Shown: positions 1 to 64,000, counted from the stretch's first letter. The stretch is DNA of 64,000 nucleotides from Prochlorococcus sp. AG-409-L14 (GCA_003215545.1 QCKF01000002.1:14276-78275); one strand, 5' to 3'. Made by a program: numbers and translations. The notes: generated by a model from the letters alone, not told the origin.

Positions 1-189
1 TACTGATTCATAAGTTTTCACTTCTTCTTTTCTATAGGGCAACCATTCTCTTAGTGCCTCATAGGTAAGCCATCTTCCTATCTCTTTTAATCCTGTGGCA
101 TAGAGTGGGGATGGAGTTGTGGCATTGCGAAGCATCGTTAACCAGTGAGCAATTAGTGGGTGTGGAGGTACCACTACCCTTAAAGTCAT
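1..189 (-). CDS. upp: uracil phosphoribosyltransferase, N-terminal fragment (gene runs off the left edge)
   Basis: Not in the ORF track because there is no stop in the window. The reverse-strand ATG at 189 reads MTLRVVVPPHPLIAHWLTMLRNATTPSPLYATGLKEIGRWLTYEALREWLPYRKEEV. This fits the conserved Upp N-terminus (VPxHPLIxHWLTxLR and ELGRxLxYEA patterns). Confidence 0.7.
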   Translation of the reverse strand, partial: MTLRVVVPPHPLIAHWLTMLRNATTPSPLYATGLKEIGRWLTYEALREWLPYRKEEVKTYESV

Positions 190-268
190 GGACATGATTT
201 ACGGACAGGCTTTTTTTGCCATAACGTGAATAGACAAATTACTGGCTAGTGGCCTTCTTGGGTAAACA

Positions 269-781
269 ATGTTTTCATCACTCTCTTTTTTGCATCGATT
301 CTTTTCACTAGTTCTCTCTTGTCTTTTTTTACTTTTACTAGTCCTTCCAGCTGATGAGGTTTTGGCTAAGAGGCCTCCCGAGACTAGAAATCAAGAAGAA
401 ATTCAGATTTCGAATGATATGCATGGACAAGATTTGAGCGGTTATGAATTTATTAAAGTTGATTTAAGAGGTGTAGACCTGAGTGGATCAAATTTGCGAG
501 GAGCTGTATTTAATAACAGTAAATTGCAAGGGGCTAATTTAAGAGGAGCAGACCTAAAGGATTTATTGGCATATTCAACTGACTTTGAAGAAGCAGACTT
601 GAGAGACGCAATCTTTACTAATGCTTTGCTTATGGAAAGCAGCTTTAGTAATGCTCTTATTGAAGGAACTGACTTTAGTGATGCAATAGTTAATCGAATA
701 CAGCAAAGGAAACTCTGCTCTAGAGCTGAAGGAACTAATACATCCACAGGTATTGATACAGCTTATAGTCTTGGTTGTTGA
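269..781 (+). CDS. pentapeptide-repeat protein with N-terminal signal/lumenal targeting peptide
   Basis: Hydrophobic N-terminus (FFSLVLSCLFLLLLVLPADEVLA). It is followed by tandem A(D/N)LxG-type pentapeptides (DLSGYEF, VDLRGVDLSGSNLRGAVFNNSKLQGANLRGADL). Confidence 0.8.
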   Translation: MFSSLSFLHRFFSLVLSCLFLLLLVLPADEVLAKRPPETRNQEEIQISNDMHGQDLSGYEFIKVDLRGVDLSGSNLRGAVFNNSKLQGANLRGADLKDLLAYSTDFEEADLRDAIFTNALLMESSFSNALIEGTDFSDAIVNRIQQRKLCSRAEGTNTSTGIDTAYSLGC

Positions 782-809
782 TTACTTGTGAATTAATTTA
801 AATTATTTA

Positions 810-1919
810 ATGACTAGAAGACTTCCTGTAACTGTCGTAACTGGCTTTCTAGGGGCTGGTAAAACAACACTTTTACGACATCTATTATCAAATGGATCAC
901 AACGCTTAGCTGTTATGGTCAATGAGTTTGGTGTCATTGGTTTAGATGGTGACTTGATACGAAGTTGTGGATTTTGTTCTGAAGAGGAGTTGGATGGCCG
1001 CATTGTTGAACTTAATAATGGTTGTTTATGTTGCACAGTTCAAGATGATTTCTTGCCAGGAATGGAAAAGTTGCTTTCCTTATCTAATGAATTGGATGGA
1101 ATTATTGTAGAAACTAGTGGTTTGGCTTTACCTAGGCCACTATTACAAGCTATTGATTGGCCTGAGATTAGATCAAAAGTTTATTTAAATGGTGTTGTTA
1201 CGCTGGCTGATGGAGAAGCTCTTTCTTTTGGTAATCCAGTTGGTGATTTATTAGCAATTAAAAAGCAGAGAGAAGATGATAAAAGTCTTGAACATCTTGA
1301 CTCGATTGATGATCTATTTTGTAATCAATTGGAAGCTGCTGATTTGGTTCTTATAAGTAGAGCAGATTGTCTGACAAATAAGGAGATGGATTCAATTAAA
1401 GGAAAATTACAAGAAAAAGTTCGTTCAGGTACTCCTTTGTTACCTATTAGTTTTGGGAATATAGATCCCTCCTTAATACTTGAAATTAATCAATTTGATA
1501 ACCCTTCTCATAAACAATCTAATGATTTAGAGAAAGATTCAACCAACCTAACTCATCTCCATAAGCACGATAACGATCATCATGATGATCATGATCATCA
1601 GCATGTTGAGATTCTTAGCGGGAGTATTCGTCTTGAGATGCCTATTGATAGAGCTTCGCTTGAGGCAATCTTGCCAGAACTAACAGCTCTTAATGAGGTT
1701 GTACGACTTAAAGGGCGTTGTTGGTTGCCTGGAAAACTACTTCCATTGCAAATTCAGATGGTAGGCCCCAGGATTAATACTTGGTTTGAGGAAACCGGCC
1801 AAACAGCATGGAGGCCTGAAACATCAGGTTTGGACCTTATTGTTCTTAGCTTTCGCCCTAATGCAGCTGAGTCAATGGAAAAAGCAATTGAGGCTATTTT
1901 GAGTCCCGAAGATAGATAA
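810..1919 (+). CDS. COG0523 (CobW/P47K/YjiA-type) G3E-family GTPase metallochaperone with internal His-rich tract
   Basis: P-loop GFLGAGKTT, the CxCC metal motif (GCLCCT), a His/Asp-rich linker (HLHKHDNDHHDDHDHQH) and a CobW C-terminal-like domain. Confidence 0.85.
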   Translation: MTRRLPVTVVTGFLGAGKTTLLRHLLSNGSQRLAVMVNEFGVIGLDGDLIRSCGFCSEEELDGRIVELNNGCLCCTVQDDFLPGMEKLLSLSNELDGIIVETSGLALPRPLLQAIDWPEIRSKVYLNGVVTLADGEALSFGNPVGDLLAIKKQREDDKSLEHLDSIDDLFCNQLEAADLVLISRADCLTNKEMDSIKGKLQEKVRSGTPLLPISFGNIDPSLILEINQFDNPSHKQSNDLEKDSTNLTHLHKHDNDHHDDHDHQHVEILSGSIRLEMPIDRASLEAILPELTALNEVVRLKGRCWLPGKLLPLQIQMVGPRINTWFEETGQTAWRPETSGLDLIVLSFRPNAAESMEKAIEAILSPEDR

Positions 1920-2212
1920 TTAATTTTCAATGTGAATTGAAGCCTTTCTAGTTTCTAGAGCCACTTTCCCAAGCATGTTTTTGTTAAGGCTGACTTTTGT
2001 CATTTCTTGATTTGAAATATATGGCAATCATTTGTTGATAGATGACTGATTTTCTTTCTTTTTAAGGACTAACAATAAAAAATTCTGGAAGAATTAGCCT
2101 TTTTATGGGCTACTTGTCAACATTTGACGCAGAATGGTTGTGCTTTTGCAATTTTGAGGCATTTTTTAAGAAATTAAGAAGTTGCCTTTCTTAATTGCTC
2201 CTCTTTCCCAAA

Positions 2213-2407
2213 ATGGATAGAGTCTCTGTGACTTCCTCTCTCTCTCAGGCCAAAATCAGTTTTCAAGCCAAGTCTCAACTTGGCAATTACAGGAAAATTA
2301 TTACTTGCTCTCATTGTGGAGGCAATGGCTACATGAAAACTACACCTAATTGCTATCATACCTGCTTGAATTGTCTGGGAAGGGGTTTTACTTCATCTAC
2401 TAGCTAA
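2213..2407 (+). CDS. small DnaJ-type zinc-finger protein (two CxxCxGxG repeats)
   Basis: CSHCGGNG and CLNCLGRG motifs separated by about 15 residues. The ATG at 2213 is preferred over the TTG at 2195 given in the track. No other domain is present. Confidence 0.45.
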   Translation: MDRVSVTSSLSQAKISFQAKSQLGNYRKIITCSHCGGNGYMKTTPNCYHTCLNCLGRGFTSSTS

Positions 2408-2519
2408 TCCAAAGTATTTTGAAAAATAAAATTTGCTATTAGTATCTCAATTTTCACTTAAATTATAAATGATATTATAATTATTATTTACTCAAGTCAA
2501 TTAATTCCTAAAGAGAAAC

Positions 2520-2777
2520 GTGCCAAATTTTCAAGCCCGAGTATTAGTTAATCTGCGACCCTCTGTTCTAGATCCAGCTGGTGAGGCCGCCAGGTCTGCT
2601 GCAAATCGACTAGGGGTTAAAGGAATTTCAAAACTCAGGATTGGTAAGGCTATTGAGTTAGTTATTGAGGCACCAAATGAACAAGAGGCTCGAAAAAAGG
2701 TTGAGTTACTAAGTGACAGGCTCCTTGCTAACCCTGTCATTGAGGATTGGAACTTTGAAATTCAATCTATTAAATAA
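2520..2777 (+). CDS. purS: phosphoribosylformylglycinamidine synthase subunit PurS
   Basis: An 85-aa protein, RVLVNLRPSVLDPAGEA...IEDWNFEI, typical of PurS. It has a GTG start and lies immediately upstream of purQ. Confidence 0.85.
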   Translation: MPNFQARVLVNLRPSVLDPAGEAARSAANRLGVKGISKLRIGKAIELVIEAPNEQEARKKVELLSDRLLANPVIEDWNFEIQSIK

Positions 2778-2798
2778 TCTCTAACAAATGTTCTAAAC

Positions 2799-3461
2799 AT
2801 GTCAAATACTATTGGTGTTGTAGTTTTTCCTGGATCTAATTGTGATAGGGATGTTGCATGGGCTATAGAAGGTTGTCTTGGATTTAAGGCTCGATATTTA
2901 TGGCATGAATCAACAGATTTAACTGGGTTAGAAGCTGTGATATTACCAGGTGGATTTAGCTACGGAGATTACCTTCGCTGTGGAGCAATTGCTCGCTTTG
3001 CGCCTGTATTAGAGTCTCTACTCAAATTTGTGAACGATGGAGGAAAAGTTTTAGGTATTTGTAATGGGTTTCAAGTTTTAACTGAACTTGGTTTATTGCC
3101 TGGTGCTTTAACACGTAATAGTGGCTTACATTTTATATGTGACTCTGTACCTTTAAGAGTTACAAGTGAACGGACTACTTGGCTTAAGGCTTATAAGATT
3201 GGTGAATTAATTGAATTACCTATAGCTCATGGAGAAGGTAGGTATCAATGCAGCCAAGAAACATTATTCAAACTTCAAGATGAAGACTCAATTGCTTTGA
3301 GGTATTGTGATAATCCCAATGGTTCAATTTATGATATTGCTGGTATTACAAACAAGCAGGGAAATGTTTTTGGATTAATGCCCCATCCAGAGAGAGCTAT
3401 TGATCCGGTATTGGGAGGTTTAGATGGCAAGCTAATACTCAAATCTTTGTTAGGAGTATAG
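2799..3461 (+). CDS. purQ: phosphoribosylformylglycinamidine synthase I, glutaminase subunit PurQ
   Basis: [12 protein letters not shown], nucleophile elbow GICNGFQ and a C-terminal MPHPER motif. Adjacent to purS. Confidence 0.9.
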
Positions 3462-3471
3462 GATTTTGTAT

Positions 3472-3506
3472 AAAAAAAGGGTGGTTTTTATACCACCCTT
3501 TTTTTT
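3472..3506. terminator. bidirectional rho-independent terminator between convergent purQ and cbbA
   Basis: A7-GGGTGGT-TTTTAT-ACCACCC-T8. A perfect 7-bp GC-rich stem is flanked by an A-run and a T-run, so it can terminate both strands. Confidence 0.7.
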
Positions 3507-3513
3507 AACTTAG

Positions 3514-4587
3514 TCAGGCTTTTATAGCTGTCTTAGGATCTAATTGGCCTTTTGAATAAAGCCCAGCATAGTAATTGATACTTTGTTGTTTGATTTTGCT
3601 CGCTTGCCCAGCACACCAGAACTGTTGGTAACGATCTAAACAAACCTGCTTCATGTATTTACGTGCAGGCTTATTGAAGTGTCTAGGGTCAAAGTTTGTT
3701 GGATCTGCAACTGCAGCTTCTCTTACAGCTGCAGTAAAGGCTAGTCGATTGTCAGTATCAATATTGACTTTCCTAACCCCATTCCTGATACCTTCTTGAA
3801 TTTCTTCAACAGGAACACCATATGTTTCTGGGATTGCTCCCCCATGCTTGTTGATCATGTCAAGCCATTCTTGTGGCACAGAGCTAGAGCCATGCATAAC
3901 AAGATGAGTATTTGGTAGTGCTTTATGTATTTCTGCAATTCTGCTAATTGCAAGAACCTCTCCTGTGGGCTTTCTTGTGAATTTATAAGCTCCGTGACTT
4001 GTTCCAATAGCTATTGCTAATGCGTCGACTTTTGTTTTGGCTACAAAGTCAGCAGCTTCTGCTGGATCCGTTAGGAGCATATCCTTTGAAAGCTCACCTT
4101 CGAAGCCATGTCCATCTTCTGCTTCACCTTTACCTGTCTCTAAAGAACCTAAGCAACCAAGTTCTCCTTCAACACTGACGCCAACTGAATGGGCAAAGTC
4201 CACTACGGTTTTGGTTACATTTACGTTGTATTCGTAACTTGCAGGGGTCTTTGCATCAGCTTCTAATGATCCATCCATCATTACTGAAGTAAATCCATTA
4301 ATTGCTGCTGAGTAGCAAGTAGAAGGTTCATTGCCATGATCCTGGTGCATAACAACTGGAATATTTGGATAAGTCTCTGTAGCGGCAATGATTAGATGAC
4401 GTAGAAAAATTTCTCCTGCATAGCTTCTCGCACCTCTTGATGCTTGAAGTATTACTGGGCTGTCAGTCTCTGAGGCAGCCTCCATAATTGCTTGAACCTG
4501 CTCAAGGTTATTGACGTTGAAGGCTGGTATTCCATAACCATTTTCAGCGGCATGGTCTAGTAGAAGCCTTAGAGGAACAAGGGCCAT
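3514..4587 (-). CDS. cbbA: fructose-1,6-bisphosphate aldolase, class II (Calvin-cycle type)
   Basis: [53 protein letters not shown] and LVMHGSS are all class II FBA signatures. Confidence 0.9.
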
Positions 4588-4622
4588 GGAGTTCTCCGAA
4601 GTGACAAGATGACCCAGTACTT

Positions 4623-4650
4623 AAAAAAAGACCCGGGCCTAGGGCCCAGG
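4623..4650 (-). terminator. rho-independent terminator downstream of fda
   Basis: The minus strand reads CCTGGGCC-CTA-GGCCCGGG followed by TCTTTTTTT. That is an 8-bp stem with one G-U pair, sitting between fda and cbbA. Confidence 0.55.
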
Positions 4651-4763
4651 ACTGTAAAAGATCGAGGTAAGAAATGTCACCTATCTTTGAAGCATCAATG
4701 GCGTTTTTAAGTCAAAAATTTAGAAATTGAAGGATATAACTACTTTTTTGGTCATTGCTTACG

Positions 4764-5831
4764 TTAATAGGTATAACCGGCTACGAACAATGCTTCATCT
4801 GAAGAAGGCTGTGAGCCTGGAGTATAGAGACCTCTCGAAGCCTCTGAATTAGCTTGCGCCCTTGCTTTGAGTGCTTTTTGGCCTTCGATCAGGTTTTCTC
4901 CTTTCCAAGCTTTTAAGCATGAATGCTGCAAGGCTCTTCCATAGGAGAAAGAGACGTTCCATTTAGCTTTGCGTTCAGTTTTGTTCATTAAGTTCAAGTA
5001 AACCGATGCAGCTTCTTCACTAAGACCCCCTGAGAGAAAAACAATTCCTGGAACACTTGCTGGAACTGAGCGTTCCATCGTTTGAATTGTTATTTTAGCG
5101 ACTTCATCTGGTGTTGACTTTGCTGGGCAATCAGCACCTTGAACAGTCATTGACGGCTTAAGAAGCGTTCCCTCTAGGAGCACTCCATTTGTTTGGCATG
5201 CCATATAAACCTCTTTAATGACTTCCTCCTGAACTGCTGCAGTGCGTTTTATGTCATGTGAGCCATCCATCAGTATTTCAGGCTCGATAATTGGAACTAG
5301 CCCAGACTCTTGGACAGCTCTGGCATATCTCGCTAGCCCCCAAGCATTTTCTTTTACTGAAAGTTTGGATGGGCAGCCAGATTCTGTTATTTGTAAAACA
5401 GCCCGCCATTTTGCAAAGCGTGCTCCTTGTGCGTAGTAGTCAGCAGCTCTTTCTACTAGCCCATCTAGGCCTGAGCAAAGAGTTTCTACATCATTTGCAC
5501 CTGGAAGTGGTCGCAAACCTTTATCGACTTTTATTCCTGGCACTATTCCCAGCTTTTCCAACTTCTTCACCATTGGTTCTCCATCTTGGTGACTTTGAAA
5601 GAGTGTTTCTTCGAATAGAATTGCTCCACTTATGTATTCACCTAAACCACTTGTCGTAAAGAGCATGCCTCTATAAGCCTTCCTGTTCTCTTCAGTATTT
5701 TCTACACCTATAGAAGCCAGTCTTTTCCCAACGGTTTTCGTTGACTCATCTACTGCAAGAATTCCTTTGCCGGGCTGGGCTAAAGCAGAAGCTGTCTTTT
5801 TAAGTTGTTCAGAGTAATAGTGCAGGGTCAT
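4764..5831 (-). CDS. fda: fructose-bisphosphate aldolase, class I
   Basis: GKGILAVDES, ISGAILFEETL, GIKVDKG, LLKPSM (Schiff-base Lys region) and FLSGG, ending in a C-terminal Tyr. Confidence 0.85.
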   Translation of the reverse strand: MTLHYYSEQLKKTASALAQPGKGILAVDESTKTVGKRLASIGVENTEENRKAYRGMLFTTSGLGEYISGAILFEETLFQSHQDGEPMVKKLEKLGIVPGIKVDKGLRPLPGANDVETLCSGLDGLVERAADYYAQGARFAKWRAVLQITESGCPSKLSVKENAWGLARYARAVQESGLVPIIEPEILMDGSHDIKRTAAVQEEVIKEVYMACQTNGVLLEGTLLKPSMTVQGADCPAKSTPDEVAKITIQTMERSVPASVPGIVFLSGGLSEEAASVYLNLMNKTERKAKWNVSFSYGRALQHSCLKAWKGENLIEGQKALKARAQANSEASRGLYTPGSQPSSDEALFVAGYTY

Positions 5832-6003
5832 TTTTATAAGAGAATTCGATCAAGATCTTTTCAGGGCAATCTCCTTATGAATGGCTATTGGTTACTTATT
5901 CCCGTATAAAATTTCACCATTAGGACTTTAAAAAGAAACCCCATCTAGATATTTACTTTTTATCCAGTGTTGGCTTATTGATTTTATTTTGATTTGGCTG
6001 AAA

Positions 6004-7119
6004 CTAAATTCTAATTCTTTGACTAGAAAAATGGGATTCTTTTAATTTATCACATATTACTTGACTATTAAATCCTTCTGCTAGGCCTGGTATTACTGGG
6101 CTATTATTATTAATACTATTTGCCCACCAACTTTGCAATCTAGCAACTGGTGCGATTCGCCCATCCGCCCATATTCTTTCAAAACCAAGATCTGAATCAG
6201 GGGAGACTGGTCTTAGTTTTTCTCCTGCCTTTGCTACCCAAAGATTAAAACCATGTACATAATCTTTTTGATTATCACTTCCTATTAATATCGTCCCTTG
6301 GCTCCCATAAATTTCTATCCAACAGCCACGTCCTTCTCGTGATGTTGAGCTCAAAGTTACCTGAGCAGGCACTAAGCTACCATCATTTTGATTTTTTATT
6401 TGCAATTGAGCTAATGCAATATCTTCACTGTTGACTTCCTTAAATACATCAAAATCATTATTTATAGGGCGAGATTTTATAGAAGTTGATAATAAGCCCG
6501 AAACACTAATTGTTGGCCCAATTAGCCAATTTAAAATGTCAAAAGCATGCGTACCTAAGGCTCCGATAACACCTCCACCAGCTTCAGATTGCGAGTACCA
6601 ATTCCAGTTCCTTTTTGTGTCAGCACGACTGCTCATTATCCAATCAAACTTTATCAACCATGGCTTTCCTATGAAATCTTCAGTAAGAATCCGCTTCGCT
6701 TGCATAAATAAAGGCACTGCTCTGTATTCAAAATCAACGGCAACTGACAAATTATTATTAATAGAAACTCGGTGTAAGTTTTGGATCTCTTCGGAGGTAA
6801 GAGCAACTGGCTTTTCTAAAAGAAGGTGCTTGCCAGCATTAAGTGCTTCCAGAGCCAATTTGTAACGCACATTTGGAGGCGTAGCAATAATAATTCCTTT
6901 GATATTTGGATTTTCAAGAAGTTCTGCCCATTCTTGATACCCTTTTAGATTCTCTTCCTTGCAAGTTCTTTCTAGCCGCTTATAACTTGGATGCCAAATC
7001 GCAACGGGTTTTAGAGTTGTATTTGATCTTGCTGCAGGAAGGTGTACTAGTTCACCAAAACCAAGACCTGCTATTGCAATCTCAATAGATTTTTCTTTAT
7101 CCATTTGATTATTTGTCAA
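6004..7119 (-). CDS. Gfo/Idh/MocA-family NAD(P)-dependent oxidoreductase
   Basis: N-terminal Rossmann segment (IAIAGLGFG) and an EKP motif (LLLEKPVALT), followed by an alpha/beta C-terminal domain. Confidence 0.75.
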   Translation of the reverse strand: MTNNQMDKEKSIEIAIAGLGFGELVHLPAARSNTTLKPVAIWHPSYKRLERTCKEENLKGYQEWAELLENPNIKGIIIATPPNVRYKLALEALNAGKHLLLEKPVALTSEEIQNLHRVSINNNLSVAVDFEYRAVPLFMQAKRILTEDFIGKPWLIKFDWIMSSRADTKRNWNWYSQSEAGGGVIGALGTHAFDILNWLIGPTISVSGLLSTSIKSRPINNDFDVFKEVNSEDIALAQLQIKNQNDGSLVPAQVTLSSTSREGRGCWIEIYGSQGTILIGSDNQKDYVHGFNLWVAKAGEKLRPVSPDSDLGFERIWADGRIAPVARLQSWWANSINNNSPVIPGLAEGFNSQVICDKLKESHFSSQRIRI

Positions 7120-7252
7120 GATAAGATTGTGTAATCAGTGGGTTGATAAGTTCATAATCCATAGGGCATTCCTATTGATCGTATGTCTGAGGATGTTTGC
7201 TCATTGTGATCTCTTTATAAGTTAGCTGCTTGAAATCAATTTTCATTAATTA

Positions 7253-8131
7253 TTACTTATGCTTTTCAATTGACTTGCATCCATGGAGATTTAATAGTGA
7301 TGAAAGTGTTGTTTTAAGTTTTGTTCTGGGTACAATTGTGTCAACAAAGCCATGTTCTTGAAGGTATTCAGCTGTTTGGAAATTCTCTGGCAATTTCTCT
7401 CGTAGTGTTTGTTCAATTACTCTTCTTCCTGCAAAACCAATTAGAGCTTTTGGTTCGGCAAGGATAAGGTCTCCAAGCATTGCAAAGCTAGCTGTGACAC
7501 CTCCTGTTGTTGGATGAGTAAGAAGTGGCATGTATAGAAGTCCTGCTTCTCGATGTCTTTTTAAAGCTCCGGAAATTTTTGCCATTTGCATAAGGCTTAA
7601 CATTCCTTCTTGCATTCGTGCTCCTCCAGAAGCGCAAACAATCAACAATGCAATCTTTTCTGAAGTTGCCCTCTCTATAAGTCTTGTAATCTTTTCACCT
7701 ACCACTGAACCCATAGATCCGCCCATAAAACGGAAGTCCATAACTGCCAGAGCAAGATGAAATGATTCAACTAGGCATAAGCCAGTCACAACCCCATCTT
7801 TCATTCCTGTATTTGCCTGACTTTCTCTTAAACGGTCTGCATAGGCTCTTCGATCTTTAAAGCCCAGAGGATCTGTTGGGCTTAGCTCTATATCCAAAGC
7901 TTGAAAACTTCCAGGATTAGCGATTAGACCAATCCTCTCTTCACTGTTTATTCGATTGTGGTATCCACAGTTGCTACAAACATTTGCGTTTGCCACCAAG
8001 TCTTTTCTGTAGACAACTTGACCACATTCAGGACACTTTCCCCACAGTCCGTCGCCTTCCTCACCCTCTTGGACTACTTTCCCTACGAACTGACCTTTGC
8101 GACGGTCTGCGAACCAATCGAATAACGACAC
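7253..8131 (-). CDS. accD: acetyl-CoA carboxylase carboxyltransferase beta subunit
   Basis: MSLFDWF start, Cys4 zinc ribbon (CPECGQ...CSNCGYH) and [12 protein letters not shown]. Confidence 0.9.
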
Positions 8132-8153
8132 AGGATCAAATGATTTAAGAACA

Positions 8154-8798
8154 TTAATGACCTAGAAGGTTTTGCCATAAATGCCACCACCAGCTAGGTC
8201 CAGTGAGCCAAGCTCCCCATATCCCTATGCTAATGAAAGGTGCAAAGGGAAAAGTTTGCAGTGGTTTTAGTTTTCCACTTATTAGGCCTACTAAGCTTAT
8301 AGCTCCAGCAAATATAAATGAAAGGGCTATCGCAGTTACTACACCTTTAATACCAAGCCAGGCTCCTCCCATTGCAAATAGTTTTGCATCGCCTAGTCCT
8401 AATACTTCCTTCCTAAGGTATTTAAATGAGAGTTTGCTCAAACCTTCCATGCATATTAATGAAAGAAAACATGCTGATAAATATTCAATGAAAGCAGAGT
8501 TACCCTTTTCAATTTCTATAATATAAATAGGAATTAAGTTGACAATAAAACCAATAAAAATTCCTAAATAACAGATTTTTAGAGGTATAACCATCCTTTG
8601 AGCATCTACCATTGAAATGTTTAATAATAGAATAGCTAGAGGTATGCTAGAAGATATAAATCTAAATCTAGAAGTCTCTATTATTCCTGCTGGGATAGTA
8701 AATGCAAAATAAAATGCAATGATGATCCCCAATAAATAATAATAGCTTGTTGTTGAATCTAATGTTTTCCGTACTAACGAGTTTAAGCTATCACTCAT
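8154..8798 (-). CDS. A24-family prepilin peptidase-like membrane protein (peptidase domain only)
   Basis: Polytopic membrane protein carrying the [16 protein letters not shown] active-site motif. No N-terminal methyltransferase domain is evident. Confidence 0.6.
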
Positions 8799-8908
8799 TA
8801 TCTAATAAGTTTTATCATGAAGTCCTATGTTTGTCTCAGAAAGAGGTCGACTACCTAAGCCTGGCAAAGCTTGAGAGTTTATAAAAAATATATCTTCTTG
8901 AATTAGTA

Positions 8909-9811
8909 TTATTTTGAATTTTTCTTTTCTTCTATCATTTTATGAATGATAGGTGTAAGAATTAGTTCCATTGCAAAACCCATTTTACCACCATTAACTA
9001 CAATACTTGTTGGACTTGACATGAATGAATCATGAATCATTCCTAAAAGGTAGCTGAAGTCAATTCCCCATTTTTCCCTGGCTCCTTTTCTAAAGTGAAT
9101 GATTACAAAACTTTCATCTGGTGTAGGTATATTTCTGCAGATAAATGGATTCGATGTATCTATAGTAGGTACTCTTTGGAAGTTTATGTCTGTACGGCTA
9201 AATTGAGGACAAATATGGTTTATATAATCTGGCATCCTTCTAAGGATTGTATCTACGATTGTTTCCGCTGAATAACCTCTTTCTGCATTATCTCTATGGA
9301 TTTTTTGTATCCATTCTAGATTAGTTATAGGAACTACTCCTACTAATAGATCTGCAGCAGCAGCTACGTCATATCCATCACCTACCACACCTCCGTGGAG
9401 GCCTTCATAAAACAAAAGGTCAGTTCCACTAGGTATGTCTTCCCATGGAGTGAATTCTCCAGGGGAAAGACTTGTGCCCAACCTCGTGTTGTGTTCTTCT
9501 GCTTCTTCCGGGCTATGTAAGTAATAACGTTTTTGACCACTCCCTGATTTCCCGTATGTTTGGAACAGTTCCTCAAGTTTGTCAAACAGATTTGCTTCAG
9601 GACCAAAGTGGGAGAAATTTTCCCCTTTTGATAAGGCTTCAGCCATTGCTTCTTTCATTGGCAGCCTTTCAAAACGGTGATAGCTATCCCCTTCAACCAC
9701 TGCAGGAACAATGTTCTCGCGGGCAAAGATATGCTCGAAGGCTCTTTTTACGGTACTTGTACCAGCTCCTGAAGAACCAGTAACTGCTACAACAGGGTGA
9801 CGCTTCGACAT
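8909..9811 (-). CDS. prk: phosphoribulokinase
   Basis: VVAVTGSSGAGTST P-loop, EGDSYHRF and EGLHG. Size is typical of cyanobacterial Prk. Confidence 0.9.
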   Translation of the reverse strand: MSKRHPVVAVTGSSGAGTSTVKRAFEHIFARENIVPAVVEGDSYHRFERLPMKEAMAEALSKGENFSHFGPEANLFDKLEELFQTYGKSGSGQKRYYLHSPEEAEEHNTRLGTSLSPGEFTPWEDIPSGTDLLFYEGLHGGVVGDGYDVAAAADLLVGVVPITNLEWIQKIHRDNAERGYSAETIVDTILRRMPDYINHICPQFSRTDINFQRVPTIDTSNPFICRNIPTPDESFVIIHFRKGAREKWGIDFSYLLGMIHDSFMSSPTSIVVNGGKMGFAMELILTPIIHKMIEEKKNSK

Positions 9812-9901
9812 CGACGCTTAATATTCAAGTTCTGCGATTTTGGCAGGTCGCCTGCCCCTAATGTTAAGAAGGTATTAATAGGGAAACTATTTCTGCTTGT
9901 T

Positions 9902-10984
9902 TTAGCTGTCTAAAAGTGCTTCTAGTATTTTTGACCCCATTTGAGAGCAACCTAGTTGAGTACTGGATTCCTCTCTGAAATCGCATGTTCTGTATCCAAT
10001 ATTCAAGACTTTTTCCACTGCCTGCTCTAAGGCTTCGCCAGCTTCCTTTTCATTAAGCCCAATTTTTAGCATCATCGCGGCAGAAAGAACCATTGCTATG
10101 GGATTTGCTTTGTCCATACCGGCTATGTCTGGCGCAGATCCATGAACGGGTTCGAATAAACCAGGACCTTTTTCACTTAGTGATGCAGAAGGCAGCATCC
10201 CAATCGAACCAGTCAGCATTGCAGCCTCATCACTAAGAATGTCTCCAAATAGATTGCTTGTAAGAATCACATCAAATTGACTTGGTTCTTTGACAAGCTG
10301 CATTGCTGCGTTATCTACATAGAGATGACTTAATTCAATTGTTTGATGGTTTTTTGCAATTACTTCAACCTGATCTCTCCAAAGTTGACTTACATCTAAT
10401 ACATTTGCTTTGTCAACAGAGCAGACTTTTCTTCTTCTTTTTTCTGCGACCTTAAAAGCTACTTTTGCAATTCTTTCTATTTCTTTTTCTGAGTAGGTCA
10501 TAGTATTAAAAGCTCTTGCTCCGTCTTCAGTGAATACTTTCCCCTTAGGTTGGCCAAAATAAATTCCTCCAGTCAATTCTCTTACAACCAAGAGATCTAC
10601 GTCCTTTATTACATTGGGTTTTAAGCTGCTTGCTTCTACTAAAGCTGGCCAGACTTTTACAGGTCTTAAGTTTGCAAAAAGATTTAGACCTGCCCTTAAC
10701 TCTAGAAGTCCAGTCTCAGGACGTTTTTCTCTTGGTAGATCATCAAAGATTGGGTCACCTATAGCTGCTAGGAGAACAGCATCACTTTCTTGGCATGCTT
10801 TTAAGGTTTTTGGCGGCAAAGGAGAACCTTCAGATTGAATTGCTTTTCCGCCAAAAAGCTGTTCTTGAAGTACTAGCTGAAATCCATGTTTTTGGCTTAC
10901 TGCTTCTAGCAATTTTTTTGTTACAGAGGTGATCTCAGGTCCGATTCCGTCACCTGGCAATAGAACTATTTGATGCTGTCGCAT
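9902..10984 (-). CDS. leuB: 3-isopropylmalate dehydrogenase
   Basis: LLPGDGIGPEI, RELTGGIYFG, NLFGDILSDEAAMLTGS(I)GMLPSAS and GSAPDIAG. Confidence 0.9.
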   Translation of the reverse strand: MRQHQIVLLPGDGIGPEITSVTKKLLEAVSQKHGFQLVLQEQLFGGKAIQSEGSPLPPKTLKACQESDAVLLAAIGDPIFDDLPREKRPETGLLELRAGLNLFANLRPVKVWPALVEASSLKPNVIKDVDLLVVRELTGGIYFGQPKGKVFTEDGARAFNTMTYSEKEIERIAKVAFKVAEKRRRKVCSVDKANVLDVSQLWRDQVEVIAKNHQTIELSHLYVDNAAMQLVKEPSQFDVILTSNLFGDILSDEAAMLTGSIGMLPSASLSEKGPGLFEPVHGSAPDIAGMDKANPIAMVLSAAMMLKIGLNEKEAGEALEQAVEKVLNIGYRTCDFREESSTQLGCSQMGSKILEALLDS

Positions 10985-11018
10985 TAGAAAGGAAGGAATT
11001 CTTGCATTTATTCAGAGA

Positions 11019-12062
11019 TTACTTAGATAGGTTCCTTTTTAGCTCTTTTAAGCTTTTAGCTATTTCTGGTAGTTGCTTGAAAGTGCTTGAACACCTAAGC
11101 CATAAGCGATTAGGGATGGCTGGGAATCCGCTTATAACTTGCCCCGGATCAATATCGGTGTGAATACCACATTTCGAGCTTGCCACTACATTTGACCCAA
11201 CCTTCACACGGTTAGCCACGCCTACTTGGCCAGCAAGGATCACGTTGTCTCCAATTTGAGCTCCGCCTGCAATGCCTACTTGAGAAGCCATTGCGCAGTT
11301 CTTGCCTGTTTTAACCCCATGACCAATTTGTACAAGGTTGTCTATTTTTGTTCCTTCTCCAATAATTGTTTTGCCAACAGCTGGTCTATCTACAGTTGTT
11401 CCAGATCCAATTTCAACTTCTTTTTCTAGTATGACAATACCGGTTTGAGGCATCTTTCGCCATCCATTTTTTGTAGGTACAAATCCAAATCCTTCTGAAC
11501 CGATAACACTATTAGAATGTATTATGCACTGATCTCCAATTATTGATTTTGGATGAATTACGCAGTTAGCATGTAACTCACTTGCCTCTCCGATTATTAC
11601 ATTGTCGTAAATCACTACTCCTGGGTGAATTATAGAATTTCTACCAATTTTTATATTATTACCAATTGAAACATTGGCTCCTATATATACATTACTTTGT
11701 ATTTCCACATCCAGACCAATAACTGCTGTTGGGTGTACTCCTTCCTTATACTTAACCTTTGGATATAGAAAATCAAGGCTTTCTGCAAAAGCTAATCTTG
11801 GATACTTAAAAACAGCCCAGGCAAGATTTCTCTTTTGAACTACTGATATTAGATCTTTATTATCTGGTAGTAAAATAGCATCGGCTTTAATTTGATTTAG
11901 TTTAAAGCCGAACTTGTTACCTTCTTCGAGAAAAGTGATTTGTTTTTTATGAGCCAGATCCAATGAGGCGGCACTATTAATCTCTGGATCTGATGCAATA
12001 TTATATTCCTGGAGTTCTGACAGGCCTAGCTTCAGGTTATTTATGAGTTCACTGAAAAGCAT
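11019..12062 (-). CDS. lpxD: UDP-3-O-acylglucosamine N-acyltransferase
   Basis: Left-handed beta-helix hexapeptide repeats throughout, with an LpxD-type N-terminal domain and size. Confidence 0.85.
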
Positions 12063-12098
12063 AATTACAAGATTTTTAATCTTAGGTTGGAATTTTAC

Positions 12099-13193
12099 TT
12101 AGGTAAAAGTCTTACTGGTAATCACCAGAACATCACGATGAACAATAACTGGTGACTTATCAAAAGTTAATGGCTTTGACAAAGCATAACGAATATCTGC
12201 ACTACTCATTGAGCTCAATCCTCGAGCCAACTCTTCGCCATTTGTGTCGAGAATCTTTACAGGTTGATTGGCCTCAAAGTTTCCTTGAATCCCTTTTATT
12301 CCAACTAAAAGAAGAGAAGCACCTCTGTCTTTAATGGCGACACAAGCCCCATGGTCTAGTTCGAGGCTACCAAGAGGGTGTAAAGCGTGTGCCAACCAAC
12401 TTTTGCGATTCCCAAGAGGGATAGGACTTGGATGGAAGATAGTCCCTCCTCTTGAACCGTTAAGTATTTCTCCTAATGATTCAGGATTACGACCATCTGC
12501 TAACTGAACTGTTATTCCACTTTCAGTCGCAATCTTCGCTGCGGCTAACTTCGTTTTAATGCCACCTGTTCCCCAGTTACTATTTTGAGTGTTTTGTTGT
12601 TCAATATTTTTGATCTCACTAGCATTATGTACTTCGGTAATGGGTCTGGCTTCAGGATTATTTCTTGGGTCTGATGAATAGAGTTTGTCTACATCAGTTA
12701 GTAAAATTAATTGATCAGCATCTATTGCTATTGCTACTAATGCTGACAAAGTATCGTTATCCCCAAAGTTTAACTCTTCCGTTGATAAGGTATCGTTTTC
12801 ATTGACTATTGGAATAACATTCCATTCCAATAATTTTTTAAGGGTCATTGATGCATTCCTATAATTATTTCTAGTTTGGAGGTCAGATCTAGTAACAAGG
12901 ACTTGAGCTACGTTGTAATTGTATTTGCGTAGATTGGCTTCATATAGAGCAATTAGGTACCCTTGACCTACAGCAGCAGCAGCTTGAAGGTCAACTATAG
13001 ATTCAGGCCTATTTTTTTTTCCTAGTTGATAACATCCAAGACCAACCGCTCCACTGGTTACAAGGACAACCTGATCACCCTTGCTTTTTGAATCTGCAAT
13101 TGCTTCACTTAAATTTTCTATGACTTTTGTGGTAGATACTTCTTTCGAACCCCTGAGTAAACTAGTTCCTATTTTTATAACCCAAAGTGTCAT
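12099..13193 (-). CDS. proB: glutamate 5-kinase
   Basis: [22 protein letters not shown] and a C-terminal PUA domain. Its start overlaps the stop of the upstream gene by 4 nt (ATGA). Confidence 0.9.
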
Positions 13194-13699
13194 AATATCT
13201 CGGCTCCAAGTAAGTTTGCGAGGGTCTTTTCTGCTTTTTGTAGGTATTGATTGTCTGTCTCATTTCCATTCTCTCCTATAGGTCTTACTAAAACTGTATA
13301 TAGCCCTAGTCTATTCCCTGCAAGTACATCAGTAAAAATCCTATCACCAATAATAGCTACTTCAGAAGGGCTTAAATTAAACTCATCAAGAAATTTATGC
13401 AATTTTTTTCTTCTAGGTTTTGCGGCAGAAAAAGTATAACTAAGTTTTAGGGCTTTTGCGACAGAACTTATTCTTATCCTTGATGGATTATTGCTTAAAA
13501 GATGAATTAAGAAGAAATTCTTTCCTTCTTTGATCCAGGTATCAATTGAGGGATGAATATCTAAGGATTTTCCGGGTAGAATTGTTTTATCTACATCTAA
13601 TAAAATAGCTTTTATTCCTTTGTCAGTTAAATACTTTATTGAAAGGTGTTGAATAGTCTTTTTCGGCTCCCAGTCAGGGGCTAGCCAATGTTGGCTCAT
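13190..13699 (-). CDS. YqeG-family HAD phosphatase
   Basis: LLDVDKT (DxD-like motif I) and [14 protein letters not shown] (motif IV). Start and stop overlap with both neighbours, which suggests translational coupling. Confidence 0.7.
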
Positions 13700-14244
13700 T
13701 AGATTGTTGACTCCCTTTCTTCTAGCTCACTTTCTATGAGTGGTTGGATTTCATCAAAATTTTCTCCTTCTACAAGCTGCGCAAGCCCATCATTGATTTC
13801 TGCAACTACGAAAAATGGGTCTAAAGGTATATACAGTCCATATTCTTCATCTTCAACTCGGAAACTTACTAAAAGTTCATAACTCTCAGAATCTTCGTCG
13901 ATATCATCATCATCTTCAAGTTCATCTGGATCTGGCTCATCTAGTTCCCCTGTAACTGTAAGCGTTACAGCTGATCTTATTAATGTTAAATCATGTTCCT
14001 GAAGGACTAGATCAGCAACCTCAAGGATGGGCTCACTAGTCGCAATTGTCTCAATGAGCTCAGGATCTCCTTCATCTTTAAGTCGAAATAGCGATACAGG
14101 GGTATCAACAGGTGTAAGTAGTCCATATTCTTTGCCATTTACTGGTATTAATTGTTCCAGAAAACAAAGTAGGGCAGAACCTTGGCTATCCCTAACGAGG
14201 ATGCTTGGTACTTCGGTTGTATTGCTTGAGCCTTTAGCAGACAT
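13699..14244 (-). CDS. conserved acidic protein (DUF3727/DUF1292-like)
   Basis: Strongly acidic, with an EEYGLYIPLDPFF motif. Its stop shares 1 nt with the start of the downstream yqeG-like gene. The family assignment is from memory. Confidence 0.45.
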   Translation of the reverse strand: MSAKGSSNTTEVPSILVRDSQGSALLCFLEQLIPVNGKEYGLLTPVDTPVSLFRLKDEGDPELIETIATSEPILEVADLVLQEHDLTLIRSAVTLTVTGELDEPDPDELEDDDDIDEDSESYELLVSFRVEDEEYGLYIPLDPFFVVAEINDGLAQLVEGENFDEIQPLIESELEERESTI

Positions 14245-14311
14245 GGTTGTTCCTTTTGCAAAAATTGGGATTCCAGATGATTAGTAGCTTGGGGTAATGA
14301 TTAAGAAGGGT

Positions 14312-14743
14312 TTAGACAAGTTTTGGTTCTGGCCCTTCTTGTAACCATTGATCAAGAAGCAAGGCAGCTGCAGCACTATCAAGTTGGCCAGTCCCATCTT
14401 TTTTGAGTTGGAATTTATGAGAAGCTGCCCAAGTGCTGCTGTGTTCGTTTACTAGAGCAATTGGCAAGTTAAGAGCTAAAGCTAGACGTTTGCCATATTT
14501 CTCACAATATTTAGCTTGAATTGTATTCATTCCATTTTCATCTAGAGGTATTCCAACTATTAGGCCTTTAGCATTTCTTGTTTGACAGTGAATCCTGACT
14601 TGCTCAAGATCTTGATCAAAGCTTCCTCTTCTTAGGGCTTTTAACGGTGTAATTGTTATGCCTAGAGGATCGCATCCAGCAAGCCCTACTCTTTTTCTTC
14701 CAACATCCAAACTTATTACTGATCTTGGCTTTGGTTTCTCCAT
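14312..14743 (-). CDS. ruvX: putative pre-16S rRNA nuclease / Holliday-junction resolvase-like YqgF
   Basis: ISLDVGRKRVGLAGCD N-terminus, GIPL, and DSAAAALLL near the C-terminus. Confidence 0.85.
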   Translation of the reverse strand: MEKPKPRSVISLDVGRKRVGLAGCDPLGITITPLKALRRGSFDQDLEQVRIHCQTRNAKGLIVGIPLDENGMNTIQAKYCEKYGKRLALALNLPIALVNEHSSTWAASHKFQLKKDGTGQLDSAAAALLLDQWLQEGPEPKLV

Positions 14744-14747
14744 TTAA

Positions 14748-15794
14748 CTAACGCGGTGGCAGAAGTGGTGTTGGTAGAGGAGGCTGCTGAGGATTTAGTC
14801 GACCAAGCATGCCTTCCAAGGAACGTTTACCTGGAATAAATTCTGTGTTTAATTTCCGTTTCCATAAGCTTCTGCCAAGTAAAATCTTTTCTCCTTTCTG
14901 TTCCCATCCAATACTATTGAGCAGATTATTAATTTCATTATCAATACTAGAAGTTGCAATTACTATTCTCCTAGATTTAGTTGTAAAATTATCTAAAATT
15001 ATCGGTATTATTTTTAATAGTCTTGAATCCAAAGCAACATCTCTAATAAACTCAAGTTCTTCAAAATTATTATATTTATAGTGGCATAGAAGTCCTGCAA
15101 TTGCTTTCTTAGTATTATTGCTTACTGAAATCAGTACCCCACTATTAGGAGATACCTCGTCAAGGAGATCTATCCACTGTCGATCAAGAATTTGCCTAAG
15201 GTGTATCGATTCTCCAGACTGTTCTAGTGACCAAAGAATTTGAGCGTTACTTCTTGTGATTGCTTGCCATTCGTGCTCTTTAGTTAGGGTTTTTCTGCTA
15301 ATCGATTCGTCGTTATTTTCACGTTGAATTTTCTCCCAGTTTTTTATAACTTTTAATGGTTGAAAACCTAATTCACGAGTTAAGGCAATTTGGTCAGTCT
15401 CGTTTGCCTCAAGCTTAATTATCCAACTTTGAGCTTTAGTATTTCTATGTTCAATTGCAGTTTTCAGTAGTCTTTTGTTTAAAGTTCTAATTGAGCAGTG
15501 TTTTGGATGTTCAAAAATTATTGGCGTAGTAAGTAGCCAGCATGTCGCACGACGGTTATTTGGTTTCACCTCTAATAATGCAATCGGCTTCTTGTCTTCT
15601 ATGGCCACTAAGCAAAAAGGATGTTTCGCAGGTAATAGGTCAGGGAGATTTTTTTCTGCAGTTGTAAGGAGGCTATAAAAGAGCATGGTTTGCAACCAAG
15701 GTAGATTTTTACCTGCCTTGCTATTTGAAAGGATTCGGAAGTGGTTTGGTTGCAGCAATTCCACGCGAAGGGGGCCGCTTGAGTCCTCGATCAC
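14748..15794 (-). CDS. conserved hypothetical protein, possibly a tandem GNAT-like fold
   Basis: Long ORF with no competing frame. Segments such as IALTRELGFQPLK and LLNSIGWEQKG resemble GNAT C-terminal strands. The assignment is weak. Confidence 0.35.
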   Translation of the reverse strand: MIEDSSGPLRVELLQPNHFRILSNSKAGKNLPWLQTMLFYSLLTTAEKNLPDLLPAKHPFCLVAIEDKKPIALLEVKPNNRRATCWLLTTPIIFEHPKHCSIRTLNKRLLKTAIEHRNTKAQSWIIKLEANETDQIALTRELGFQPLKVIKNWEKIQRENNDESISRKTLTKEHEWQAITRSNAQILWSLEQSGESIHLRQILDRQWIDLLDEVSPNSGVLISVSNNTKKAIAGLLCHYKYNNFEELEFIRDVALDSRLLKIIPIILDNFTTKSRRIVIATSSIDNEINNLLNSIGWEQKGEKILLGRSLWKRKLNTEFIPGKRSLEGMLGRLNPQQPPLPTPLLPPR

Positions 15795-15842
15795 GTTGTC
15801 TCGATGTTTATTACCTAAATCTATCTATAACTGAACAAACTG

Positions 15843-17024
15843 CTAGAGCTTTTTTGAAGGTCTGATTAAAACAAGAGGTGTTTGTTCGTTTGCATTTCCT
15901 GCTGGGTTAGATCGGAGTGATTTCTGGAGTATTGATCTATTGCAGCTCTTACTTGAAGCTAGTATTTTGACTTTACCTAGATCGTTCACATCTACAATCG
16001 CCACATGTATACCTAAGGAAGTGGATATTTCTTCGCAAATAATCTGAGTGCAAGTAGGGCCTAAAACTATTGTCTGATCATAAGGAGGTGTTGTACCAGT
16101 TATGTCGTCTATTAATCTTGCTTGCTCACCTGCAAGTCTATAAAAGATACCTTTTATGCGTATAAGCTTTAAGCTTCCTCCAACAATCCAAGCAAGAATT
16201 ACTCTTGTGGGACCTACAACATCAATCAAAGTTTGCATACCACACGCAGTAGCAAGGCTACTTGTAGGATGAAAGCCTCTACATATAACTTTTGATAGCC
16301 AGCTGGGATTTATGTTGCTTGGGTGAAGATAACGTCCTTGCATTATTGCCAAAGGTGTTTCGCCTATTGCAAGTATGTCACCATGTTCTTTGATGCCAGA
16401 TACGTAATGACTAACTACATCGACTACATTGTCTAATGTTCCAAGGAGATGAGTTTTGATTGGTATTAAACTATATTTAGTTTTCGGATCTAATTCTACC
16501 GTTTTTATAACTTTTGGTTTTTTAATAGGTATTACAAACTGATCTACTTTGTAAAGCTTCCCGAATGGACCATAGTTTTGCCATTTTATTTCAATGCTTA
16601 TGTTTTCTACAGGGATAGAAGTGGCTTCACTATAATCTTTATTTTTGAGGGTGATATTCACTTTTATGTTAGTTTTCTTTTTTGGCTTGACTATGTATGC
16701 AGCCCAATAGTTGTCTTGCCTTGCTTCTTCATCTTGATGAAATGGTGTAATAATGGTTTCAATATTAACGTCATCAATCTTACTTCTAGATAATAGCTTT
16801 GTAGTTATTTCAATATTCGGTACCATGACTTCCATAAGGTTATGAGGATTGCTTATTTCAAGCCAACCTTCTGTTTCAATATAAGTACTATTTTCATTAA
16901 CTTTCCACTCAAAGGGTTTCATTACTAGTGGGGAGTATGGCCTTGAATTATGTGTTAACTCAAAAATACCTAAAACTAGGACAATGGAAAAAAGAAAGAA
17001 AATAACTCCAGTCATAAAATTCAA
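15843..17024 (-). CDS. membrane-anchored protein with C-terminal CofE-like (F420-0:gamma-glutamyl ligase-like) domain
   Basis: N-terminal TM helix, then a beta-rich region of about 190 aa. The C-terminal half carries HGDILAIGETPLAIMQGRY and VDVNDLG, reminiscent of the CofE/FbiB N-terminal fold. Called from memory. Confidence 0.4.
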   Translation of the reverse strand: MNFMTGVIFFLFSIVLVLGIFELTHNSRPYSPLVMKPFEWKVNENSTYIETEGWLEISNPHNLMEVMVPNIEITTKLLSRSKIDDVNIETIITPFHQDEEARQDNYWAAYIVKPKKKTNIKVNITLKNKDYSEATSIPVENISIEIKWQNYGPFGKLYKVDQFVIPIKKPKVIKTVELDPKTKYSLIPIKTHLLGTLDNVVDVVSHYVSGIKEHGDILAIGETPLAIMQGRYLHPSNINPSWLSKVICRGFHPTSSLATACGMQTLIDVVGPTRVILAWIVGGSLKLIRIKGIFYRLAGEQARLIDDITGTTPPYDQTIVLGPTCTQIICEEISTSLGIHVAIVDVNDLGKVKILASSKSCNRSILQKSLRSNPAGNANEQTPLVLIRPSKKL

Positions 17025-17099
17025 TTTTTAATAAGATCTAGGGCTTGTGAGAAGTAGTAAAAGTTTTTCAAGATCTTGGCATTTTAAAAATTTGCTAAT

Positions 17100-17666
17100 T
17101 TATTTGTTGTATGGCCGTGGATCAGTATATCCATCTTTGGAAGGCTCGCTGCTGTATTCATTGAAGCTTTTGATAGTGATCGAAAAGGATGGTTCATCTA
17201 AACCTGTGGCCTTACTTATTGCCTTGTTAATGGTATCGACAGGTACAAGACCTTCTTCGTCTAGAACAACTTCACCATTGCCATCTATAACTACTATCTG
17301 TGGAATGTTGCCATGCCAGTAATAGGACTCATCTTTTGGATCTTTACTTAGATTATTTTGGAACTCATCTGTTGTTAAAGGTATTAAATCTATAGCTGAA
17401 CCCCACAAAAGCTTTATTCCAGAAACAACTGGAGCGAAAGCTTTGCTTGTTGAGCTGTCGTCAAGGTAAAAAACAATTACGCTAGCTCTATTGTTTTTTA
17501 ATGAGTCTGCAAGTTTTGCTGATGGAGGTACTAGTGAGCCATTACCTGCATAAATTGGAAATATATTCCCGTCATAGCTATTTGTTTCTCTAGCAGCTAC
17601 GACAGAAGAAGCAAACAAGAAAATTGTTAAACACAGGCTCAGGAGTCGCGTGAAGAGATGAGCCAT
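17100..17666 (-). CDS. secreted/lumenal thioredoxin-fold protein lacking CxxC (PSI-accumulation-factor-like)
   Basis: Signal peptide (LSLCLTIFLFASSVVAA). Thioredoxin-like strand pattern (VIVFYLDD...IPQIVVIDGNGEVV) with no redox cysteines. Confidence 0.45.
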   Translation of the reverse strand: MAHLFTRLLSLCLTIFLFASSVVAARETNSYDGNIFPIYAGNGSLVPPSAKLADSLKNNRASVIVFYLDDSSTSKAFAPVVSGIKLLWGSAIDLIPLTTDEFQNNLSKDPKDESYYWHGNIPQIVVIDGNGEVVLDEEGLVPVDTINKAISKATGLDEPSFSITIKSFNEYSSEPSKDGYTDPRPYNK

Positions 17667-17720
17667 TTGAAGAAAAAGAGGGATTGTGGATTTGTGGTGC
17701 CTCGGACACCTTTTATAAAA

Positions 17721-19391
17721 CTAGCTCCTACCAAGGCTTCTTCCCATGCCTTGTGCAATTCCTTTGCCTACGAGGCCTATCGCTCGGCCCACAACTTTTG
17801 TAAGGAAAACAACCATCAGGTCTCCAAAGTGTCTTACTAAAGACTGAAGTTGAGGTGATATTGCATCTCTAGCTTCAACAATAAGGGCAACTTGTTGCTG
17901 CCACCAGCCAAGTTGCCTTAGTTCTTCATCACGTGGCTCTGTAATTGAAACAGTTTTGATCAAACCGTTATTTAATATATAAAGAACTCTTTTGCTTTCA
18001 TAAAGATCTATGGGACGTTGAATATTGCTTATCCAACGATTGTGACTATTAAGCTGATTCCTTAATCTTTCAAGTTCTCTTGTAGAAATCAATTTCGATT
18101 TAAGAAGGTATCTTCTAAGTTCAGGCCACTCACTACATACACCTATAATTTCAGCAGCGATAAGCTCTGCTGTACGTACTAACCAATTATTAAAGTATTT
18201 CTCTAAATGAATTATTGCCCTTGGATCATCAGCAGGTAAAAGAAGTCCTTCTACAACAACAGGCTTATTAAGAACTAGAGGCTCTAGCATCATTTCTTCA
18301 GAGGGAAGTTCTTCATCTTTAGTTTCTAGATCTGAAAATTTAATTAATTGATCTATGACAGAATGACTCTCGCCTTTTAAAGACAATCTTAAGTAATTAC
18401 CGGCAATTTTTCTAAGTGATTCTTGTCTTAATTCTGATTGCAGTGAATTCCAGGATTCCTGAAGCATCTGATCTGTTACATTAGAATTAATGAGGTTTTT
18501 TAAGATTTTGTCTAATTGTTCGATAAGTGCTAGGAATAAATCTTTTTGGCGGGATGGATTCAAACCTTCTATGGCTAAAATTCCGCCACTTAAATTCTGA
18601 ATAGAAGGATTAACTGCCTTTTCTAGATTTCCCTTGATAAGTTGCCAAACTGCTAATGGGTTCCTTTCCTTGAGGCTTAGGCTTGTCCCGAACTTTTCTA
18701 TATTGCCTTCTGATTTGGTTTGCAAGGTTTTTCTATAGGTTTTAAGAGGTGATAAAGCAACTTGAGGTGGTCCCCATAGCCAGAAGAGTAGATTCTTTGC
18801 CGAATTTAACTCTCTTTTTCGACCTTTCGCTAAAGTTAGAAGTAATGGATTTGTAGAGGATTGTTGAAGGAATAAATCTAATGATTTTAGATCCTGATTT
18901 ATCTGCTGTATGCCTGTGATAAGTAACCATTGACCTATTCCCAGTGATATTTCATTTTCAGTTTCATTTAATGCTCCTTGGTCCTTGAGCTTGACAACAC
19001 GTCCTCCCTCTTTAAGAGTATTAATTGCGTCTATAAGTGTTCTCAGATCAGGATCTTGCAATAATCCTGGACTACTAAATCGTAGTAATTCATTTGTACT
19101 TAAACTGATTTGGGCGGGAAGTATTGCCAGTACTGGAGCTGGATCCCAATGGTCTTGGAGTCGCTTCAGTTCAAGTGCGATTGTATTAGGAACTTCAACA
19201 TTTTCTATAGACCAAATAACTAAGCATGGGTGCTCAGTTAATTTCTCACTGTTTAAAAAGACCTTTAATTTTTGGTCTGCATTATTTAGTTGGAACGCTA
19301 GTGACTCTCCAAGTAGATCTGGGGCCAGCAAGAGAATCTGGTTTGATGCTCTGTCTGCCAAGTTGGTCACCAATAAATTATGTAATCTCAA
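17721..19391 (-). CDS. conserved cyanobacterial protein: degenerate receiver-like N-terminus plus DUF3685-like C-terminal region
   Basis: A 556-aa ORF. The N-terminal about 120 aa has a CheY-like beta/alpha periodicity. The family name is from memory. Confidence 0.35.
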   Translation of the reverse strand: MRLHNLLVTNLADRASNQILLLAPDLLGESLAFQLNNADQKLKVFLNSEKLTEHPCLVIWSIENVEVPNTIALELKRLQDHWDPAPVLAILPAQISLSTNELLRFSSPGLLQDPDLRTLIDAINTLKEGGRVVKLKDQGALNETENEISLGIGQWLLITGIQQINQDLKSLDLFLQQSSTNPLLLTLAKGRKRELNSAKNLLFWLWGPPQVALSPLKTYRKTLQTKSEGNIEKFGTSLSLKERNPLAVWQLIKGNLEKAVNPSIQNLSGGILAIEGLNPSRQKDLFLALIEQLDKILKNLINSNVTDQMLQESWNSLQSELRQESLRKIAGNYLRLSLKGESHSVIDQLIKFSDLETKDEELPSEEMMLEPLVLNKPVVVEGLLLPADDPRAIIHLEKYFNNWLVRTAELIAAEIIGVCSEWPELRRYLLKSKLISTRELERLRNQLNSHNRWISNIQRPIDLYESKRVLYILNNGLIKTVSITEPRDEELRQLGWWQQQVALIVEARDAISPQLQSLVRHFGDLMVVFLTKVVGRAIGLVGKGIAQGMGRSLGRS

Positions 19392-19526
19392 GGTAACTAG
19401 GTTTTTGAGAATTCTCCAGTGCTAACTCTTGATTAATTAACTGGGGTTAAAGAATCTTTCTGCCATCTGTTAAAGGGACGAAGGCCTAAGAAAAGAACTT
19501 GCTTTAAAAATAAACTTTAAAAAAGT

Positions 19527-20294
19527 TTAGGCATATTGGTTCGAGCTATTAGGACCATCTGTCAAATCAGTGTTCTTCATTACTTTATTCGCTTCTTCTA
19601 GTTTGATTTTGCCATCGTATAGAGCTCTTCCTACGATAACGCCTTTGACGCCATAATCCTCGAGTGGGACTAGAGACAATAAATCTGCAATGCTACCTAT
19701 ACCCCCTGAGGCAATTATTGGGACATCACTAGCAAGTGCCATCTCCTTCATCGCAGATAGATTTGGTCCTGAAAGTGTTCCGTCGGTTGCAATGTCAGTG
19801 GCAATTATTGCTGCAATTTCTATACCTTTTAGGCTTTCCGCTAATTCAGTAGCATAAACATTGCTATTACTTTCCCACCCTCTAGTAGCGACTTTTCCGT
19901 CCTTTGCATCTATTCCAATTATTATTTTACCTGGAAATTTCTGAGCCAGAGTCTTAATTAATTTTGGTTGCTCGATGGCTGCTGTCCCAAGAATAACCTT
20001 ATCAAGCCCTAATCCCAAAAGGGTTTCCGCACGTTCCATTGTCCGAACCCCTCCACCTAGTTGTATTGGGATGCTTAATGACTCAACTATTGCTCTAATA
20101 TTTTTGTCGTTTATAGGCTTGCCAGTTCTAGCCGCGTCAAGATCTACAAGATGCAATCTAGTAGCGCCTTGCTTTTGCCAGGTAATAGCTTGATCAACAG
20201 GGTCTTGGTTGAATTGAGTGACTTTGTTGTAGTCACCTTGGTTTAGCCTGACACAACTTCCTTGTAGTAGATCAATTGCGGGGATAATTTCCAT
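19527..20294 (-). CDS. hisA: 1-(5-phosphoribosyl)-5-[(5-phosphoribosylamino)methylideneamino]imidazole-4-carboxamide isomerase
   Basis: IIPAIDLL, HLVDLDAA, GGGVR, ASGGI and GVIVGRALY. Confidence 0.9.
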   Translation of the reverse strand: MEIIPAIDLLQGSCVRLNQGDYNKVTQFNQDPVDQAITWQKQGATRLHLVDLDAARTGKPINDKNIRAIVESLSIPIQLGGGVRTMERAETLLGLGLDKVILGTAAIEQPKLIKTLAQKFPGKIIIGIDAKDGKVATRGWESNSNVYATELAESLKGIEIAAIIATDIATDGTLSGPNLSAMKEMALASDVPIIASGGIGSIADLLSLVPLEDYGVKGVIVGRALYDGKIKLEEANKVMKNTDLTDGPNSSNQYA

Positions 20295-20392
20295 AAGAGA
20301 AGTAAGGCTTTTTGAAAATTATTATCTTTATCATTACTACCTGTTATTTAATAAAAAGGGTTTGAATGGTAACCATTCCATGATTTAAGGCT

Positions 20393-21313
20393 TTGAAAAC
20401 ACTAGTAATGGGTGGGACGCGATTTATTGGGAAGCCAATAGTAGAAAAGCTTCGAAGGCAAGGTCATCAAATTACTATTTTTACCCGTGGTAATAATCCT
20501 GTCCCAGCTGATGTTGAGCATTTGAAAGGCGATAGGAACACTAAGGAAGGTCTCGAAAGCCTTAATGGCAGAGCATTCGATCTAATTATTGACAGTTCAG
20601 CGAGAGAAAAAAGACAAGTACAGCATGTTCTTCAGATGACAGGTGTCCCTAAGCATAGGTTGTTGTTCGTAAGCTCAGCAGGTGTCTATTGTCAATCTTC
20701 GATATTGCCTATAGACGAGAAGGCTGAAATTGATCCATTAAGTCGTCATTTTGGTAAAGCAGAGACTGAAAATTGGTTATTAGAGGAAGGGATACCTTTT
20801 ACTAGCTTTAGACCTACATATATTTATGGTCCCGGAAATTACAATCCAATCGAAAGATGGTTTTTTGATCGAATTTGCAATAATAGACCTGTTCCAATGC
20901 CTGGAGATGGTTCTACGATTACACAACTAGGACACGTTTTAGATCTTTCTCAGGCTATCTGTAGAAGCGTTGATTCCGATATTGCTACTAACCGCATTTA
21001 TAATTGCTCAGGCAAAAAGGCTGTTACATTTTTAGGGCTAATAGAGGCTGCTGCTAAAGCTTGTGGTATAGATCCACAATCTATCAATAAATATTCCTTT
21101 AATCCTTCAACTATAGATCCTAAAGCTCGTAAAATATTTCCTTTGAGATTAACAAATTTTTATACAGATACTTCAAGATTAGAAAGTGATTTAGGATGGA
21201 AATCTAATTTTTCTCTGGAAGAAGGACTCTTGGATAGTTATAATAATGACTATAAATTAAATCCTTCTAATAATCCAGACTTTAGCTCCGATGATTTGTT
21301 GATCCAAGCCTGA
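20393..21313 (+). CDS. NAD-dependent epimerase/dehydratase-family protein (CSP41-like)
   Basis: KTLVMGGTRFIGK Rossmann motif at the N-terminus with a TTG start. Extended-SDR architecture. Confidence 0.75.
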   Translation: MKTLVMGGTRFIGKPIVEKLRRQGHQITIFTRGNNPVPADVEHLKGDRNTKEGLESLNGRAFDLIIDSSAREKRQVQHVLQMTGVPKHRLLFVSSAGVYCQSSILPIDEKAEIDPLSRHFGKAETENWLLEEGIPFTSFRPTYIYGPGNYNPIERWFFDRICNNRPVPMPGDGSTITQLGHVLDLSQAICRSVDSDIATNRIYNCSGKKAVTFLGLIEAAAKACGIDPQSINKYSFNPSTIDPKARKIFPLRLTNFYTDTSRLESDLGWKSNFSLEEGLLDSYNNDYKLNPSNNPDFSSDDLLIQA

Positions 21314-21860
21314 TATAGCCCCAAGCCGAAATAACAGCAAAAAATAACGAAATCCAGAAAAGATACAAACCAATTTTGTTGATTAACAGTAGAAAATCTT
21401 GATCTCCCCAGATCCCTGGATAAAGCAAGAAAAGAAAGCTGAGAAATTGTGTGGATGTCTTTGCTTTCCCAATTAAAGATGCTTTCCCACCATTCTTTGC
21501 AGAGCCTCTCCAGCTTGTTATAAGTAATTCTCTAGCCATTAAAAGCCAAATTGCCCAAAGAGGAAGAACTTCTATACTTGACAACCAAATTAAAGGAGCT
21601 AAGTAGAGAATTTTGTCTGACAAGGGGTCAAAACGTGCTCCCCAGAGGCTCCCACCTCCTGCTTTTTTTGCGAGCCATCCATCTACTAAATCAGTTGTAC
21701 TCGAAAGAAAAAATAGAGACCAAGCAAGAGATAAGTAGTCTTTTGAAAGGGCGAAAATAAGAGGGAGTCCAGAAATTGCCCTGAAAGTGGTTAATCCATT
21801 AGCTATTATTCTTAGATTGGATTTGCTCAAGGGATTCTTAGCTTGATTCAATAGGTACAT
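21282..21860 (-). CDS. pgsA: CDP-diacylglycerol--glycerol-3-phosphate 3-phosphatidyltransferase
   Basis: NGLTTFR, and DLVDGWLAKK...GARFDPLSDK, which is the CDP-alcohol phosphatidyltransferase motif. Multiple TM helices. Confidence 0.8.
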   Translation of the reverse strand: MYLLNQAKNPLSKSNLRIIANGLTTFRAISGLPLIFALSKDYLSLAWSLFFLSSTTDLVDGWLAKKAGGGSLWGARFDPLSDKILYLAPLIWLSSIEVLPLWAIWLLMARELLITSWRGSAKNGGKASLIGKAKTSTQFLSFLFLLYPGIWGDQDFLLLINKIGLYLFWISLFFAVISAWGYIRLGSTNHRS

Positions 21861-22330
21861 ATATATAGGATTCTATAGCTTCATATAACGAGTCAATTAA
21901 CCTTGTAGTCATCCTATTCATAATCGTTAAAAATTTATGTAATGCCATTGATTTCAGTTTTTATGGTTAAAACCGGTAGATTGATTTATGTTGCTTTCTT
22001 CAGTCGTCTCCTAAGCAGCATATTCAAAATTCCTTTTTTGCTCCTACTGAATTTTTATGCGATACTTTTGAAGTGACTTGTTTCTTAAAAAATGACAATC
22101 TTCCTTCTTTTGGTTTTAATGGGATCTTTAGTTTCAATGCTCTACATTGTACGCAGACTTGAAAAAGAGTAGCAGCTTGCCTAATTTATAAATTAAAGAC
22201 TTTGTTTCATATATTCTAAACATCCTCTTTTTAGATAAAAAAAACTTATTTCATTGTTAGTAAATCCTTATTTATATAATTTGAGATTGCCTTCATTGTC
22301 TACTAATCTATTTAAAAATAAGATTATTCA

Positions 22331-22948
22331 GTGGAAACATTAGCCTTAAAGCTACCTCCAGGTGCAGACTTGCGTAAAAGCATCGAGCTGGTCGGGGCTG
22401 AAAAAGCAAAGTCAGGATTTGTATTGGGTGTAGTTGGTAACCTTTCAAAAGCAGTATTTCAGTGTCCAGGCAAGCAGCTCCCAACTGTTTTGGAAGGCAA
22501 CCTAGAAATAATAACGTTGAATGGCACCTTCTCTAATGATGGCAAAGTGCATCTTCATTTGAGCCTTTCAGACGGGGAATGCCAGGTTTGGGGCGGCCAT
22601 TTAGAGCTAGGTACTAAGGTCCTTAAGGGAGCTGACTTACTTTTGGCTTGCATTGGAAGCGAAAATACCCAACTTAAATATGCAACTATTGAAAAGAAGA
22701 ACACACATAGACTTGAATTGGCTGTATTACCAGAATGCCCATGGTCCGAGAAAGCTATAAAGATAATAAGAAGAGAAAATATTCCATGCCTTATAACAAC
22801 AGTTGATAGTGATAGCCTCTCTAGGAATTATATTGATAGAAGCAAGACTTCTACTTTCCCACAAATATTCCTCGATGGAGAATTTTTAGGAGGATTTAAT
22901 GAATTATTCAAATTACATCAATCGGGTAAATTAAAGAGACTTAATTGA
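22331..22948 (+). CDS. fusion protein: PPC/DUF296 domain plus C-terminal glutaredoxin-like domain
   Basis: N-terminus LKLPPGADLRKSIE...HLHLSLSD...GGHL is typical of DUF296. The C-terminus has LPECPWSEKA (CPxS in place of CPYC) and TFPQIFLDGEFLGGFNEL (glutaredoxin TVPxxFI.G..IGG). GTG start. Confidence 0.6.
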   Translation: METLALKLPPGADLRKSIELVGAEKAKSGFVLGVVGNLSKAVFQCPGKQLPTVLEGNLEIITLNGTFSNDGKVHLHLSLSDGECQVWGGHLELGTKVLKGADLLLACIGSENTQLKYATIEKKNTHRLELAVLPECPWSEKAIKIIRRENIPCLITTVDSDSLSRNYIDRSKTSTFPQIFLDGEFLGGFNELFKLHQSGKLKRLN

Positions 22949-22957
22949 ATTTCACCA

Positions 22958-23173
22958 ATGGATAAAATAAATACTAAATCTTATTGGACTGATAAACCAA
23001 CTTGGTGTCAACCTTGGTCTATTATATTATCAGGTAGTTCTTTTATTGTTTTTATTCAGTATCTCTTTAAATTAATATGGTTAACTTGTCTCTTTTCAGT
23101 ATTAGTAGTGTTCTGGTGGACTTTGTTTCTGTTAATTGCGCCATCTTTATACCAAAGTCAGATTAAGGAATGA
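22958..23173 (+). CDS. small two-TM membrane protein (DUF6737-like)
   Basis: The KPTWCQPWSIILSG motif is followed by two hydrophobic helices. Only a 9-nt gap separates it from the preceding gene. Confidence 0.45.
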   Translation: MDKINTKSYWTDKPTWCQPWSIILSGSSFIVFIQYLFKLIWLTCLFSVLVVFWWTLFLLIAPSLYQSQIKE

Positions 23174-23338
23174 TCTTATAAGCAATAATTTATTTCAGTG
23201 GTATTGATACTTGTATAAGTTTCTCTTTGTGAACTTACAGACATATTCTCTAGTTTATCCCTGATCTCTTTTACTATCTATATTATCACAAAAAAAATTA
23301 ATCTAACAAGTTTTCTCAATGAATTTGAAAATTTTGGC

Positions 23339-24232
23339 ATGTCATCAGAATTTCTCATAAGGCCTTTGATGCCTAAAGATATTCCACTCATTACTTATTG
23401 GTCAAGGATTGAAGGATTTGCTCCAGGATTTGGTGACTTGACCATTTATAGGCATACAGATAGCCAAGGCTTATGGGTTGGATGCATAAATAAAAAACCA
23501 ATTGGATGTATAGCTGGTGTTAGATACAATTCTCTTTATGGGTTCTTAGGGCTTTTTATTGTTGTTAAGGAAGAAAGAGGAAAAGGGTATGGCATAAATC
23601 TTTGGAAACACGCTTTAGAGCATTTGAGTGATATTCCCTGCGTTGGTCTTGAGGCAGCAATTGATCGTGTTGATGATTATTCTCGGTGGGGATTTATACC
23701 ATCATCATTTACTACACGATGGAAAATAGATGCTGATTACTTAGAATATGAGGAACAATTTGATGAAATCTATGGATATGAAGGATTGAGGCTCTTGCTT
23801 GGTAATAAGATTCCAGAAAGTATTGTTCAGGCTTATGACGCTAAAAGAGAACCTAGTCCTAGGCCTCACTTTCTTGCTGATTGGCTTACACACCCTTCAG
23901 GACAAGTCTTAGCATTACTTGGAAGAAACAATAGTTGTCACGGCTTTGGGCGTATTCGGCCCTGTCTTATGCAAGATGGTGAGGATGGTTGGCGTATTGG
24001 ACCTTTGATAGCAGATACACCATACCTTGCTGAATTTCTACTAAGGAGATTAATTTTGAGGCATAAAGGTGAGATTTTGATAGATTCACCAGGAATAAAT
24101 GATAACGCAGGTAGGTTGATGAAGAAACTTAATTTTGACTATGTATCTCAAACCTTGCGTATGTATAAAGGTCACCAACCACCAATTTCGATGAACGATG
24201 TCTATAGTTTAGCTTGTTTGGAACTTGGCTGA
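23339..24232 (+). CDS. GNAT-family N-acetyltransferase with C-terminal YitH-like domain
   Basis: Acetyl-CoA binding segment VVKEERGKGYGINLWKHAL (Q/RxxGxG/A pattern). Confidence 0.65.
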   Translation: MSSEFLIRPLMPKDIPLITYWSRIEGFAPGFGDLTIYRHTDSQGLWVGCINKKPIGCIAGVRYNSLYGFLGLFIVVKEERGKGYGINLWKHALEHLSDIPCVGLEAAIDRVDDYSRWGFIPSSFTTRWKIDADYLEYEEQFDEIYGYEGLRLLLGNKIPESIVQAYDAKREPSPRPHFLADWLTHPSGQVLALLGRNNSCHGFGRIRPCLMQDGEDGWRIGPLIADTPYLAEFLLRRLILRHKGEILIDSPGINDNAGRLMKKLNFDYVSQTLRMYKGHQPPISMNDVYSLACLELG

Positions 24233-24290
24233 TAAATTACTGTTTCTAATATTCAAGAAGAGAATATAAATTTTGTATATGTATCTTCTA

Positions 24291-24494
24291 TTAATTTTGC
24301 TTTATTAATTTTTCCCTTTGTAATAACTTCTCTTTATTTAATTCATCTTCTAGTCCTTGTATGAGTCTAGTTACCAAAGCCTGAAATTCGGGCTGACAAC
24401 CTCTAAATGCTGCCTTATGCCGAATAGGCTCATTCCTTGTTCTTAGATCTGTGAGCATGAGCTGCAATGCATCAATTTTCGCATTGGTTTCCAT
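24291..24494 (-). CDS. hypothetical small helical protein
   Basis: 67-aa ORF, predicted helical and charged. No recognisable motif. Confidence 0.3.
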   Translation of the reverse strand: METNAKIDALQLMLTDLRTRNEPIRHKAAFRGCQPEFQALVTRLIQGLEDELNKEKLLQREKLIKQN

Positions 24495-24578
24495 GGATTT
24501 ACTCGCTAATATTTATAAGCATATGTGCTTCTGGTATCACTGCCTTATTTGTTTTTGAATTATGAAGAAAATTTTTCT

Positions 24579-24899
24579 TTATAATTGCTCATTTGGAGAT
24601 TTACTTTCTTCCTTTTGAGGTGTAGAACCATAGCATAATGATACTGCCATAGCTTCACGTCCCTCAGCACCGACGTTTCGTAGTGAAGGAATGAATTCAA
24701 GGAACTCATTAGTAGTATTAACACACTGGTTCCAGAGTTTTGCCTTTCTTTCGATAGGCCCAAGTCTTATGGCGATCAAAAGTAGACTAAGAGTACCTAA
24801 TGCTATACATGTTGTTTGGAATATATTGGATAAATCTGATTCTTTAGCAATGTCAAATATTCTCCTGATGTTGATTTTTTCCATTGAAGGCATTTTCAT
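24579..24899 (-). CDS. membrane-anchored Cys-motif protein, divergent paralog A of a local family
   Basis: A TM helix is followed by RLGPIERKAKLWNQCV. This aligns with RLGPIAQWAKTQNQCI (26076..26606) and LLPIAKWSKTQNDCV (28094..28306). Confidence 0.5.
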   Translation of the reverse strand: MKMPSMEKINIRRIFDIAKESDLSNIFQTTCIALGTLSLLLIAIRLGPIERKAKLWNQCVNTTNEFLEFIPSLRNVGAEGREAMAVSLCYGSTPQKEESKSPNEQL

Positions 24900-25063
24900 T
24901 TTAGAATATGCACCATATATAACATATGAACCTCGATCTCTTTGATTATATTTTTGTCCATAGTATACTTATTTTTAACGAACCTGATATGAGCTTTTTA
25001 ATTTTATTTAAATAAAATATAACTAACTATATTTAATCATACTACTGAGGAGAGTTGAAAATT

Positions 25064-25867
25064 TTATTTGTTTGCTGTCAAGGTGACAGACCTGAATTCT
25101 ATATCATCAATAGTCTTCCAAGCATTTTCTGATCTTTCTGATAGTTTTACATTCTTAAATCCTGCCTTGATAAAGTCATTAATAAAGTCCTCTTCTTGCC
25201 ATGCTCCACTTATGCAGCCACTCCATAGATCAGGATCCTTTTGTAAGGCAATCGGCACTATTTTATTACTCACTATATCACTAATAGCAATTCTTCCATT
25301 TGGTTGAAGGACTCTATAAATATTTGCAATAAGTTTATCTCTTTGTGAGTATGTTACAAGATTAAGCACACAATTACTAATTACTATATCTATACTTTTG
25401 CTCTCTATTAAAGGTCTTCCATTATTATTTAGATTATCAAGTGACTCTATAGAACCTTCAAGGAACTGGACATTTAAATATCCGATTTTATTGGCGACTA
25501 TTTTTAAAGCATCCCTTGAGACTTTTAGCATTTCTTTATTGCGATCAATACCTATTACATTTCCTGATTTGCCTGTAACCTGGGCACATATAAAGACATT
25601 TTTGCCAGTTCCACTTCCTAAATCTAAGACTTTATCACCAGGTTTTACCCATTTTGTTGGATCACCGCAACCGTAATCCAGTTCAATCACATTGGCTGGG
25701 ATGGCTCTTAGTAAATTTTGATCAAAACTTACTGGACTGCATAGGCATGCCTCTTTCTCAAGCGCAGCGGCCCCATATCTAATCTCAACTGCTTTTGTTT
25801 GGCCTGGCTCATTTGTGTCCAACCCTAGGAGATCCGAATTCCTTGTGTCGCAGCAATCTTCGTCCAA
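25064..25867 (-). CDS. arsM: arsenite S-adenosylmethionine methyltransferase-like protein
   Basis: YGCGDPT, SAM motif I VLDLGSGTGKN, VISNCVLNL and GRIAISD...WSGCISGA. The conserved Cys positions (N-terminal CC, YGCG, SGCISGA) fit the ArsM pattern. Confidence 0.65.
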   Translation of the reverse strand: MDEDCCDTRNSDLLGLDTNEPGQTKAVEIRYGAAALEKEACLCSPVSFDQNLLRAIPANVIELDYGCGDPTKWVKPGDKVLDLGSGTGKNVFICAQVTGKSGNVIGIDRNKEMLKVSRDALKIVANKIGYLNVQFLEGSIESLDNLNNNGRPLIESKSIDIVISNCVLNLVTYSQRDKLIANIYRVLQPNGRIAISDIVSNKIVPIALQKDPDLWSGCISGAWQEEDFINDFIKAGFKNVKLSERSENAWKTIDDIEFRSVTLTANK

Positions 25868-26075
25868 ATTAGAAATGGTTTTTAAAATGACACTTTACTA
25901 CTTCTACTTAACCTGATTAACTCACTGATAACATTAGCATCACAGTGGATAGGCGCACTTCACCATTCTCAACTCAATTAAATTAGTTTAATCCTTATTT
26001 CATAGTCATAAATAACTTGTTTATGTAGAATATTTGGTGTAAAACATAGAAGAAGTAAAAACTAGTTATTTCAAA

Positions 26076-26606
26076 GTGATAGACCCTCCAAACCTTATAG
26101 ACACAGAAAAGCAAACTGGAAAGGATGCTTACAAGCGGTTCTCCAAGCAAATAAAAGTTTTTATAGAACTTTTTGGTGATGTTTTAGAGACGTTAAAGTC
26201 AATATTAATAGCAATCTTATCTTTAATTCTTCTTTTATCACAGGACCTTTCAAAGGCCTTTAAGGATTATATGTCTCGCCCTTCAATTACACTATCAAAC
26301 TCACCAAAAATGAATTATACAAATACTCAAAGAATGACCACATCCTCTTCTTCTAATATTCCAGATAAAAAAGAAGACAGACCCAAGTTAGGAAAAGGAG
26401 ATAACAAGGTTAATACGTCTTACTTTTACCCTGTCATGGCAACTCTTAGCACCTTTGCCCTCCTTTGGGGAGGTGTAAGATTAGGACCTATAGCTCAATG
26501 GGCGAAGACTCAAAATCAATGCATAGAGTTGACAACAACAAATGATCCAAATGGTAATACTAATTTGAATACAAAAGTCATGAAATGCAACGGAGGTCAT
26601 GAATAG
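26076..26606 (+). CDS. membrane-anchored Cys-motif protein, paralog B
   Basis: The C-terminal 60 aa (TFALLWGGVRLGPIAQWAKTQNQCIE...KVMKCNGGHE) aligns with paralog C. GTG start is uncertain. Confidence 0.55.
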   Translation: MIDPPNLIDTEKQTGKDAYKRFSKQIKVFIELFGDVLETLKSILIAILSLILLLSQDLSKAFKDYMSRPSITLSNSPKMNYTNTQRMTTSSSSNIPDKKEDRPKLGKGDNKVNTSYFYPVMATLSTFALLWGGVRLGPIAQWAKTQNQCIELTTTNDPNGNTNLNTKVMKCNGGHE

Positions 26607-26831
26607 TTGTTTAGTTAGTTATAAAATTTCTTATATGTTCCAAAAAATCACGCAAAGTAAATTCATTATAGATATTCATCGCTTAAGTTTAGCGAGTGTA
26701 TTTATTTGTTTTAGATCAATTGGATAACTCTTAGGGCTAATTACCTAGGTACTTTATTTTTGGTGATTAATCCAGTTTTGGATAGAAAAACGTTGTATAT
26801 CTAACAGGTAACCTTTAAAGAGGTGCAAGTA

Positions 26832-26987
26832 ATGACCGAACTAAAGAAGCGCACTGGGCTAGATGAAAACAAGGATTCATACGATTTTTATTTCGAGTGC
26901 ATCACTGAATGCTCTTGGATAGGTGGTGAGGATGTTGAATGCGTTACACGCTGCAAGGAAAAGCATTTGAATCAAGAACTTCATTAA
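26832..26987 (+). CDS. unannotated 51-aa twin-Cx3C mini-protein
   Basis: Below the ORF-track cutoff. An AGAGGTG Shine-Dalgarno-like sequence lies a few nt upstream of the ATG. Translation is MTELKKRTGLDENKDSYDFYFECITECSWIGGEDVECVTRCKEKHLNQELH, with two Cx3C pairs. Confidence 0.4.
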   Translation: MTELKKRTGLDENKDSYDFYFECITECSWIGGEDVECVTRCKEKHLNQELH

Positions 26988-27002
26988 ACCTAAGTTCAAT
27001 AG

Positions 27003-27737
27003 TCATACGAGCAGTTGATCAAACAAATCTCGTATAAAGTTCTTCCTATCTAAAAGACTATTTTCTTGAAATCTTTCTTCTTCTGATAAAAGGATATATT
27101 CACCATTTGGACCTAAACCAGATTTAACAAAATTCAAGTCCTCTTTAATCCATCTTTCAATAGTTCCTTTTGTTGTTTCAACATGGAACTGAATTCCGAA
27201 AATATTTCGTCCTACTTGGAAGAATTGTTCTTTGCAAAATTCTGTACTAGCTAATAACTTTGCTTTTTTGGGTAGAATTATTCTGTCACCATGCCAATGC
27301 AGCGCATAAAAGCCTTTTTGTATATATTTGTCAAAGACCGACTCATCATCATTGGTAGCTTGTATTACTTTACCCCAACCAACTTCTGGGACATTGATGC
27401 CTTCTAGCCCTTTTCTTAATTCTTCTATATTGCCACCACATGTATAAGCTATAAGTTGAGCACCTAGACATACACCTATAATTGCTATGTTATTTTTTAG
27501 AGCATATTTAATTAAATTAATCTCTTTTTGAAGCCATGGATATCTTTTATCATGAATATCATTTAACCCCATAGGACCTCCTAAAATTAAAATAATATCC
27601 TCAGAAGAAGGGTTAGGAAGCATTTCTCCTAGATATATTTTGATAGTTTTGATAACATAATTTTTTTCTATGGCAATTTCTTTAAATAATCCAGGTCCTT
27701 CCCTTTCAACATGTTGCAGTATAAATATATAACGCAT
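27003..27737 (-). CDS. class I glutamine amidotransferase (stand-alone GATase1)
   Basis: Nucleophile elbow GVCLGAQLIA. Downstream HWHGD and the FHVE His/Glu pair. Confidence 0.8.
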   Translation of the reverse strand: MRYIFILQHVEREGPGLFKEIAIEKNYVIKTIKIYLGEMLPNPSSEDIILILGGPMGLNDIHDKRYPWLQKEINLIKYALKNNIAIIGVCLGAQLIAYTCGGNIEELRKGLEGINVPEVGWGKVIQATNDDESVFDKYIQKGFYALHWHGDRIILPKKAKLLASTEFCKEQFFQVGRNIFGIQFHVETTKGTIERWIKEDLNFVKSGLGPNGEYILLSEEERFQENSLLDRKNFIRDLFDQLLV

Positions 27738-27752
27738 TAGATAAGCATTCTT

Positions 27753-27782
27753 TAATTCTAATTCTAATTCTAATTCTAATTT
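27753..27782. repeat. hexanucleotide microsatellite (TAATTC)4 plus one imperfect unit
   Basis: Read directly: taattc taattc taattc taattc taattt. It begins 16 nt upstream of the GATase1 start codon (minus strand). Confidence 0.9.
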
Positions 27783-27837
27783 GTCATGCTCGAATTACTT
27801 TTTAATAATTAGACTAATCTTTATGCCTAAAGTTAAA

Positions 27838-27933
27838 TCAGTTATTTTTTTTGGGCAGTAGTAATAATACAAGTAAAGGAGCGATGCTAATTATTGGTAG
27901 GATTAGTAAAAGGTTTTGATCTGAGGTTTCCAT
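27838..27933 (-). CDS. possible 31-aa single-TM mini-protein
   Basis: The reverse strand reads METSDQNLLLILPIISIAPLLVLLLLPKKNN. One hydrophobic helix with a basic tail. No other support. Confidence 0.2.
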   Translation of the reverse strand: METSDQNLLLILPIISIAPLLVLLLLPKKNN

Positions 27934-28093
27934 TTAGAGATTCTATATTTACTAATGTAAGACTTTAGACCTGCCAGAAGCAGAAATTAGCTTAGATAGA
28001 TACAAAGCTCAACTTCTCTGGTTTTGTGGATTTAAAAAAGTATGGCTTCTAAGTACACTTTGATATTATAAAAAAGAAGAGTTATTTATTCTG

Positions 28094-28306
28094 ATGGAGA
28101 TCAAAAAGTTTGTTGGGATTTATTTTTATCCTTTCACTGCAGCAATTAGTACCTTATGCTTAATTACTATTTCTCTTTCTTTGTTGCCAATCGCTAAGTG
28201 GTCTAAAACGCAAAACGATTGCGTTGAAAGGACTTTCAGAGTTGATGGACAAAATAGTGCTGGTATACCTGCGAAGGTATGGAGTTGTAATGGTGGAGGT
28301 GAATAA
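28094..28306 (+). CDS. membrane-anchored Cys-motif protein, paralog C (minimal form)
   Basis: A 70-aa protein: TM helix, then LLPIAKWSKTQNDCVE...KVWSCNGGGE. It shares both Cys positions and the CNGGxE C-terminus with paralog B. Confidence 0.6.
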   Translation: MEIKKFVGIYFYPFTAAISTLCLITISLSLLPIAKWSKTQNDCVERTFRVDGQNSAGIPAKVWSCNGGGE

Positions 28307-28502
28307 AGAGCCTTGCCAGTACTAACCGAGAATTGTTATTCCACTGTCACTATCTTGGTTAGAAAAATGCTCTGATGCTTGCTGCCTGCTTACTGCTTTA
28401 TTAGCTAGTCTAGCTTTACCTAGCCTTTTTACTAAGCCTGAGAATGCTTTTAAGATAGTCATTTAAAAAAAGGTTTCTTTACTATGATGCCGCTATTGGC
28501 AA

Positions 28503-28512
28503 CCCCCCCCCC
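28503..28512. repeat. poly(C)10 homopolymer in AT-rich intergenic DNA
   Basis: Read directly (aa cccccccccc ttaatc), about 80 nt upstream of the ORF starting at 28595. Confidence 0.9.
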
Positions 28513-28594
28513 TTAATCAGTATTCTAGTCTTTCACAACAATTCTACGTTGATTTCAGGGCGTCAAATTTGCACTATCTCTAGAAACTTCCTCC

Positions 28595-28879
28595 ATGATC
28601 CACAGGATTTTATTTCTGATTTTCTTTTTCTCCTTATCCTTCTTGATTTTTCATTTGGTTAGAAGGAGGATTAGTACTCTATATTTCAAGATAAATGCAA
28701 ATAATAATATGAATCAATGGTTAAATATGTCTAAGGATCAAAGGAAGAAATCATATGAACGTTATCAAGTTGAGACATCAATTAGAAAGAAATCTCTTCT
28801 TGAGGAAATCAGAAAAGAATACACTAGTATTAAGAATGATAGGACATACAAAGGCAAGCCACCATTCTCACCTTTGTAG
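28595..28879 (+). CDS. hypothetical N-terminally anchored basic protein
   Basis: TM helix (ILFLIFFFSLSFLIF) followed by a Lys/Arg-rich soluble tail. No known motif. Confidence 0.35.
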   Translation: MIHRILFLIFFFSLSFLIFHLVRRRISTLYFKINANNNMNQWLNMSKDQRKKSYERYQVETSIRKKSLLEEIRKEYTSIKNDRTYKGKPPFSPL

Positions 28880-28910
28880 TTAATAGTTATTTATCCAAAA
28901 CTTATCTTTT

Positions 28911-29285
28911 ATGAGAGGAATGAACTGGCCCCCAAACAAGGCATGGACTAGCACAGACTTGCGTTTAGGTTATAGGCATTTTGTCGCTATTAACTATGGA
29001 GGTAAGGGTAAAGACAGATGGGTGATATTGGCCTCTGTTTTAGAGGCTGACTCCAGACTTAAAGTCTCCTGGAATGAGCTTAATGATAAAGAACGATGGA
29101 ATACTGGTTGGGCACAGCTTCCAAGAGATGAGGCCAATCCAGCATCCAATCTGGAAAAAACATTGAGTGGTATTTCGAATGAGTCTCAGGAATATCTTTG
29201 CTTGCACCCTTCAAGCGATTCTGGACTTTTCATACCTTCTCATGATAAGGAACTTAGGAGATGGTTTATAGAAGAGAACGAGTAA
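28911..29285 (+). CDS. Trp-rich protein (TIGR02450-like N-terminal domain with C-terminal extension)
   Basis: NWPPNKAWTS...GYRHFVAIN...RWVILASV...RWNTGWAQL matches my recollection of the picocyanobacterial Trp-rich family. Confidence 0.45.
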   Translation: MRGMNWPPNKAWTSTDLRLGYRHFVAINYGGKGKDRWVILASVLEADSRLKVSWNELNDKERWNTGWAQLPRDEANPASNLEKTLSGISNESQEYLCLHPSSDSGLFIPSHDKELRRWFIEENE

Positions 29286-29374
29286 GAATTAAGCTAAATG
29301 TTTTTACCATCAATCACAAAAAGGCTTCCAATTTAAAATAGTTGAGTTAAAAATGACTTAGTCTTATAGAGCAA

Positions 29375-29617
29375 ATGGTAACCAAACCTTGGGTTACATC
29401 CAAAAAGGCAAGTGAACTACTTGGTGTGAGTGAACAAACCCTTAATAAATGGCGAGAAGTTGGGTACCTAAAACCTGGAACACATTGGAGGAGTTCCCCT
29501 GGCTTAGGTCAGCAACCTTGGTCCCCTCAAGTTATTTACCATTTATTGTGGTGTAAGGAGAAAATAGAATACTGGCGAATGCATGACGCACCTTTGGATA
29601 AAGCTGAAGCAGCCTGA
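29375..29617 (+). CDS. small helix-turn-helix DNA-binding protein (excisionase/MerR-like)
   Basis: SKKASELLGVSEQTLNKWREVGYL is a canonical HTH of the excisionase/AlpA/MerR N-terminal type. Confidence 0.55.
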   Translation: MVTKPWVTSKKASELLGVSEQTLNKWREVGYLKPGTHWRSSPGLGQQPWSPQVIYHLLWCKEKIEYWRMHDAPLDKAEAA

Positions 29618-29748
29618 TTTGCTTTTTTATATAACTGCGTATCAATTAAGGATAATTTCTGGTTTTTCTCATTAACCTTTCACCTTCCTATCAGAAGGAC
29701 AGAAAGGTCTATTTACCTATTTAAAGTAGTTAGGCTTGTTTTAAAGAA

Positions 29749-29970
29749 CTAATTAACAAGCCCCTCATCCTTGCATCCTTCTATAGAGCTTTGTAGGACA
29801 GGATAAAGACTTATCATTCGACTGTAAGCCTCTGAACTTCTGTAGCAGGCTGCTTGCTTTCTATAATGATCTTCTGTTGCCATAAGGTTGTTCTTGATGG
29901 ATTCTCCTTCAATTCTGTTGGTTTCCATTTCCCCAAATGCAATGGATTCCCTCTTCTGATAGATGCTCAT
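29749..29970 (-). CDS. hypothetical protein
   Basis: 73-aa ORF with no motif recognised. Confidence 0.25.
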   Translation of the reverse strand: MSIYQKRESIAFGEMETNRIEGESIKNNLMATEDHYRKQAACYRSSEAYSRMISLYPVLQSSIEGCKDEGLVN

Positions 29971-30521
29971 TCAGCTTGGTAATCACTTTGTAAGAATAAT
30001 TACATAATTCACTTTACGATAGTTGATTTAATGCATTAGCAAGGAGGAGCTTTGCTAATTAACTTGAAACCAATATATTTATAATAAATTTGGAGGATTT
30101 CCCTGGATTCCGAGGATTGCACCCCACTTCTTTGATCCTAAATAAACGAAACTAGCTTAAAGGAAGCTAGTTTTTCTTGGGCACTTATACCTAGATATGA
30201 ATTAGTATATTTTTTTCATGATAAAGCAAAATTTGTACTTATGCAATGTATATATAAGACTTTATTGATTAACTAAACAGGTAAAAATGGAATAATTAAT
30301 AATTGAATAAAAACCATGACATCAACACAGATAGAATTAATTGGACAGTCTCTTGCTTACCATCCTCCTGTTGTAATAGGAACTTTGCTATTTTTTCAGA
30401 CTTTTAAAAGAAGGCTTTACTACCAAAATAAGAAAAAAAGAGAGCTAATAAATTCTAATTAGAAAAGAAATCCTATCCATCCTATATAAATAGGAGTATT
30501 TAGAAGCATATCCTTCCGTGT

Positions 30522-30689
30522 CTATTGAATTAATTCGGAGGGTAGTCCAGGAACAAATTTTTTGAAAAAAGTAATAACAAACCACAGGGCTAGAATGTTT
30601 CCAATCATTGCCAAAGCGAATCGAATTCTTAAATCCTTTATGAATGGGAGGATTGATTCCCATAATTGAAGTAGTGGACCACCTGACAT
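30522..30689 (-). CDS. possible 55-aa membrane mini-protein (alternative frame to track ORF 30445..30663)
   Basis: The reverse strand reads MSGGPLLQLWESILPFIKDLRIRFALAMIGNILALWFVITFFKKFVPGLPSELIQ. It has a clean TM helix flanked by positive charges. The overlapping 72-aa track ORF looks compositionally random. Confidence 0.35.
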   Translation of the reverse strand: MSGGPLLQLWESILPFIKDLRIRFALAMIGNILALWFVITFFKKFVPGLPSELIQ

Positions 30690-30967
30690 TGCTTTAGTTT
30701 TCTTGTTGAGAAGAAGAGTTAGGCTACATATCTATAAGTAAGGTCCTTAATGACCTGCGTTATAGACAGATTTTTAAAACTGCTAGGACAAGATGAAAAA
30801 CTCATGCCAGCGTTAGAACCTTAGCCTTTTATAGATACGGAATAACAACAACCTTAAGTCCAATAGGTATTTTGCGCAAATTTACACAATGTAAAAGTCT
30901 TGAAGCTAGTCAAATTCCTAGTGCGATTAAGAGTAAGGTCGTAGCGTCTTGCCGCTTTGCACTTCTA

Positions 30968-32020
30968 ATGCAGACCTATGGAAACCCAGGCGTCACCTAT
31001 GGATGGTGGGCTGGAAATTCTGGGGTCACCAATCGCTCAGGCAAATTTATTGCAGCACACGCCGCTCATACCGGTTTGATTGCTTTCTGGGCTGGTGCCT
31101 TCACCCTTTTTGAACTTGCTCGCTTTGACCCCTCGGTGCCTATGGGTCATCAGCCTCTTATTGCTCTGCCTCACTTGGCAGCGTTAGGCATTGGTTTCGA
31201 CGAAGCTGGTGCCTGGGTAGGTGGTTCTGCTGTAACTTCAATCGCAATTGTCCACCTTGTTCTCTCAATGGTTTATGGAGCAGGTGGACTACTTCATTCC
31301 CTACTTTTTGTAGGTGATATGCAGGATTCAGAATTAATTCAAGCTAGGAAATTCAAGCTTGAATGGGACAACCCTGACAATCAGACTTTTATCCTTGGAC
31401 ACCATCTGATCTTCCTTGGTGTAGCAAACATACAGTTTGTTGAATGGGCCAGAACACATGGCATTTACGATGCTGCTCTAGGTGCTGTAAGACAAGTTCA
31501 ATACAATTTGGATTTGACTCAAATCTGGAATCATCAATTTGACTTCCTATCAATTAGTAGTTTGGAAGATGTAATGGGTGGACATGCCTTCCTTGCATTC
31601 TTCATGATTGGTGGTGGAGCCTTTCATATAGCTACTAAGCAAATTGGTGAATATACCCAATTCAAAGGTTCAGGTTTGCTTTCAGCCGAAGCCATCCTTT
31701 CTTGGTCTCTGGCAGGTATTGGTTGGATGGCAATAGTTGCAGCTTTCTGGTGCGCAACTAACACCACTGTTTATCCAGAAGCTTTCTTTGGTGAGACATT
31801 AGCTCTCAAGTTCAGTATTGCTCCTTACTGGATCGACACTGTTGACCTACCTGATGGACTTCATACTTCCAGAGCATGGTTAAGTAACGTTCATTATTAT
31901 TTGGGATTCTTCTTTATACAAGGACATCTATGGCATGCCTTGCGCGCTATGGGCTTTGATTTCAAGCGTGTAGCTAATGCTATTGGCAACCTTGATAATG
32001 CAAGCGTTTCATTAAAATAA
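30968..32020 (+). CDS. pcb: chlorophyll a/b-binding light-harvesting protein Pcb (IsiA/CP43 family)
   Basis: MQTYGNPGVTYGWWAGNSGVTNRSGKFIAAHAAHTGLIAFWAG is the hallmark Prochlorococcus Pcb N-terminus. Six-helix CP43-like architecture. The start is set at the internal ATG at 30968, not the track start at 30872. Confidence 0.9.
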   Translation: MQTYGNPGVTYGWWAGNSGVTNRSGKFIAAHAAHTGLIAFWAGAFTLFELARFDPSVPMGHQPLIALPHLAALGIGFDEAGAWVGGSAVTSIAIVHLVLSMVYGAGGLLHSLLFVGDMQDSELIQARKFKLEWDNPDNQTFILGHHLIFLGVANIQFVEWARTHGIYDAALGAVRQVQYNLDLTQIWNHQFDFLSISSLEDVMGGHAFLAFFMIGGGAFHIATKQIGEYTQFKGSGLLSAEAILSWSLAGIGWMAIVAAFWCATNTTVYPEAFFGETLALKFSIAPYWIDTVDLPDGLHTSRAWLSNVHYYLGFFFIQGHLWHALRAMGFDFKRVANAIGNLDNASVSLK

Positions 32021-32049
32021 AGATTGAATCTTTATTAGTTCATCAAAAA

Positions 32050-32077
32050 GACCTCGTCACTCAGACGGGGTCTTTTT
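32050..32077 (+). terminator. rho-independent terminator downstream of pcb
   Basis: GACCTCGTC-ACTCA-GACGGGGTC (9-bp stem with one G-U pair) followed by TTTTT, 30 nt after the stop. Confidence 0.7.
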
Positions 32078-32670
32078 ATATGAGGCGTTCTTCTGCCTTC
32101 ATCTAATAGATTCATTTAAATAGTCTTTTTATATTGATGCAACAAGCTTTACTTTATGGCGACGAGTCAGCATCAAATGTATTGGTAAAAGAAACTTATA
32201 CCGATTTTTGAAATAGCCACGATTAAATTGCTTCATATAGTGTCATCGCTTTTTAATACCGCTATATATGGTAGTTGCATTCTTCCTGTAAATATCGCTT
32301 TATTGGTTGGAGTAGAAAAAACAAATGTCGATTAAAAACTTTCAGCTTCAGGCTAATTACTTCGATTCTAAGGACGAAGCGAAAAGACTTGTCTTCTCTA
32401 ATCCGAAAACTTTATTCGGATTATTTGAATTGCTACTGCATGCGGTACTTCTTATCTGTCTAATATAGAAATTTGTTTTTCTCTTTAATTAAATTGCTAT
32501 GAATATTTTTACCTTCTCCTCCTGGTAATTAGTATTAATTAATTCGGGTCTGATAATAGTGTTTTGAAACTCCTTTAGATTTTCTTCTTTTGTTACTATT
32601 TATATGCACTAACTACTAAAGTCTAATCCCAAGCTTTTTTGTCCTAGAAGTTTCTTAGCTCTATCAAGAG

Positions 32671-34065
32671 ATGGAATTTATTCTTGTTGGGTTACCTTTC
32701 GAAATTGAGATCAATACTTTTCCTGCTTTAGCTTTAGCCGGAGGATTGTTTTGCCTTTTAGCCCTGTTATTAAGTTTTGGGAGAAGACTTGAGCCAACTC
32801 TTAAGCTTGAAAGACTTGGTGTACCAATATCTTTGATAATCGGATTGGGAGCTGTCCTTATAGGTCCATATGGCCCAAGTCCTTTGCTGCCTCACTCAGT
32901 TACAGATGTTTGGATTCAACTTACAACGCCTTTACTCACTCTAGTTTTTGCAACTTTAATGTTAGGCAGGCCGCTGCCATCCCCAAAAGGACTTTGGTCT
33001 CCGGTCGCCTATCAAGCATCTTTGGGGCTTTTTTTGGGAATTGGCCAGTATTTTGTAGGTGGTTTAGTTGTTTCATATTTTCTAATTCCTAGGTTGAATG
33101 TTGATCCTCTAATGGGATGCCTTATTGAAGTTGGATTTGAGGGAGGCCATGGAGCTGCCGCAATAATGGGAGATACCTTTTTAGATTTAGGTTTTTCAAA
33201 AGGTATTGATCTTGGATATGCTATGGCTACTGTTGGCTTATTATCCTCGACAGTTATTGGAAGCACACTTGTAGTAATTGCAAGGAGTTTTGGCTGGTTA
33301 AATCCATATGATCCAAATGATACAAGTAGTACTGGAGCTAGTGATAAATCCATTGACATTGCCTCTCTTTTTAGAGACCTTGCCGTAAATTTAGGATTGG
33401 CAGGAATTGCCGTTGGGATTGGAATTTTTCTACTAGAATTTTTAAAGTTATTAAGTCCTATATTTGGACCAATGTATTCGAGAATAGCTGAGAATTTCCC
33501 TGTTTTCCCTTTGGTTTTAATTGGATCATTATTAGTTCGATATTTATTAGAAGTTACAGAAATGACTGGTGTAGTATCACAGTTATTGCAAAGAGAGATA
33601 GGCTCACTTGCTACTGATTTATTAATAATAACTGCAACTGCAAGTTTAGATCTATCAATCCTTAAGGAAGATTGGCAGGTTTTAGCAGTCTTGTCTTTGA
33701 CGGGATTAACTTGGAATTTATTTGCAATGCTGCTTTATGCAAGACTTATATTGAGAAATGATTGGTTTGAGCGCTCAATAACAGAATTTGGTAATGCTAC
33801 TGGAGTAGCAGCAACTGGTCTTTTGTTACTTAGACTCTCTGATCCACTGAATCTCACGAAGACTCTTCCTACTTTTTCAATAAAGCAGTTATTTCTGCAA
33901 CCTTTGTTATCTGGAGGTTTAATTACAGTTCTTGCTCCATTTATAGTTACTGAAATTGGACTTAAGTCCTGGACAAGTGTTTGTGGAATTCTTTCACTAT
34001 TGTTGGTATCTATACCAGCATTAATTCAATTTTATTTCAACAAAGAATTTGAATTAATCAATTAG
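32671..34065 (+). CDS. sodium/glutamate symporter-family (GltS/ESS) membrane transporter
   Basis: Polytopic protein. DPLMGCLIEVGFEGGHGAAA parallels E. coli GltS DPLMGLLAGSITLSGGHGTGAA. A second re-entrant-like segment is EFGNATGVAATG. Confidence 0.6.
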   Translation: MEFILVGLPFEIEINTFPALALAGGLFCLLALLLSFGRRLEPTLKLERLGVPISLIIGLGAVLIGPYGPSPLLPHSVTDVWIQLTTPLLTLVFATLMLGRPLPSPKGLWSPVAYQASLGLFLGIGQYFVGGLVVSYFLIPRLNVDPLMGCLIEVGFEGGHGAAAIMGDTFLDLGFSKGIDLGYAMATVGLLSSTVIGSTLVVIARSFGWLNPYDPNDTSSTGASDKSIDIASLFRDLAVNLGLAGIAVGIGIFLLEFLKLLSPIFGPMYSRIAENFPVFPLVLIGSLLVRYLLEVTEMTGVVSQLLQREIGSLATDLLIITATASLDLSILKEDWQVLAVLSLTGLTWNLFAMLLYARLILRNDWFERSITEFGNATGVAATGLLLLRLSDPLNLTKTLPTFSIKQLFLQPLLSGGLITVLAPFIVTEIGLKSWTSVCGILSLLLVSIPALIQFYFNKEFELIN

Positions 34066-34121
34066 TGGTTGCTTAATTCAATTTTTATTATATTGTTTAA
34101 TGTATAGAATAAACTGACTAA

Positions 34122-34382
34122 ATGCATCCTCATTCCTTTAACGATGTGCCAAGACAAGAATCTCGTGAGAAGTGGTTTAAAAGTCATTTACTAGATAGAG
34201 AGGTCGAGCTTAGAGAGTTATATGAGATGCCCCAGCCAGATTTAGATTTGCTCATGGCAGAAACAGCAGAGCTACGAAGTGACCCGACAAATAGAGAAAG
34301 AAATCTTGGTAAATTTTGTACGGCAGGTTATTTTTTGGAATTGGCTAGATTAATAGACAATAGAAGGTTAAACGAAAAATAA
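34122..34382 (+). CDS. hypothetical protein
   Basis: 86-aa ORF, charged and helical. No motif. Confidence 0.3.
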   Translation: MHPHSFNDVPRQESREKWFKSHLLDREVELRELYEMPQPDLDLLMAETAELRSDPTNRERNLGKFCTAGYFLELARLIDNRRLNEK

Positions 34383-34384
34383 TT

Positions 34385-35269
34385 TCATTTAATTCCCTTT
34401 TTTAATACAGACAAATCATTATTTTCATAACCTTGCTTGATTAATTCTTCCTCAATCTCTTTTATAGCTTTAGTTATAGGTAAATCAATTCCTAAATCGC
34501 TAGCTATCTCAAGAGCTATTTTTAGATCCTTATTGTGGTGCTTTAACTTAAAACCTGGATAGTAGCTGTCATTGATCATATTTGATGACCTATTCTTTAG
34601 GGCCCATGAAAAGGCTGCCCCATCCTTTAATGAATTAACTACTTTATTCATTGGCAAGCCGAGTTTTGTACCCATTGCTATACCTTCGGCTAGGGATGCA
34701 TAACATCCAGCAACTAGAATTTGGTTTACAGCTTTAACCTCCTGTCCTTTTCCTATCTCGCCATAGAAATGGATATTATTACCAATATTTCTCAGAATAG
34801 GTAGACACTCTTTGAACACATACTCATTTCCACTAGCCAAAATTGTTAGAGTGCCATTTATTGCAGCTTCAGTCCCTCCAGTTACAGGAGCATCTAAATA
34901 ACTAATACTTCTTTCTTTTAATTTACTATTTATTTCTCTAGATTTGTTTGGTGTAATAGTAGATAAGTTTATTACTATACAACCTTTACTTATATTACTA
35001 ATAGCACCTTTGTTCCCAAAGATAACATCTTCTACAGCACTATCATCATTTACGCAAATAAGTAAGGCGTTGACTTTTAGAGATGAATCTTGTGGACTTT
35101 CGGAAAACTTTGCACCCTTTAATAAAACTTTAGTTTCTTTTGAAATTGTTCTTGAAAATACTTTTAGCTTGTATGCACCTTTTATAAGATTTTTTACCAT
35201 AGGTATACCCATAGCACCTAAGCCTATAAAAGCTATCTCAGCTGGGGGATGTAAAGTCTGCTTAGCCAT
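34385..35269 (-). CDS. NAD(P)-dependent 3-hydroxyisobutyrate/6-phosphogluconate dehydrogenase-family oxidoreductase
   Basis: IAFIGLGAMGIPM Rossmann motif, DAPVTGG and KDLKIALE (catalytic Lys region). Confidence 0.8.
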   Translation of the reverse strand: MAKQTLHPPAEIAFIGLGAMGIPMVKNLIKGAYKLKVFSRTISKETKVLLKGAKFSESPQDSSLKVNALLICVNDDSAVEDVIFGNKGAISNISKGCIVINLSTITPNKSREINSKLKERSISYLDAPVTGGTEAAINGTLTILASGNEYVFKECLPILRNIGNNIHFYGEIGKGQEVKAVNQILVAGCYASLAEGIAMGTKLGLPMNKVVNSLKDGAAFSWALKNRSSNMINDSYYPGFKLKHHNKDLKIALEIASDLGIDLPITKAIKEIEEELIKQGYENNDLSVLKKGIK

Positions 35270-35278
35270 TAGATTTGT

Positions 35279-35974
35279 TCAACTTGCTAGTAAATATATT
35301 GGCTCCTGATCAGGAGCCCAAGGATCGTTCTTCTTCATTATTTGTTTGTATAGAGGATGTTCTAAGAAATAGAAAAGCCAAATCTTCAAGCTTTCAAGCT
35401 CTTTGTCATCATCTAATTTACTTGGATTTACAAGCCGATATTGTCTAATAAATGGCCATATTGCCCAATCGGCAAGACTTTCTTTGCTATCGATAATGAA
35501 TCCAGGATTTTTATTAGAAGTATTAAATTCGATCATACTATTGAGATCTAGTAATATTTCTCTCGCTTTTAGGTTGGCGAATTCTTTGTCAATATTCTTG
35601 TATCTAGAATTATATTTATAAGCATCAAGATAATATTTAAATTCTTTGTCATTTCTATGAATTATTTCGTATATGTTTTTATTCTTGGCCTTGTCCTCTA
35701 TTCTACTAATGTCCATTCTATTAGATATGTTTAAGCTCCAATGAATAATATCTAAACTCTCATCAACTATATTCATATCAGGTGTTATCAATACAGGCAC
35801 TGTAGCCTTTTTTGAGGTCTCTATTAACTCTTTTGGCTTATCTTTTAGGCTGACTTCTCTGCATATAACATTATGATTTACTGAACTAAGTGCCCATCTT
35901 GCCCTTATTGCATAAGGGCATCTTCTAAAGGTATATAAGATCGATTCTTTCAAATTGTTCAGGATTATAGTCAT
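35279..35974 (-). CDS. glutathione S-transferase N-terminal-domain (thioredoxin-fold) protein
   Basis: LYTFRRCPYAIRARWAL and TVPVLI are GST/Grx2-like motifs. The start is set at the ATG at 35974, and the upstream 28 codons of the track ORF look non-coding. Confidence 0.55.
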   Translation of the reverse strand: MTIILNNLKESILYTFRRCPYAIRARWALSSVNHNVICREVSLKDKPKELIETSKKATVPVLITPDMNIVDESLDIIHWSLNISNRMDISRIEDKAKNKNIYEIIHRNDKEFKYYLDAYKYNSRYKNIDKEFANLKAREILLDLNSMIEFNTSNKNPGFIIDSKESLADWAIWPFIRQYRLVNPSKLDDDKELESLKIWLFYFLEHPLYKQIMKKNDPWAPDQEPIYLLAS

Positions 35975-36081
35975 TATATTATTATGTAGGTTTGATTTTA
36001 GCAATTGAATAAGATTAATGTTTAAGTATCTTATCCTTAGTTTATGACAGCTTTCCAAAAAGGTTCGATTGTTTAATTTCT

Positions 36082-36579
36082 CTAATTTATCAATGGTAGG
36101 ATTCTATTGAATAATATTTGGATCACATTGTAGCTCCATAATACAACAAGAATGATTAGTAATGTTTTTATATCCTTTTTATTTACACTATATATTAGCT
36201 TTTTAAGTTGTATTACTCTCAAAAAACTATAAGAAAGGCCTATAAGAACTGTAAATCCTTTGCCGATTATTAGGAAGCAGGCAATCTCAACTATTATTTG
36301 AGACATAAGGAATTTAAAATAATTATCAAGAAAATGCTTTTCGTTAGTTTTTAGAAAAATTAATTTATATAAATATGGAGTTAAAATAGTAAGGATAAAA
36401 TAAAATAAAAAATATGATTTTGGTAGAGGTTTTTCGATTATAATTTTTGCTAAGCTTAATTCAATTACCCCTGAGACTTGAGTAAGTGATATCAAGTAGA
36501 GAATAGCAATACTTGCAAATGTAAAACCAAATATTGATTTTTTACTAGTAAAAGCTTGCCTTAGGTAATTATCTTTCAC
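36082..36579 (-). CDS. hypothetical polytopic membrane protein
   Basis: Four to five hydrophobic helices. No motif recognised. Confidence 0.4.
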   Translation of the reverse strand: MKDNYLRQAFTSKKSIFGFTFASIAILYLISLTQVSGVIELSLAKIIIEKPLPKSYFLFYFILTILTPYLYKLIFLKTNEKHFLDNYFKFLMSQIIVEIACFLIIGKGFTVLIGLSYSFLRVIQLKKLIYSVNKKDIKTLLIILVVLWSYNVIQILFNRILPLIN

Positions 36580-36822
36580 GGATTAGTAAATTTATGTTCC
36601 TTGTAATGAAGGGATTTCAATAAAAAATTACTTATGTGTCTTGTTATTAAAGTATTATGTAATGGAATGCTTAAAGCTGAGTTTATTCTGCTGAAGTTTA
36701 ATTTTGTTGATTTCTTTGATTGATACTCTTGCAAATTCATTCAGGAGGTTGCATAACTGGGGAACGTAGAATAATTCTACTGTTTCTGCTGTTCTACTTG
36801 CGATCTTTCAAGGTTTTTTTAA

Positions 36823-37068
36823 ATGGAACTATTGCATTATTTACATTTTCTCGAGCCTTTTCAAAACCAGATTGCTGAATTCTACTCAGTTACCACTGCT
36901 GTAGTAACCGTATTGTTTGCTCTATGGTGTATTAATTTCATATTGAGCCTGATCCATAAAACTTATTCTATAGGTAGGACCATAGGAAAGTTTTACTGGA
37001 GATATATTCACAAGGCTCTTACAAGCTCATCAAAAAATCTTAGAAAAGTTTCGTTTAGGGTGTTTTGA
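36823..37068 (+). CDS. hypothetical small membrane protein
   Basis: One clear TM helix (VTTAVVTVLFALWCINFILSLI). Confidence 0.3.
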   Translation: MELLHYLHFLEPFQNQIAEFYSVTTAVVTVLFALWCINFILSLIHKTYSIGRTIGKFYWRYIHKALTSSSKNLRKVSFRVF

Positions 37069-37223
37069 TGATGGATATACTTGCTTGGCCACGCATTTGG
37101 TGGACTTTTGTTGCCTGCTCAGGCTATTAATCCCTTTGTTTGTAAAAAATGTATGTTGAGGCAAGGTTAGAGGGTTTGAAACCTAGATACCTCGACCTCA
37201 ACAATAAGAGCAGATTCCTCTGC

Positions 37224-37361
37224 TTAGCTACCAAAAATGCTTGCAGCTACAGTACCAACTGCTATGACTAGGCCACCCCATTTAATGATTGGCTTTGAAT
37301 TGTCATAGGAAGAAGCTACCAAGATGGCAGCTAGCTGAATCACAAGAAGCTCTTGGGTCAT
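37224..37361 (-). CDS. possible 45-aa two-helix mini-protein
   Basis: The reverse strand reads MTQELLVIQLAAILVASSYDNSKPIIKWGGLVIAVGTVAASIFGS. It is followed by a GCAGA-GGAA-TCTGC hairpin right after the stop. Below the ORF-track cutoff. Confidence 0.3.
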   Translation of the reverse strand: MTQELLVIQLAAILVASSYDNSKPIIKWGGLVIAVGTVAASIFGS

Positions 37362-37569
37362 GGGGACCAATTTATTAGGCTTTGGTTTTGTAGCAAGGAT
37401 TACAATCCACGTCCATAATTATTAAGTTAAACCATTCCTAAGGGTTCACGCTTGTACTAAATGGAACATATGCAGGTGATTTGCGTTGGTTTATCAGGAG
37501 AGAGATTGCTTTATATGCATAATAAAAATAGTACTTAATCTACATTAACGATATATTGTTTGAAAAAAC

Positions 37570-38277
37570 TTATATTTCTAGATTGCAATTTAAGTTGATT
37601 TCAAACGGTATTGAACTATTTGGTAATGTTAGAAGATTTGAAACTATTGAGGCAATATCTTCGGGCTGTGTCATCTCTTCTTTCTTCATACTAGTTATAT
37701 TCGCAGCCATATCAGTATTTACCCAGCTTGGAGAAATTGTAGTAACTCTGACACCTTTATCCCAGCCTTTATTTCTAATTGTCTGGCAAAGTCCCATTAA
37801 TGCAAACTTAGTAACGCTATATGCTGCAAGGTCCCCTTTTGATCGCTTACCGCTCATAGAAACTAGTGTTATAACCCTGCTATTCTTGCTTTTAATTAGA
37901 TAAGTCCAAGCAGCCTTTGTTAATAGCCAAGGGCCCATTAAATTTACATCCCACAATTCATCAATCTTATATCTTTCATCATCTTTAAATAAAAGTCCAG
38001 TGTTACAAAAAGTGCCTGCGCAGTTGATTAAAGTATCTATAGATTTTTGCTCGGAGATGGTATTATTAACCAATTCGATAGCGCTCTCTTCTTTTCTGGC
38101 CTCATATTGATTTACTATTAAATGTTTATTATCGTTTAGACTTGGATCTAGGGATGAGCCTAATAATACATTTGGCTTTCTTACCCCGAGACTAACCTTA
38201 TGACCATCTAATAGCATTCTTTCGGCAATTTTTCGGCCAATTCCTCTGCTTCCACCACTAATCAGAATAGATCTCAT
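37570..38277 (-). CDS. short-chain dehydrogenase/reductase (classical SDR)
   Basis: ILISGGSRGIGRKIA (TGxxxGxG), NCAG, and YSVTK (YxxxK). Confidence 0.8.
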   Translation of the reverse strand: MRSILISGGSRGIGRKIAERMLLDGHKVSLGVRKPNVLLGSSLDPSLNDNKHLIVNQYEARKEESAIELVNNTISEQKSIDTLINCAGTFCNTGLLFKDDERYKIDELWDVNLMGPWLLTKAAWTYLIKSKNSRVITLVSMSGKRSKGDLAAYSVTKFALMGLCQTIRNKGWDKGVRVTTISPSWVNTDMAANITSMKKEEMTQPEDIASIVSNLLTLPNSSIPFEINLNCNLEI

Positions 38278-38351
38278 TATGTTAGCTCTATGTAAGAGTC
38301 AATTGAATCCTAATATAAGTCCAAAAAGCTAAACTTCTTCTAATATCTATA

Positions 38352-39641
38352 TCAAGTGTCTTTTACAGGTTTTAGGAATTTCCAAAGAAGTTGTATCTCT
38401 CTTCCTTGCATTCCCATTAGCCCCCACCTTACGCTCCACGGAGCATTGGCAAACATTTTCATCATAGCTTTTACAAGTTCAGGAACAGTTAAAGTGTTAG
38501 TCAGGAATCCATACCATTGATTTGATGGGAGTCCAAAGAAACTAATAAAAAAGTCTCGTAATTGATTCTCTTTAAATCGCATTAACTTTTCTAAGCCAAA
38601 CTGATATAAAGCTTGCTTCCTTCTTAAATCAGCTGGCCATAACGCTTTCCAACCAGCTGCTGCAATCTCTGCGGAAGTTGTCCCTTCTTTGTTTATTGCT
38701 ATAGCCACTGCTTTGGCTACGATTGGTGCTCTTCTTAAAAGCCCACCTACCATATATCCGGAGGCAGGGTGGACCATGGAAGCAGATCCTCCAAAACCTA
38801 GAATTGGTTGCGTAAGGTCTGGAAGGGGTTTGTTCATAGGTAGAAACAGACCCAATTCTTCATGTTCCAAGGATGTAATTTCCAATCCGCGATGCTTAAG
38901 TCTTCTTCCCAATCTTGCTTTTAACATCTCCATTGACATAGGAGGTGCTAGTCCAAGGGAAGTTTCTTCTAAAAAAAACCGATTATTCCCCATATCCATA
39001 GCGTAGAGAAAGCTGGGGGGTTGAGATCTCTCTGTATGATCTAAATGGTCACACCTATAGTCCATCAGAACGAATTGTCCTTTTTCAACAGGTGGTCTAT
39101 TGAACTTCCCAACCACTCCATAACAAGTTTGTATTGCGATGGAAGATTCACTTATTGATTTTAAGAATACAGGCTCATAACCTGTAGCATCAACAACCAA
39201 CCTGCTACTTATCAACTCACCACCCTTCGTTTTAACGATACTTATCTTATGGTTTACATTTAGTTGATCAGCTTTGCCTATATTCCACTTAACTTTTGAA
39301 TCGTCGCACTGATTTATCCAATGGCTTTGTAATCTTCTTTTGTCAAATAGTCCATAATCGTATTGATGACTTGTTGCTTTGTTCTCTGCATGCTCAGGTT
39401 CTAAAGCACCAGCTCCAAAGAAACTAACTGTATCAACCCATCGGTGTTCAAGTAGGTGCGCTAGTCCTAGATCATCTACTTCTTTCCCCCATATTCCATA
39501 TGTATATGGCCAAGGCTCTCTAGGGTCATTAGCAGAAAGAACGCTAACTCTTAGGTTCTCTTGGCACATTGCTGCAGCAATTGCTAAGGCCCCTGGGCCA
39601 GCCCCAAGTACCAAGACATCGCAAGATGTCTTAGATGTCAT
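38352..39641 (-). CDS. crtL: CrtL-type lycopene cyclase (beta or epsilon specificity not resolvable here)
   Basis: DVLVLGAGPGALAIAA dinucleotide-binding motif, VVDATGY, FLYAMD, FLEETSL and GGSASMVHPASGY are all plant/cyanobacterial CrtL signatures. Confidence 0.8.
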   Translation of the reverse strand: MTSKTSCDVLVLGAGPGALAIAAAMCQENLRVSVLSANDPREPWPYTYGIWGKEVDDLGLAHLLEHRWVDTVSFFGAGALEPEHAENKATSHQYDYGLFDKRRLQSHWINQCDDSKVKWNIGKADQLNVNHKISIVKTKGGELISSRLVVDATGYEPVFLKSISESSIAIQTCYGVVGKFNRPPVEKGQFVLMDYRCDHLDHTERSQPPSFLYAMDMGNNRFFLEETSLGLAPPMSMEMLKARLGRRLKHRGLEITSLEHEELGLFLPMNKPLPDLTQPILGFGGSASMVHPASGYMVGGLLRRAPIVAKAVAIAINKEGTTSAEIAAAGWKALWPADLRRKQALYQFGLEKLMRFKENQLRDFFISFFGLPSNQWYGFLTNTLTVPELVKAMMKMFANAPWSVRWGLMGMQGREIQLLWKFLKPVKDT

Positions 39642-39961
39642 TTGATCTGATGAATAATGGCCTTATTGTTCCCATCGTATCTACAAAAGAGCTAGTAGTA
39701 ATCTGAGAGGGATGGAAGCGTGGGGTGTTGATGTGCAATTTTGTACCCTCCTCATATAACTAATCGAGATTACCTCGGTTCTATCCCGTTATTTTAATTA
39801 TTACGAATTCAGCTATTATTTAAAACAATTTCTCCAATTGTTAAGATCTTTAGTTGTTGATTTCTAAATTTATAAAATATTTAGACTAATAACCCCTTTT
39901 TATGTCTCTTTTAAGTTATTTGTTATCATATGAAATGACTTAGACTTAAAGCTCTTTACTA

Positions 39962-41008
39962 ATGAATAATGTTCAGAATATTTTTATTACAGGAGGAAGT
40001 TCTGGAATTGGATATCAAGCAATCTTGTCTTTATTAAAACAAGGTCATCGTCTTACTATTCCGTGTAGATCTGTAGAAAGAAGAGAGTACCTCATTAATA
40101 GACTTTATTCACAAGCTAGTGATAATTGTGATTTAGAAACACAAATAAATGTATTAGTTATGGATTTGTCTGATTTGCACGCCATAGAAAAATTAACTAA
40201 ACAATTGCTAAATAATGAACATACTATTGATACCCTGGTTTTAAATGCTGGTTTGCAATATACAGGGTCGTCACAACCTTGGTTATCACATCAAGGCTTA
40301 GAACTTACATTCGCAGTTAACCATCTTAGCCATTACTACCTAACTAATAGGCTTATGCCTTTATTATATAAATCTATAAATCCTAGGATTATAATTACTG
40401 CATCTGAAGTTCATGATCCTAAATCACCAGGAGGATCTATTGGAATGCCCGCAAGTATAAAGCCTTTAGAAGGTTTGATTTCATTACAAACTAAACGGCA
40501 TTATCTGCTTGATGGCACGACCAAATTTAATGCCGATAAGGCTTATAAGGACAGCAAACTTTGTAATATTCTCTTTGCTAGAGAACTTTCAAAAAGATTA
40601 ATTTTAGCAAGAAAAAAGCTACCTGTAATAGCCTGGGCGCCAGGATTAGTGATTCCAAAGTCTAGAGACGGATTTTTTAGATATAGCAGAAAAAATAATG
40701 AGTTTGGTCAAATATTATTTGCTTTAATTGCAAGAGATTTATTAAACATCACTGAGACTTGTCAGAATGCAGGTGAATTACTTTCTATGTTGGTCACTTC
40801 GAAAGATTACCTGGAGTCTAATTTCATATACTTATGCAATAGGCTTATTAGACCAGGTAAACACGAAATAGCAATAAAGGAAGTAAGCCAAGAAGGTCTT
40901 GATGACAATCTTGCAAGATCTTTATGGGATTTATCAGCTAAGCTAGTGAAAAGATATGTTAGTTTAGCTGAGGATAATTTAAGCAGTGTAATTGATTATC
41001 AACTTTAA
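39962..41008 (+). CDS. short-chain dehydrogenase/reductase (protochlorophyllide-reductase/retinol-dehydrogenase-like subgroup)
   Basis: IFITGGSSGIGYQA, LNAG, and YKDSK (YxxxK). Has the long insertion and extension typical of POR/WWOX-like SDRs. Confidence 0.7.
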   Translation: MNNVQNIFITGGSSGIGYQAILSLLKQGHRLTIPCRSVERREYLINRLYSQASDNCDLETQINVLVMDLSDLHAIEKLTKQLLNNEHTIDTLVLNAGLQYTGSSQPWLSHQGLELTFAVNHLSHYYLTNRLMPLLYKSINPRIIITASEVHDPKSPGGSIGMPASIKPLEGLISLQTKRHYLLDGTTKFNADKAYKDSKLCNILFARELSKRLILARKKLPVIAWAPGLVIPKSRDGFFRYSRKNNEFGQILFALIARDLLNITETCQNAGELLSMLVTSKDYLESNFIYLCNRLIRPGKHEIAIKEVSQEGLDDNLARSLWDLSAKLVKRYVSLAEDNLSSVIDYQL

Positions 41009-41057
41009 AAATTTCTATGCTAGTTTATAATTGAGTTAATGAAAATAAAATAACTAG

Positions 41058-42077
41058 TTATTTGTTTAATACATTTAAGGTTTGTGTTGGGAAGGCAAAT
41101 TCTATATTTTGATTAGTAAATTTTCTAACTATTTCTAAATTTATTTTTTGTTGTACTTCCATGGCAAGTAGATAATTATTTGTAGGTACATAGTAAACAA
41201 GTTCGAAGTCAAGGCTACTTGAGCCAAATTCTACAAAGTGGCATCTATCATATTCAGCGTTATCAATAGAGTCTATAATTTCTTTCATAATAGTGGGTAT
41301 CAACTTAAGGTTATTTAGGCTTGTATCATATACAACACCAATTTTGTGTACTAACCTTCTTGTTCTCATTTCGGCGTAATTGGATATCACGCCATTAGTA
41401 AGTGCGCTGTTACTCATTACTATAACTTCTCCATTTACACTTCTAAGTCGTGTGGATCTAACTCCAACTCGTTCTACGGTTGCCCAAACATTATCAATAT
41501 GAATGAATTGCCCATCTTGGAAAGGCTTGTCTAACAATATTGTTATATATTCAAAGAATTCTTGAACAGGTTCTTTTAAAGCGAGACCAGCGCCGATACC
41601 ACCTGCGCTTAAAAGTGCCCATATTGCTGCCATTTGGACACCTATATTTTGCAAATAAATAACAACTCCTATACACCAAATAATTGCTCTTATCATAGGG
41701 CATAGGGACCTTATCATTGTACTAATTGCTCTGTCATCTACTCGATATGCCCAGCTATAAACTATACTTATTACGATTTTATTAATACTCCTGATAAGGA
41801 AAAGAAGTAAAAGCAGTTGCGTTATAACAAGAAAAAAGTATTCAACTTGTTTGCTTAAGGTTATAAACCCCATCGCCATAATAAGGCTAATTATTAGACC
41901 AAGAGGTTTAATAGCTTCTATAATTGTATTTGCTATGTAGTCATCAGTTTGTGATTTTGTTCTCTTTGCTAAGTTCCCAAGGACTTTAATAGTTACACGC
42001 CTAGTTATTAGTGTAACTATTATTCCTATAATTAAAGTTATACAAGCAGTTATAAGTTGTTTGTAAGAATCACTCAT
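41058..42077 (-). CDS. MscS-family mechanosensitive ion channel
   Basis: Three to four TM helices, then the MscS beta-domain signature KPFQDGQFIHID...ATVERVGVRSTRLRSVNGEVIVMSNS. The start is set at MSDSYKQ (ATG at 42077). Confidence 0.8.
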   Translation of the reverse strand: MSDSYKQLITACITLIIGIIVTLITRRVTIKVLGNLAKRTKSQTDDYIANTIIEAIKPLGLIISLIMAMGFITLSKQVEYFFLVITQLLLLLFLIRSINKIVISIVYSWAYRVDDRAISTMIRSLCPMIRAIIWCIGVVIYLQNIGVQMAAIWALLSAGGIGAGLALKEPVQEFFEYITILLDKPFQDGQFIHIDNVWATVERVGVRSTRLRSVNGEVIVMSNSALTNGVISNYAEMRTRRLVHKIGVVYDTSLNNLKLIPTIMKEIIDSIDNAEYDRCHFVEFGSSSLDFELVYYVPTNNYLLAMEVQQKINLEIVRKFTNQNIEFAFPTQTLNVLNK

Positions 42078-42212
42078 GATGGAACTATATGCTCCTTTTA
42101 TTCTGCCTCTTCTAGTATGTATAAGCAATAAATTATTGTAACTCTAAGACAAATGAAGTATTCGCTTTTTCTTGTTTTGTATTTAGATACTAAATATTGG
42201 AAATTACAAAAT

Positions 42213-42773
42213 TTAATCAATTTGAGTTGGTCTTTTTTCTTTAGCCAATTTACTAATGAATTTAAACTCTTTTCTATCAGACGTTTTACACCATTCAAAT
42301 ATTATTGACTCTGTTGTGCAAAGTATCGCGCCAACACTAGCCAACCTTCTAATTGCTATATCTATTTCATTATTGTCTCTACTTTCTATAGCGTCAACTA
42401 TAACGTAAGTAGTGTATCCAGAATTAATTAAATCAAGAATTGTTTGTAGAACACATATATGAGCTTCTATTCCACATACATAAACCGCCTTAGTATCCTT
42501 AATGCGATTGTATAATGATTTTTTAGCTTCTCCGTCGAATGCACTAAAAGTCTTTTTTAGTATCGGGCATGATCTTACTTTTTCAGAGATTTTTTCTGAT
42601 GTTAGTCCTAGTTTGTCAGGACATTGCTCTGTGTAGGTAATGTTAATGTTCAACTTGTTTGCAGCATCTATTAATCGCCGAATATTCCACAATAGAATAT
42701 GTTTAGATTTCATTACGTTTAAGAGACTCTCCTGAACGTCAATTATTAGTAAATGGTGTTGCGAAATTTCCAT
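42213..42773 (-). CDS. isochorismatase-family cysteine hydrolase
   Basis: LLIIDVQE (catalytic Asp), K in the central region, and VCGIEAHICVLQT (catalytic Cys). Confidence 0.8.
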   Translation of the reverse strand: MEISQHHLLIIDVQESLLNVMKSKHILLWNIRRLIDAANKLNINITYTEQCPDKLGLTSEKISEKVRSCPILKKTFSAFDGEAKKSLYNRIKDTKAVYVCGIEAHICVLQTILDLINSGYTTYVIVDAIESRDNNEIDIAIRRLASVGAILCTTESIIFEWCKTSDRKEFKFISKLAKEKRPTQID

Positions 42774-43035
42774 AAAGAGACTTAGACCGTCTTTATACTT
42801 ACTAGCATAAAGAAGTTTTTTAATATACTTTCCTAAATTTAAATTTATTAAGGCGAGATAATTTCATATTCAAGGGCATTTATGCGCTTCAAGTGGTAGC
42901 ATTGTATTTATGGGGCAATTCTATTTTTCTACTTAGTCAGATTTTACGCGTTAAATATCGAGTTTCATGAAGTAGCCTTTCGATAAAATATTTTTTATAT
43001 CTATATCAACCAACTCCTCTCATTAGTAGCTACTA

Positions 43036-43518
43036 TTGAGAAGATTTAATGGTTTAGTTTTGCCGCCTTCTGGCTCCTTCTCAAGATTTCAGGGACCATT
43101 AGAACTAGGTCTCCATCAAGGTGGAAGGAGGCTGACCCCACAAAGAAGAAAAGTTCTTGACTTATTTCAGCGTATTGGATCAGGAAGGCATCTCAGCGCA
43201 GAGGATGTCCATCATCAGTTAGTGGAAGCAAAAACTAAAGTTTCGTTAGCAACTATTTATCGAACATTGAGACTATTGGTTCAGTTAGGTTTCTTGCATG
43301 AACTTGAACTAAGTGAGGGTGGGCATCGTTTCGAGCTTTCAAGTGATGAACACCCAGATCATCACCATTTAGTTTGTGTGAGATGTGGTAGAACAGAGGA
43401 ATTTGAGAGTGAGCAAGTTTTACAAGCAGGAAAAAATGCAGCAGATAAGATTGGTTTTCAATTAATAGAATCTACTCTCAATGTAAGAGCAATTTGTCCA
43501 AATTGTAAGACAATCTAA
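43036..43518 (+). CDS. Fur-family metalloregulator (Fur/Zur/PerR subtype unresolved)
   Basis: LTPQRRKVLDLF, SLATIYRTLRLL (winged helix), HHHLVCVRCGRTEEF and CPNCK (structural Zn CxxC pairs). The TTG start is uncertain. Confidence 0.8.
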   Translation: MRRFNGLVLPPSGSFSRFQGPLELGLHQGGRRLTPQRRKVLDLFQRIGSGRHLSAEDVHHQLVEAKTKVSLATIYRTLRLLVQLGFLHELELSEGGHRFELSSDEHPDHHHLVCVRCGRTEEFESEQVLQAGKNAADKIGFQLIESTLNVRAICPNCKTI

Positions 43519-43554
43519 ATATTTAAGAATTATCTGGCTGTTTTAATAAAAGAC

Positions 43555-44478
43555 TCATGACAATGATCCTCCACAACTTGAACCTGACCCTGCTGTACAT
43601 CCAAAACAATGGTCTCCAACTACAATTTTATTGCCTTTGAAATCATATTTTTTACTTGCTAGGTCTCTAATATTTAGTGAACCTAGATTTAGCCCTAATT
43701 GTTGGTTAAAATCACAGTCGTAAATATTTCCTTGCCAATCTATACTTATTACATTTTTGCACATTAAGTTTTCCAAATTAGCTTTATTAAATGATTTCTT
43801 CAATAGATATTGATATTCAGCTAAAAGCCCTTTTGAGGATAAATCGTTGGCAAATCTTTTGATCGGCATGTTTGTTATTGTATATAGATTATTAAAAACT
43901 ATTCCATAACGTTTCTTAAGCTCATATCTATAATCCTTTTCTAATTCTGATTGGGGAGGTGGTAAAGAAGCACCTTGAGGATTGAATACCAAGTTTAGAT
44001 TTAAATTTCTTTCAAATTTTCCATATCCAAGTTTATTTAGGATTTGTAAAGCCTCAATGCTTTTGTTAAATACACCATTCCCTCTCTGCCTGTCAACATT
44101 ATCTTCTAAATAACAGGGTAGTGAAGCAACTATTGTGACATTATTATTCGCTAAGAACTCAGCTAATTTTTCTTGGTTTCTTTCGAAGAGTATAGTTAAA
44201 TTACACCTATCAATTATTTCAAGTCCCTTTTTATTTACTTCCTCAACAAGTAATCTAAACATAGGATGCAATTCAGGGGCACCACCTGTGAGATCAATTG
44301 TCTTGATGTTATAAATTTCAACTATTTTAAGAATATCTTTTAAATATGATATATCCATCATCTCTTTTCTATTAGGCCCTGCATCCACATGGCAATGTTT
44401 ACACGCTTGATTACACTTGTACCCTAGATTTATTTGCATTATATCAAATCCCTCTCTATAGATATTTGGGAATTGCAT
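43555..44478 (-). CDS. arsS: radical SAM/Cys-rich-tail protein of the ArsS (arsenosugar biosynthesis) family
   Basis: Cx3Cx2C radical-SAM cluster motif (CNQACKHCHVDAGP). The characteristic C-terminal GDHCFGCTAGSGSSCGGS tail is as I recall for TIGR04167/ArsS. Confidence 0.65.
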   Translation of the reverse strand: MQFPNIYREGFDIMQINLGYKCNQACKHCHVDAGPNRKEMMDISYLKDILKIVEIYNIKTIDLTGGAPELHPMFRLLVEEVNKKGLEIIDRCNLTILFERNQEKLAEFLANNNVTIVASLPCYLEDNVDRQRGNGVFNKSIEALQILNKLGYGKFERNLNLNLVFNPQGASLPPPQSELEKDYRYELKKRYGIVFNNLYTITNMPIKRFANDLSSKGLLAEYQYLLKKSFNKANLENLMCKNVISIDWQGNIYDCDFNQQLGLNLGSLNIRDLASKKYDFKGNKIVVGDHCFGCTAGSGSSCGGSLS

Positions 44479-44569
44479 AAAATAACTTCAAGCGTTTTCA
44501 ATCTTAATAAATTTTATGGCGTAAATCAAATTTAAATAATAATTGCTACAAAAGTGTTTCTGCAAGCTG

Positions 44570-45784
44570 TTAATTAGCATTTTTTCGTATAGCTCTTTTC
44601 TTCGAAAGCTTCTTAAACCATTTAATGTATTCAGATGGTCCTAAAGTAAATATATGATTAAATTTTAAATTGTCATATGGATCACTAACTCCTTCAAGTA
44701 CACCCTTGGAAAGATTAGGCCTATCGACTTCTCCACTGCTGCTGTCAACAATAAAAACTTGGTTTTTCTTTTGAAAGGACTTACCTATTTCTTGGATCAA
44801 GGTAAGGAACCCTCTGTCACTCCCGCCTCTTGACCATACACCTTTCTCAATTTCTGAGGAAGTTACGGTATCTCCAACTCCAACTAAAATAGGCATGTCA
44901 TCATGTGATATTTTGTCTTTGACAAATTTATTTAATTCTTGCAATGAATTAGGTGCTTGCCTAGCATTGAAATCTCTTCCAAAAGGAAAGTAATTTCTCT
45001 TCTCTTTAATATATTTATTTAATAAAACTAATAATCCTTTCTCTTTAGTTGCTCCTTTTATCATGAATTGTATATCGGTAGTACCAATATCACTTTTGTC
45101 TGCGAGTTTTATTAGTTCTTTCTCTCCATTTATACCAAGATTAGGAGCTATATGAAGAAAAAATGAATCACTCAGGCCAGTATTAACTGAATCATCTAAT
45201 AGTTTGTTCATAACTTGTAAGGCAATTTGTTGTAGTTTTCTTTGCTTTTCTATATCATTAGGAATTAGCTCGAACAAGTAATTTAGATTTATTGTAGGAG
45301 ATAATTCTGTATCAATTACAGCCAAATGTGTTTGTTTTCGATATTGTTCATATGTTAATTCTGGTAGAATTGAACTAATTTCTTTGAATATTAGTGATTT
45401 TATTCTCTGTGGAAGTCTCTTCAGAAAATCTTTCTCTTCTTCTGTAACGCCTTCAGCCTTTACTTTTCCGTTTCGGTTTTGATATTGAACTCCTCCAGCG
45501 GCTAGCCCAGGTAAGTATCCACAGTAATCTAAAAATTTTGTATCTGAATTAAAAGCCTTTTCTATAAGTCTATTAACACCTCTATACCCTTCATGCTCTC
45601 CATTAGTTAGGACTCTGAATTCTTCTTTTAATTCATAAGCAGCCTCTACATAGCTTTTATCAATAATCCTAGTAAGTGGGTCTTTTACAAGGGGGATACA
45701 AACCCCGTCAAGATCCTGAATTATTAGCAGCCTATCTACTTCAATTAAATTTTTAGTTATGCTGTCTATAGTCATGAAGCTCAA
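44570..45784 (-). CDS. StpA-like (glucosylglycerol-3-phosphate phosphatase-like) protein
   Basis: LIIQDLDGVC, VLTNGEH, LPGLAAGGVQYQNRNGK, GVGDTVTS and RGGSDRGFL parallel segments I recall from Synechocystis StpA. About 400 aa, which is similar in size. Confidence 0.5.
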   Translation of the reverse strand: MSFMTIDSITKNLIEVDRLLIIQDLDGVCIPLVKDPLTRIIDKSYVEAAYELKEEFRVLTNGEHEGYRGVNRLIEKAFNSDTKFLDYCGYLPGLAAGGVQYQNRNGKVKAEGVTEEEKDFLKRLPQRIKSLIFKEISSILPELTYEQYRKQTHLAVIDTELSPTINLNYLFELIPNDIEKQRKLQQIALQVMNKLLDDSVNTGLSDSFFLHIAPNLGINGEKELIKLADKSDIGTTDIQFMIKGATKEKGLLVLLNKYIKEKRNYFPFGRDFNARQAPNSLQELNKFVKDKISHDDMPILVGVGDTVTSSEIEKGVWSRGGSDRGFLTLIQEIGKSFQKKNQVFIVDSSSGEVDRPNLSKGVLEGVSDPYDNLKFNHIFTLGPSEYIKWFKKLSKKRAIRKNAN

Positions 45785-45977
45785 ACTATATTAATCGTTA
45801 TCATAGCCTTAACTAAGCATTTAATGCTCTGAGCCATTATAAGTTTTTACTTGCATATGAATTAAATCATCAATACTTGACCTTTCCATCGTAACTTTTA
45901 GTTTATTGGCCAGTAGTTTTTGCTATAATTGTAGTATGAACTTCTATTGAGATATATAGACATAAATTGAAGCTCCT

Positions 45978-47501
45978 ATGAGGAACAACTTTTTTGATTA
46001 CACAGATGAGCCTGGCTTTATTCTTAATCGTCTTAAGGAAATAGAGCTTGGAAAGATAGGTTTTTATAGCATCGGCCTCTATCCAGCTTCACTTGCATAT
46101 AACTGTGCAATGCAGACCAATGGTGAAACTCTTCTATTAGCACCAAGGCCCGGAAGAGAGTTGTTAGGTGCCTTTCCAGAAGAAACCATTTCTGGTATGG
46201 ATCAGAAACATGTAGATTCCATGATGAAAATGGGATCACATTATCAAGGTAAAAGTTTAGTTAGTAATAACCTTGCAGACTTGATTTTAAGATGTGAGTT
46301 GGTAATGTTAAGTTCTAATAGCAATCATGTAGAAAATGATCTGAAATATGCTCTTCATCTTAGACAAGAGCTGAATAGAAAGAATGTGGTTTTATGTGTT
46401 TTGTCAGGATCTTTCTCTCATGATAGCGTACAAAACAAGTCATATATACTTTGCCAGAAGATTCCGAACTTAGCTTTTTTCTCAGGATTTCATAGGCATG
46501 GTTCTTTACGCAACCCCCTTGATAGTTTTACAGCTAATTTCTGTCATCCTGACGCGCTTACAGCAATGCTAGGTGCGGTAATGTTGGATCGTTTATCTCC
46601 TAATATTCAAGTATCAGCCGGTGTGCATAATTTAGAGGGCCAATATATTAAAGCCGCGAAGAATATGTCGTCTATTTTTGCTGGTTTTGGACACACTTAT
46701 CATCGTGAGAATCCAGGAGTTTTACCGACATTACTTACATTACTCCTAGATCAATGTTTAGATCAGGCAGCTAGTGTTTCGATGTTTAGAGAAGATCGCA
46801 GAAAATTTTATGAAGATCAACCCTTTGAACTTACAGAATTAGGTTATGGGGTCCAACGTATAGAAGCAACTTTGCAAAAGGGAAACGATTTAGAGAAGGT
46901 CAGAGACCACACATTTGCGCAACTAACTGCAATGGTCGCTGATGTAAGAGGAAGCATGATGATTCCTCTTACAGGTAAGCCAACTAGGAATTTTCAAGCA
47001 GGTCAAATTTTGGCTGAAAATATGAAAAACTTACAAAGATGTCCTAATAATATTGACGAATTTATTCAATGGTGTGAATCAAGTGGTATCCAAAGAGGTG
47101 GATTAGAGGGCATCAAATCATTACAATATTGGCCAGAAATAATGAGACAATATTCTATTCCACTTCATGATTCATCAATGGTTAATTTACTTTATATGTC
47201 TATATACTCTGAAGCCTCTACAAAAAAACTAATATATAAAGTTATGACTCAAAGTAGAGAGTTAACAAACTATTGCCAGGAATCAGTAAGACCAAAACAT
47301 AGCCGCAAATATGCTAAAGCCATTAACAACTTAAGTTTACCAAAATCTAAGGAGATGATAGTTCAACTTATAAATTCTATTGCAGATGACTCAAAATTGA
47401 ATATATCAATACCGTTAAATAAATATGAACACCAAGACAACTCATTACCCATTTATATTAAAGCCATGAATATTATTGAAGACTATTTTAGATCTTCCTA
47501 G
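45978..47501 (+). CDS. hypothetical protein with divergent glycerol-3-phosphate-dehydrogenase (GpsA)-like fold
   Basis: Degenerate Rossmann start (KIGFYSIGLYPASLA versus GpsA IGAGSYGTALA). VMLSSNSNHV parallels VVVPSHV. IKAAKNMSSIFAGFG parallels GAVKNVIAIGAG, including the catalytic-Lys KN dipeptide. A weak, by-eye alignment. Confidence 0.3.
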   Translation: MRNNFFDYTDEPGFILNRLKEIELGKIGFYSIGLYPASLAYNCAMQTNGETLLLAPRPGRELLGAFPEETISGMDQKHVDSMMKMGSHYQGKSLVSNNLADLILRCELVMLSSNSNHVENDLKYALHLRQELNRKNVVLCVLSGSFSHDSVQNKSYILCQKIPNLAFFSGFHRHGSLRNPLDSFTANFCHPDALTAMLGAVMLDRLSPNIQVSAGVHNLEGQYIKAAKNMSSIFAGFGHTYHRENPGVLPTLLTLLLDQCLDQAASVSMFREDRRKFYEDQPFELTELGYGVQRIEATLQKGNDLEKVRDHTFAQLTAMVADVRGSMMIPLTGKPTRNFQAGQILAENMKNLQRCPNNIDEFIQWCESSGIQRGGLEGIKSLQYWPEIMRQYSIPLHDSSMVNLLYMSIYSEASTKKLIYKVMTQSRELTNYCQESVRPKHSRKYAKAINNLSLPKSKEMIVQLINSIADDSKLNISIPLNKYEHQDNSLPIYIKAMNIIEDYFRSS

Positions 47502-47513
47502 AAAGTATTATAT

Positions 47514-48659
47514 ATGCATAATGACTTACAAATTTATAATAATAAGATGCTCTATGATATTGCATCTATGTACATTAATAGTCAGCCAATAATATCAATT
47601 GAACAAATCTCTTCCGGTATTATAAATATTACCTATAAAGTAAACTTTACTAAGTCTGGAAAATCCGGAGCCTTTATTCTTCAACAAATTAATCAGTCAG
47701 CTTTCTCCTCTCCTCTTTCTTTAATAGAAAACCACCTCAAAATTCAATCATACTTTAAATCTAAGCGAAGAATAATTGCCAACAAAATTGAAGACCTGAA
47801 TTTAGAAATTCCAGAACTTATTCAAACAATTACCAAAAAATATTATTTCATAGATTCTAATAATATATTTTGGCGAGCTTTTAAATATATCCCATCAGCT
47901 TCTAGTTTTTCTCATGTTAGAACCAAATCTCAGGCTTTTCAAATAGGTAGAGGTTTAGGACTTTTTCATTATATATTCAAGGATTTTCCTAACGAATCAC
48001 TTGATAGTATTATACCAGAATTGCATAACATCTCAATATATCTAAATAAGTATGATCGTGTTTTATCTATTAATAAATATCCTTTTCTAGTAAATGACAA
48101 ATTAAAATATTTGCTTGATTGGTGCCTAAATTTTATTGATAGCTTCAGGTTAAAAATCCAAGCCTACCAAGAGCCTTTAATCAATTCTAAACTTATCTAT
48201 AGAACTATTCACGGAGATCCAAAGCAATCTAATATTATGTATAGTAATCATTCAAAAAAGGTTATAGCAATTGTTGATACTGATACAGTACAGAGAGGAT
48301 TACTCCATAATGATATTGGAGACTGTGTCAGATCAAGCTGTAATATCAGAGGAGAAGATACCATGAATTTCGAAGATGTTACTTTGGAATTTGAACTATG
48401 TGAACAACTTCTCAGGTCATACAAATATCATACACATGGTTTCCTTACAAGAAAAGAATGGGATTCATTCCCTCAATCTATATTGCTAATACCTTTTGAG
48501 TTGGGACTGAGATTTATAATTGATTATTTAGAAGGTAACATATATTTCAAAGTAACTAGTCAAGAACATAATCTTTTTCGCGCAATAGTTCAATTTAAGC
48601 TCGCTAAATATATTTATAAAAATTTTAGTAGACTATCTAATCTTGTCAAAGAATTATGA
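47514..48659 (+). CDS. APH-fold sugar kinase (N-acetylhexosamine-1-kinase / methylthioribose-kinase-like)
   Basis: Brenner-type catalytic loop HGDPKQSNIM and metal-binding VDTDTV, followed by NDIGD. This resembles the NahK HNDTKxNN...IDLDTV pattern. Only a 12-nt gap separates it from the upstream gene. Confidence 0.6.
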   Translation: MHNDLQIYNNKMLYDIASMYINSQPIISIEQISSGIINITYKVNFTKSGKSGAFILQQINQSAFSSPLSLIENHLKIQSYFKSKRRIIANKIEDLNLEIPELIQTITKKYYFIDSNNIFWRAFKYIPSASSFSHVRTKSQAFQIGRGLGLFHYIFKDFPNESLDSIIPELHNISIYLNKYDRVLSINKYPFLVNDKLKYLLDWCLNFIDSFRLKIQAYQEPLINSKLIYRTIHGDPKQSNIMYSNHSKKVIAIVDTDTVQRGLLHNDIGDCVRSSCNIRGEDTMNFEDVTLEFELCEQLLRSYKYHTHGFLTRKEWDSFPQSILLIPFELGLRFIIDYLEGNIYFKVTSQEHNLFRAIVQFKLAKYIYKNFSRLSNLVKEL

Positions 48660-48728
48660 TTTCATACCTACCCGAGCTAAGAATTTTATTTGGCTTGATA
48701 ATAGAACTACAATAATTATTGAGAAGCC

Positions 48729-49697
48729 ATGAAAATAGTATTTACACCTCATGCATATATTAGTTTGGCTATGATATTTTCTACTATATTGCCTATTCAA
48801 TCATCACATACTAATACTATATTAACCGAACAAGGTGAAAAGCTTCAATTTAGATTTGATGATACAACACAATTAACTTATTCAAGTAAAGGTAGGCATT
48901 ATCCAATTTTACCAAATAATAATGATGATTTAATTGATATCATTATCTATTTAGAGAATTTATTTTCTAAAGACATTGCTTTTGTTCACGACTTACCTCG
49001 CCTTGCCCATTATCAGCAAGTCATATATAGAGTTTTATCTAAGGATTCCCGAAGAACTTCTTTCGTTTTATCAAAATTACCAGAAAGATATCGCCGTATA
49101 GCTTCATTACATATTCAGGCACGAAAGTCGTTTCTATTAATGGAAAAGAAGTATGGAAAACCTTCCCTTATGCCTGCTTGGGAGATTGTTCCACCAGAAC
49201 CTATACATTTGCTACTTTCTTATTACTATCAGGCTGAGCAAGCCACAGGAATTGATTGGGAAATTCTTGCAGCTATAAATTTAGTTGAGACCGGGATGGG
49301 TCGTATTAAAGGACAATCTATCGCAAATGCTCAAGGTCCAATGCAGTTCTTACCTTCTACATGGTCAGAACCTGGAATAGGAAATAACGGGGATATCAAT
49401 GATCCAAATGATTCGATACAGGCAGCAGCTCGGTACTTAGTAAGGAGAGGAGGTCTTCTAGATATAAAAAAGGCTTTATGGGGCTACAACAATAATGATG
49501 AATACGTTAATGCCGTTCTTCTATATTCAGAGATCCTTAAGGAAAATCCATTAGCGTATAGGAGTCTATTTCATTGGGAAATACACTTTAGTGTTGAAGA
49601 GGCTGATCTTTGGTTGCCAGTTGGCTACAGTCAGAAAATCAAAATACCCATTTCGACCTATTTAACAGATTTCCCAGAAAGCTCACCACCTGAGTAA
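48729..49697 (+). CDS. secreted lytic transglycosylase-domain protein
   Basis: Signal-like N-terminus. SLT-type catalytic segment (LVETGMG with Glu) and GPMQFLPSTW. Confidence 0.6.
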   Translation: MKIVFTPHAYISLAMIFSTILPIQSSHTNTILTEQGEKLQFRFDDTTQLTYSSKGRHYPILPNNNDDLIDIIIYLENLFSKDIAFVHDLPRLAHYQQVIYRVLSKDSRRTSFVLSKLPERYRRIASLHIQARKSFLLMEKKYGKPSLMPAWEIVPPEPIHLLLSYYYQAEQATGIDWEILAAINLVETGMGRIKGQSIANAQGPMQFLPSTWSEPGIGNNGDINDPNDSIQAAARYLVRRGGLLDIKKALWGYNNNDEYVNAVLLYSEILKENPLAYRSLFHWEIHFSVEEADLWLPVGYSQKIKIPISTYLTDFPESSPPE

Positions 49698-49723
49698 TCT
49701 TTCTATAAATCACTAAAACTAGA

Positions 49724-51791
<2,068 letters not shown>

Positions 51792-51809
51792 AAGGGAGGG
51801 CATTTAAGA

Positions 51810-52703
51810 ATGGCACTGATTCTTCCTCGCAGTTATCACAAGATCTCAGCGGTGGAAAAGAATCATATTTCTTGGATTGAACCAGAGCTTGCTGAAAGGC
51901 AAGATATACGTCCATTGAGAATCGGCATACTAAATATTATGCCTCTAGGTAAGCAGTATGAGTTTAATTTGTTGCATCCTTTGGGACTCTCACCACTTCA
52001 AATTGAACCTATTTGGATTAGGCTGAAAAGTCATAGTTATAAAACTTGGGATATGAATCATCTAGATAAACTTTATGTATCTTGGGAGGAGGCAATGTCG
52101 CCAAACCCTCTTGATGGGCTAATAGTAACAGGTGCACCAGTAGAGCACTTGTCATTTGAATCTGTAAATTACTGGTTAGAATTTATTGAACTTATTAATG
52201 AAGCAAGGAATAGTTGCGCGAGTACTTTAGGTTTGTGTTGGGCAGGTTTTGCATTAGCTTATTTGGAAGGTGTAGATAAAAATGTTTTTGAGAAAAAACT
52301 TTTTGGTGTATTCCCATTACGTAGCCTTGTTCCAGGTCATCCACTAATGGGTACTCAAGATGATTGCTTTGTGTGTCCACAAAGTCGTTACGCCGGCTTA
52401 ATTGATTCTGAAATGGAGGCGGCTCAAAGGGAAGGGCGCTTGAGATTGTTAGCTTATGGTGAGAAAGTTGGATATACAATTTTTGAAACTACTGACCAAA
52501 GACAACTCATGCATCTTGGTCATCCTGAATACAATGCAGGTAGATTACTTTCTGAAATGGAGCGAGATAAAGCAAGAGGAGATGTACCCCCTCCAGAAAA
52601 TTTTGACTCAAATACACCTCAAACTTCATGGAGGTCTCATAGGAACCTATTGTTTCAACAATGGTTATGGTTTTGCTATCAACGAGTTAGCTTGAAAAAC
52701 TAA
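51810..52703 (+). CDS. metA: homoserine O-acyltransferase (MetA type)
   Basis: PLRIGILNIMP, GLIVTGAPVE, LGLCWAG (catalytic Cys) and GHPEY. Confidence 0.9.
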   Translation: MALILPRSYHKISAVEKNHISWIEPELAERQDIRPLRIGILNIMPLGKQYEFNLLHPLGLSPLQIEPIWIRLKSHSYKTWDMNHLDKLYVSWEEAMSPNPLDGLIVTGAPVEHLSFESVNYWLEFIELINEARNSCASTLGLCWAGFALAYLEGVDKNVFEKKLFGVFPLRSLVPGHPLMGTQDDCFVCPQSRYAGLIDSEMEAAQREGRLRLLAYGEKVGYTIFETTDQRQLMHLGHPEYNAGRLLSEMERDKARGDVPPPENFDSNTPQTSWRSHRNLLFQQWLWFCYQRVSLKN

Positions 52704-52745
52704 AGATCTAACAGCTAATAATATAGTTTAAATATTTTATATACA

Positions 52746-54392
52746 TTAAAGATTTATTCTCTGTTTTAACTTAATTAATAAACTTTCAACAGAAATATTT
52801 TCATTGTAATCAATCAGGAATTTTGATTCGTCATCTGAAATTGGATCTAGCCAACTTTTTTGTTGACTTCGAATAGTAAAATCAGCTTCTGAAGGGTCTA
52901 TACCTTTTTTGTTTCGATAGTCAATTCTTGATTTTGCAATTTTATCGTTACATTGACATCTGATAATAATAAAGTTCACTCCTAATTCATTCGCTAAATT
53001 TTTCATAACCCTACGCTCTACATTCCTTAGAAAGGTTGCATCTATAATTGTATTCAGAGAACTAAGGCAGCAGTTTCTTGTTATAGTTGGTATCCAATTG
53101 TGAAAGAGCAAGTTATTGCACTCTTCGCTATAAATATCAAACCCACTATTTAGGTTGCTAAATAGTGAGCTAGAATTACACAATGAATAAATCAATTGAT
53201 TTTGTATTGTATTGTTTTCTATTAATCTCTTCCTTTCAACATCAGACCTTATTCTTATGGCTAATATTTCTCTGGATATAATTTTGCTTATAAAAGACTT
53301 ACCACTTCCACTTAAACCATGCATGATAATAAGTGATGTTTGATTATTTTTTTCCAACGAGCTGGCATGGCTTATATACTTAAAAAGATTATGTTTTAGT
53401 TTTGCTTTGGCTATTGTCTGAGCACCTTTTTTTTTATTGATAAACGATTGGTTGATTTTAAGGATATTTGTTTTTGCTCTTACCATTGATCTATATGCGC
53501 TATACCACTTGAACATATCCATTGATATATAGTCTCCAGTTGTTTCTAACCAATAATTTAAGAAATCAATAGCCTCTTTTCTAAAGTCCTGAACTAGTAA
53601 ATCCACATATAGAAACGCCATTTCGCTAATTGGGTCTATCCATCTTAGTAAGGGGTTAAATTCAAGGGAATCAAAAGGTACTAAATCTAAATCGGAATTT
53701 ATAAATATATTGTCGCTATGTAGGTCTCCATGACACTCTCTTATACAGCCATATTGGCTTCTTTCTCTAAATCTACTTTCTATATGTGCTTTATTCTGAT
53801 TTATCCAATCTAAATGATTATCTAAGATACGATTAATATTTTCCCCAACATTTTGTTCTTTAATTGTATCTATATTTTCAATAGCTGGTATTGTAGGAGA
53901 ATAGCTTTCTAGAGAACAATTCATACTATTATTTTTAGTCTTTAAGCCATTTAAGTGGAACTTCCCAATCTCAATAGCAAATTCCTTAAATACTTTAGGG
54001 TTTAGCTTTTTGTTAGATAAACATATACTAAGTAAGTTAGAGTTATCAAATTGATTCATTACTACTGCTACTTCATGAATAGATTCCTTCTGATTAGAGA
54101 TATTTTGTACCCATTTTATTTTTGGGTCCTTTTTAGATCCTGTTATTACAGCGAGTCCTATGTAAAGTCCTTTTGATAACCTTTTATTTACTCTCAGCTC
54201 TTCTTTGCATAATGTTATTCTGTCATTTAGTGACTTTGCTTTGAAAATTTTAGTTTCTATTGATTTTTTTATTTTATACGCAAACTTTCCTGTTAGAATT
54301 ATATAAGATATATGCGTTTCAATTAATCTTATCTCAGTTACTTCATGTGGAAAGTTATTATTTGTCAATAACAAATTAATTAATTCTGACAT
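52746..54392 (-). CDS. bifunctional APH-like phosphotransferase / P-loop (AAA_33-type) kinase protein
   Basis: The N-terminal half has an APH catalytic loop (CHGDLHSDNIF). The C-terminal half has a Walker A motif (MHGLSGSGKSF). Confidence 0.65.
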   Translation of the reverse strand: MSELINLLLTNNNFPHEVTEIRLIETHISYIILTGKFAYKIKKSIETKIFKAKSLNDRITLCKEELRVNKRLSKGLYIGLAVITGSKKDPKIKWVQNISNQKESIHEVAVVMNQFDNSNLLSICLSNKKLNPKVFKEFAIEIGKFHLNGLKTKNNSMNCSLESYSPTIPAIENIDTIKEQNVGENINRILDNHLDWINQNKAHIESRFRERSQYGCIRECHGDLHSDNIFINSDLDLVPFDSLEFNPLLRWIDPISEMAFLYVDLLVQDFRKEAIDFLNYWLETTGDYISMDMFKWYSAYRSMVRAKTNILKINQSFINKKKGAQTIAKAKLKHNLFKYISHASSLEKNNQTSLIIMHGLSGSGKSFISKIISREILAIRIRSDVERKRLIENNTIQNQLIYSLCNSSSLFSNLNSGFDIYSEECNNLLFHNWIPTITRNCCLSSLNTIIDATFLRNVERRVMKNLANELGVNFIIIRCQCNDKIAKSRIDYRNKKGIDPSEADFTIRSQQKSWLDPISDDESKFLIDYNENISVESLLIKLKQRINL

Positions 54393-54494
54393 TTTACTTG
54401 TCTTGTCTTAGGCTCATTCTATAACCATGTACGTCTTAAAAAATACCTTCTATGCTAGTAACTATGTTTCCTTTTACCATTTTTAAGAATTTGT

Positions 54495-55079
54495 ATGCAA
54501 GATAATCTTTTGGATACCCCTTGGGTTATTAAAAAGGGCTGGATGAAAAAGGAAGCTACTAATTATTGGTCTAAAATGTTGCATCAGAAGCTTGAATGGC
54601 AGCAACCTTCTATAACTCTCTATGGAAGAGAACATCTTATTCCAAGGAAAACTGTTTTTTTATCTAATCCTTCAATTTCTTATAAATATAGTGGTCTTAT
54701 CCAAATAGGAACTGGCTGGCCTCATTGGTTTCTTCCTTTATTAAAAAAGATGAGAAATTATTGTGGCCAAGATTTTAATGGCTGTCTTCTAAATCTATAT
54801 TCTACAGGTCAAGATTCTATGGGTTGGCATAAGGATAATGAGCCTGAATTAGATCCTTTTGCGGATATAGCTTCTCTTTCTATTGGTGCTTCACGGGATT
54901 TCAAATTAAGGAATCTATGTAGCGGAGCTAAAACTACACTTTGCTTAGCTAACGGAGATCTCCTTATAATGAAAGCTCCTTGTCAGGAAAATTGGCAACA
55001 CTCATTACCTAAGCGTAAAAATGTCAAAGATCTGCGAATAAATTTAACCTTTAGATGTTATTTAAAGTCATTTGACTAA
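54495..55079 (+). CDS. alkB: Fe(II)/2-oxoglutarate-dependent dioxygenase AlkB
   Basis: NLYSTGQDSMGWHKDNE (HxD), WQHSLP (distal His) and RINLTFR. Confidence 0.8.
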   Translation: MQDNLLDTPWVIKKGWMKKEATNYWSKMLHQKLEWQQPSITLYGREHLIPRKTVFLSNPSISYKYSGLIQIGTGWPHWFLPLLKKMRNYCGQDFNGCLLNLYSTGQDSMGWHKDNEPELDPFADIASLSIGASRDFKLRNLCSGAKTTLCLANGDLLIMKAPCQENWQHSLPKRKNVKDLRINLTFRCYLKSFD

Positions 55080-55169
55080 TATATTAAATTAGATATTTCA
55101 AAGGGATATGTTAAGTACCGCTCTAGGATGTTAAATAATAATGTCTTTAATCCAATCTTTATTTATTAC

Positions 55170-55469
55170 TCAATTTTCCTGCTCATTTGAAGTAGCTTCA
55201 GCTGCTTTCTTTGCCTCAGCAGCAGCAGCAGCAGCAGCTTTAGCCTCTGCAGCTGCTTTAGCCTTCTGAGCCTTGGCATCTGCTGCGGCCTTGGCATCTG
55301 CTGCGGCCTTGGCCTCAGCAGCAGCTTTCTCTTTGGCAGCTTGTTCAATCATGTACTTTCTGCTGCTACGCCTATCAATTAGCCAAAGCAAGACAATCAG
55401 GATAGGTATATGAGCCAGTCCCCCTAAAAGAACAGTTGTTTCGCTGTAACCCATTCTTGTAACTAGCAA
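55170..55469 (-). CDS. N-terminally membrane-anchored Ala/Lys/Glu-repeat protein
   Basis: TM helix (LLGGLAHIPILIVLLWLI) followed by AAKEKAAAEAKAAADAKAAADAKAQKAKAAAEAKAAAAAAAEAKKAAE. The start may be the internal MGYSE. Confidence 0.55.
   Translation of the reverse strand: MLVTRMGYSETTVLLGGLAHIPILIVLLWLIDRRSSRKYMIEQAAKEKAAAEAKAAADAKAAADAKAQKAKAAAEAKAAAAAAAEAKKAAEATSNEQEN
55217..55314. repeat. coding-region tandem repeats: (CAG)7 tract plus two perfect 18-nt units
   Basis: (CAG)7 at 55217-55237. The unit ccttggcatctgctgcgg occurs at 55271-55288 and 55289-55306, with a partial third copy. Confidence 0.85.
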
Positions 55470-55628
55470 CTAGCTTGAGTATACATTGGATCACCTTTCT
55501 GTATTTAAGTTACTTGACAATCTTCTTTTAACTCAATGTCTTTGATACTAGGTCTTTTTACGTATATACCGATACGTTTCGTTCTTGAGGTCTCTCCTTT
55601 TATCCACTAAGCCCTCCTATCAGTTCAA

Positions 55629-56381
55629 TTACATAACCTGATTAAGAAAGCGTCTACTTCTTTCTTCTTGTGCATTGTTAAAAAATGAATCAGGTGCTGA
55701 TATTTCTACCACCCTTCCTTCATCCATGAAAAGAACCCTGTCGGCAACCTCCTTTGCAAAATTAATTTCGTGAGTAACCACAATCATGGTCATCCCTCTT
55801 CCAGCAAGCTTTCTCATCTCATCAAGTACCTCTTTGACACGCTCAGGGTCTAGGGCGCTGGTTGGCTCATCAAAAAGCATGATTTCTGGATTTAAAGCCA
55901 ATGCCCTTGCAATGGCAACGCGTTGTTTTTGACCACCACTTAGTTGATTTGGGTACTTTTCTGCTTGTTCTTCTATACCCATTTGTGCAAGGAGTCTTGT
56001 GGCTAGTAGCTCAGCCTGCTTAATTGATTTTTTCTGTACTTTAATAGGAGCAAGAGTTATATTTTCTAAGATTGACAAGTGAGGAAAAAGATTGAATTGT
56101 TGAAAAACCATACCTACTCTCCTCCGTATTCTTCTTATATTGTTCTCATTAATGTCTTTATTTAGTTTAATTCCAAGGACGTCGATTTCTCCACTATCTA
56201 TACTTTCTAATCCATTAAATGTCCTTATAAGTGTACTTTTTCCAGAACCTGAAGGCCCCATTACAACAAGCACTTCACCCCTTTCTACTGTTACAGAGAC
56301 ATCGTTTAATGCACGAAGACCTTTGCCAAAATCTTTTATTATATTAGAAGCTGTTATGGCTGGGGTCATTTTATTTTGCAT
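55629..56381 (-). CDS. polar amino-acid ABC transporter ATP-binding protein (GlnQ/BgtA type)
   Basis: Walker A GPSGSGKST, signature LSGGQKQR, Walker B MLFDEPTSALD and an H-loop VTHE. Confidence 0.9.
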   Translation of the reverse strand: MQNKMTPAITASNIIKDFGKGLRALNDVSVTVERGEVLVVMGPSGSGKSTLIRTFNGLESIDSGEIDVLGIKLNKDINENNIRRIRRRVGMVFQQFNLFPHLSILENITLAPIKVQKKSIKQAELLATRLLAQMGIEEQAEKYPNQLSGGQKQRVAIARALALNPEIMLFDEPTSALDPERVKEVLDEMRKLAGRGMTMIVVTHEINFAKEVADRVLFMDEGRVVEISAPDSFFNNAQEERSRRFLNQVM

Positions 56382-57438
56382 TTAAATTTGTCGGTTGCAT
56401 TTTTTGCTCAATAGAACGGGCTATTAGAGCAATACAAGTGCAAGCTAACCAATAGATTAAACCAAGCCATACATAAACTTCTAAGTATTTTCCTATAAAG
56501 GCAGGATTTGCCAATAGGCTTCTGCTAATGCCAAGTAATTCAACCAAGCCAAGAATCGCCATTAAACTCGTATTTTGTAATAACCCTATCGCTTGATTAG
56601 TTAATGCTGGAATAGCTGTTTTTAATGCTTGAGGTAATAATATAAGAATATTAGTTTGACTTTTATCAAGACCTAGTACTACAGCAGCTTCTTTTTGTGT
56701 CGTTGGAATTGATTGCATACCTCCTCGAATATCTTCGGCTATATATGCTGCTGTGAATATAGCGAAGGCTATTACAGCTCTGATTATTCTATTTATCTCG
56801 AAATCCATAGGTAGGAACAATGGAATTAGTAGTTGACCAAAAAAAAGTACAGTTATTAATGGTAGTCCTCTTATTATATCTATATATATTCTCGAAATTT
56901 TATTAATAGCAGGCATCTCACTTTGCCTACCAAGTGCAAGAAGGATACCAATTGGGAATGCTATTAAACCACTACTAAGTGTAAGCAGCAATGTTAAGAT
57001 GAATCCTCCCCAATACATAGAGGCGACAGGCTCTAGTATGAGACCACCTGCTAGAAGGAAGATCCCTATTGGAACTATTAGAATCCACGCTAATATTAGA
57101 GAATTATATATTTGCGATTTTCTATTAGAAAATATTGAAAGTAATGAAGTAATTATAATTAATAGTATCCAGAGAATTGGTCTCCATAAATATAATTGTG
57201 GAAAGCTTCCAAAAGCATAAAGTCTAATGTTACCTGTCACTACATTCCATTCAGCATGAAATAGTATCCAATTAAAAAAATTGATAAGTGAGACAAGAAA
57301 TATAGCTAGAATGCTAATACTTAGAATTGCTTCTAGAGGACGATGTTGTCGCTTCTTTGTTATTGGTATTTGTCTTGATATATTTAATACTAACTTATTT
57401 AAGTGGCTATATTTGTAAAAGGAGGTTAATCTCTTCAT
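56371..57438 (-). CDS. amino-acid ABC transporter permease (AapM/BztC/NatH-like)
   Basis: HisM-family permease with the EAA-type loop AAYIAEDIRGGMQSIPTTQKEAA. Confidence 0.85.
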   Translation of the reverse strand: MKRLTSFYKYSHLNKLVLNISRQIPITKKRQHRPLEAILSISILAIFLVSLINFFNWILFHAEWNVVTGNIRLYAFGSFPQLYLWRPILWILLIIITSLLSIFSNRKSQIYNSLILAWILIVPIGIFLLAGGLILEPVASMYWGGFILTLLLTLSSGLIAFPIGILLALGRQSEMPAINKISRIYIDIIRGLPLITVLFFGQLLIPLFLPMDFEINRIIRAVIAFAIFTAAYIAEDIRGGMQSIPTTQKEAAVVLGLDKSQTNILILLPQALKTAIPALTNQAIGLLQNTSLMAILGLVELLGISRSLLANPAFIGKYLEVYVWLGLIYWLACTCIALIARSIEQKMQPTNLNAK

Positions 57439-57485
57439 ATTTCTAAGATTTTTTATGAATTAGTTACATGAGATATATTATTATA

Positions 57486-58385
57486 TCATGATCTATTGAC
57501 AGTTTCTAGGATCCTCTTGTTAACCATCTCCATAGCTCTACTTATTACTAAGTTAAGAATTAAAAAGCTTATTAATAGTAAGAGGAATCCCTCGATTGCT
57601 CGTCCAGTTTGCGTTATGGTAGTGTCACTTACTGCATAGATATCAGCATAGCCAATAGCAATTGCTAATGTACTATTTTTTGCAAGGTTAAGGTATTGGC
57701 TTGTTAATCCTGGCAATATGGCAGGCAAGGCTTGAGGGAATATTATTCTAGCCAATCCTATTTTTTCTGGTAGACCCAAGCTTCTATATGCTTCCCATTG
57801 CCCTTTGTCTACTGACGTGAATCCACCTCTAATAATCTCAGCAATGGAAGCCGCTGTGTATATACTTAGCCCAATTAAAAGGGCTGAAAACTCTACACTT
57901 AACTTTACACCTAATAAAAATAATCCTTGATTAGAAATTTGTATTAATCCGCCTAGATAACCCAGCGGAATGTCAGATAGACTCAAAAAAGCAACAAAAT
58001 ACCAGAAAAAGAGTTGAAGTAATAGTGGGATCTGTCGTATAAATGTAACATAAGAACTTGAGAATATGTAAATAAGTCTGTTACGACTAATTCTCCCCAT
58101 GCCAATGAGAGTCCCTATAAATGTAGCTAATATTAGGCTACTTAATACAACTTTCATACTATTTAGCCAGCCAATGCATAATGCCCATAGGTACGTATTA
58201 GATGGATTGAAAGGTAAAACAGATTCCGAAAGAGCAAAACCAGCTGGTTGCAATAACCATTTAAAACTAAGTCCAATTTGAGTCCTTAATATATTCACGA
58301 TTAAATTATTTAATAATACTAAAAATATTGATACCAATACTATAAATACAATAAATTGCAGGAGTATTCTTTTGTTTAGTTTCAT
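57486..58385 (-). CDS. amino-acid ABC transporter permease (AapQ/BztB/NatG-like)
   Basis: EAA-type loop AASIAEIIRGGFTSVDKGQWEA. The start is set at MKLNKR (ATG at 58385), which abuts the upstream stop at 58387. Confidence 0.85.
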   Translation of the reverse strand: MKLNKRILLQFIVFIVLVSIFLVLLNNLIVNILRTQIGLSFKWLLQPAGFALSESVLPFNPSNTYLWALCIGWLNSMKVVLSSLILATFIGTLIGMGRISRNRLIYIFSSSYVTFIRQIPLLLQLFFWYFVAFLSLSDIPLGYLGGLIQISNQGLFLLGVKLSVEFSALLIGLSIYTAASIAEIIRGGFTSVDKGQWEAYRSLGLPEKIGLARIIFPQALPAILPGLTSQYLNLAKNSTLAIAIGYADIYAVSDTTITQTGRAIEGFLLLLISFLILNLVISRAMEMVNKRILETVNRS

Positions 58386-58386
58386 T

Positions 58387-59436
58387 CTACTTAAGTGGAG
58401 GAGAGATATGTAGTCCTCCATTCAAATATGTATTATTTAGGCCTCTAGGTATTGGTACAGAACTTTTCTCTCCAAGATGCTTTTCATATATGTCTTTATA
58501 GTTTCCAGTACTTTCTATTACTTTTACTACAAAGTCATCTGGTAGACCAAGTTTGCTTCCAAGACCAGAGTCTACACCTAAAAATCTTCTTAATGAAGTT
58601 AGGCTTTTGTTGCTCCTAGCCATTTTTACTTGTTGTTGAATATTGGAATTGCTAATATTCTGTTCTTCAGCTTCAAATAGTGCATAAATAATCCAGCGAA
58701 TTGCATCTGATAAGCGTTGATCGCCTCCCCTTGAGGCTGGCGCCAGTGGTTCCTTGCTAAGTACACTATCCAAAATAATGTGATTACTTGGGTTGCTAAA
58801 TCCAAATCTTGCTGCTGCAAGTTGTGAACCATCAGATGTCATAGCTTTGCATCTATTTTGAAGATAACCTTGGACCACTTGATCAATATCTTGATACTTT
58901 ATTGGAGTATAGGATATATTTTTTTCTTGAAATGTGTCATTTAGATTTTGTTCAGTAGTTGTGCCAGAGCCTACACAAATATTAGAATTTTGTAAATCAT
59001 TTAGACTATTGATATTAGCACTCTTCTTGACCATTAGTCTTTGTCCATCGTAAAAGACTACTGGGGCAAATGTGACTCCGTTTCCACCCGAAGAATCTCT
59101 ACTTAGGTTGATCGTTGTGTTCCTTGAAAGAACATCTATCTCTCCAGTTTGTAACGCAGTAAATCTTTCAGGTGCGGTAAGAGGCCTAAATTTAACTTTT
59201 CTTGAATCCCCTAGAATACCTGCAGCAAGAGCTTTGCAGATGTCTACATCTATACCTTTATATTTGCCGTCTGATCCTAAAAAACTAAATCCTGGTATCT
59301 TTCCACTAACTCCACACACTAACTCCCCTCTTCTTTTGATTAGATTAAGCCTTGAGCCAGCTTCGCCTTCGATTTTTGCACATCCAGATGTCAAAACTGA
59401 TAGACCTACCAGCCCACTCAGTAAAGCTCTATTCAT
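58387..59436 (-). CDS. amino-acid ABC transporter periplasmic substrate-binding lipoprotein (AapJ/BztA/NatF-like)
   Basis: Lipobox (VLTSGCA). Family-3 SBP segments (GFSFLGSDGKYKGIDVDICKA, EIDVLSRNTT). Confidence 0.85.
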   Translation of the reverse strand: MNRALLSGLVGLSVLTSGCAKIEGEAGSRLNLIKRRGELVCGVSGKIPGFSFLGSDGKYKGIDVDICKALAAGILGDSRKVKFRPLTAPERFTALQTGEIDVLSRNTTINLSRDSSGGNGVTFAPVVFYDGQRLMVKKSANINSLNDLQNSNICVGSGTTTEQNLNDTFQEKNISYTPIKYQDIDQVVQGYLQNRCKAMTSDGSQLAAARFGFSNPSNHIILDSVLSKEPLAPASRGGDQRLSDAIRWIIYALFEAEEQNISNSNIQQQVKMARSNKSLTSLRRFLGVDSGLGSKLGLPDDFVVKVIESTGNYKDIYEKHLGEKSSVPIPRGLNNTYLNGGLHISPPLK

Positions 59437-59597
59437 GACGAGACTTTATATAAAAACCAAGTCTGTCAGAAATTCTAGTTATTAGAAAGAATACTATTTA
59501 TCTTGTAGATAATTGTCTTATTTATTGACTTTCATGTTCGCATTAATACTAGTAATCAAATGAGATATACATATTTTTTAGATTTTTCTGCTAGAGA

Positions 59598-61175
59598 TTA
59601 ATGAGGGCCTTCTAATCCACCTAGCCTTTCAAATAAATCCAAGCTTTCTTTGTTAAGTCCAACCACTTCTACTTTTGATCCCCCTAATGTAAGTTTCCTA
59701 ATTATTTGTTCTAGAGCAGTTACTCCTGTTTGATCCCATATGTGTGCTTCGCTCATGTCTATCTCTATCTTGTTGGGATAATTGTATAGGTCAAAACCCT
59801 GTAGGAAATATACTTTGCTTACAAAAAATAATTGTCCTGTAACTTTATACTTTAACTGTTCTTTGGATACTTCTATAGATGATACTTTAATTACTTTTGC
59901 GACTTTACGGCTAAAAAGAATACCTGCCAAAGCAACACCTGCAAGAACTCCTAGTGCAAGGTTGTGAGGTGTTGTCAGCATAGTTACTGAGAATGTCATT
60001 AGCATTACGGCTGTATCACTTTTAGGGATCTTGGATATATTTTTTAACCAGGCAAAATCTGCTGTGCTTATGGCAATAGTTATCATTACTGCAACCAATG
60101 CAGCCATAGGAATCTGTTTAAGCCATGGTTTACACAAAATGATCATGATTAGCAAACTTAAGCCTGAAAATAATGTTGATAACCTTGTTCTCCCTCCATT
60201 TTCTGTGTTCATCACTGATTGCCCAACAAGTGCACATCCTGCCATTCCCCCAAATAAAGAAGAAACAACGTTTGCTATTCCTTGGCCTCTAGCTTCAATA
60301 TTTTTATTTGAATTTGTATCAGTCATGTCATCAACAATATCTTGAGTTAGGAAAGTCTCCATTAGTCCAACTAATGATATCGCTAATGCTGTAGGTAAAA
60401 CTAAGCCAAATGTTTCTAGATTAAATGGCACTTTTCCATTTGAAATATCGCCAAATGGATTAGTAAATGTTGGCAATCCATTTGGCAATTGTCCAAGGTC
60501 TTCTACGGTTGGAATATTGATCTTAAATAAGACAGTTATCAGGGTAATAGTTACTATAGCAACTAGTTGTGGTGGTATTACTTTAGTTATTTTAGGAAGC
60601 CCATAAATAATTAAGAGACCTAAACCTACTAAAAGCCAAATTATAGGAATTTGACTGAATGTAGGAAGATACCCATTCGTCTTATCACCTATAGATATTA
60701 CTTCACTATGGTGAAAATTTAAGCCTAGTTGTGGAAATTGAGCCTGTAATATTAGTAATGCTAAGGCATTAACAAATCCACTTAGAACACCTTGTGGAAC
60801 AAATCTCATTTGATAAGCAAGGCGGAGATAGCCCCATAGAATTTGAAATATCCCTGTTAATAGACCTGCTGCCATCAAATATGAGACGCCTAATCCATCA
60901 CCTTTTGCATTTCCTATTGCCACAATTCCTGTCATAAGTAGTGCTGTAGATCCTGTCGCAGATGTGATCATTCCCATACGACCACCAACAATTGCGATGG
61001 TTATAGATAGGCAAAATGCTCCAAAAAGTCCTACCTGTGGATCTACACCAGCAATACCTGAGAATGCAATCGCTTCAGGAATCATTGCGAATGCGACAAC
61101 AAGTCCTGATAACAAATCCTGCTTTGGGTTTGTCAGCCACTGTTGGGCATTTGAGAGTTCTAGTGATTTCGTCAT
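59598..61175 (-). CDS. SulP-family anion permease with C-terminal STAS domain
   Basis: [25 protein letters not shown]-terminal signature, about 11 TM helices, and a C-terminal STAS domain ([20 protein letters not shown]). Confidence 0.85.
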
Positions 61176-61204
61176 TTAGCTCAATACCATTTTCTGAAAA
61201 TAAA

Positions 61205-62425
61205 TCAAAGCGGCGGAAGCATGCCATTTGGATCACAATTTAATTTAAGTCTTTGAAGTTCTGGTAACCAATGTCCAAAAGCACTCTTTATTTCTTTCTT
61301 ATACCAGGACAAATGGGGATGCATCTGAGCTTGGTGGATTCCTGGACAATAATTTGACAATGATGACCAAGCTTCTTCCATCCATTTGAGGCTTTCCAAC
61401 CTTGCAGAGCTGTCTCCAGCTGGCCAGGATGCGGTTATCCAAGGCTTCCATACAGCATCCCTGTGTATAAAAGATGTCAAATCTGTATTATTAGTCTTTG
61501 TAACTTCACCTAACTGCTGAGAAGCAATTGAACAATTATCATTTGGACGCAGTTTTATTAGACTACGAACTATATTAATAATATTTTTTGTATTATCACC
61601 CCATTTGGGTCCTAGTAACCCGAGAACCTCAGAGTGATTTTTCACACCTTTTACTATGTTTTGCGATTTATCTTGAAGAATAGGTAAATCATTTAACTTT
61701 TTATGATTCATGTATATACTATTGTTATTTATCAGATTACTAGATTTTAATTCTTCAATAAATTTAATTGATTTCTGATCATTTCTTTTAACTAGTAGAT
61801 ACATATATATCTTATTAGCCCATATCCATTGGAGACTAATTCCCTGCGGTGCTTCTTCAGAAGCCTGTATTAGAGAAGTTAAATTATTTAGATCTACTTG
61901 TTGATATATGCTAACTATAGGCTCAAGTTTCACTGTCTTTAATCTAACCTTGGTAACTATTGCTAGATAAGGTGCTGCGCCACATAAGCCTTTCCAGAGT
62001 AACTTTATATCATTACTAGATGATTCATTCGGCCTTTTTATTAGAAATTTTTCTCCATTTCCAAAAAAGCCTTCTATCTGTTTAATCTTGTCTATAGCCA
62101 GCCCTTCACTTCTACTCATTGGACTAATACCTCCTGTCAAGATGTAACCCATACCAGTTTTGCCAGATAAACCTATTGGAAAGCTATAGTTGTACTTGTA
62201 AAGTTGATCTATAAGATCACTCATAAGAACTCCTCCGCCAATTTCTACTTCCTTAGTTTTATTAATGAATTTAATTTTTTTATAGAAATTTCTTAGGTCA
62301 AGCGTCCAGTGATCATGAGCAGCACATCTAGATGTGGTTCCACCACTACAAACTAATAAAGGGGGATTTTGAAGTTTCCCAGTACGGAGGAGTTCAATAA
62401 GGTGATTGTCAACCTTCTCAAGCAC
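61205..62425 (-). CDS. FAD-linked oxidase with berberine-bridge-enzyme-like C-terminus
   Basis: PCMH-type FAD-binding region (VCSGGT, IGGGV). The C-terminal LKLNCDPNGMLPP resembles the BBE-domain DPxNxF motif. Confidence 0.55.
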   Translation of the reverse strand: MLEKVDNHLIELLRTGKLQNPPLLVCSGGTTSRCAAHDHWTLDLRNFYKKIKFINKTKEVEIGGGVLMSDLIDQLYKYNYSFPIGLSGKTGMGYILTGGISPMSRSEGLAIDKIKQIEGFFGNGEKFLIKRPNESSSNDIKLLWKGLCGAAPYLAIVTKVRLKTVKLEPIVSIYQQVDLNNLTSLIQASEEAPQGISLQWIWANKIYMYLLVKRNDQKSIKFIEELKSSNLINNNSIYMNHKKLNDLPILQDKSQNIVKGVKNHSEVLGLLGPKWGDNTKNIINIVRSLIKLRPNDNCSIASQQLGEVTKTNNTDLTSFIHRDAVWKPWITASWPAGDSSARLESLKWMEEAWSSLSNYCPGIHQAQMHPHLSWYKKEIKSAFGHWLPELQRLKLNCDPNGMLPPL

Positions 62426-62571
62426 ACCTCCTAATAGAGCATCTTGTGCAATTGAATTGTTTACTGGCAGTCGTGAAAGAATGATGGCCTCCTACTCTTA
62501 TAGAGCAGAGTAGTCTGATTCTTGGGAATAGGACGAGTCTCGCTCTGTTGGCCCTTTCATAAGCTCTTATT

Positions 62572-63657
62572 TTGAATCCTTTTGAATCCGAACAAAATCT
62601 TTCTGATATTGGCGTAATAATTTGCGGACACGGAAGTCGCAATAAGCTAGCTGTTAAGGAATTTGCAGATTTAGTACAATCAATAAGATCAAGATTGCCT
62701 GATATACCAGTCGAATACGGTTATTTAGAGTTCGCTAGGCCCATATTAGTTGATGCGCTGGATAAATTAAGAGAAAAGGGAGTGACTAGAATAATAGCAA
62801 TTCCAGCAATGTTGTTTGCGGCAGGACATTCAAAAAACGATATTCCCTCTGTCTTAAACAAATATTCTTTAAAATATGGCATTACTATCAACTATGGACT
62901 TGAACTAGGTATTAATAATCTTATGATAATGGCAGCTGCAGATAAAATCAAGAATATCCTCGGCGATCATGATGATAATACTAATAGTTTACTGGTCGTA
63001 ATAGGACGTGGATCTTCTGATCCAGATGCAAATGCTAATGTAGTTAAAATTACAAGATTGTTAGTAGAGGCTTTTGGATTCGGATGGGGAGAAACACTCT
63101 ATTCAGGTGTTACATTCCCACTTGTAGAACCTGGCTTACGTAAGATAATCTCTTTAGGATATAAGCGAATCATACTTCTCCCTTATTTTTTATTTTCAGG
63201 TGTTTTAGTTAGTCGTGTAAAGCGGCATATTCAACTAATTAGTGAAGAAAATCCTAATATCAAATTTCTAACTGCTGAGTATTTAGGAAATCAATCTTAC
63301 ATAGTCGATAATTTTATAGACAGGATAAATGAAGTGGTTAATGGTAAGAATTACATGGATTGTTCAGTATGCAAGTATCGTTCTAATTTGCCAGGGTTCG
63401 AGAAAGAAGTAGGTCTTGAACAGATAGGGCACCATCACCATGTAGAAGGAAATACTGATAGCTGCGAATTGTGCGAAGGCGAATGCACAGGTATTTGCCA
63501 GGACCAACCAGAACAACCTTTCAACCAAGCTCATACTCATAGTCACCAGCATGAACATCAGCACTCACATTTTCCTTACCCAAATAAGGACCATCCCTTA
63601 GGACCTGTCACCCTTCGCTGTTATTTTGGGCCTGAATTCAAAAAAGATTCTGATTAA
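62572..63657 (+). CDS. cbiX: sirohydrochlorin cobaltochelatase, long form (CbiX-L) with Cys-cluster and His-rich tail
   Basis: Duplicated CbiX halves (VIICGHGSR...AGHSKNDIP and VVIGRGSSDPDANA). The C-terminal CSVCKY...CELCEGECTGIC and HTHSHQHEHQHSH are typical of CbiX-L. TTG start. Confidence 0.8.
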   Translation: MNPFESEQNLSDIGVIICGHGSRNKLAVKEFADLVQSIRSRLPDIPVEYGYLEFARPILVDALDKLREKGVTRIIAIPAMLFAAGHSKNDIPSVLNKYSLKYGITINYGLELGINNLMIMAAADKIKNILGDHDDNTNSLLVVIGRGSSDPDANANVVKITRLLVEAFGFGWGETLYSGVTFPLVEPGLRKIISLGYKRIILLPYFLFSGVLVSRVKRHIQLISEENPNIKFLTAEYLGNQSYIVDNFIDRINEVVNGKNYMDCSVCKYRSNLPGFEKEVGLEQIGHHHHVEGNTDSCELCEGECTGICQDQPEQPFNQAHTHSHQHEHQHSHFPYPNKDHPLGPVTLRCYFGPEFKKDSD

Positions 63658-64000
63658 TCGCCTGACTCATCCGTCTCTTTCTCGAATGCGTCGCAAGGGA
63701 CTCGCTACATATAAGTATGGCTAATGTATTTCTTTGTACGATCTTTTTAGGCCAATTTCCACAGATCTAAGTAGTTTTTCCACTGCTTATTAGTCCAGAT
63801 TTCTTGTGAAATCAGGAAACCTGTGGGTTTTGCATTATGTTCAAATGAGACTTGACATAAGTGGAGTTTCCCTTGTCTTAAGCGACAAAACATAGGCATG
63901 CGTTTAAAACCCCTTGCTGTGAAATGAGTCTTAAGCTGTCTCGCTTATCTCTTTAATACTTTTTTTACCTTTGACTAGATGGCCAACATTGTGGATTCTT

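Follow-up and report, generated by a model that had tools for sequence, protein, structure and literature searches.

Small membrane-anchored proteins with a two-cysteine C-terminal module form a multi-subfamily group in picocyanobacteria

MgrB, a 47-aa enterobacterial regulator of PhoQ, is a small protein with a single helix and two conserved periplasmic cysteines; according to one review, its disulfide is needed for function, and it acts by binding the larger membrane protein PhoQ through its helix and its periplasmic part (PMC12648545). The same review describes small photosystem, cytochrome b6f and oxidase subunits, such as PetN, the small PSII subunits and CioY, as single-helix proteins, tens of residues long, that function only within large membrane complexes, and the Hok/Gef toxins, such as HokB, as single-helix proteins of about 50 aa with Cys-bearing C-terminal extensions and several chromosomal copies (PMC12648545). 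The family described here, encoded in Prochlorococcus sp. AG-409-L14, likewise combines a membrane helix with two C-terminal cysteines, the outward orientation of which is suggested by charges in our case, and differs from MgrB in lineage, in its several copies and five or six subfamilies, in its longer helical hairpin and in the absence of any sequence relationship (no Pfam or NCBIfam match).

Small photosystem, b6f and oxidase subunits usually exist in a single copy and have no Cys-stapled ectodomain, and type I toxins are usually patchily distributed and fast-evolving. Type IV pilins and pseudopilins have a long, Pro-kinked N-terminal helix and a C-terminal disulfide, and their paralogs share the helix and differ C-terminally. 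The CHCH, twin Cx9C and twin Cx3C proteins of the mitochondrial intermembrane space, an oxidising compartment, are helix-loop-helix proteins held by Cys-Cys links; they are soluble and carry two disulfides at fixed spacing, whereas the proteins described here are membrane-anchored, with a single Cys pair spaced by 16-29 residues.

Three open reading frames and their shared module

The three open reading frames that a first-pass annotation had reported in the window (the whole 64,000-nucleotide stretch of DNA analysed), together with the peptides quoted from them, are present as listed in Table 1, and their description as membrane-anchored proteins with a two-Cys C-terminal module holds. In paralog C, the module is the entire protein. 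BLASTP aligns B with C at 46% identity over 61 ungapped residues (E 6e-18), A with B at E 5e-8 and A with C at E 0.004, which places the similarity far beyond chance, and a profile search of the genome recovers all three (E 1.7e-27 for B, 9.8e-27 for C and 6.5e-21 for A). The proposal that the nucleotides had diverged while the peptide motif was kept holds in a codon comparison of B with C (55% nucleotide identity over 183 nt, different codons at 18 of 28 identical residues) and of A with B (44% over 114 nt, different codons at 12 of 15).

Table 1. Family genes, their parts and a prepilin-type peptidase gene in the window
Feature	Position	Strand	Description
Paralog A	24579-24899	-	106 aa; 29-residue-loop subfamily, ...RLGP..RQA..WN.C...AM.V.LCNGSTPQ...
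A shared module	24624..24830	-	residues 24-92; hydrophobic helix, conserved Pro48; from alignments
A Cys59	24723-24725	-	first Cys, ahead of the 29-residue loop
A Cys89	24633-24635	-	second Cys; followed by Y-G in place of the family's N-G
Paralog B	26076-26606	+	176 aa, GTG start; long two-helix subfamily, end KVM.CNGGH[DE]
B extra N-terminal helix	26115..26276	+	residues 14-67; long, hydrophobic core
B charged linker	26277..26414	+	residues 68-113; variable length, low confidence (pLDDT 51-57)
B shared module	26415..26603	+	residues 114-176; Y118-P, membrane helix, Pro138, W142, 21-residue loop, N-G-G-H-E; read from invariant and nearly invariant alignment columns
B Cys149	26520-26522	+	first module Cys
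B Cys171	26586-26588	+	second module Cys
Paralog C	28094-28306	+	70 aa; short subfamily, 21-residue loop, end KVWSCNGGG[DENQ]
C Cys43	28220-28222	+	first Cys
C Cys65	28286-28288	+	second Cys
Short A24 peptidase	8154-8798		prepilin-type; 16 kb upstream

Alignment of 125 members defines the family by a hydrophobic helix bearing an S/T-x-x-L stripe, a Pro after the helix, N-x-C, a loop of 16-29 residues and V-x-x-C-N-G at or near the C-terminus, giving the common motif N-x-C ... V-x-x-C-N-G. Cys43 and Cys65 (numbering of C) are invariant (125/125), and N41 is kept in 107, V62 in 114, N66 in 113 and G67 in 123 members. The conserved Ser/Thr/Ala/Leu stripe occupies one helix face (positions 19/20, 22/23, 26/27, 30, 33, 37, 40/41 and 44), and the helix residues kept across subfamilies include L23 (111/125), S19 (82/125), I26 (77/125) and P32 (93/125). 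All the defining elements are present in A, B and C, the sole exception being the Tyr that replaces Asn in the C-N-G of A.

Several details of the initial description need revision. The ending CNGGxE, thought to be shared, is not a family trait, as the second Gly and the acidic end are confined to some of the subfamilies among the 125 members. In the long form, the C-terminus reads C-N-G-G-H-[D/E] and C-[I/V]-E is found after the first Cys, but the His and acidic end are not conserved across subfamilies; only the first Cys, C-N-G, Val and Asn are. The module had also been started too late, since it begins just ahead of the helix at a Y-P pair, found in 27 of the 33 long forms and in 7 of the 10 C-like ones. 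What had been called a diverged tail in A is the normal tail of its subfamily, save for a Tyr that replaces the Asn of C-N-G. The six clear orthologues of A, which come from other genera and of which the five closest are 47-49% identical, have the 29-residue loop and end in ...AM.V.LCNGS(T/N).. (CNGSTPQ in five of six). The change is unique to A among seven A-type sequences, and Tyr stands at this position in 4 of the 125 aligned members. Finally, the "variable loop" describes B well, where identity between orthologues drops from 0.61-0.62 in the flanks to 0.18 in mid-loop, and A to an intermediate degree (0.36 in mid-loop), but not C, where mid-loop identity is as high as in the flanks (0.69); a variable loop is no family-wide trait.

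Gene neighbourhoods are uninformative. Next to A, B and C, on mixed strands, lie genes for a GNAT protein, a methyltransferase and a glutamine amidotransferase. Around the core-type gene a single neighbour recurs, at 26 of 64 loci, and B and C lie at most 5 kb apart in only 4 of the 22 genomes that carry both. The A-B-C region is a synteny break of lower GC, and paralog clusters recur in other genomes. No kinase gene linked to A, B or C was found within the window, nor any processing or export gene adjoining the family genes in the neighbourhoods of A, B, C and the core-type loci.

Distribution, subfamilies and selection

The three genes had been taken for a three-member local family, but the family extends across the picocyanobacteria, where its members fall into at least five or six subfamilies, and this draft genome, itself 64% complete, holds three further copies, on contigs C1, C20 and C7. 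Homologues beyond the locus are many: profile searching returned 458 proteins at E<=0.01 and, among 1.84 billion proteins, 186 clusters (50% identity) at E<=0.001. The family is present in 153 of 251 genomes and 32 of 43 genera of the picocyanobacterial taxonomic family, and a class-wide sample contained it in 13 of 15 picocyanobacterial genomes versus none of 185 genomes from 35 other cyanobacterial families. It is restricted to picocyanobacteria (Prochlorococcus and its close marine relatives). Genomes carry 1-8 copies; one small-genome genus retains at least one in 19 of 19 genomes, and its cluster comprises 1014 members at 90% identity. Even the most distant subfamily, the FCNGG type, aligns with the long form over 51 columns (hhalign, 95.1% probability, E 2.9e-8).

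The long subfamily to which B belongs comprises 33 representative clusters of 147-200 aa, with 28 full-length orthologues of B among 121 sampled genomes, and 24 orthologues of C were compared, at 50-65% identity. In the tree, A falls within a 16-row A-type clade (SH-aLRT 97), and A, B and C each group with orthologues from other genomes, so the duplications are old; as judged from these sequences, each of the three genes represents a different old subfamily that also has orthologues in other genera. Codon-position differences are 0.42/0.27/0.62 for A (68 codons, n=7), 0.37/0.32/0.60 for B (n=21) and 0.30/0.19/0.59 for C. Because third positions differ most (0.59-0.62 versus 0.19-0.42), purifying selection acts in all three subfamilies, in agreement with the earlier argument for selection on the protein rather than recent duplication. 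These analyses establish A, B and C as genuine coding genes that are conserved.

Searches of known families returned nothing consistent, which bears out the initial failure to recognise a named family. Pfam gave no family for A, B or C at E<=1 or at E<=10, and NCBIfam gave none; when 125 members were scanned, 44 Pfam families were matched, each of the 25 listed by at most two members. The PADLOC defence models yielded 13 families, each matched by one of the 125 members and none consistently, PHROGs matched 0 of 6 members, and searches of phage genomes and viral contigs turned up no homologue. Neither the suggested roles (surface receptor, decoy or signalling peptide) nor the suggested link to phage-susceptibility islands finds support here, although the region is, as noted, a synteny break. 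Among 177,635 distinct PDB sequences, no chain belongs to the family, a point of difference from the small photosystem, b6f and oxidase subunits; the sole match is a designed coiled coil, which is hit because of its repeated helices. Foldseek (best E 4.1) gave no fold match that stood out, and VIA-align (best Z 5.5) gave generic long helices only. Taken together, the searches show a family without a relative in Pfam, NCBIfam, PADLOC, PHROGs or the PDB.

Predicted fold and membrane orientation

AlphaFold2 models C with a mean pLDDT of 87.9 and helices at residues 3-29, 31-49 and 58-65, a single continuous helix crossing the membrane boundary into the Cys-bearing part, and it gives B the same module (helices 114-156 and 164-171). 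In these models, the membrane helix would continue outward and kink at the conserved Pro, and the short C-terminal helix, ended by Asn-Gly, would fold back onto it, so that the two invariant cysteines would face each other; in the predicted model of C, the helix register sets Cys43 opposite Cys65. We regard this architecture of membrane helix, Pro kink and Cys-facing hairpin as very probable. Ahead of the module, B carries an extra N-terminal helix that alignment finds kept within the long subfamily and missing in short forms, with pLDDT 91-95 in mid-helix and a mean hydropathy of 2.05 in its best 17-residue window, followed by a linker that spans 50-92 residues in 34 orthologues, with a Lys+Arg density of 0.18.

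The first-pass annotation had suggested a disulfide-closed extracytoplasmic loop. The model fits a putative Cys-Cys staple across the helical hairpin, and the outward side is read from charge distribution only. On these charges, the N-terminus would be cytoplasmic and a hairpin of roughly 35-45 residues would point toward the periplasm or thylakoid lumen, where the Cys pair may form a disulfide staple. The FCNGG type has a strongly basic N-terminus, and in long forms Lys+Arg is higher before the module helix than after it in 25 clusters and lower in 4, the C-terminal module having the lowest density (0.11 versus 0.18 and 0.21); charge cannot settle the placement of both long-form helices, since N-terminus and linker alike are basic. 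Short forms, in which the N-side flank is the richer in Lys+Arg in 39 clusters and the C-side flank in 34, appear to be oriented only weakly by their flank charges, and the C-terminal tail of the core type is rich in Lys/Arg.

Candidate roles of the family

We tentatively favour a role as small accessory or regulatory subunits whose helix face would attach to larger membrane complexes and whose disulfide-stapled hairpin would stay exposed. The conserved helix stripe most likely contacts another membrane protein or copies of itself, because the short forms lack a second helix to pack against, and it suggests helix-helix docking similar to that of the small photosystem, b6f and oxidase subunits. 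The stapled hairpin would be an exposed contact or a redox-sensitive element, and different subfamilies would serve different partners or conditions. Such a logic would resemble that of MgrB and the small photosystem and respiratory subunits, by analogy and in the absence of homology.

That the proteins are instead secreted disulfide-loop peptides, with the helix cleaved off as a signal or leader and 35-45 residues from the C-terminus released for signalling or antimicrobial action, seems unlikely. Small size, one Cys pair, several copies per genome and a variable region would suit such peptides, as would the basic N-terminus and following hydrophobic stretch of the FCNGG type, but conservation of one helix face across subfamilies, as at L23, is unusual for a mere signal peptide, and the modelled helix runs continuously from the membrane into the Cys-bearing part. 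Inspection of the sequences by eye revealed no common small-x-small cleavage motif after the helix, and processing and export genes were not found beside the family genes.

A cell-surface receptor or decoy under phage pressure, with the inter-Cys loop as an exposed diversifying surface, would account for the divergent long-form mid-loop between its conserved flanks, for copies at a lower-GC synteny break and for the recurrence of paralog clusters. We nonetheless find it improbable: the loop of C-type proteins varies no more than the rest of the protein, the loop of B may simply be an unconstrained linker, and a hairpin anchored in the inner or thylakoid membrane would be shielded from phages by the outer membrane; neither a consistent defence-model match nor a phage homologue was found in the searches above.

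Also decidedly improbable is a cytoplasmic module in which the two cysteines and a C-terminal His, Asp or Glu would bind metal, perhaps across a dimer, without a disulfide. The long-form ending and its C-[I/V]-E could supply such ligands, the Lys/Arg-rich C-terminal part of the core type would be cytoplasmic by the positive-inside rule, and the short-form flank charges are nearly balanced; against this, the His and acidic end vary among subfamilies, the basic N-terminus of the FCNGG type and the 25-to-4 charge bias of long forms point the opposite way, and two cysteines alone make a poor metal site.

Multi-copy type I membrane toxins of the Hok/Gef kind, held in check by antisense RNAs, recall the family in size, single helix, C-terminal Cys, several chromosomal copies and variable regions. 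We hold this to be very unlikely, since the family is conserved by descent across a taxonomic family in stable orthologous subfamilies under purifying selection, and this distribution, with one copy kept in all 19 genomes of the small-genome genus, is unlike that of the usual type I toxins. No Pfam toxin family was matched, and profile searching found no homology to Hok/Gef.

Least credible are pilin-like proteins of a non-canonical kind that the prepilin-type peptidase (Peptidase_A24) of the window would process: an A24 peptidase occurs in 5 of 5 genomes tested, the N-methyl motif and a PilB-type ATPase in only 2 of 5, so that some relatives have the peptidase without a recognisable pilin substrate, the helix is predicted to kink at a Pro about 19-23 residues into its hydrophobic part ahead of a putative C-terminal disulfide, and the FCNGG subfamily, and it alone, has a Gly before the helix, after a basic leader (26 of 45 clusters); but A, B and C lack that Gly and the Gly-hydrophobic site (B and C have Y-P there, A neither), in B the module is preceded by more than 100 residues, which include a further helix, position +5 is Glu in no subfamily (Gly/Ser in the FCNGG type, hydrophobic or small elsewhere), N_methyl is unmatched in all members scanned, even at E<=10 for 7 of them, and the variable part is N-terminal and the conserved part C-terminal. 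The assembly ATPase (T2SSE/PilB) was found, among the five genomes, in G051 and G058 only, and not in G011 (4 family copies) or G064 (7 copies), both 99% complete, or in G000 (64% complete), so several family-bearing genomes lack a pilus ATPase.

Returning to accessory or regulatory subunits, a more specific and rather doubtful version is that of lineage-specific, redox-switchable one-helix adaptors, each subfamily docked on a different thylakoid or plasma-membrane complex and its disulfide reporting the redox state of the lumen or periplasm. The complexes could be, for example, antenna and photosystem complexes, which also differ between ecotypes; the smallest genomes would keep the one-copy minimum, and other small-genome lineages, which we take to be the low-light-adapted ones, would carry 4-8 copies. 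If true, such adaptors would constitute a previously unseen regulatory layer of the photosynthetic membranes in the ocean's most abundant phototroph.

Extent and kinship of the Cys-loop family

The Cys-loop proteins are small membrane proteins with one helix (two in B) and an invariant pair of cysteines, and they form an old, selected and multi-copy family that is restricted to one lineage. The three members in the window, designated A, B and C, were confirmed in the translations together with the peptides first quoted for them (see the table of coordinates), and their kinship lies far above chance: B and C share 46% identity over 61 ungapped residues (BLASTP E 6e-18), and A matches B at E 5e-8 and C at E 0.004. 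The first-pass annotation had observed that the peptide was kept as the nucleotides diverged, and this was borne out by nucleotide identities of 55% between B and C (183 nt; different codons at 18 of 28 identical residues) and 44% between A and B (different codons at 12 of 15). Orthologues differ at the first, second and third codon position by 0.30, 0.19 and 0.59 in C (25 sequences), by 0.37, 0.32 and 0.60 in B (21 sequences), and by 0.42, 0.27 and 0.62 in A (7 sequences). Third positions differ most in every set, in agreement with the proposed selection on the protein; judged from these comparisons, A, B and C are genes under selection. A scan for promoter-like sites returned 8 against a shuffle mean of 18.3, none of them near C, a count that is uninformative in an AT-rich genome. 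Among sequencing runs, positions 24400-28400 were matched by one DNA run (0.06 share of words) and by no RNA run, which speaks neither for nor against expression.

Coordinates of the Cys-loop members and other features of the window
Feature	Position	Strand	Description
Aldolase genes	3514-5831	-	Class II and class I fructose-bisphosphate aldolases, adjoining
Peptidase_A24	8154-8798	-	Short prepilin-type peptidase, 214 aa, among housekeeping genes
DUF3685 protein	17721-19391		Flank of 19400-32700
DUF6737 protein	22958-23173	+	Small membrane protein
A	24579-24899	-	Long-loop member, 106 aa
B	26076-26606	+	Long-form member, 176 aa
Twin C-x3-C ORF	26823-26987	+	54 aa, directly downstream of B; no hydrophobic helix or Pfam match
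C	28094-28306	+	Short-form member, 70 aa
DUF2389 protein	28911-29285	+	Small tryptophan-rich protein
HTH_17/MerR match	29375-29617	+	80 aa, excisionase-like; weak, below cut-off
Photosystem II family match	30872-32020	+	CP43/CP47/Pcb-type antenna, 382 aa; 2.6 kb downstream of C
Unnamed protein	32671-34065		464 aa; flank of 19400-32700

The trio had been described as a three-member local family, which proved too narrow, as many members occur in other genomes and three further copies of 78-80 aa lie on contigs C1, C20 and C7 of the window's own draft genome (1.15 Mb, 35 contigs, 64% complete). A profile of these six copies was run against a collection of 5.8 billion proteins, and 458 of the 646 candidates passed E<=0.01. 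HMMER was applied exhaustively to 1.84 billion representatives, of which 186 clusters reached E<=0.001. Within the window's taxonomic family, a profile built on 125 sequences detects members in 153 of 251 genomes, spread over 32 of 43 genera; the profile search suggested at the outset thus did recover homologues outside the locus. In a class-wide sample, 13 of 15 genomes of that taxonomic family were positive, and the same profile search found no member in 185 genomes from 35 other families.

All 64 core-type loci confirmed in a named species collection belong to Prochlorococcus, and the cultured strains among them are, we presume, low-light-clade isolates. One genus with genomes of 1.6-1.7 Mb carries 1-3 copies each in 19 of 19 genomes, the sole copy read from it being of the FCNGG type, and several other small-genome genera (1.7-2.0 Mb) carry 4-8 diverged copies. 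Named members are all "hypothetical" or "uncharacterized" Prochlorococcus proteins (e.g., UniRef100_A9BC51), atlas searches matched only unnamed cyanobacterial clusters, and the copy of the genus positive in 19 of 19 genomes belongs to a cluster of 1014 members at 90% identity, for which most of the entries read derive from metagenome sources. The longest real members among those listed reach 200 aa, with one open frame of 206 aa also seen; three very long hits of 612-994 aa among the representatives (P0121, P0252, P0253) were rejected as translated tandem repeats and are not fusions.

Subfamilies, predicted fold and probable orientation

Representatives were sorted by loop length and tail into five subfamilies, of which the FCNGG type is the most distant and was joined to the long form with 95.1% probability (hhalign, E 2.9e-8).

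Subfamilies of the Cys-loop family
Subfamily	Loop between Cys (aa)	C-terminal end	Length (aa)	Clusters and remarks
Core	16-18	CNGRSKVYQVK	about 77	
Long form (B)	21	KVM.CNGGH[DE]	147-200	33 clusters
Short form (C)	21	KVWSCNGGG[DENQ]	about 70	
FCNGG type (FN.CVEE...FCNGG)	16-18	FCNGG	about 80	55 clusters; basic N-terminus
Long-loop (A)	29	AM.V.LCNGSTPQ	about 100	

In a quick maximum-likelihood tree of 64 columns, in which many forks are unresolved, A falls inside a 16-row A-type clade (SH-aLRT 97), B inside a 35-row clade (84) and C with the C-type sequences (85), B and C types join together (91), and the FCNGG type is split from all others (97); subfamily labels change 12 times on this tree, against a shuffled mean of 68. 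Because A, B and C are placed in separate subfamily clades, each stands for one subfamily, and the three are old paralogs rather than products of a recent local duplication, as the initial argument had held. The "diverged tail" once ascribed to A is instead the norm of its subfamily, its sole change being Asn to Tyr in C-N-G, a minority state (4 of 125 members).

Beyond the five lies another conserved group, ...WNRC...VCNGAVYEPKLK. It is seen at loci L164-L175 (e.g., G047:C1:1643675-1643884) as a well-conserved subfamily of about 80 aa, ...IELVPVSRQAAYWNRC...VCNGAVYEPKLK, with only weak matches to A; the branches of the family thus outnumber those first sorted. In the alignment of the FCNGG subfamily (e.g., L028 1483-1716 and L005 1498-1737), a third cysteine is present in at least 90% of 29 sequences within the basic N-terminal segment, in a K-K-C-S-G-K-K-like context, and would lie on the side of the membrane opposite to the Cys pair.

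Both cysteines are invariant in 125 aligned members, followed in conservation (C numbering throughout) by G67 (123), V62 (114), N66 (113), L23 (111), N41 (107) and P32 (93). The conserved positions 19/20, 22/23, 26/27, 30, 33, 37, 40/41 and 44 are spaced three to four residues apart and therefore line one face of a helix, a stripe that in C includes S19, T20, L23, I26, A27 and L30. The AlphaFold check called for in the first-pass annotation was run on C with the family alignment and gave a model with a mean pLDDT of 87.9, comprising a helix (3-29), a Pro break, a second helix (31-49), a loop and a short helix (58-65). This model predicts a hairpin in which, by helix register, Cys43 would sit opposite Cys65, with the last helix ended by Asn-Gly. 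AlphaFold2 places the same shared C-terminal module at residues 114-171 of B (pLDDT 78.5), preceded by a long helix predicted with confidence (14-67) and by a linker of low confidence, both kept in the subfamily. The loop between the cysteines had been called variable, a description that fits B, where mid-loop mean identity among orthologues is 0.18, holds in part for A (0.36) and fails for C, where the loop is conserved (0.69); the flanks range from 0.57 to 0.83.

The positive-inside rule provides the basis for reading orientation. With moderate confidence, we infer from charge distribution that the module faces the periplasm or lumen, since the N-terminus of the FCNGG type is very basic, Lys+Arg is higher before than after the module helix in 25 long-form clusters and lower in 4, and Lys+Arg density is lowest in the module (0.11 vs 0.18 and 0.21). 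In short forms, the flank charge is split between the two sides (39 vs 34 clusters). Because the periplasm and lumen of cyanobacteria are oxidising, a disulfide would be expected in a module so placed.

Genomic surroundings of the copies

The neighbours of A, B and C, which include a GNAT protein, a SAM methyltransferase and a class-I glutamine amidotransferase, are unrelated enzymes and lie on mixed strands. In five complete relatives, 84-384 kb separates the housekeeping genes that bound the 19-33 kb stretch, and GC content dips over the stretch, where ORFs are short; the copies thus occupy a variable spot, either a break in synteny or a variable islet. The weak HTH_17/MerR match near the trio may hint at a trace of past mobile DNA. 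No tRNA genes were found in the window.

Close spacing recurs in some genomes: an A-type, a C-type and a second A-like copy lie inside 3.2 kb in G016, A and C are 2.1 kb apart in G021, C and an A-like copy are 2.6 kb apart in G281, and B and C are separated by 0.6-3.2 kb in G064, G277 and G286. Most copies in complete genomes are scattered. A conserved B-C gene pair was rejected: among 22 genomes that carry the two, only 4 (the window's own genome, G064, G277 and G286) place them no more than 5 kb from each other, and a hand tally puts 470-730 kb between them in three complete genomes and assigns them to separate contigs in 15. The core-type gene has a single recurrent neighbour, a 173-aa membrane protein, at 26 of 64 loci.

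Relatives of the 54-aa twin C-x3-C ORF occur in 2-4 copies per genome. Across five genomes, 3 of 14 copies lie within 2 kb of a Cys-loop member, where chance would give, by a rough estimate, about 0.2, and more relatives stand near C-type or core-type copies at L112, L039, L056 and L089.

Known relatives and proposed role

Pfam, NCBIfam, PADLOC and PHROGs held no fitting family, in keeping with the initial view that the motif belongs to no named family, and a profile search of PDB sequences yielded no fitting chain; entry 8qag was rejected as a designed coiled coil scoring through repeated hydrophobic helices. Structural comparisons of the C model gave nothing specific with Foldseek against the PDB (best E 4.1) or against the viral structures of BFVD (best E 2.1), and VIA-align against 48,161 chains reached a best Z of 5.5 with just generic long helices and coiled coils. 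The suggested search of phage genomes found no homologues: core, C and FCNGG types were without a tblastn match in 50,697 phage records, and none of the pattern matches in viral contigs (11 for the long form, 103 for the FCNGG type) was confirmed. The label "Viruses 50%" on one atlas cluster, in which the phylum is known for 2 members, is therefore unsupported. The openly searchable full-text literature yielded no description of the family, and the reviews consulted do not name it.

The conserved helix face has no partner inside such short proteins, and for this reason we propose that it would dock onto another membrane protein or self-associate. MgrB and small photosystem and oxidase subunits work in such a way (PMC12648545), and a comparable role is our preferred but tentative reading for the Cys-loop family, to which we give somewhat less than even weight. 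Competing readings would make these proteins secreted peptides, surface decoys, holders of a cytoplasmic metal site or type I toxins. The weakest, a pilin-like substrate, was suggested by the helix-plus-disulfide shape and the Peptidase_A24 gene in the window, and fails because A, B and C lack a Gly where cleavage would occur, the Glu5 and the N_methyl motif. Peptidase_A24 genes occur in 5 of 5 genomes tested, and the pilin N-methyl motif and PilB-type ATPases in only 2 of 5; neither was found in G011 or G064, relatives that are 99% complete and have copies of the family, where the peptidase is thus without recognisable substrate or machinery.

Membrane proteins as small as these tend to be overlooked or left as "hypothetical", and those studied regulate kinases, transporters, photosystems and oxidases (PMC12648545). 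With the family, its subfamilies, predicted fold and invariant residues now defined, experimenters have a concrete target, for which tractable marine Synechococcus with one to few copies offer a feasible host. As copy number varies among picocyanobacterial lineages, the family is also a candidate marker. Few free-living phototrophs have genomes as streamlined as those of Prochlorococcus. Despite this streamlining, genomes of 1.7-2.0 Mb retain their 4-8 diverged copies, and one small-genome genus is never without the family.
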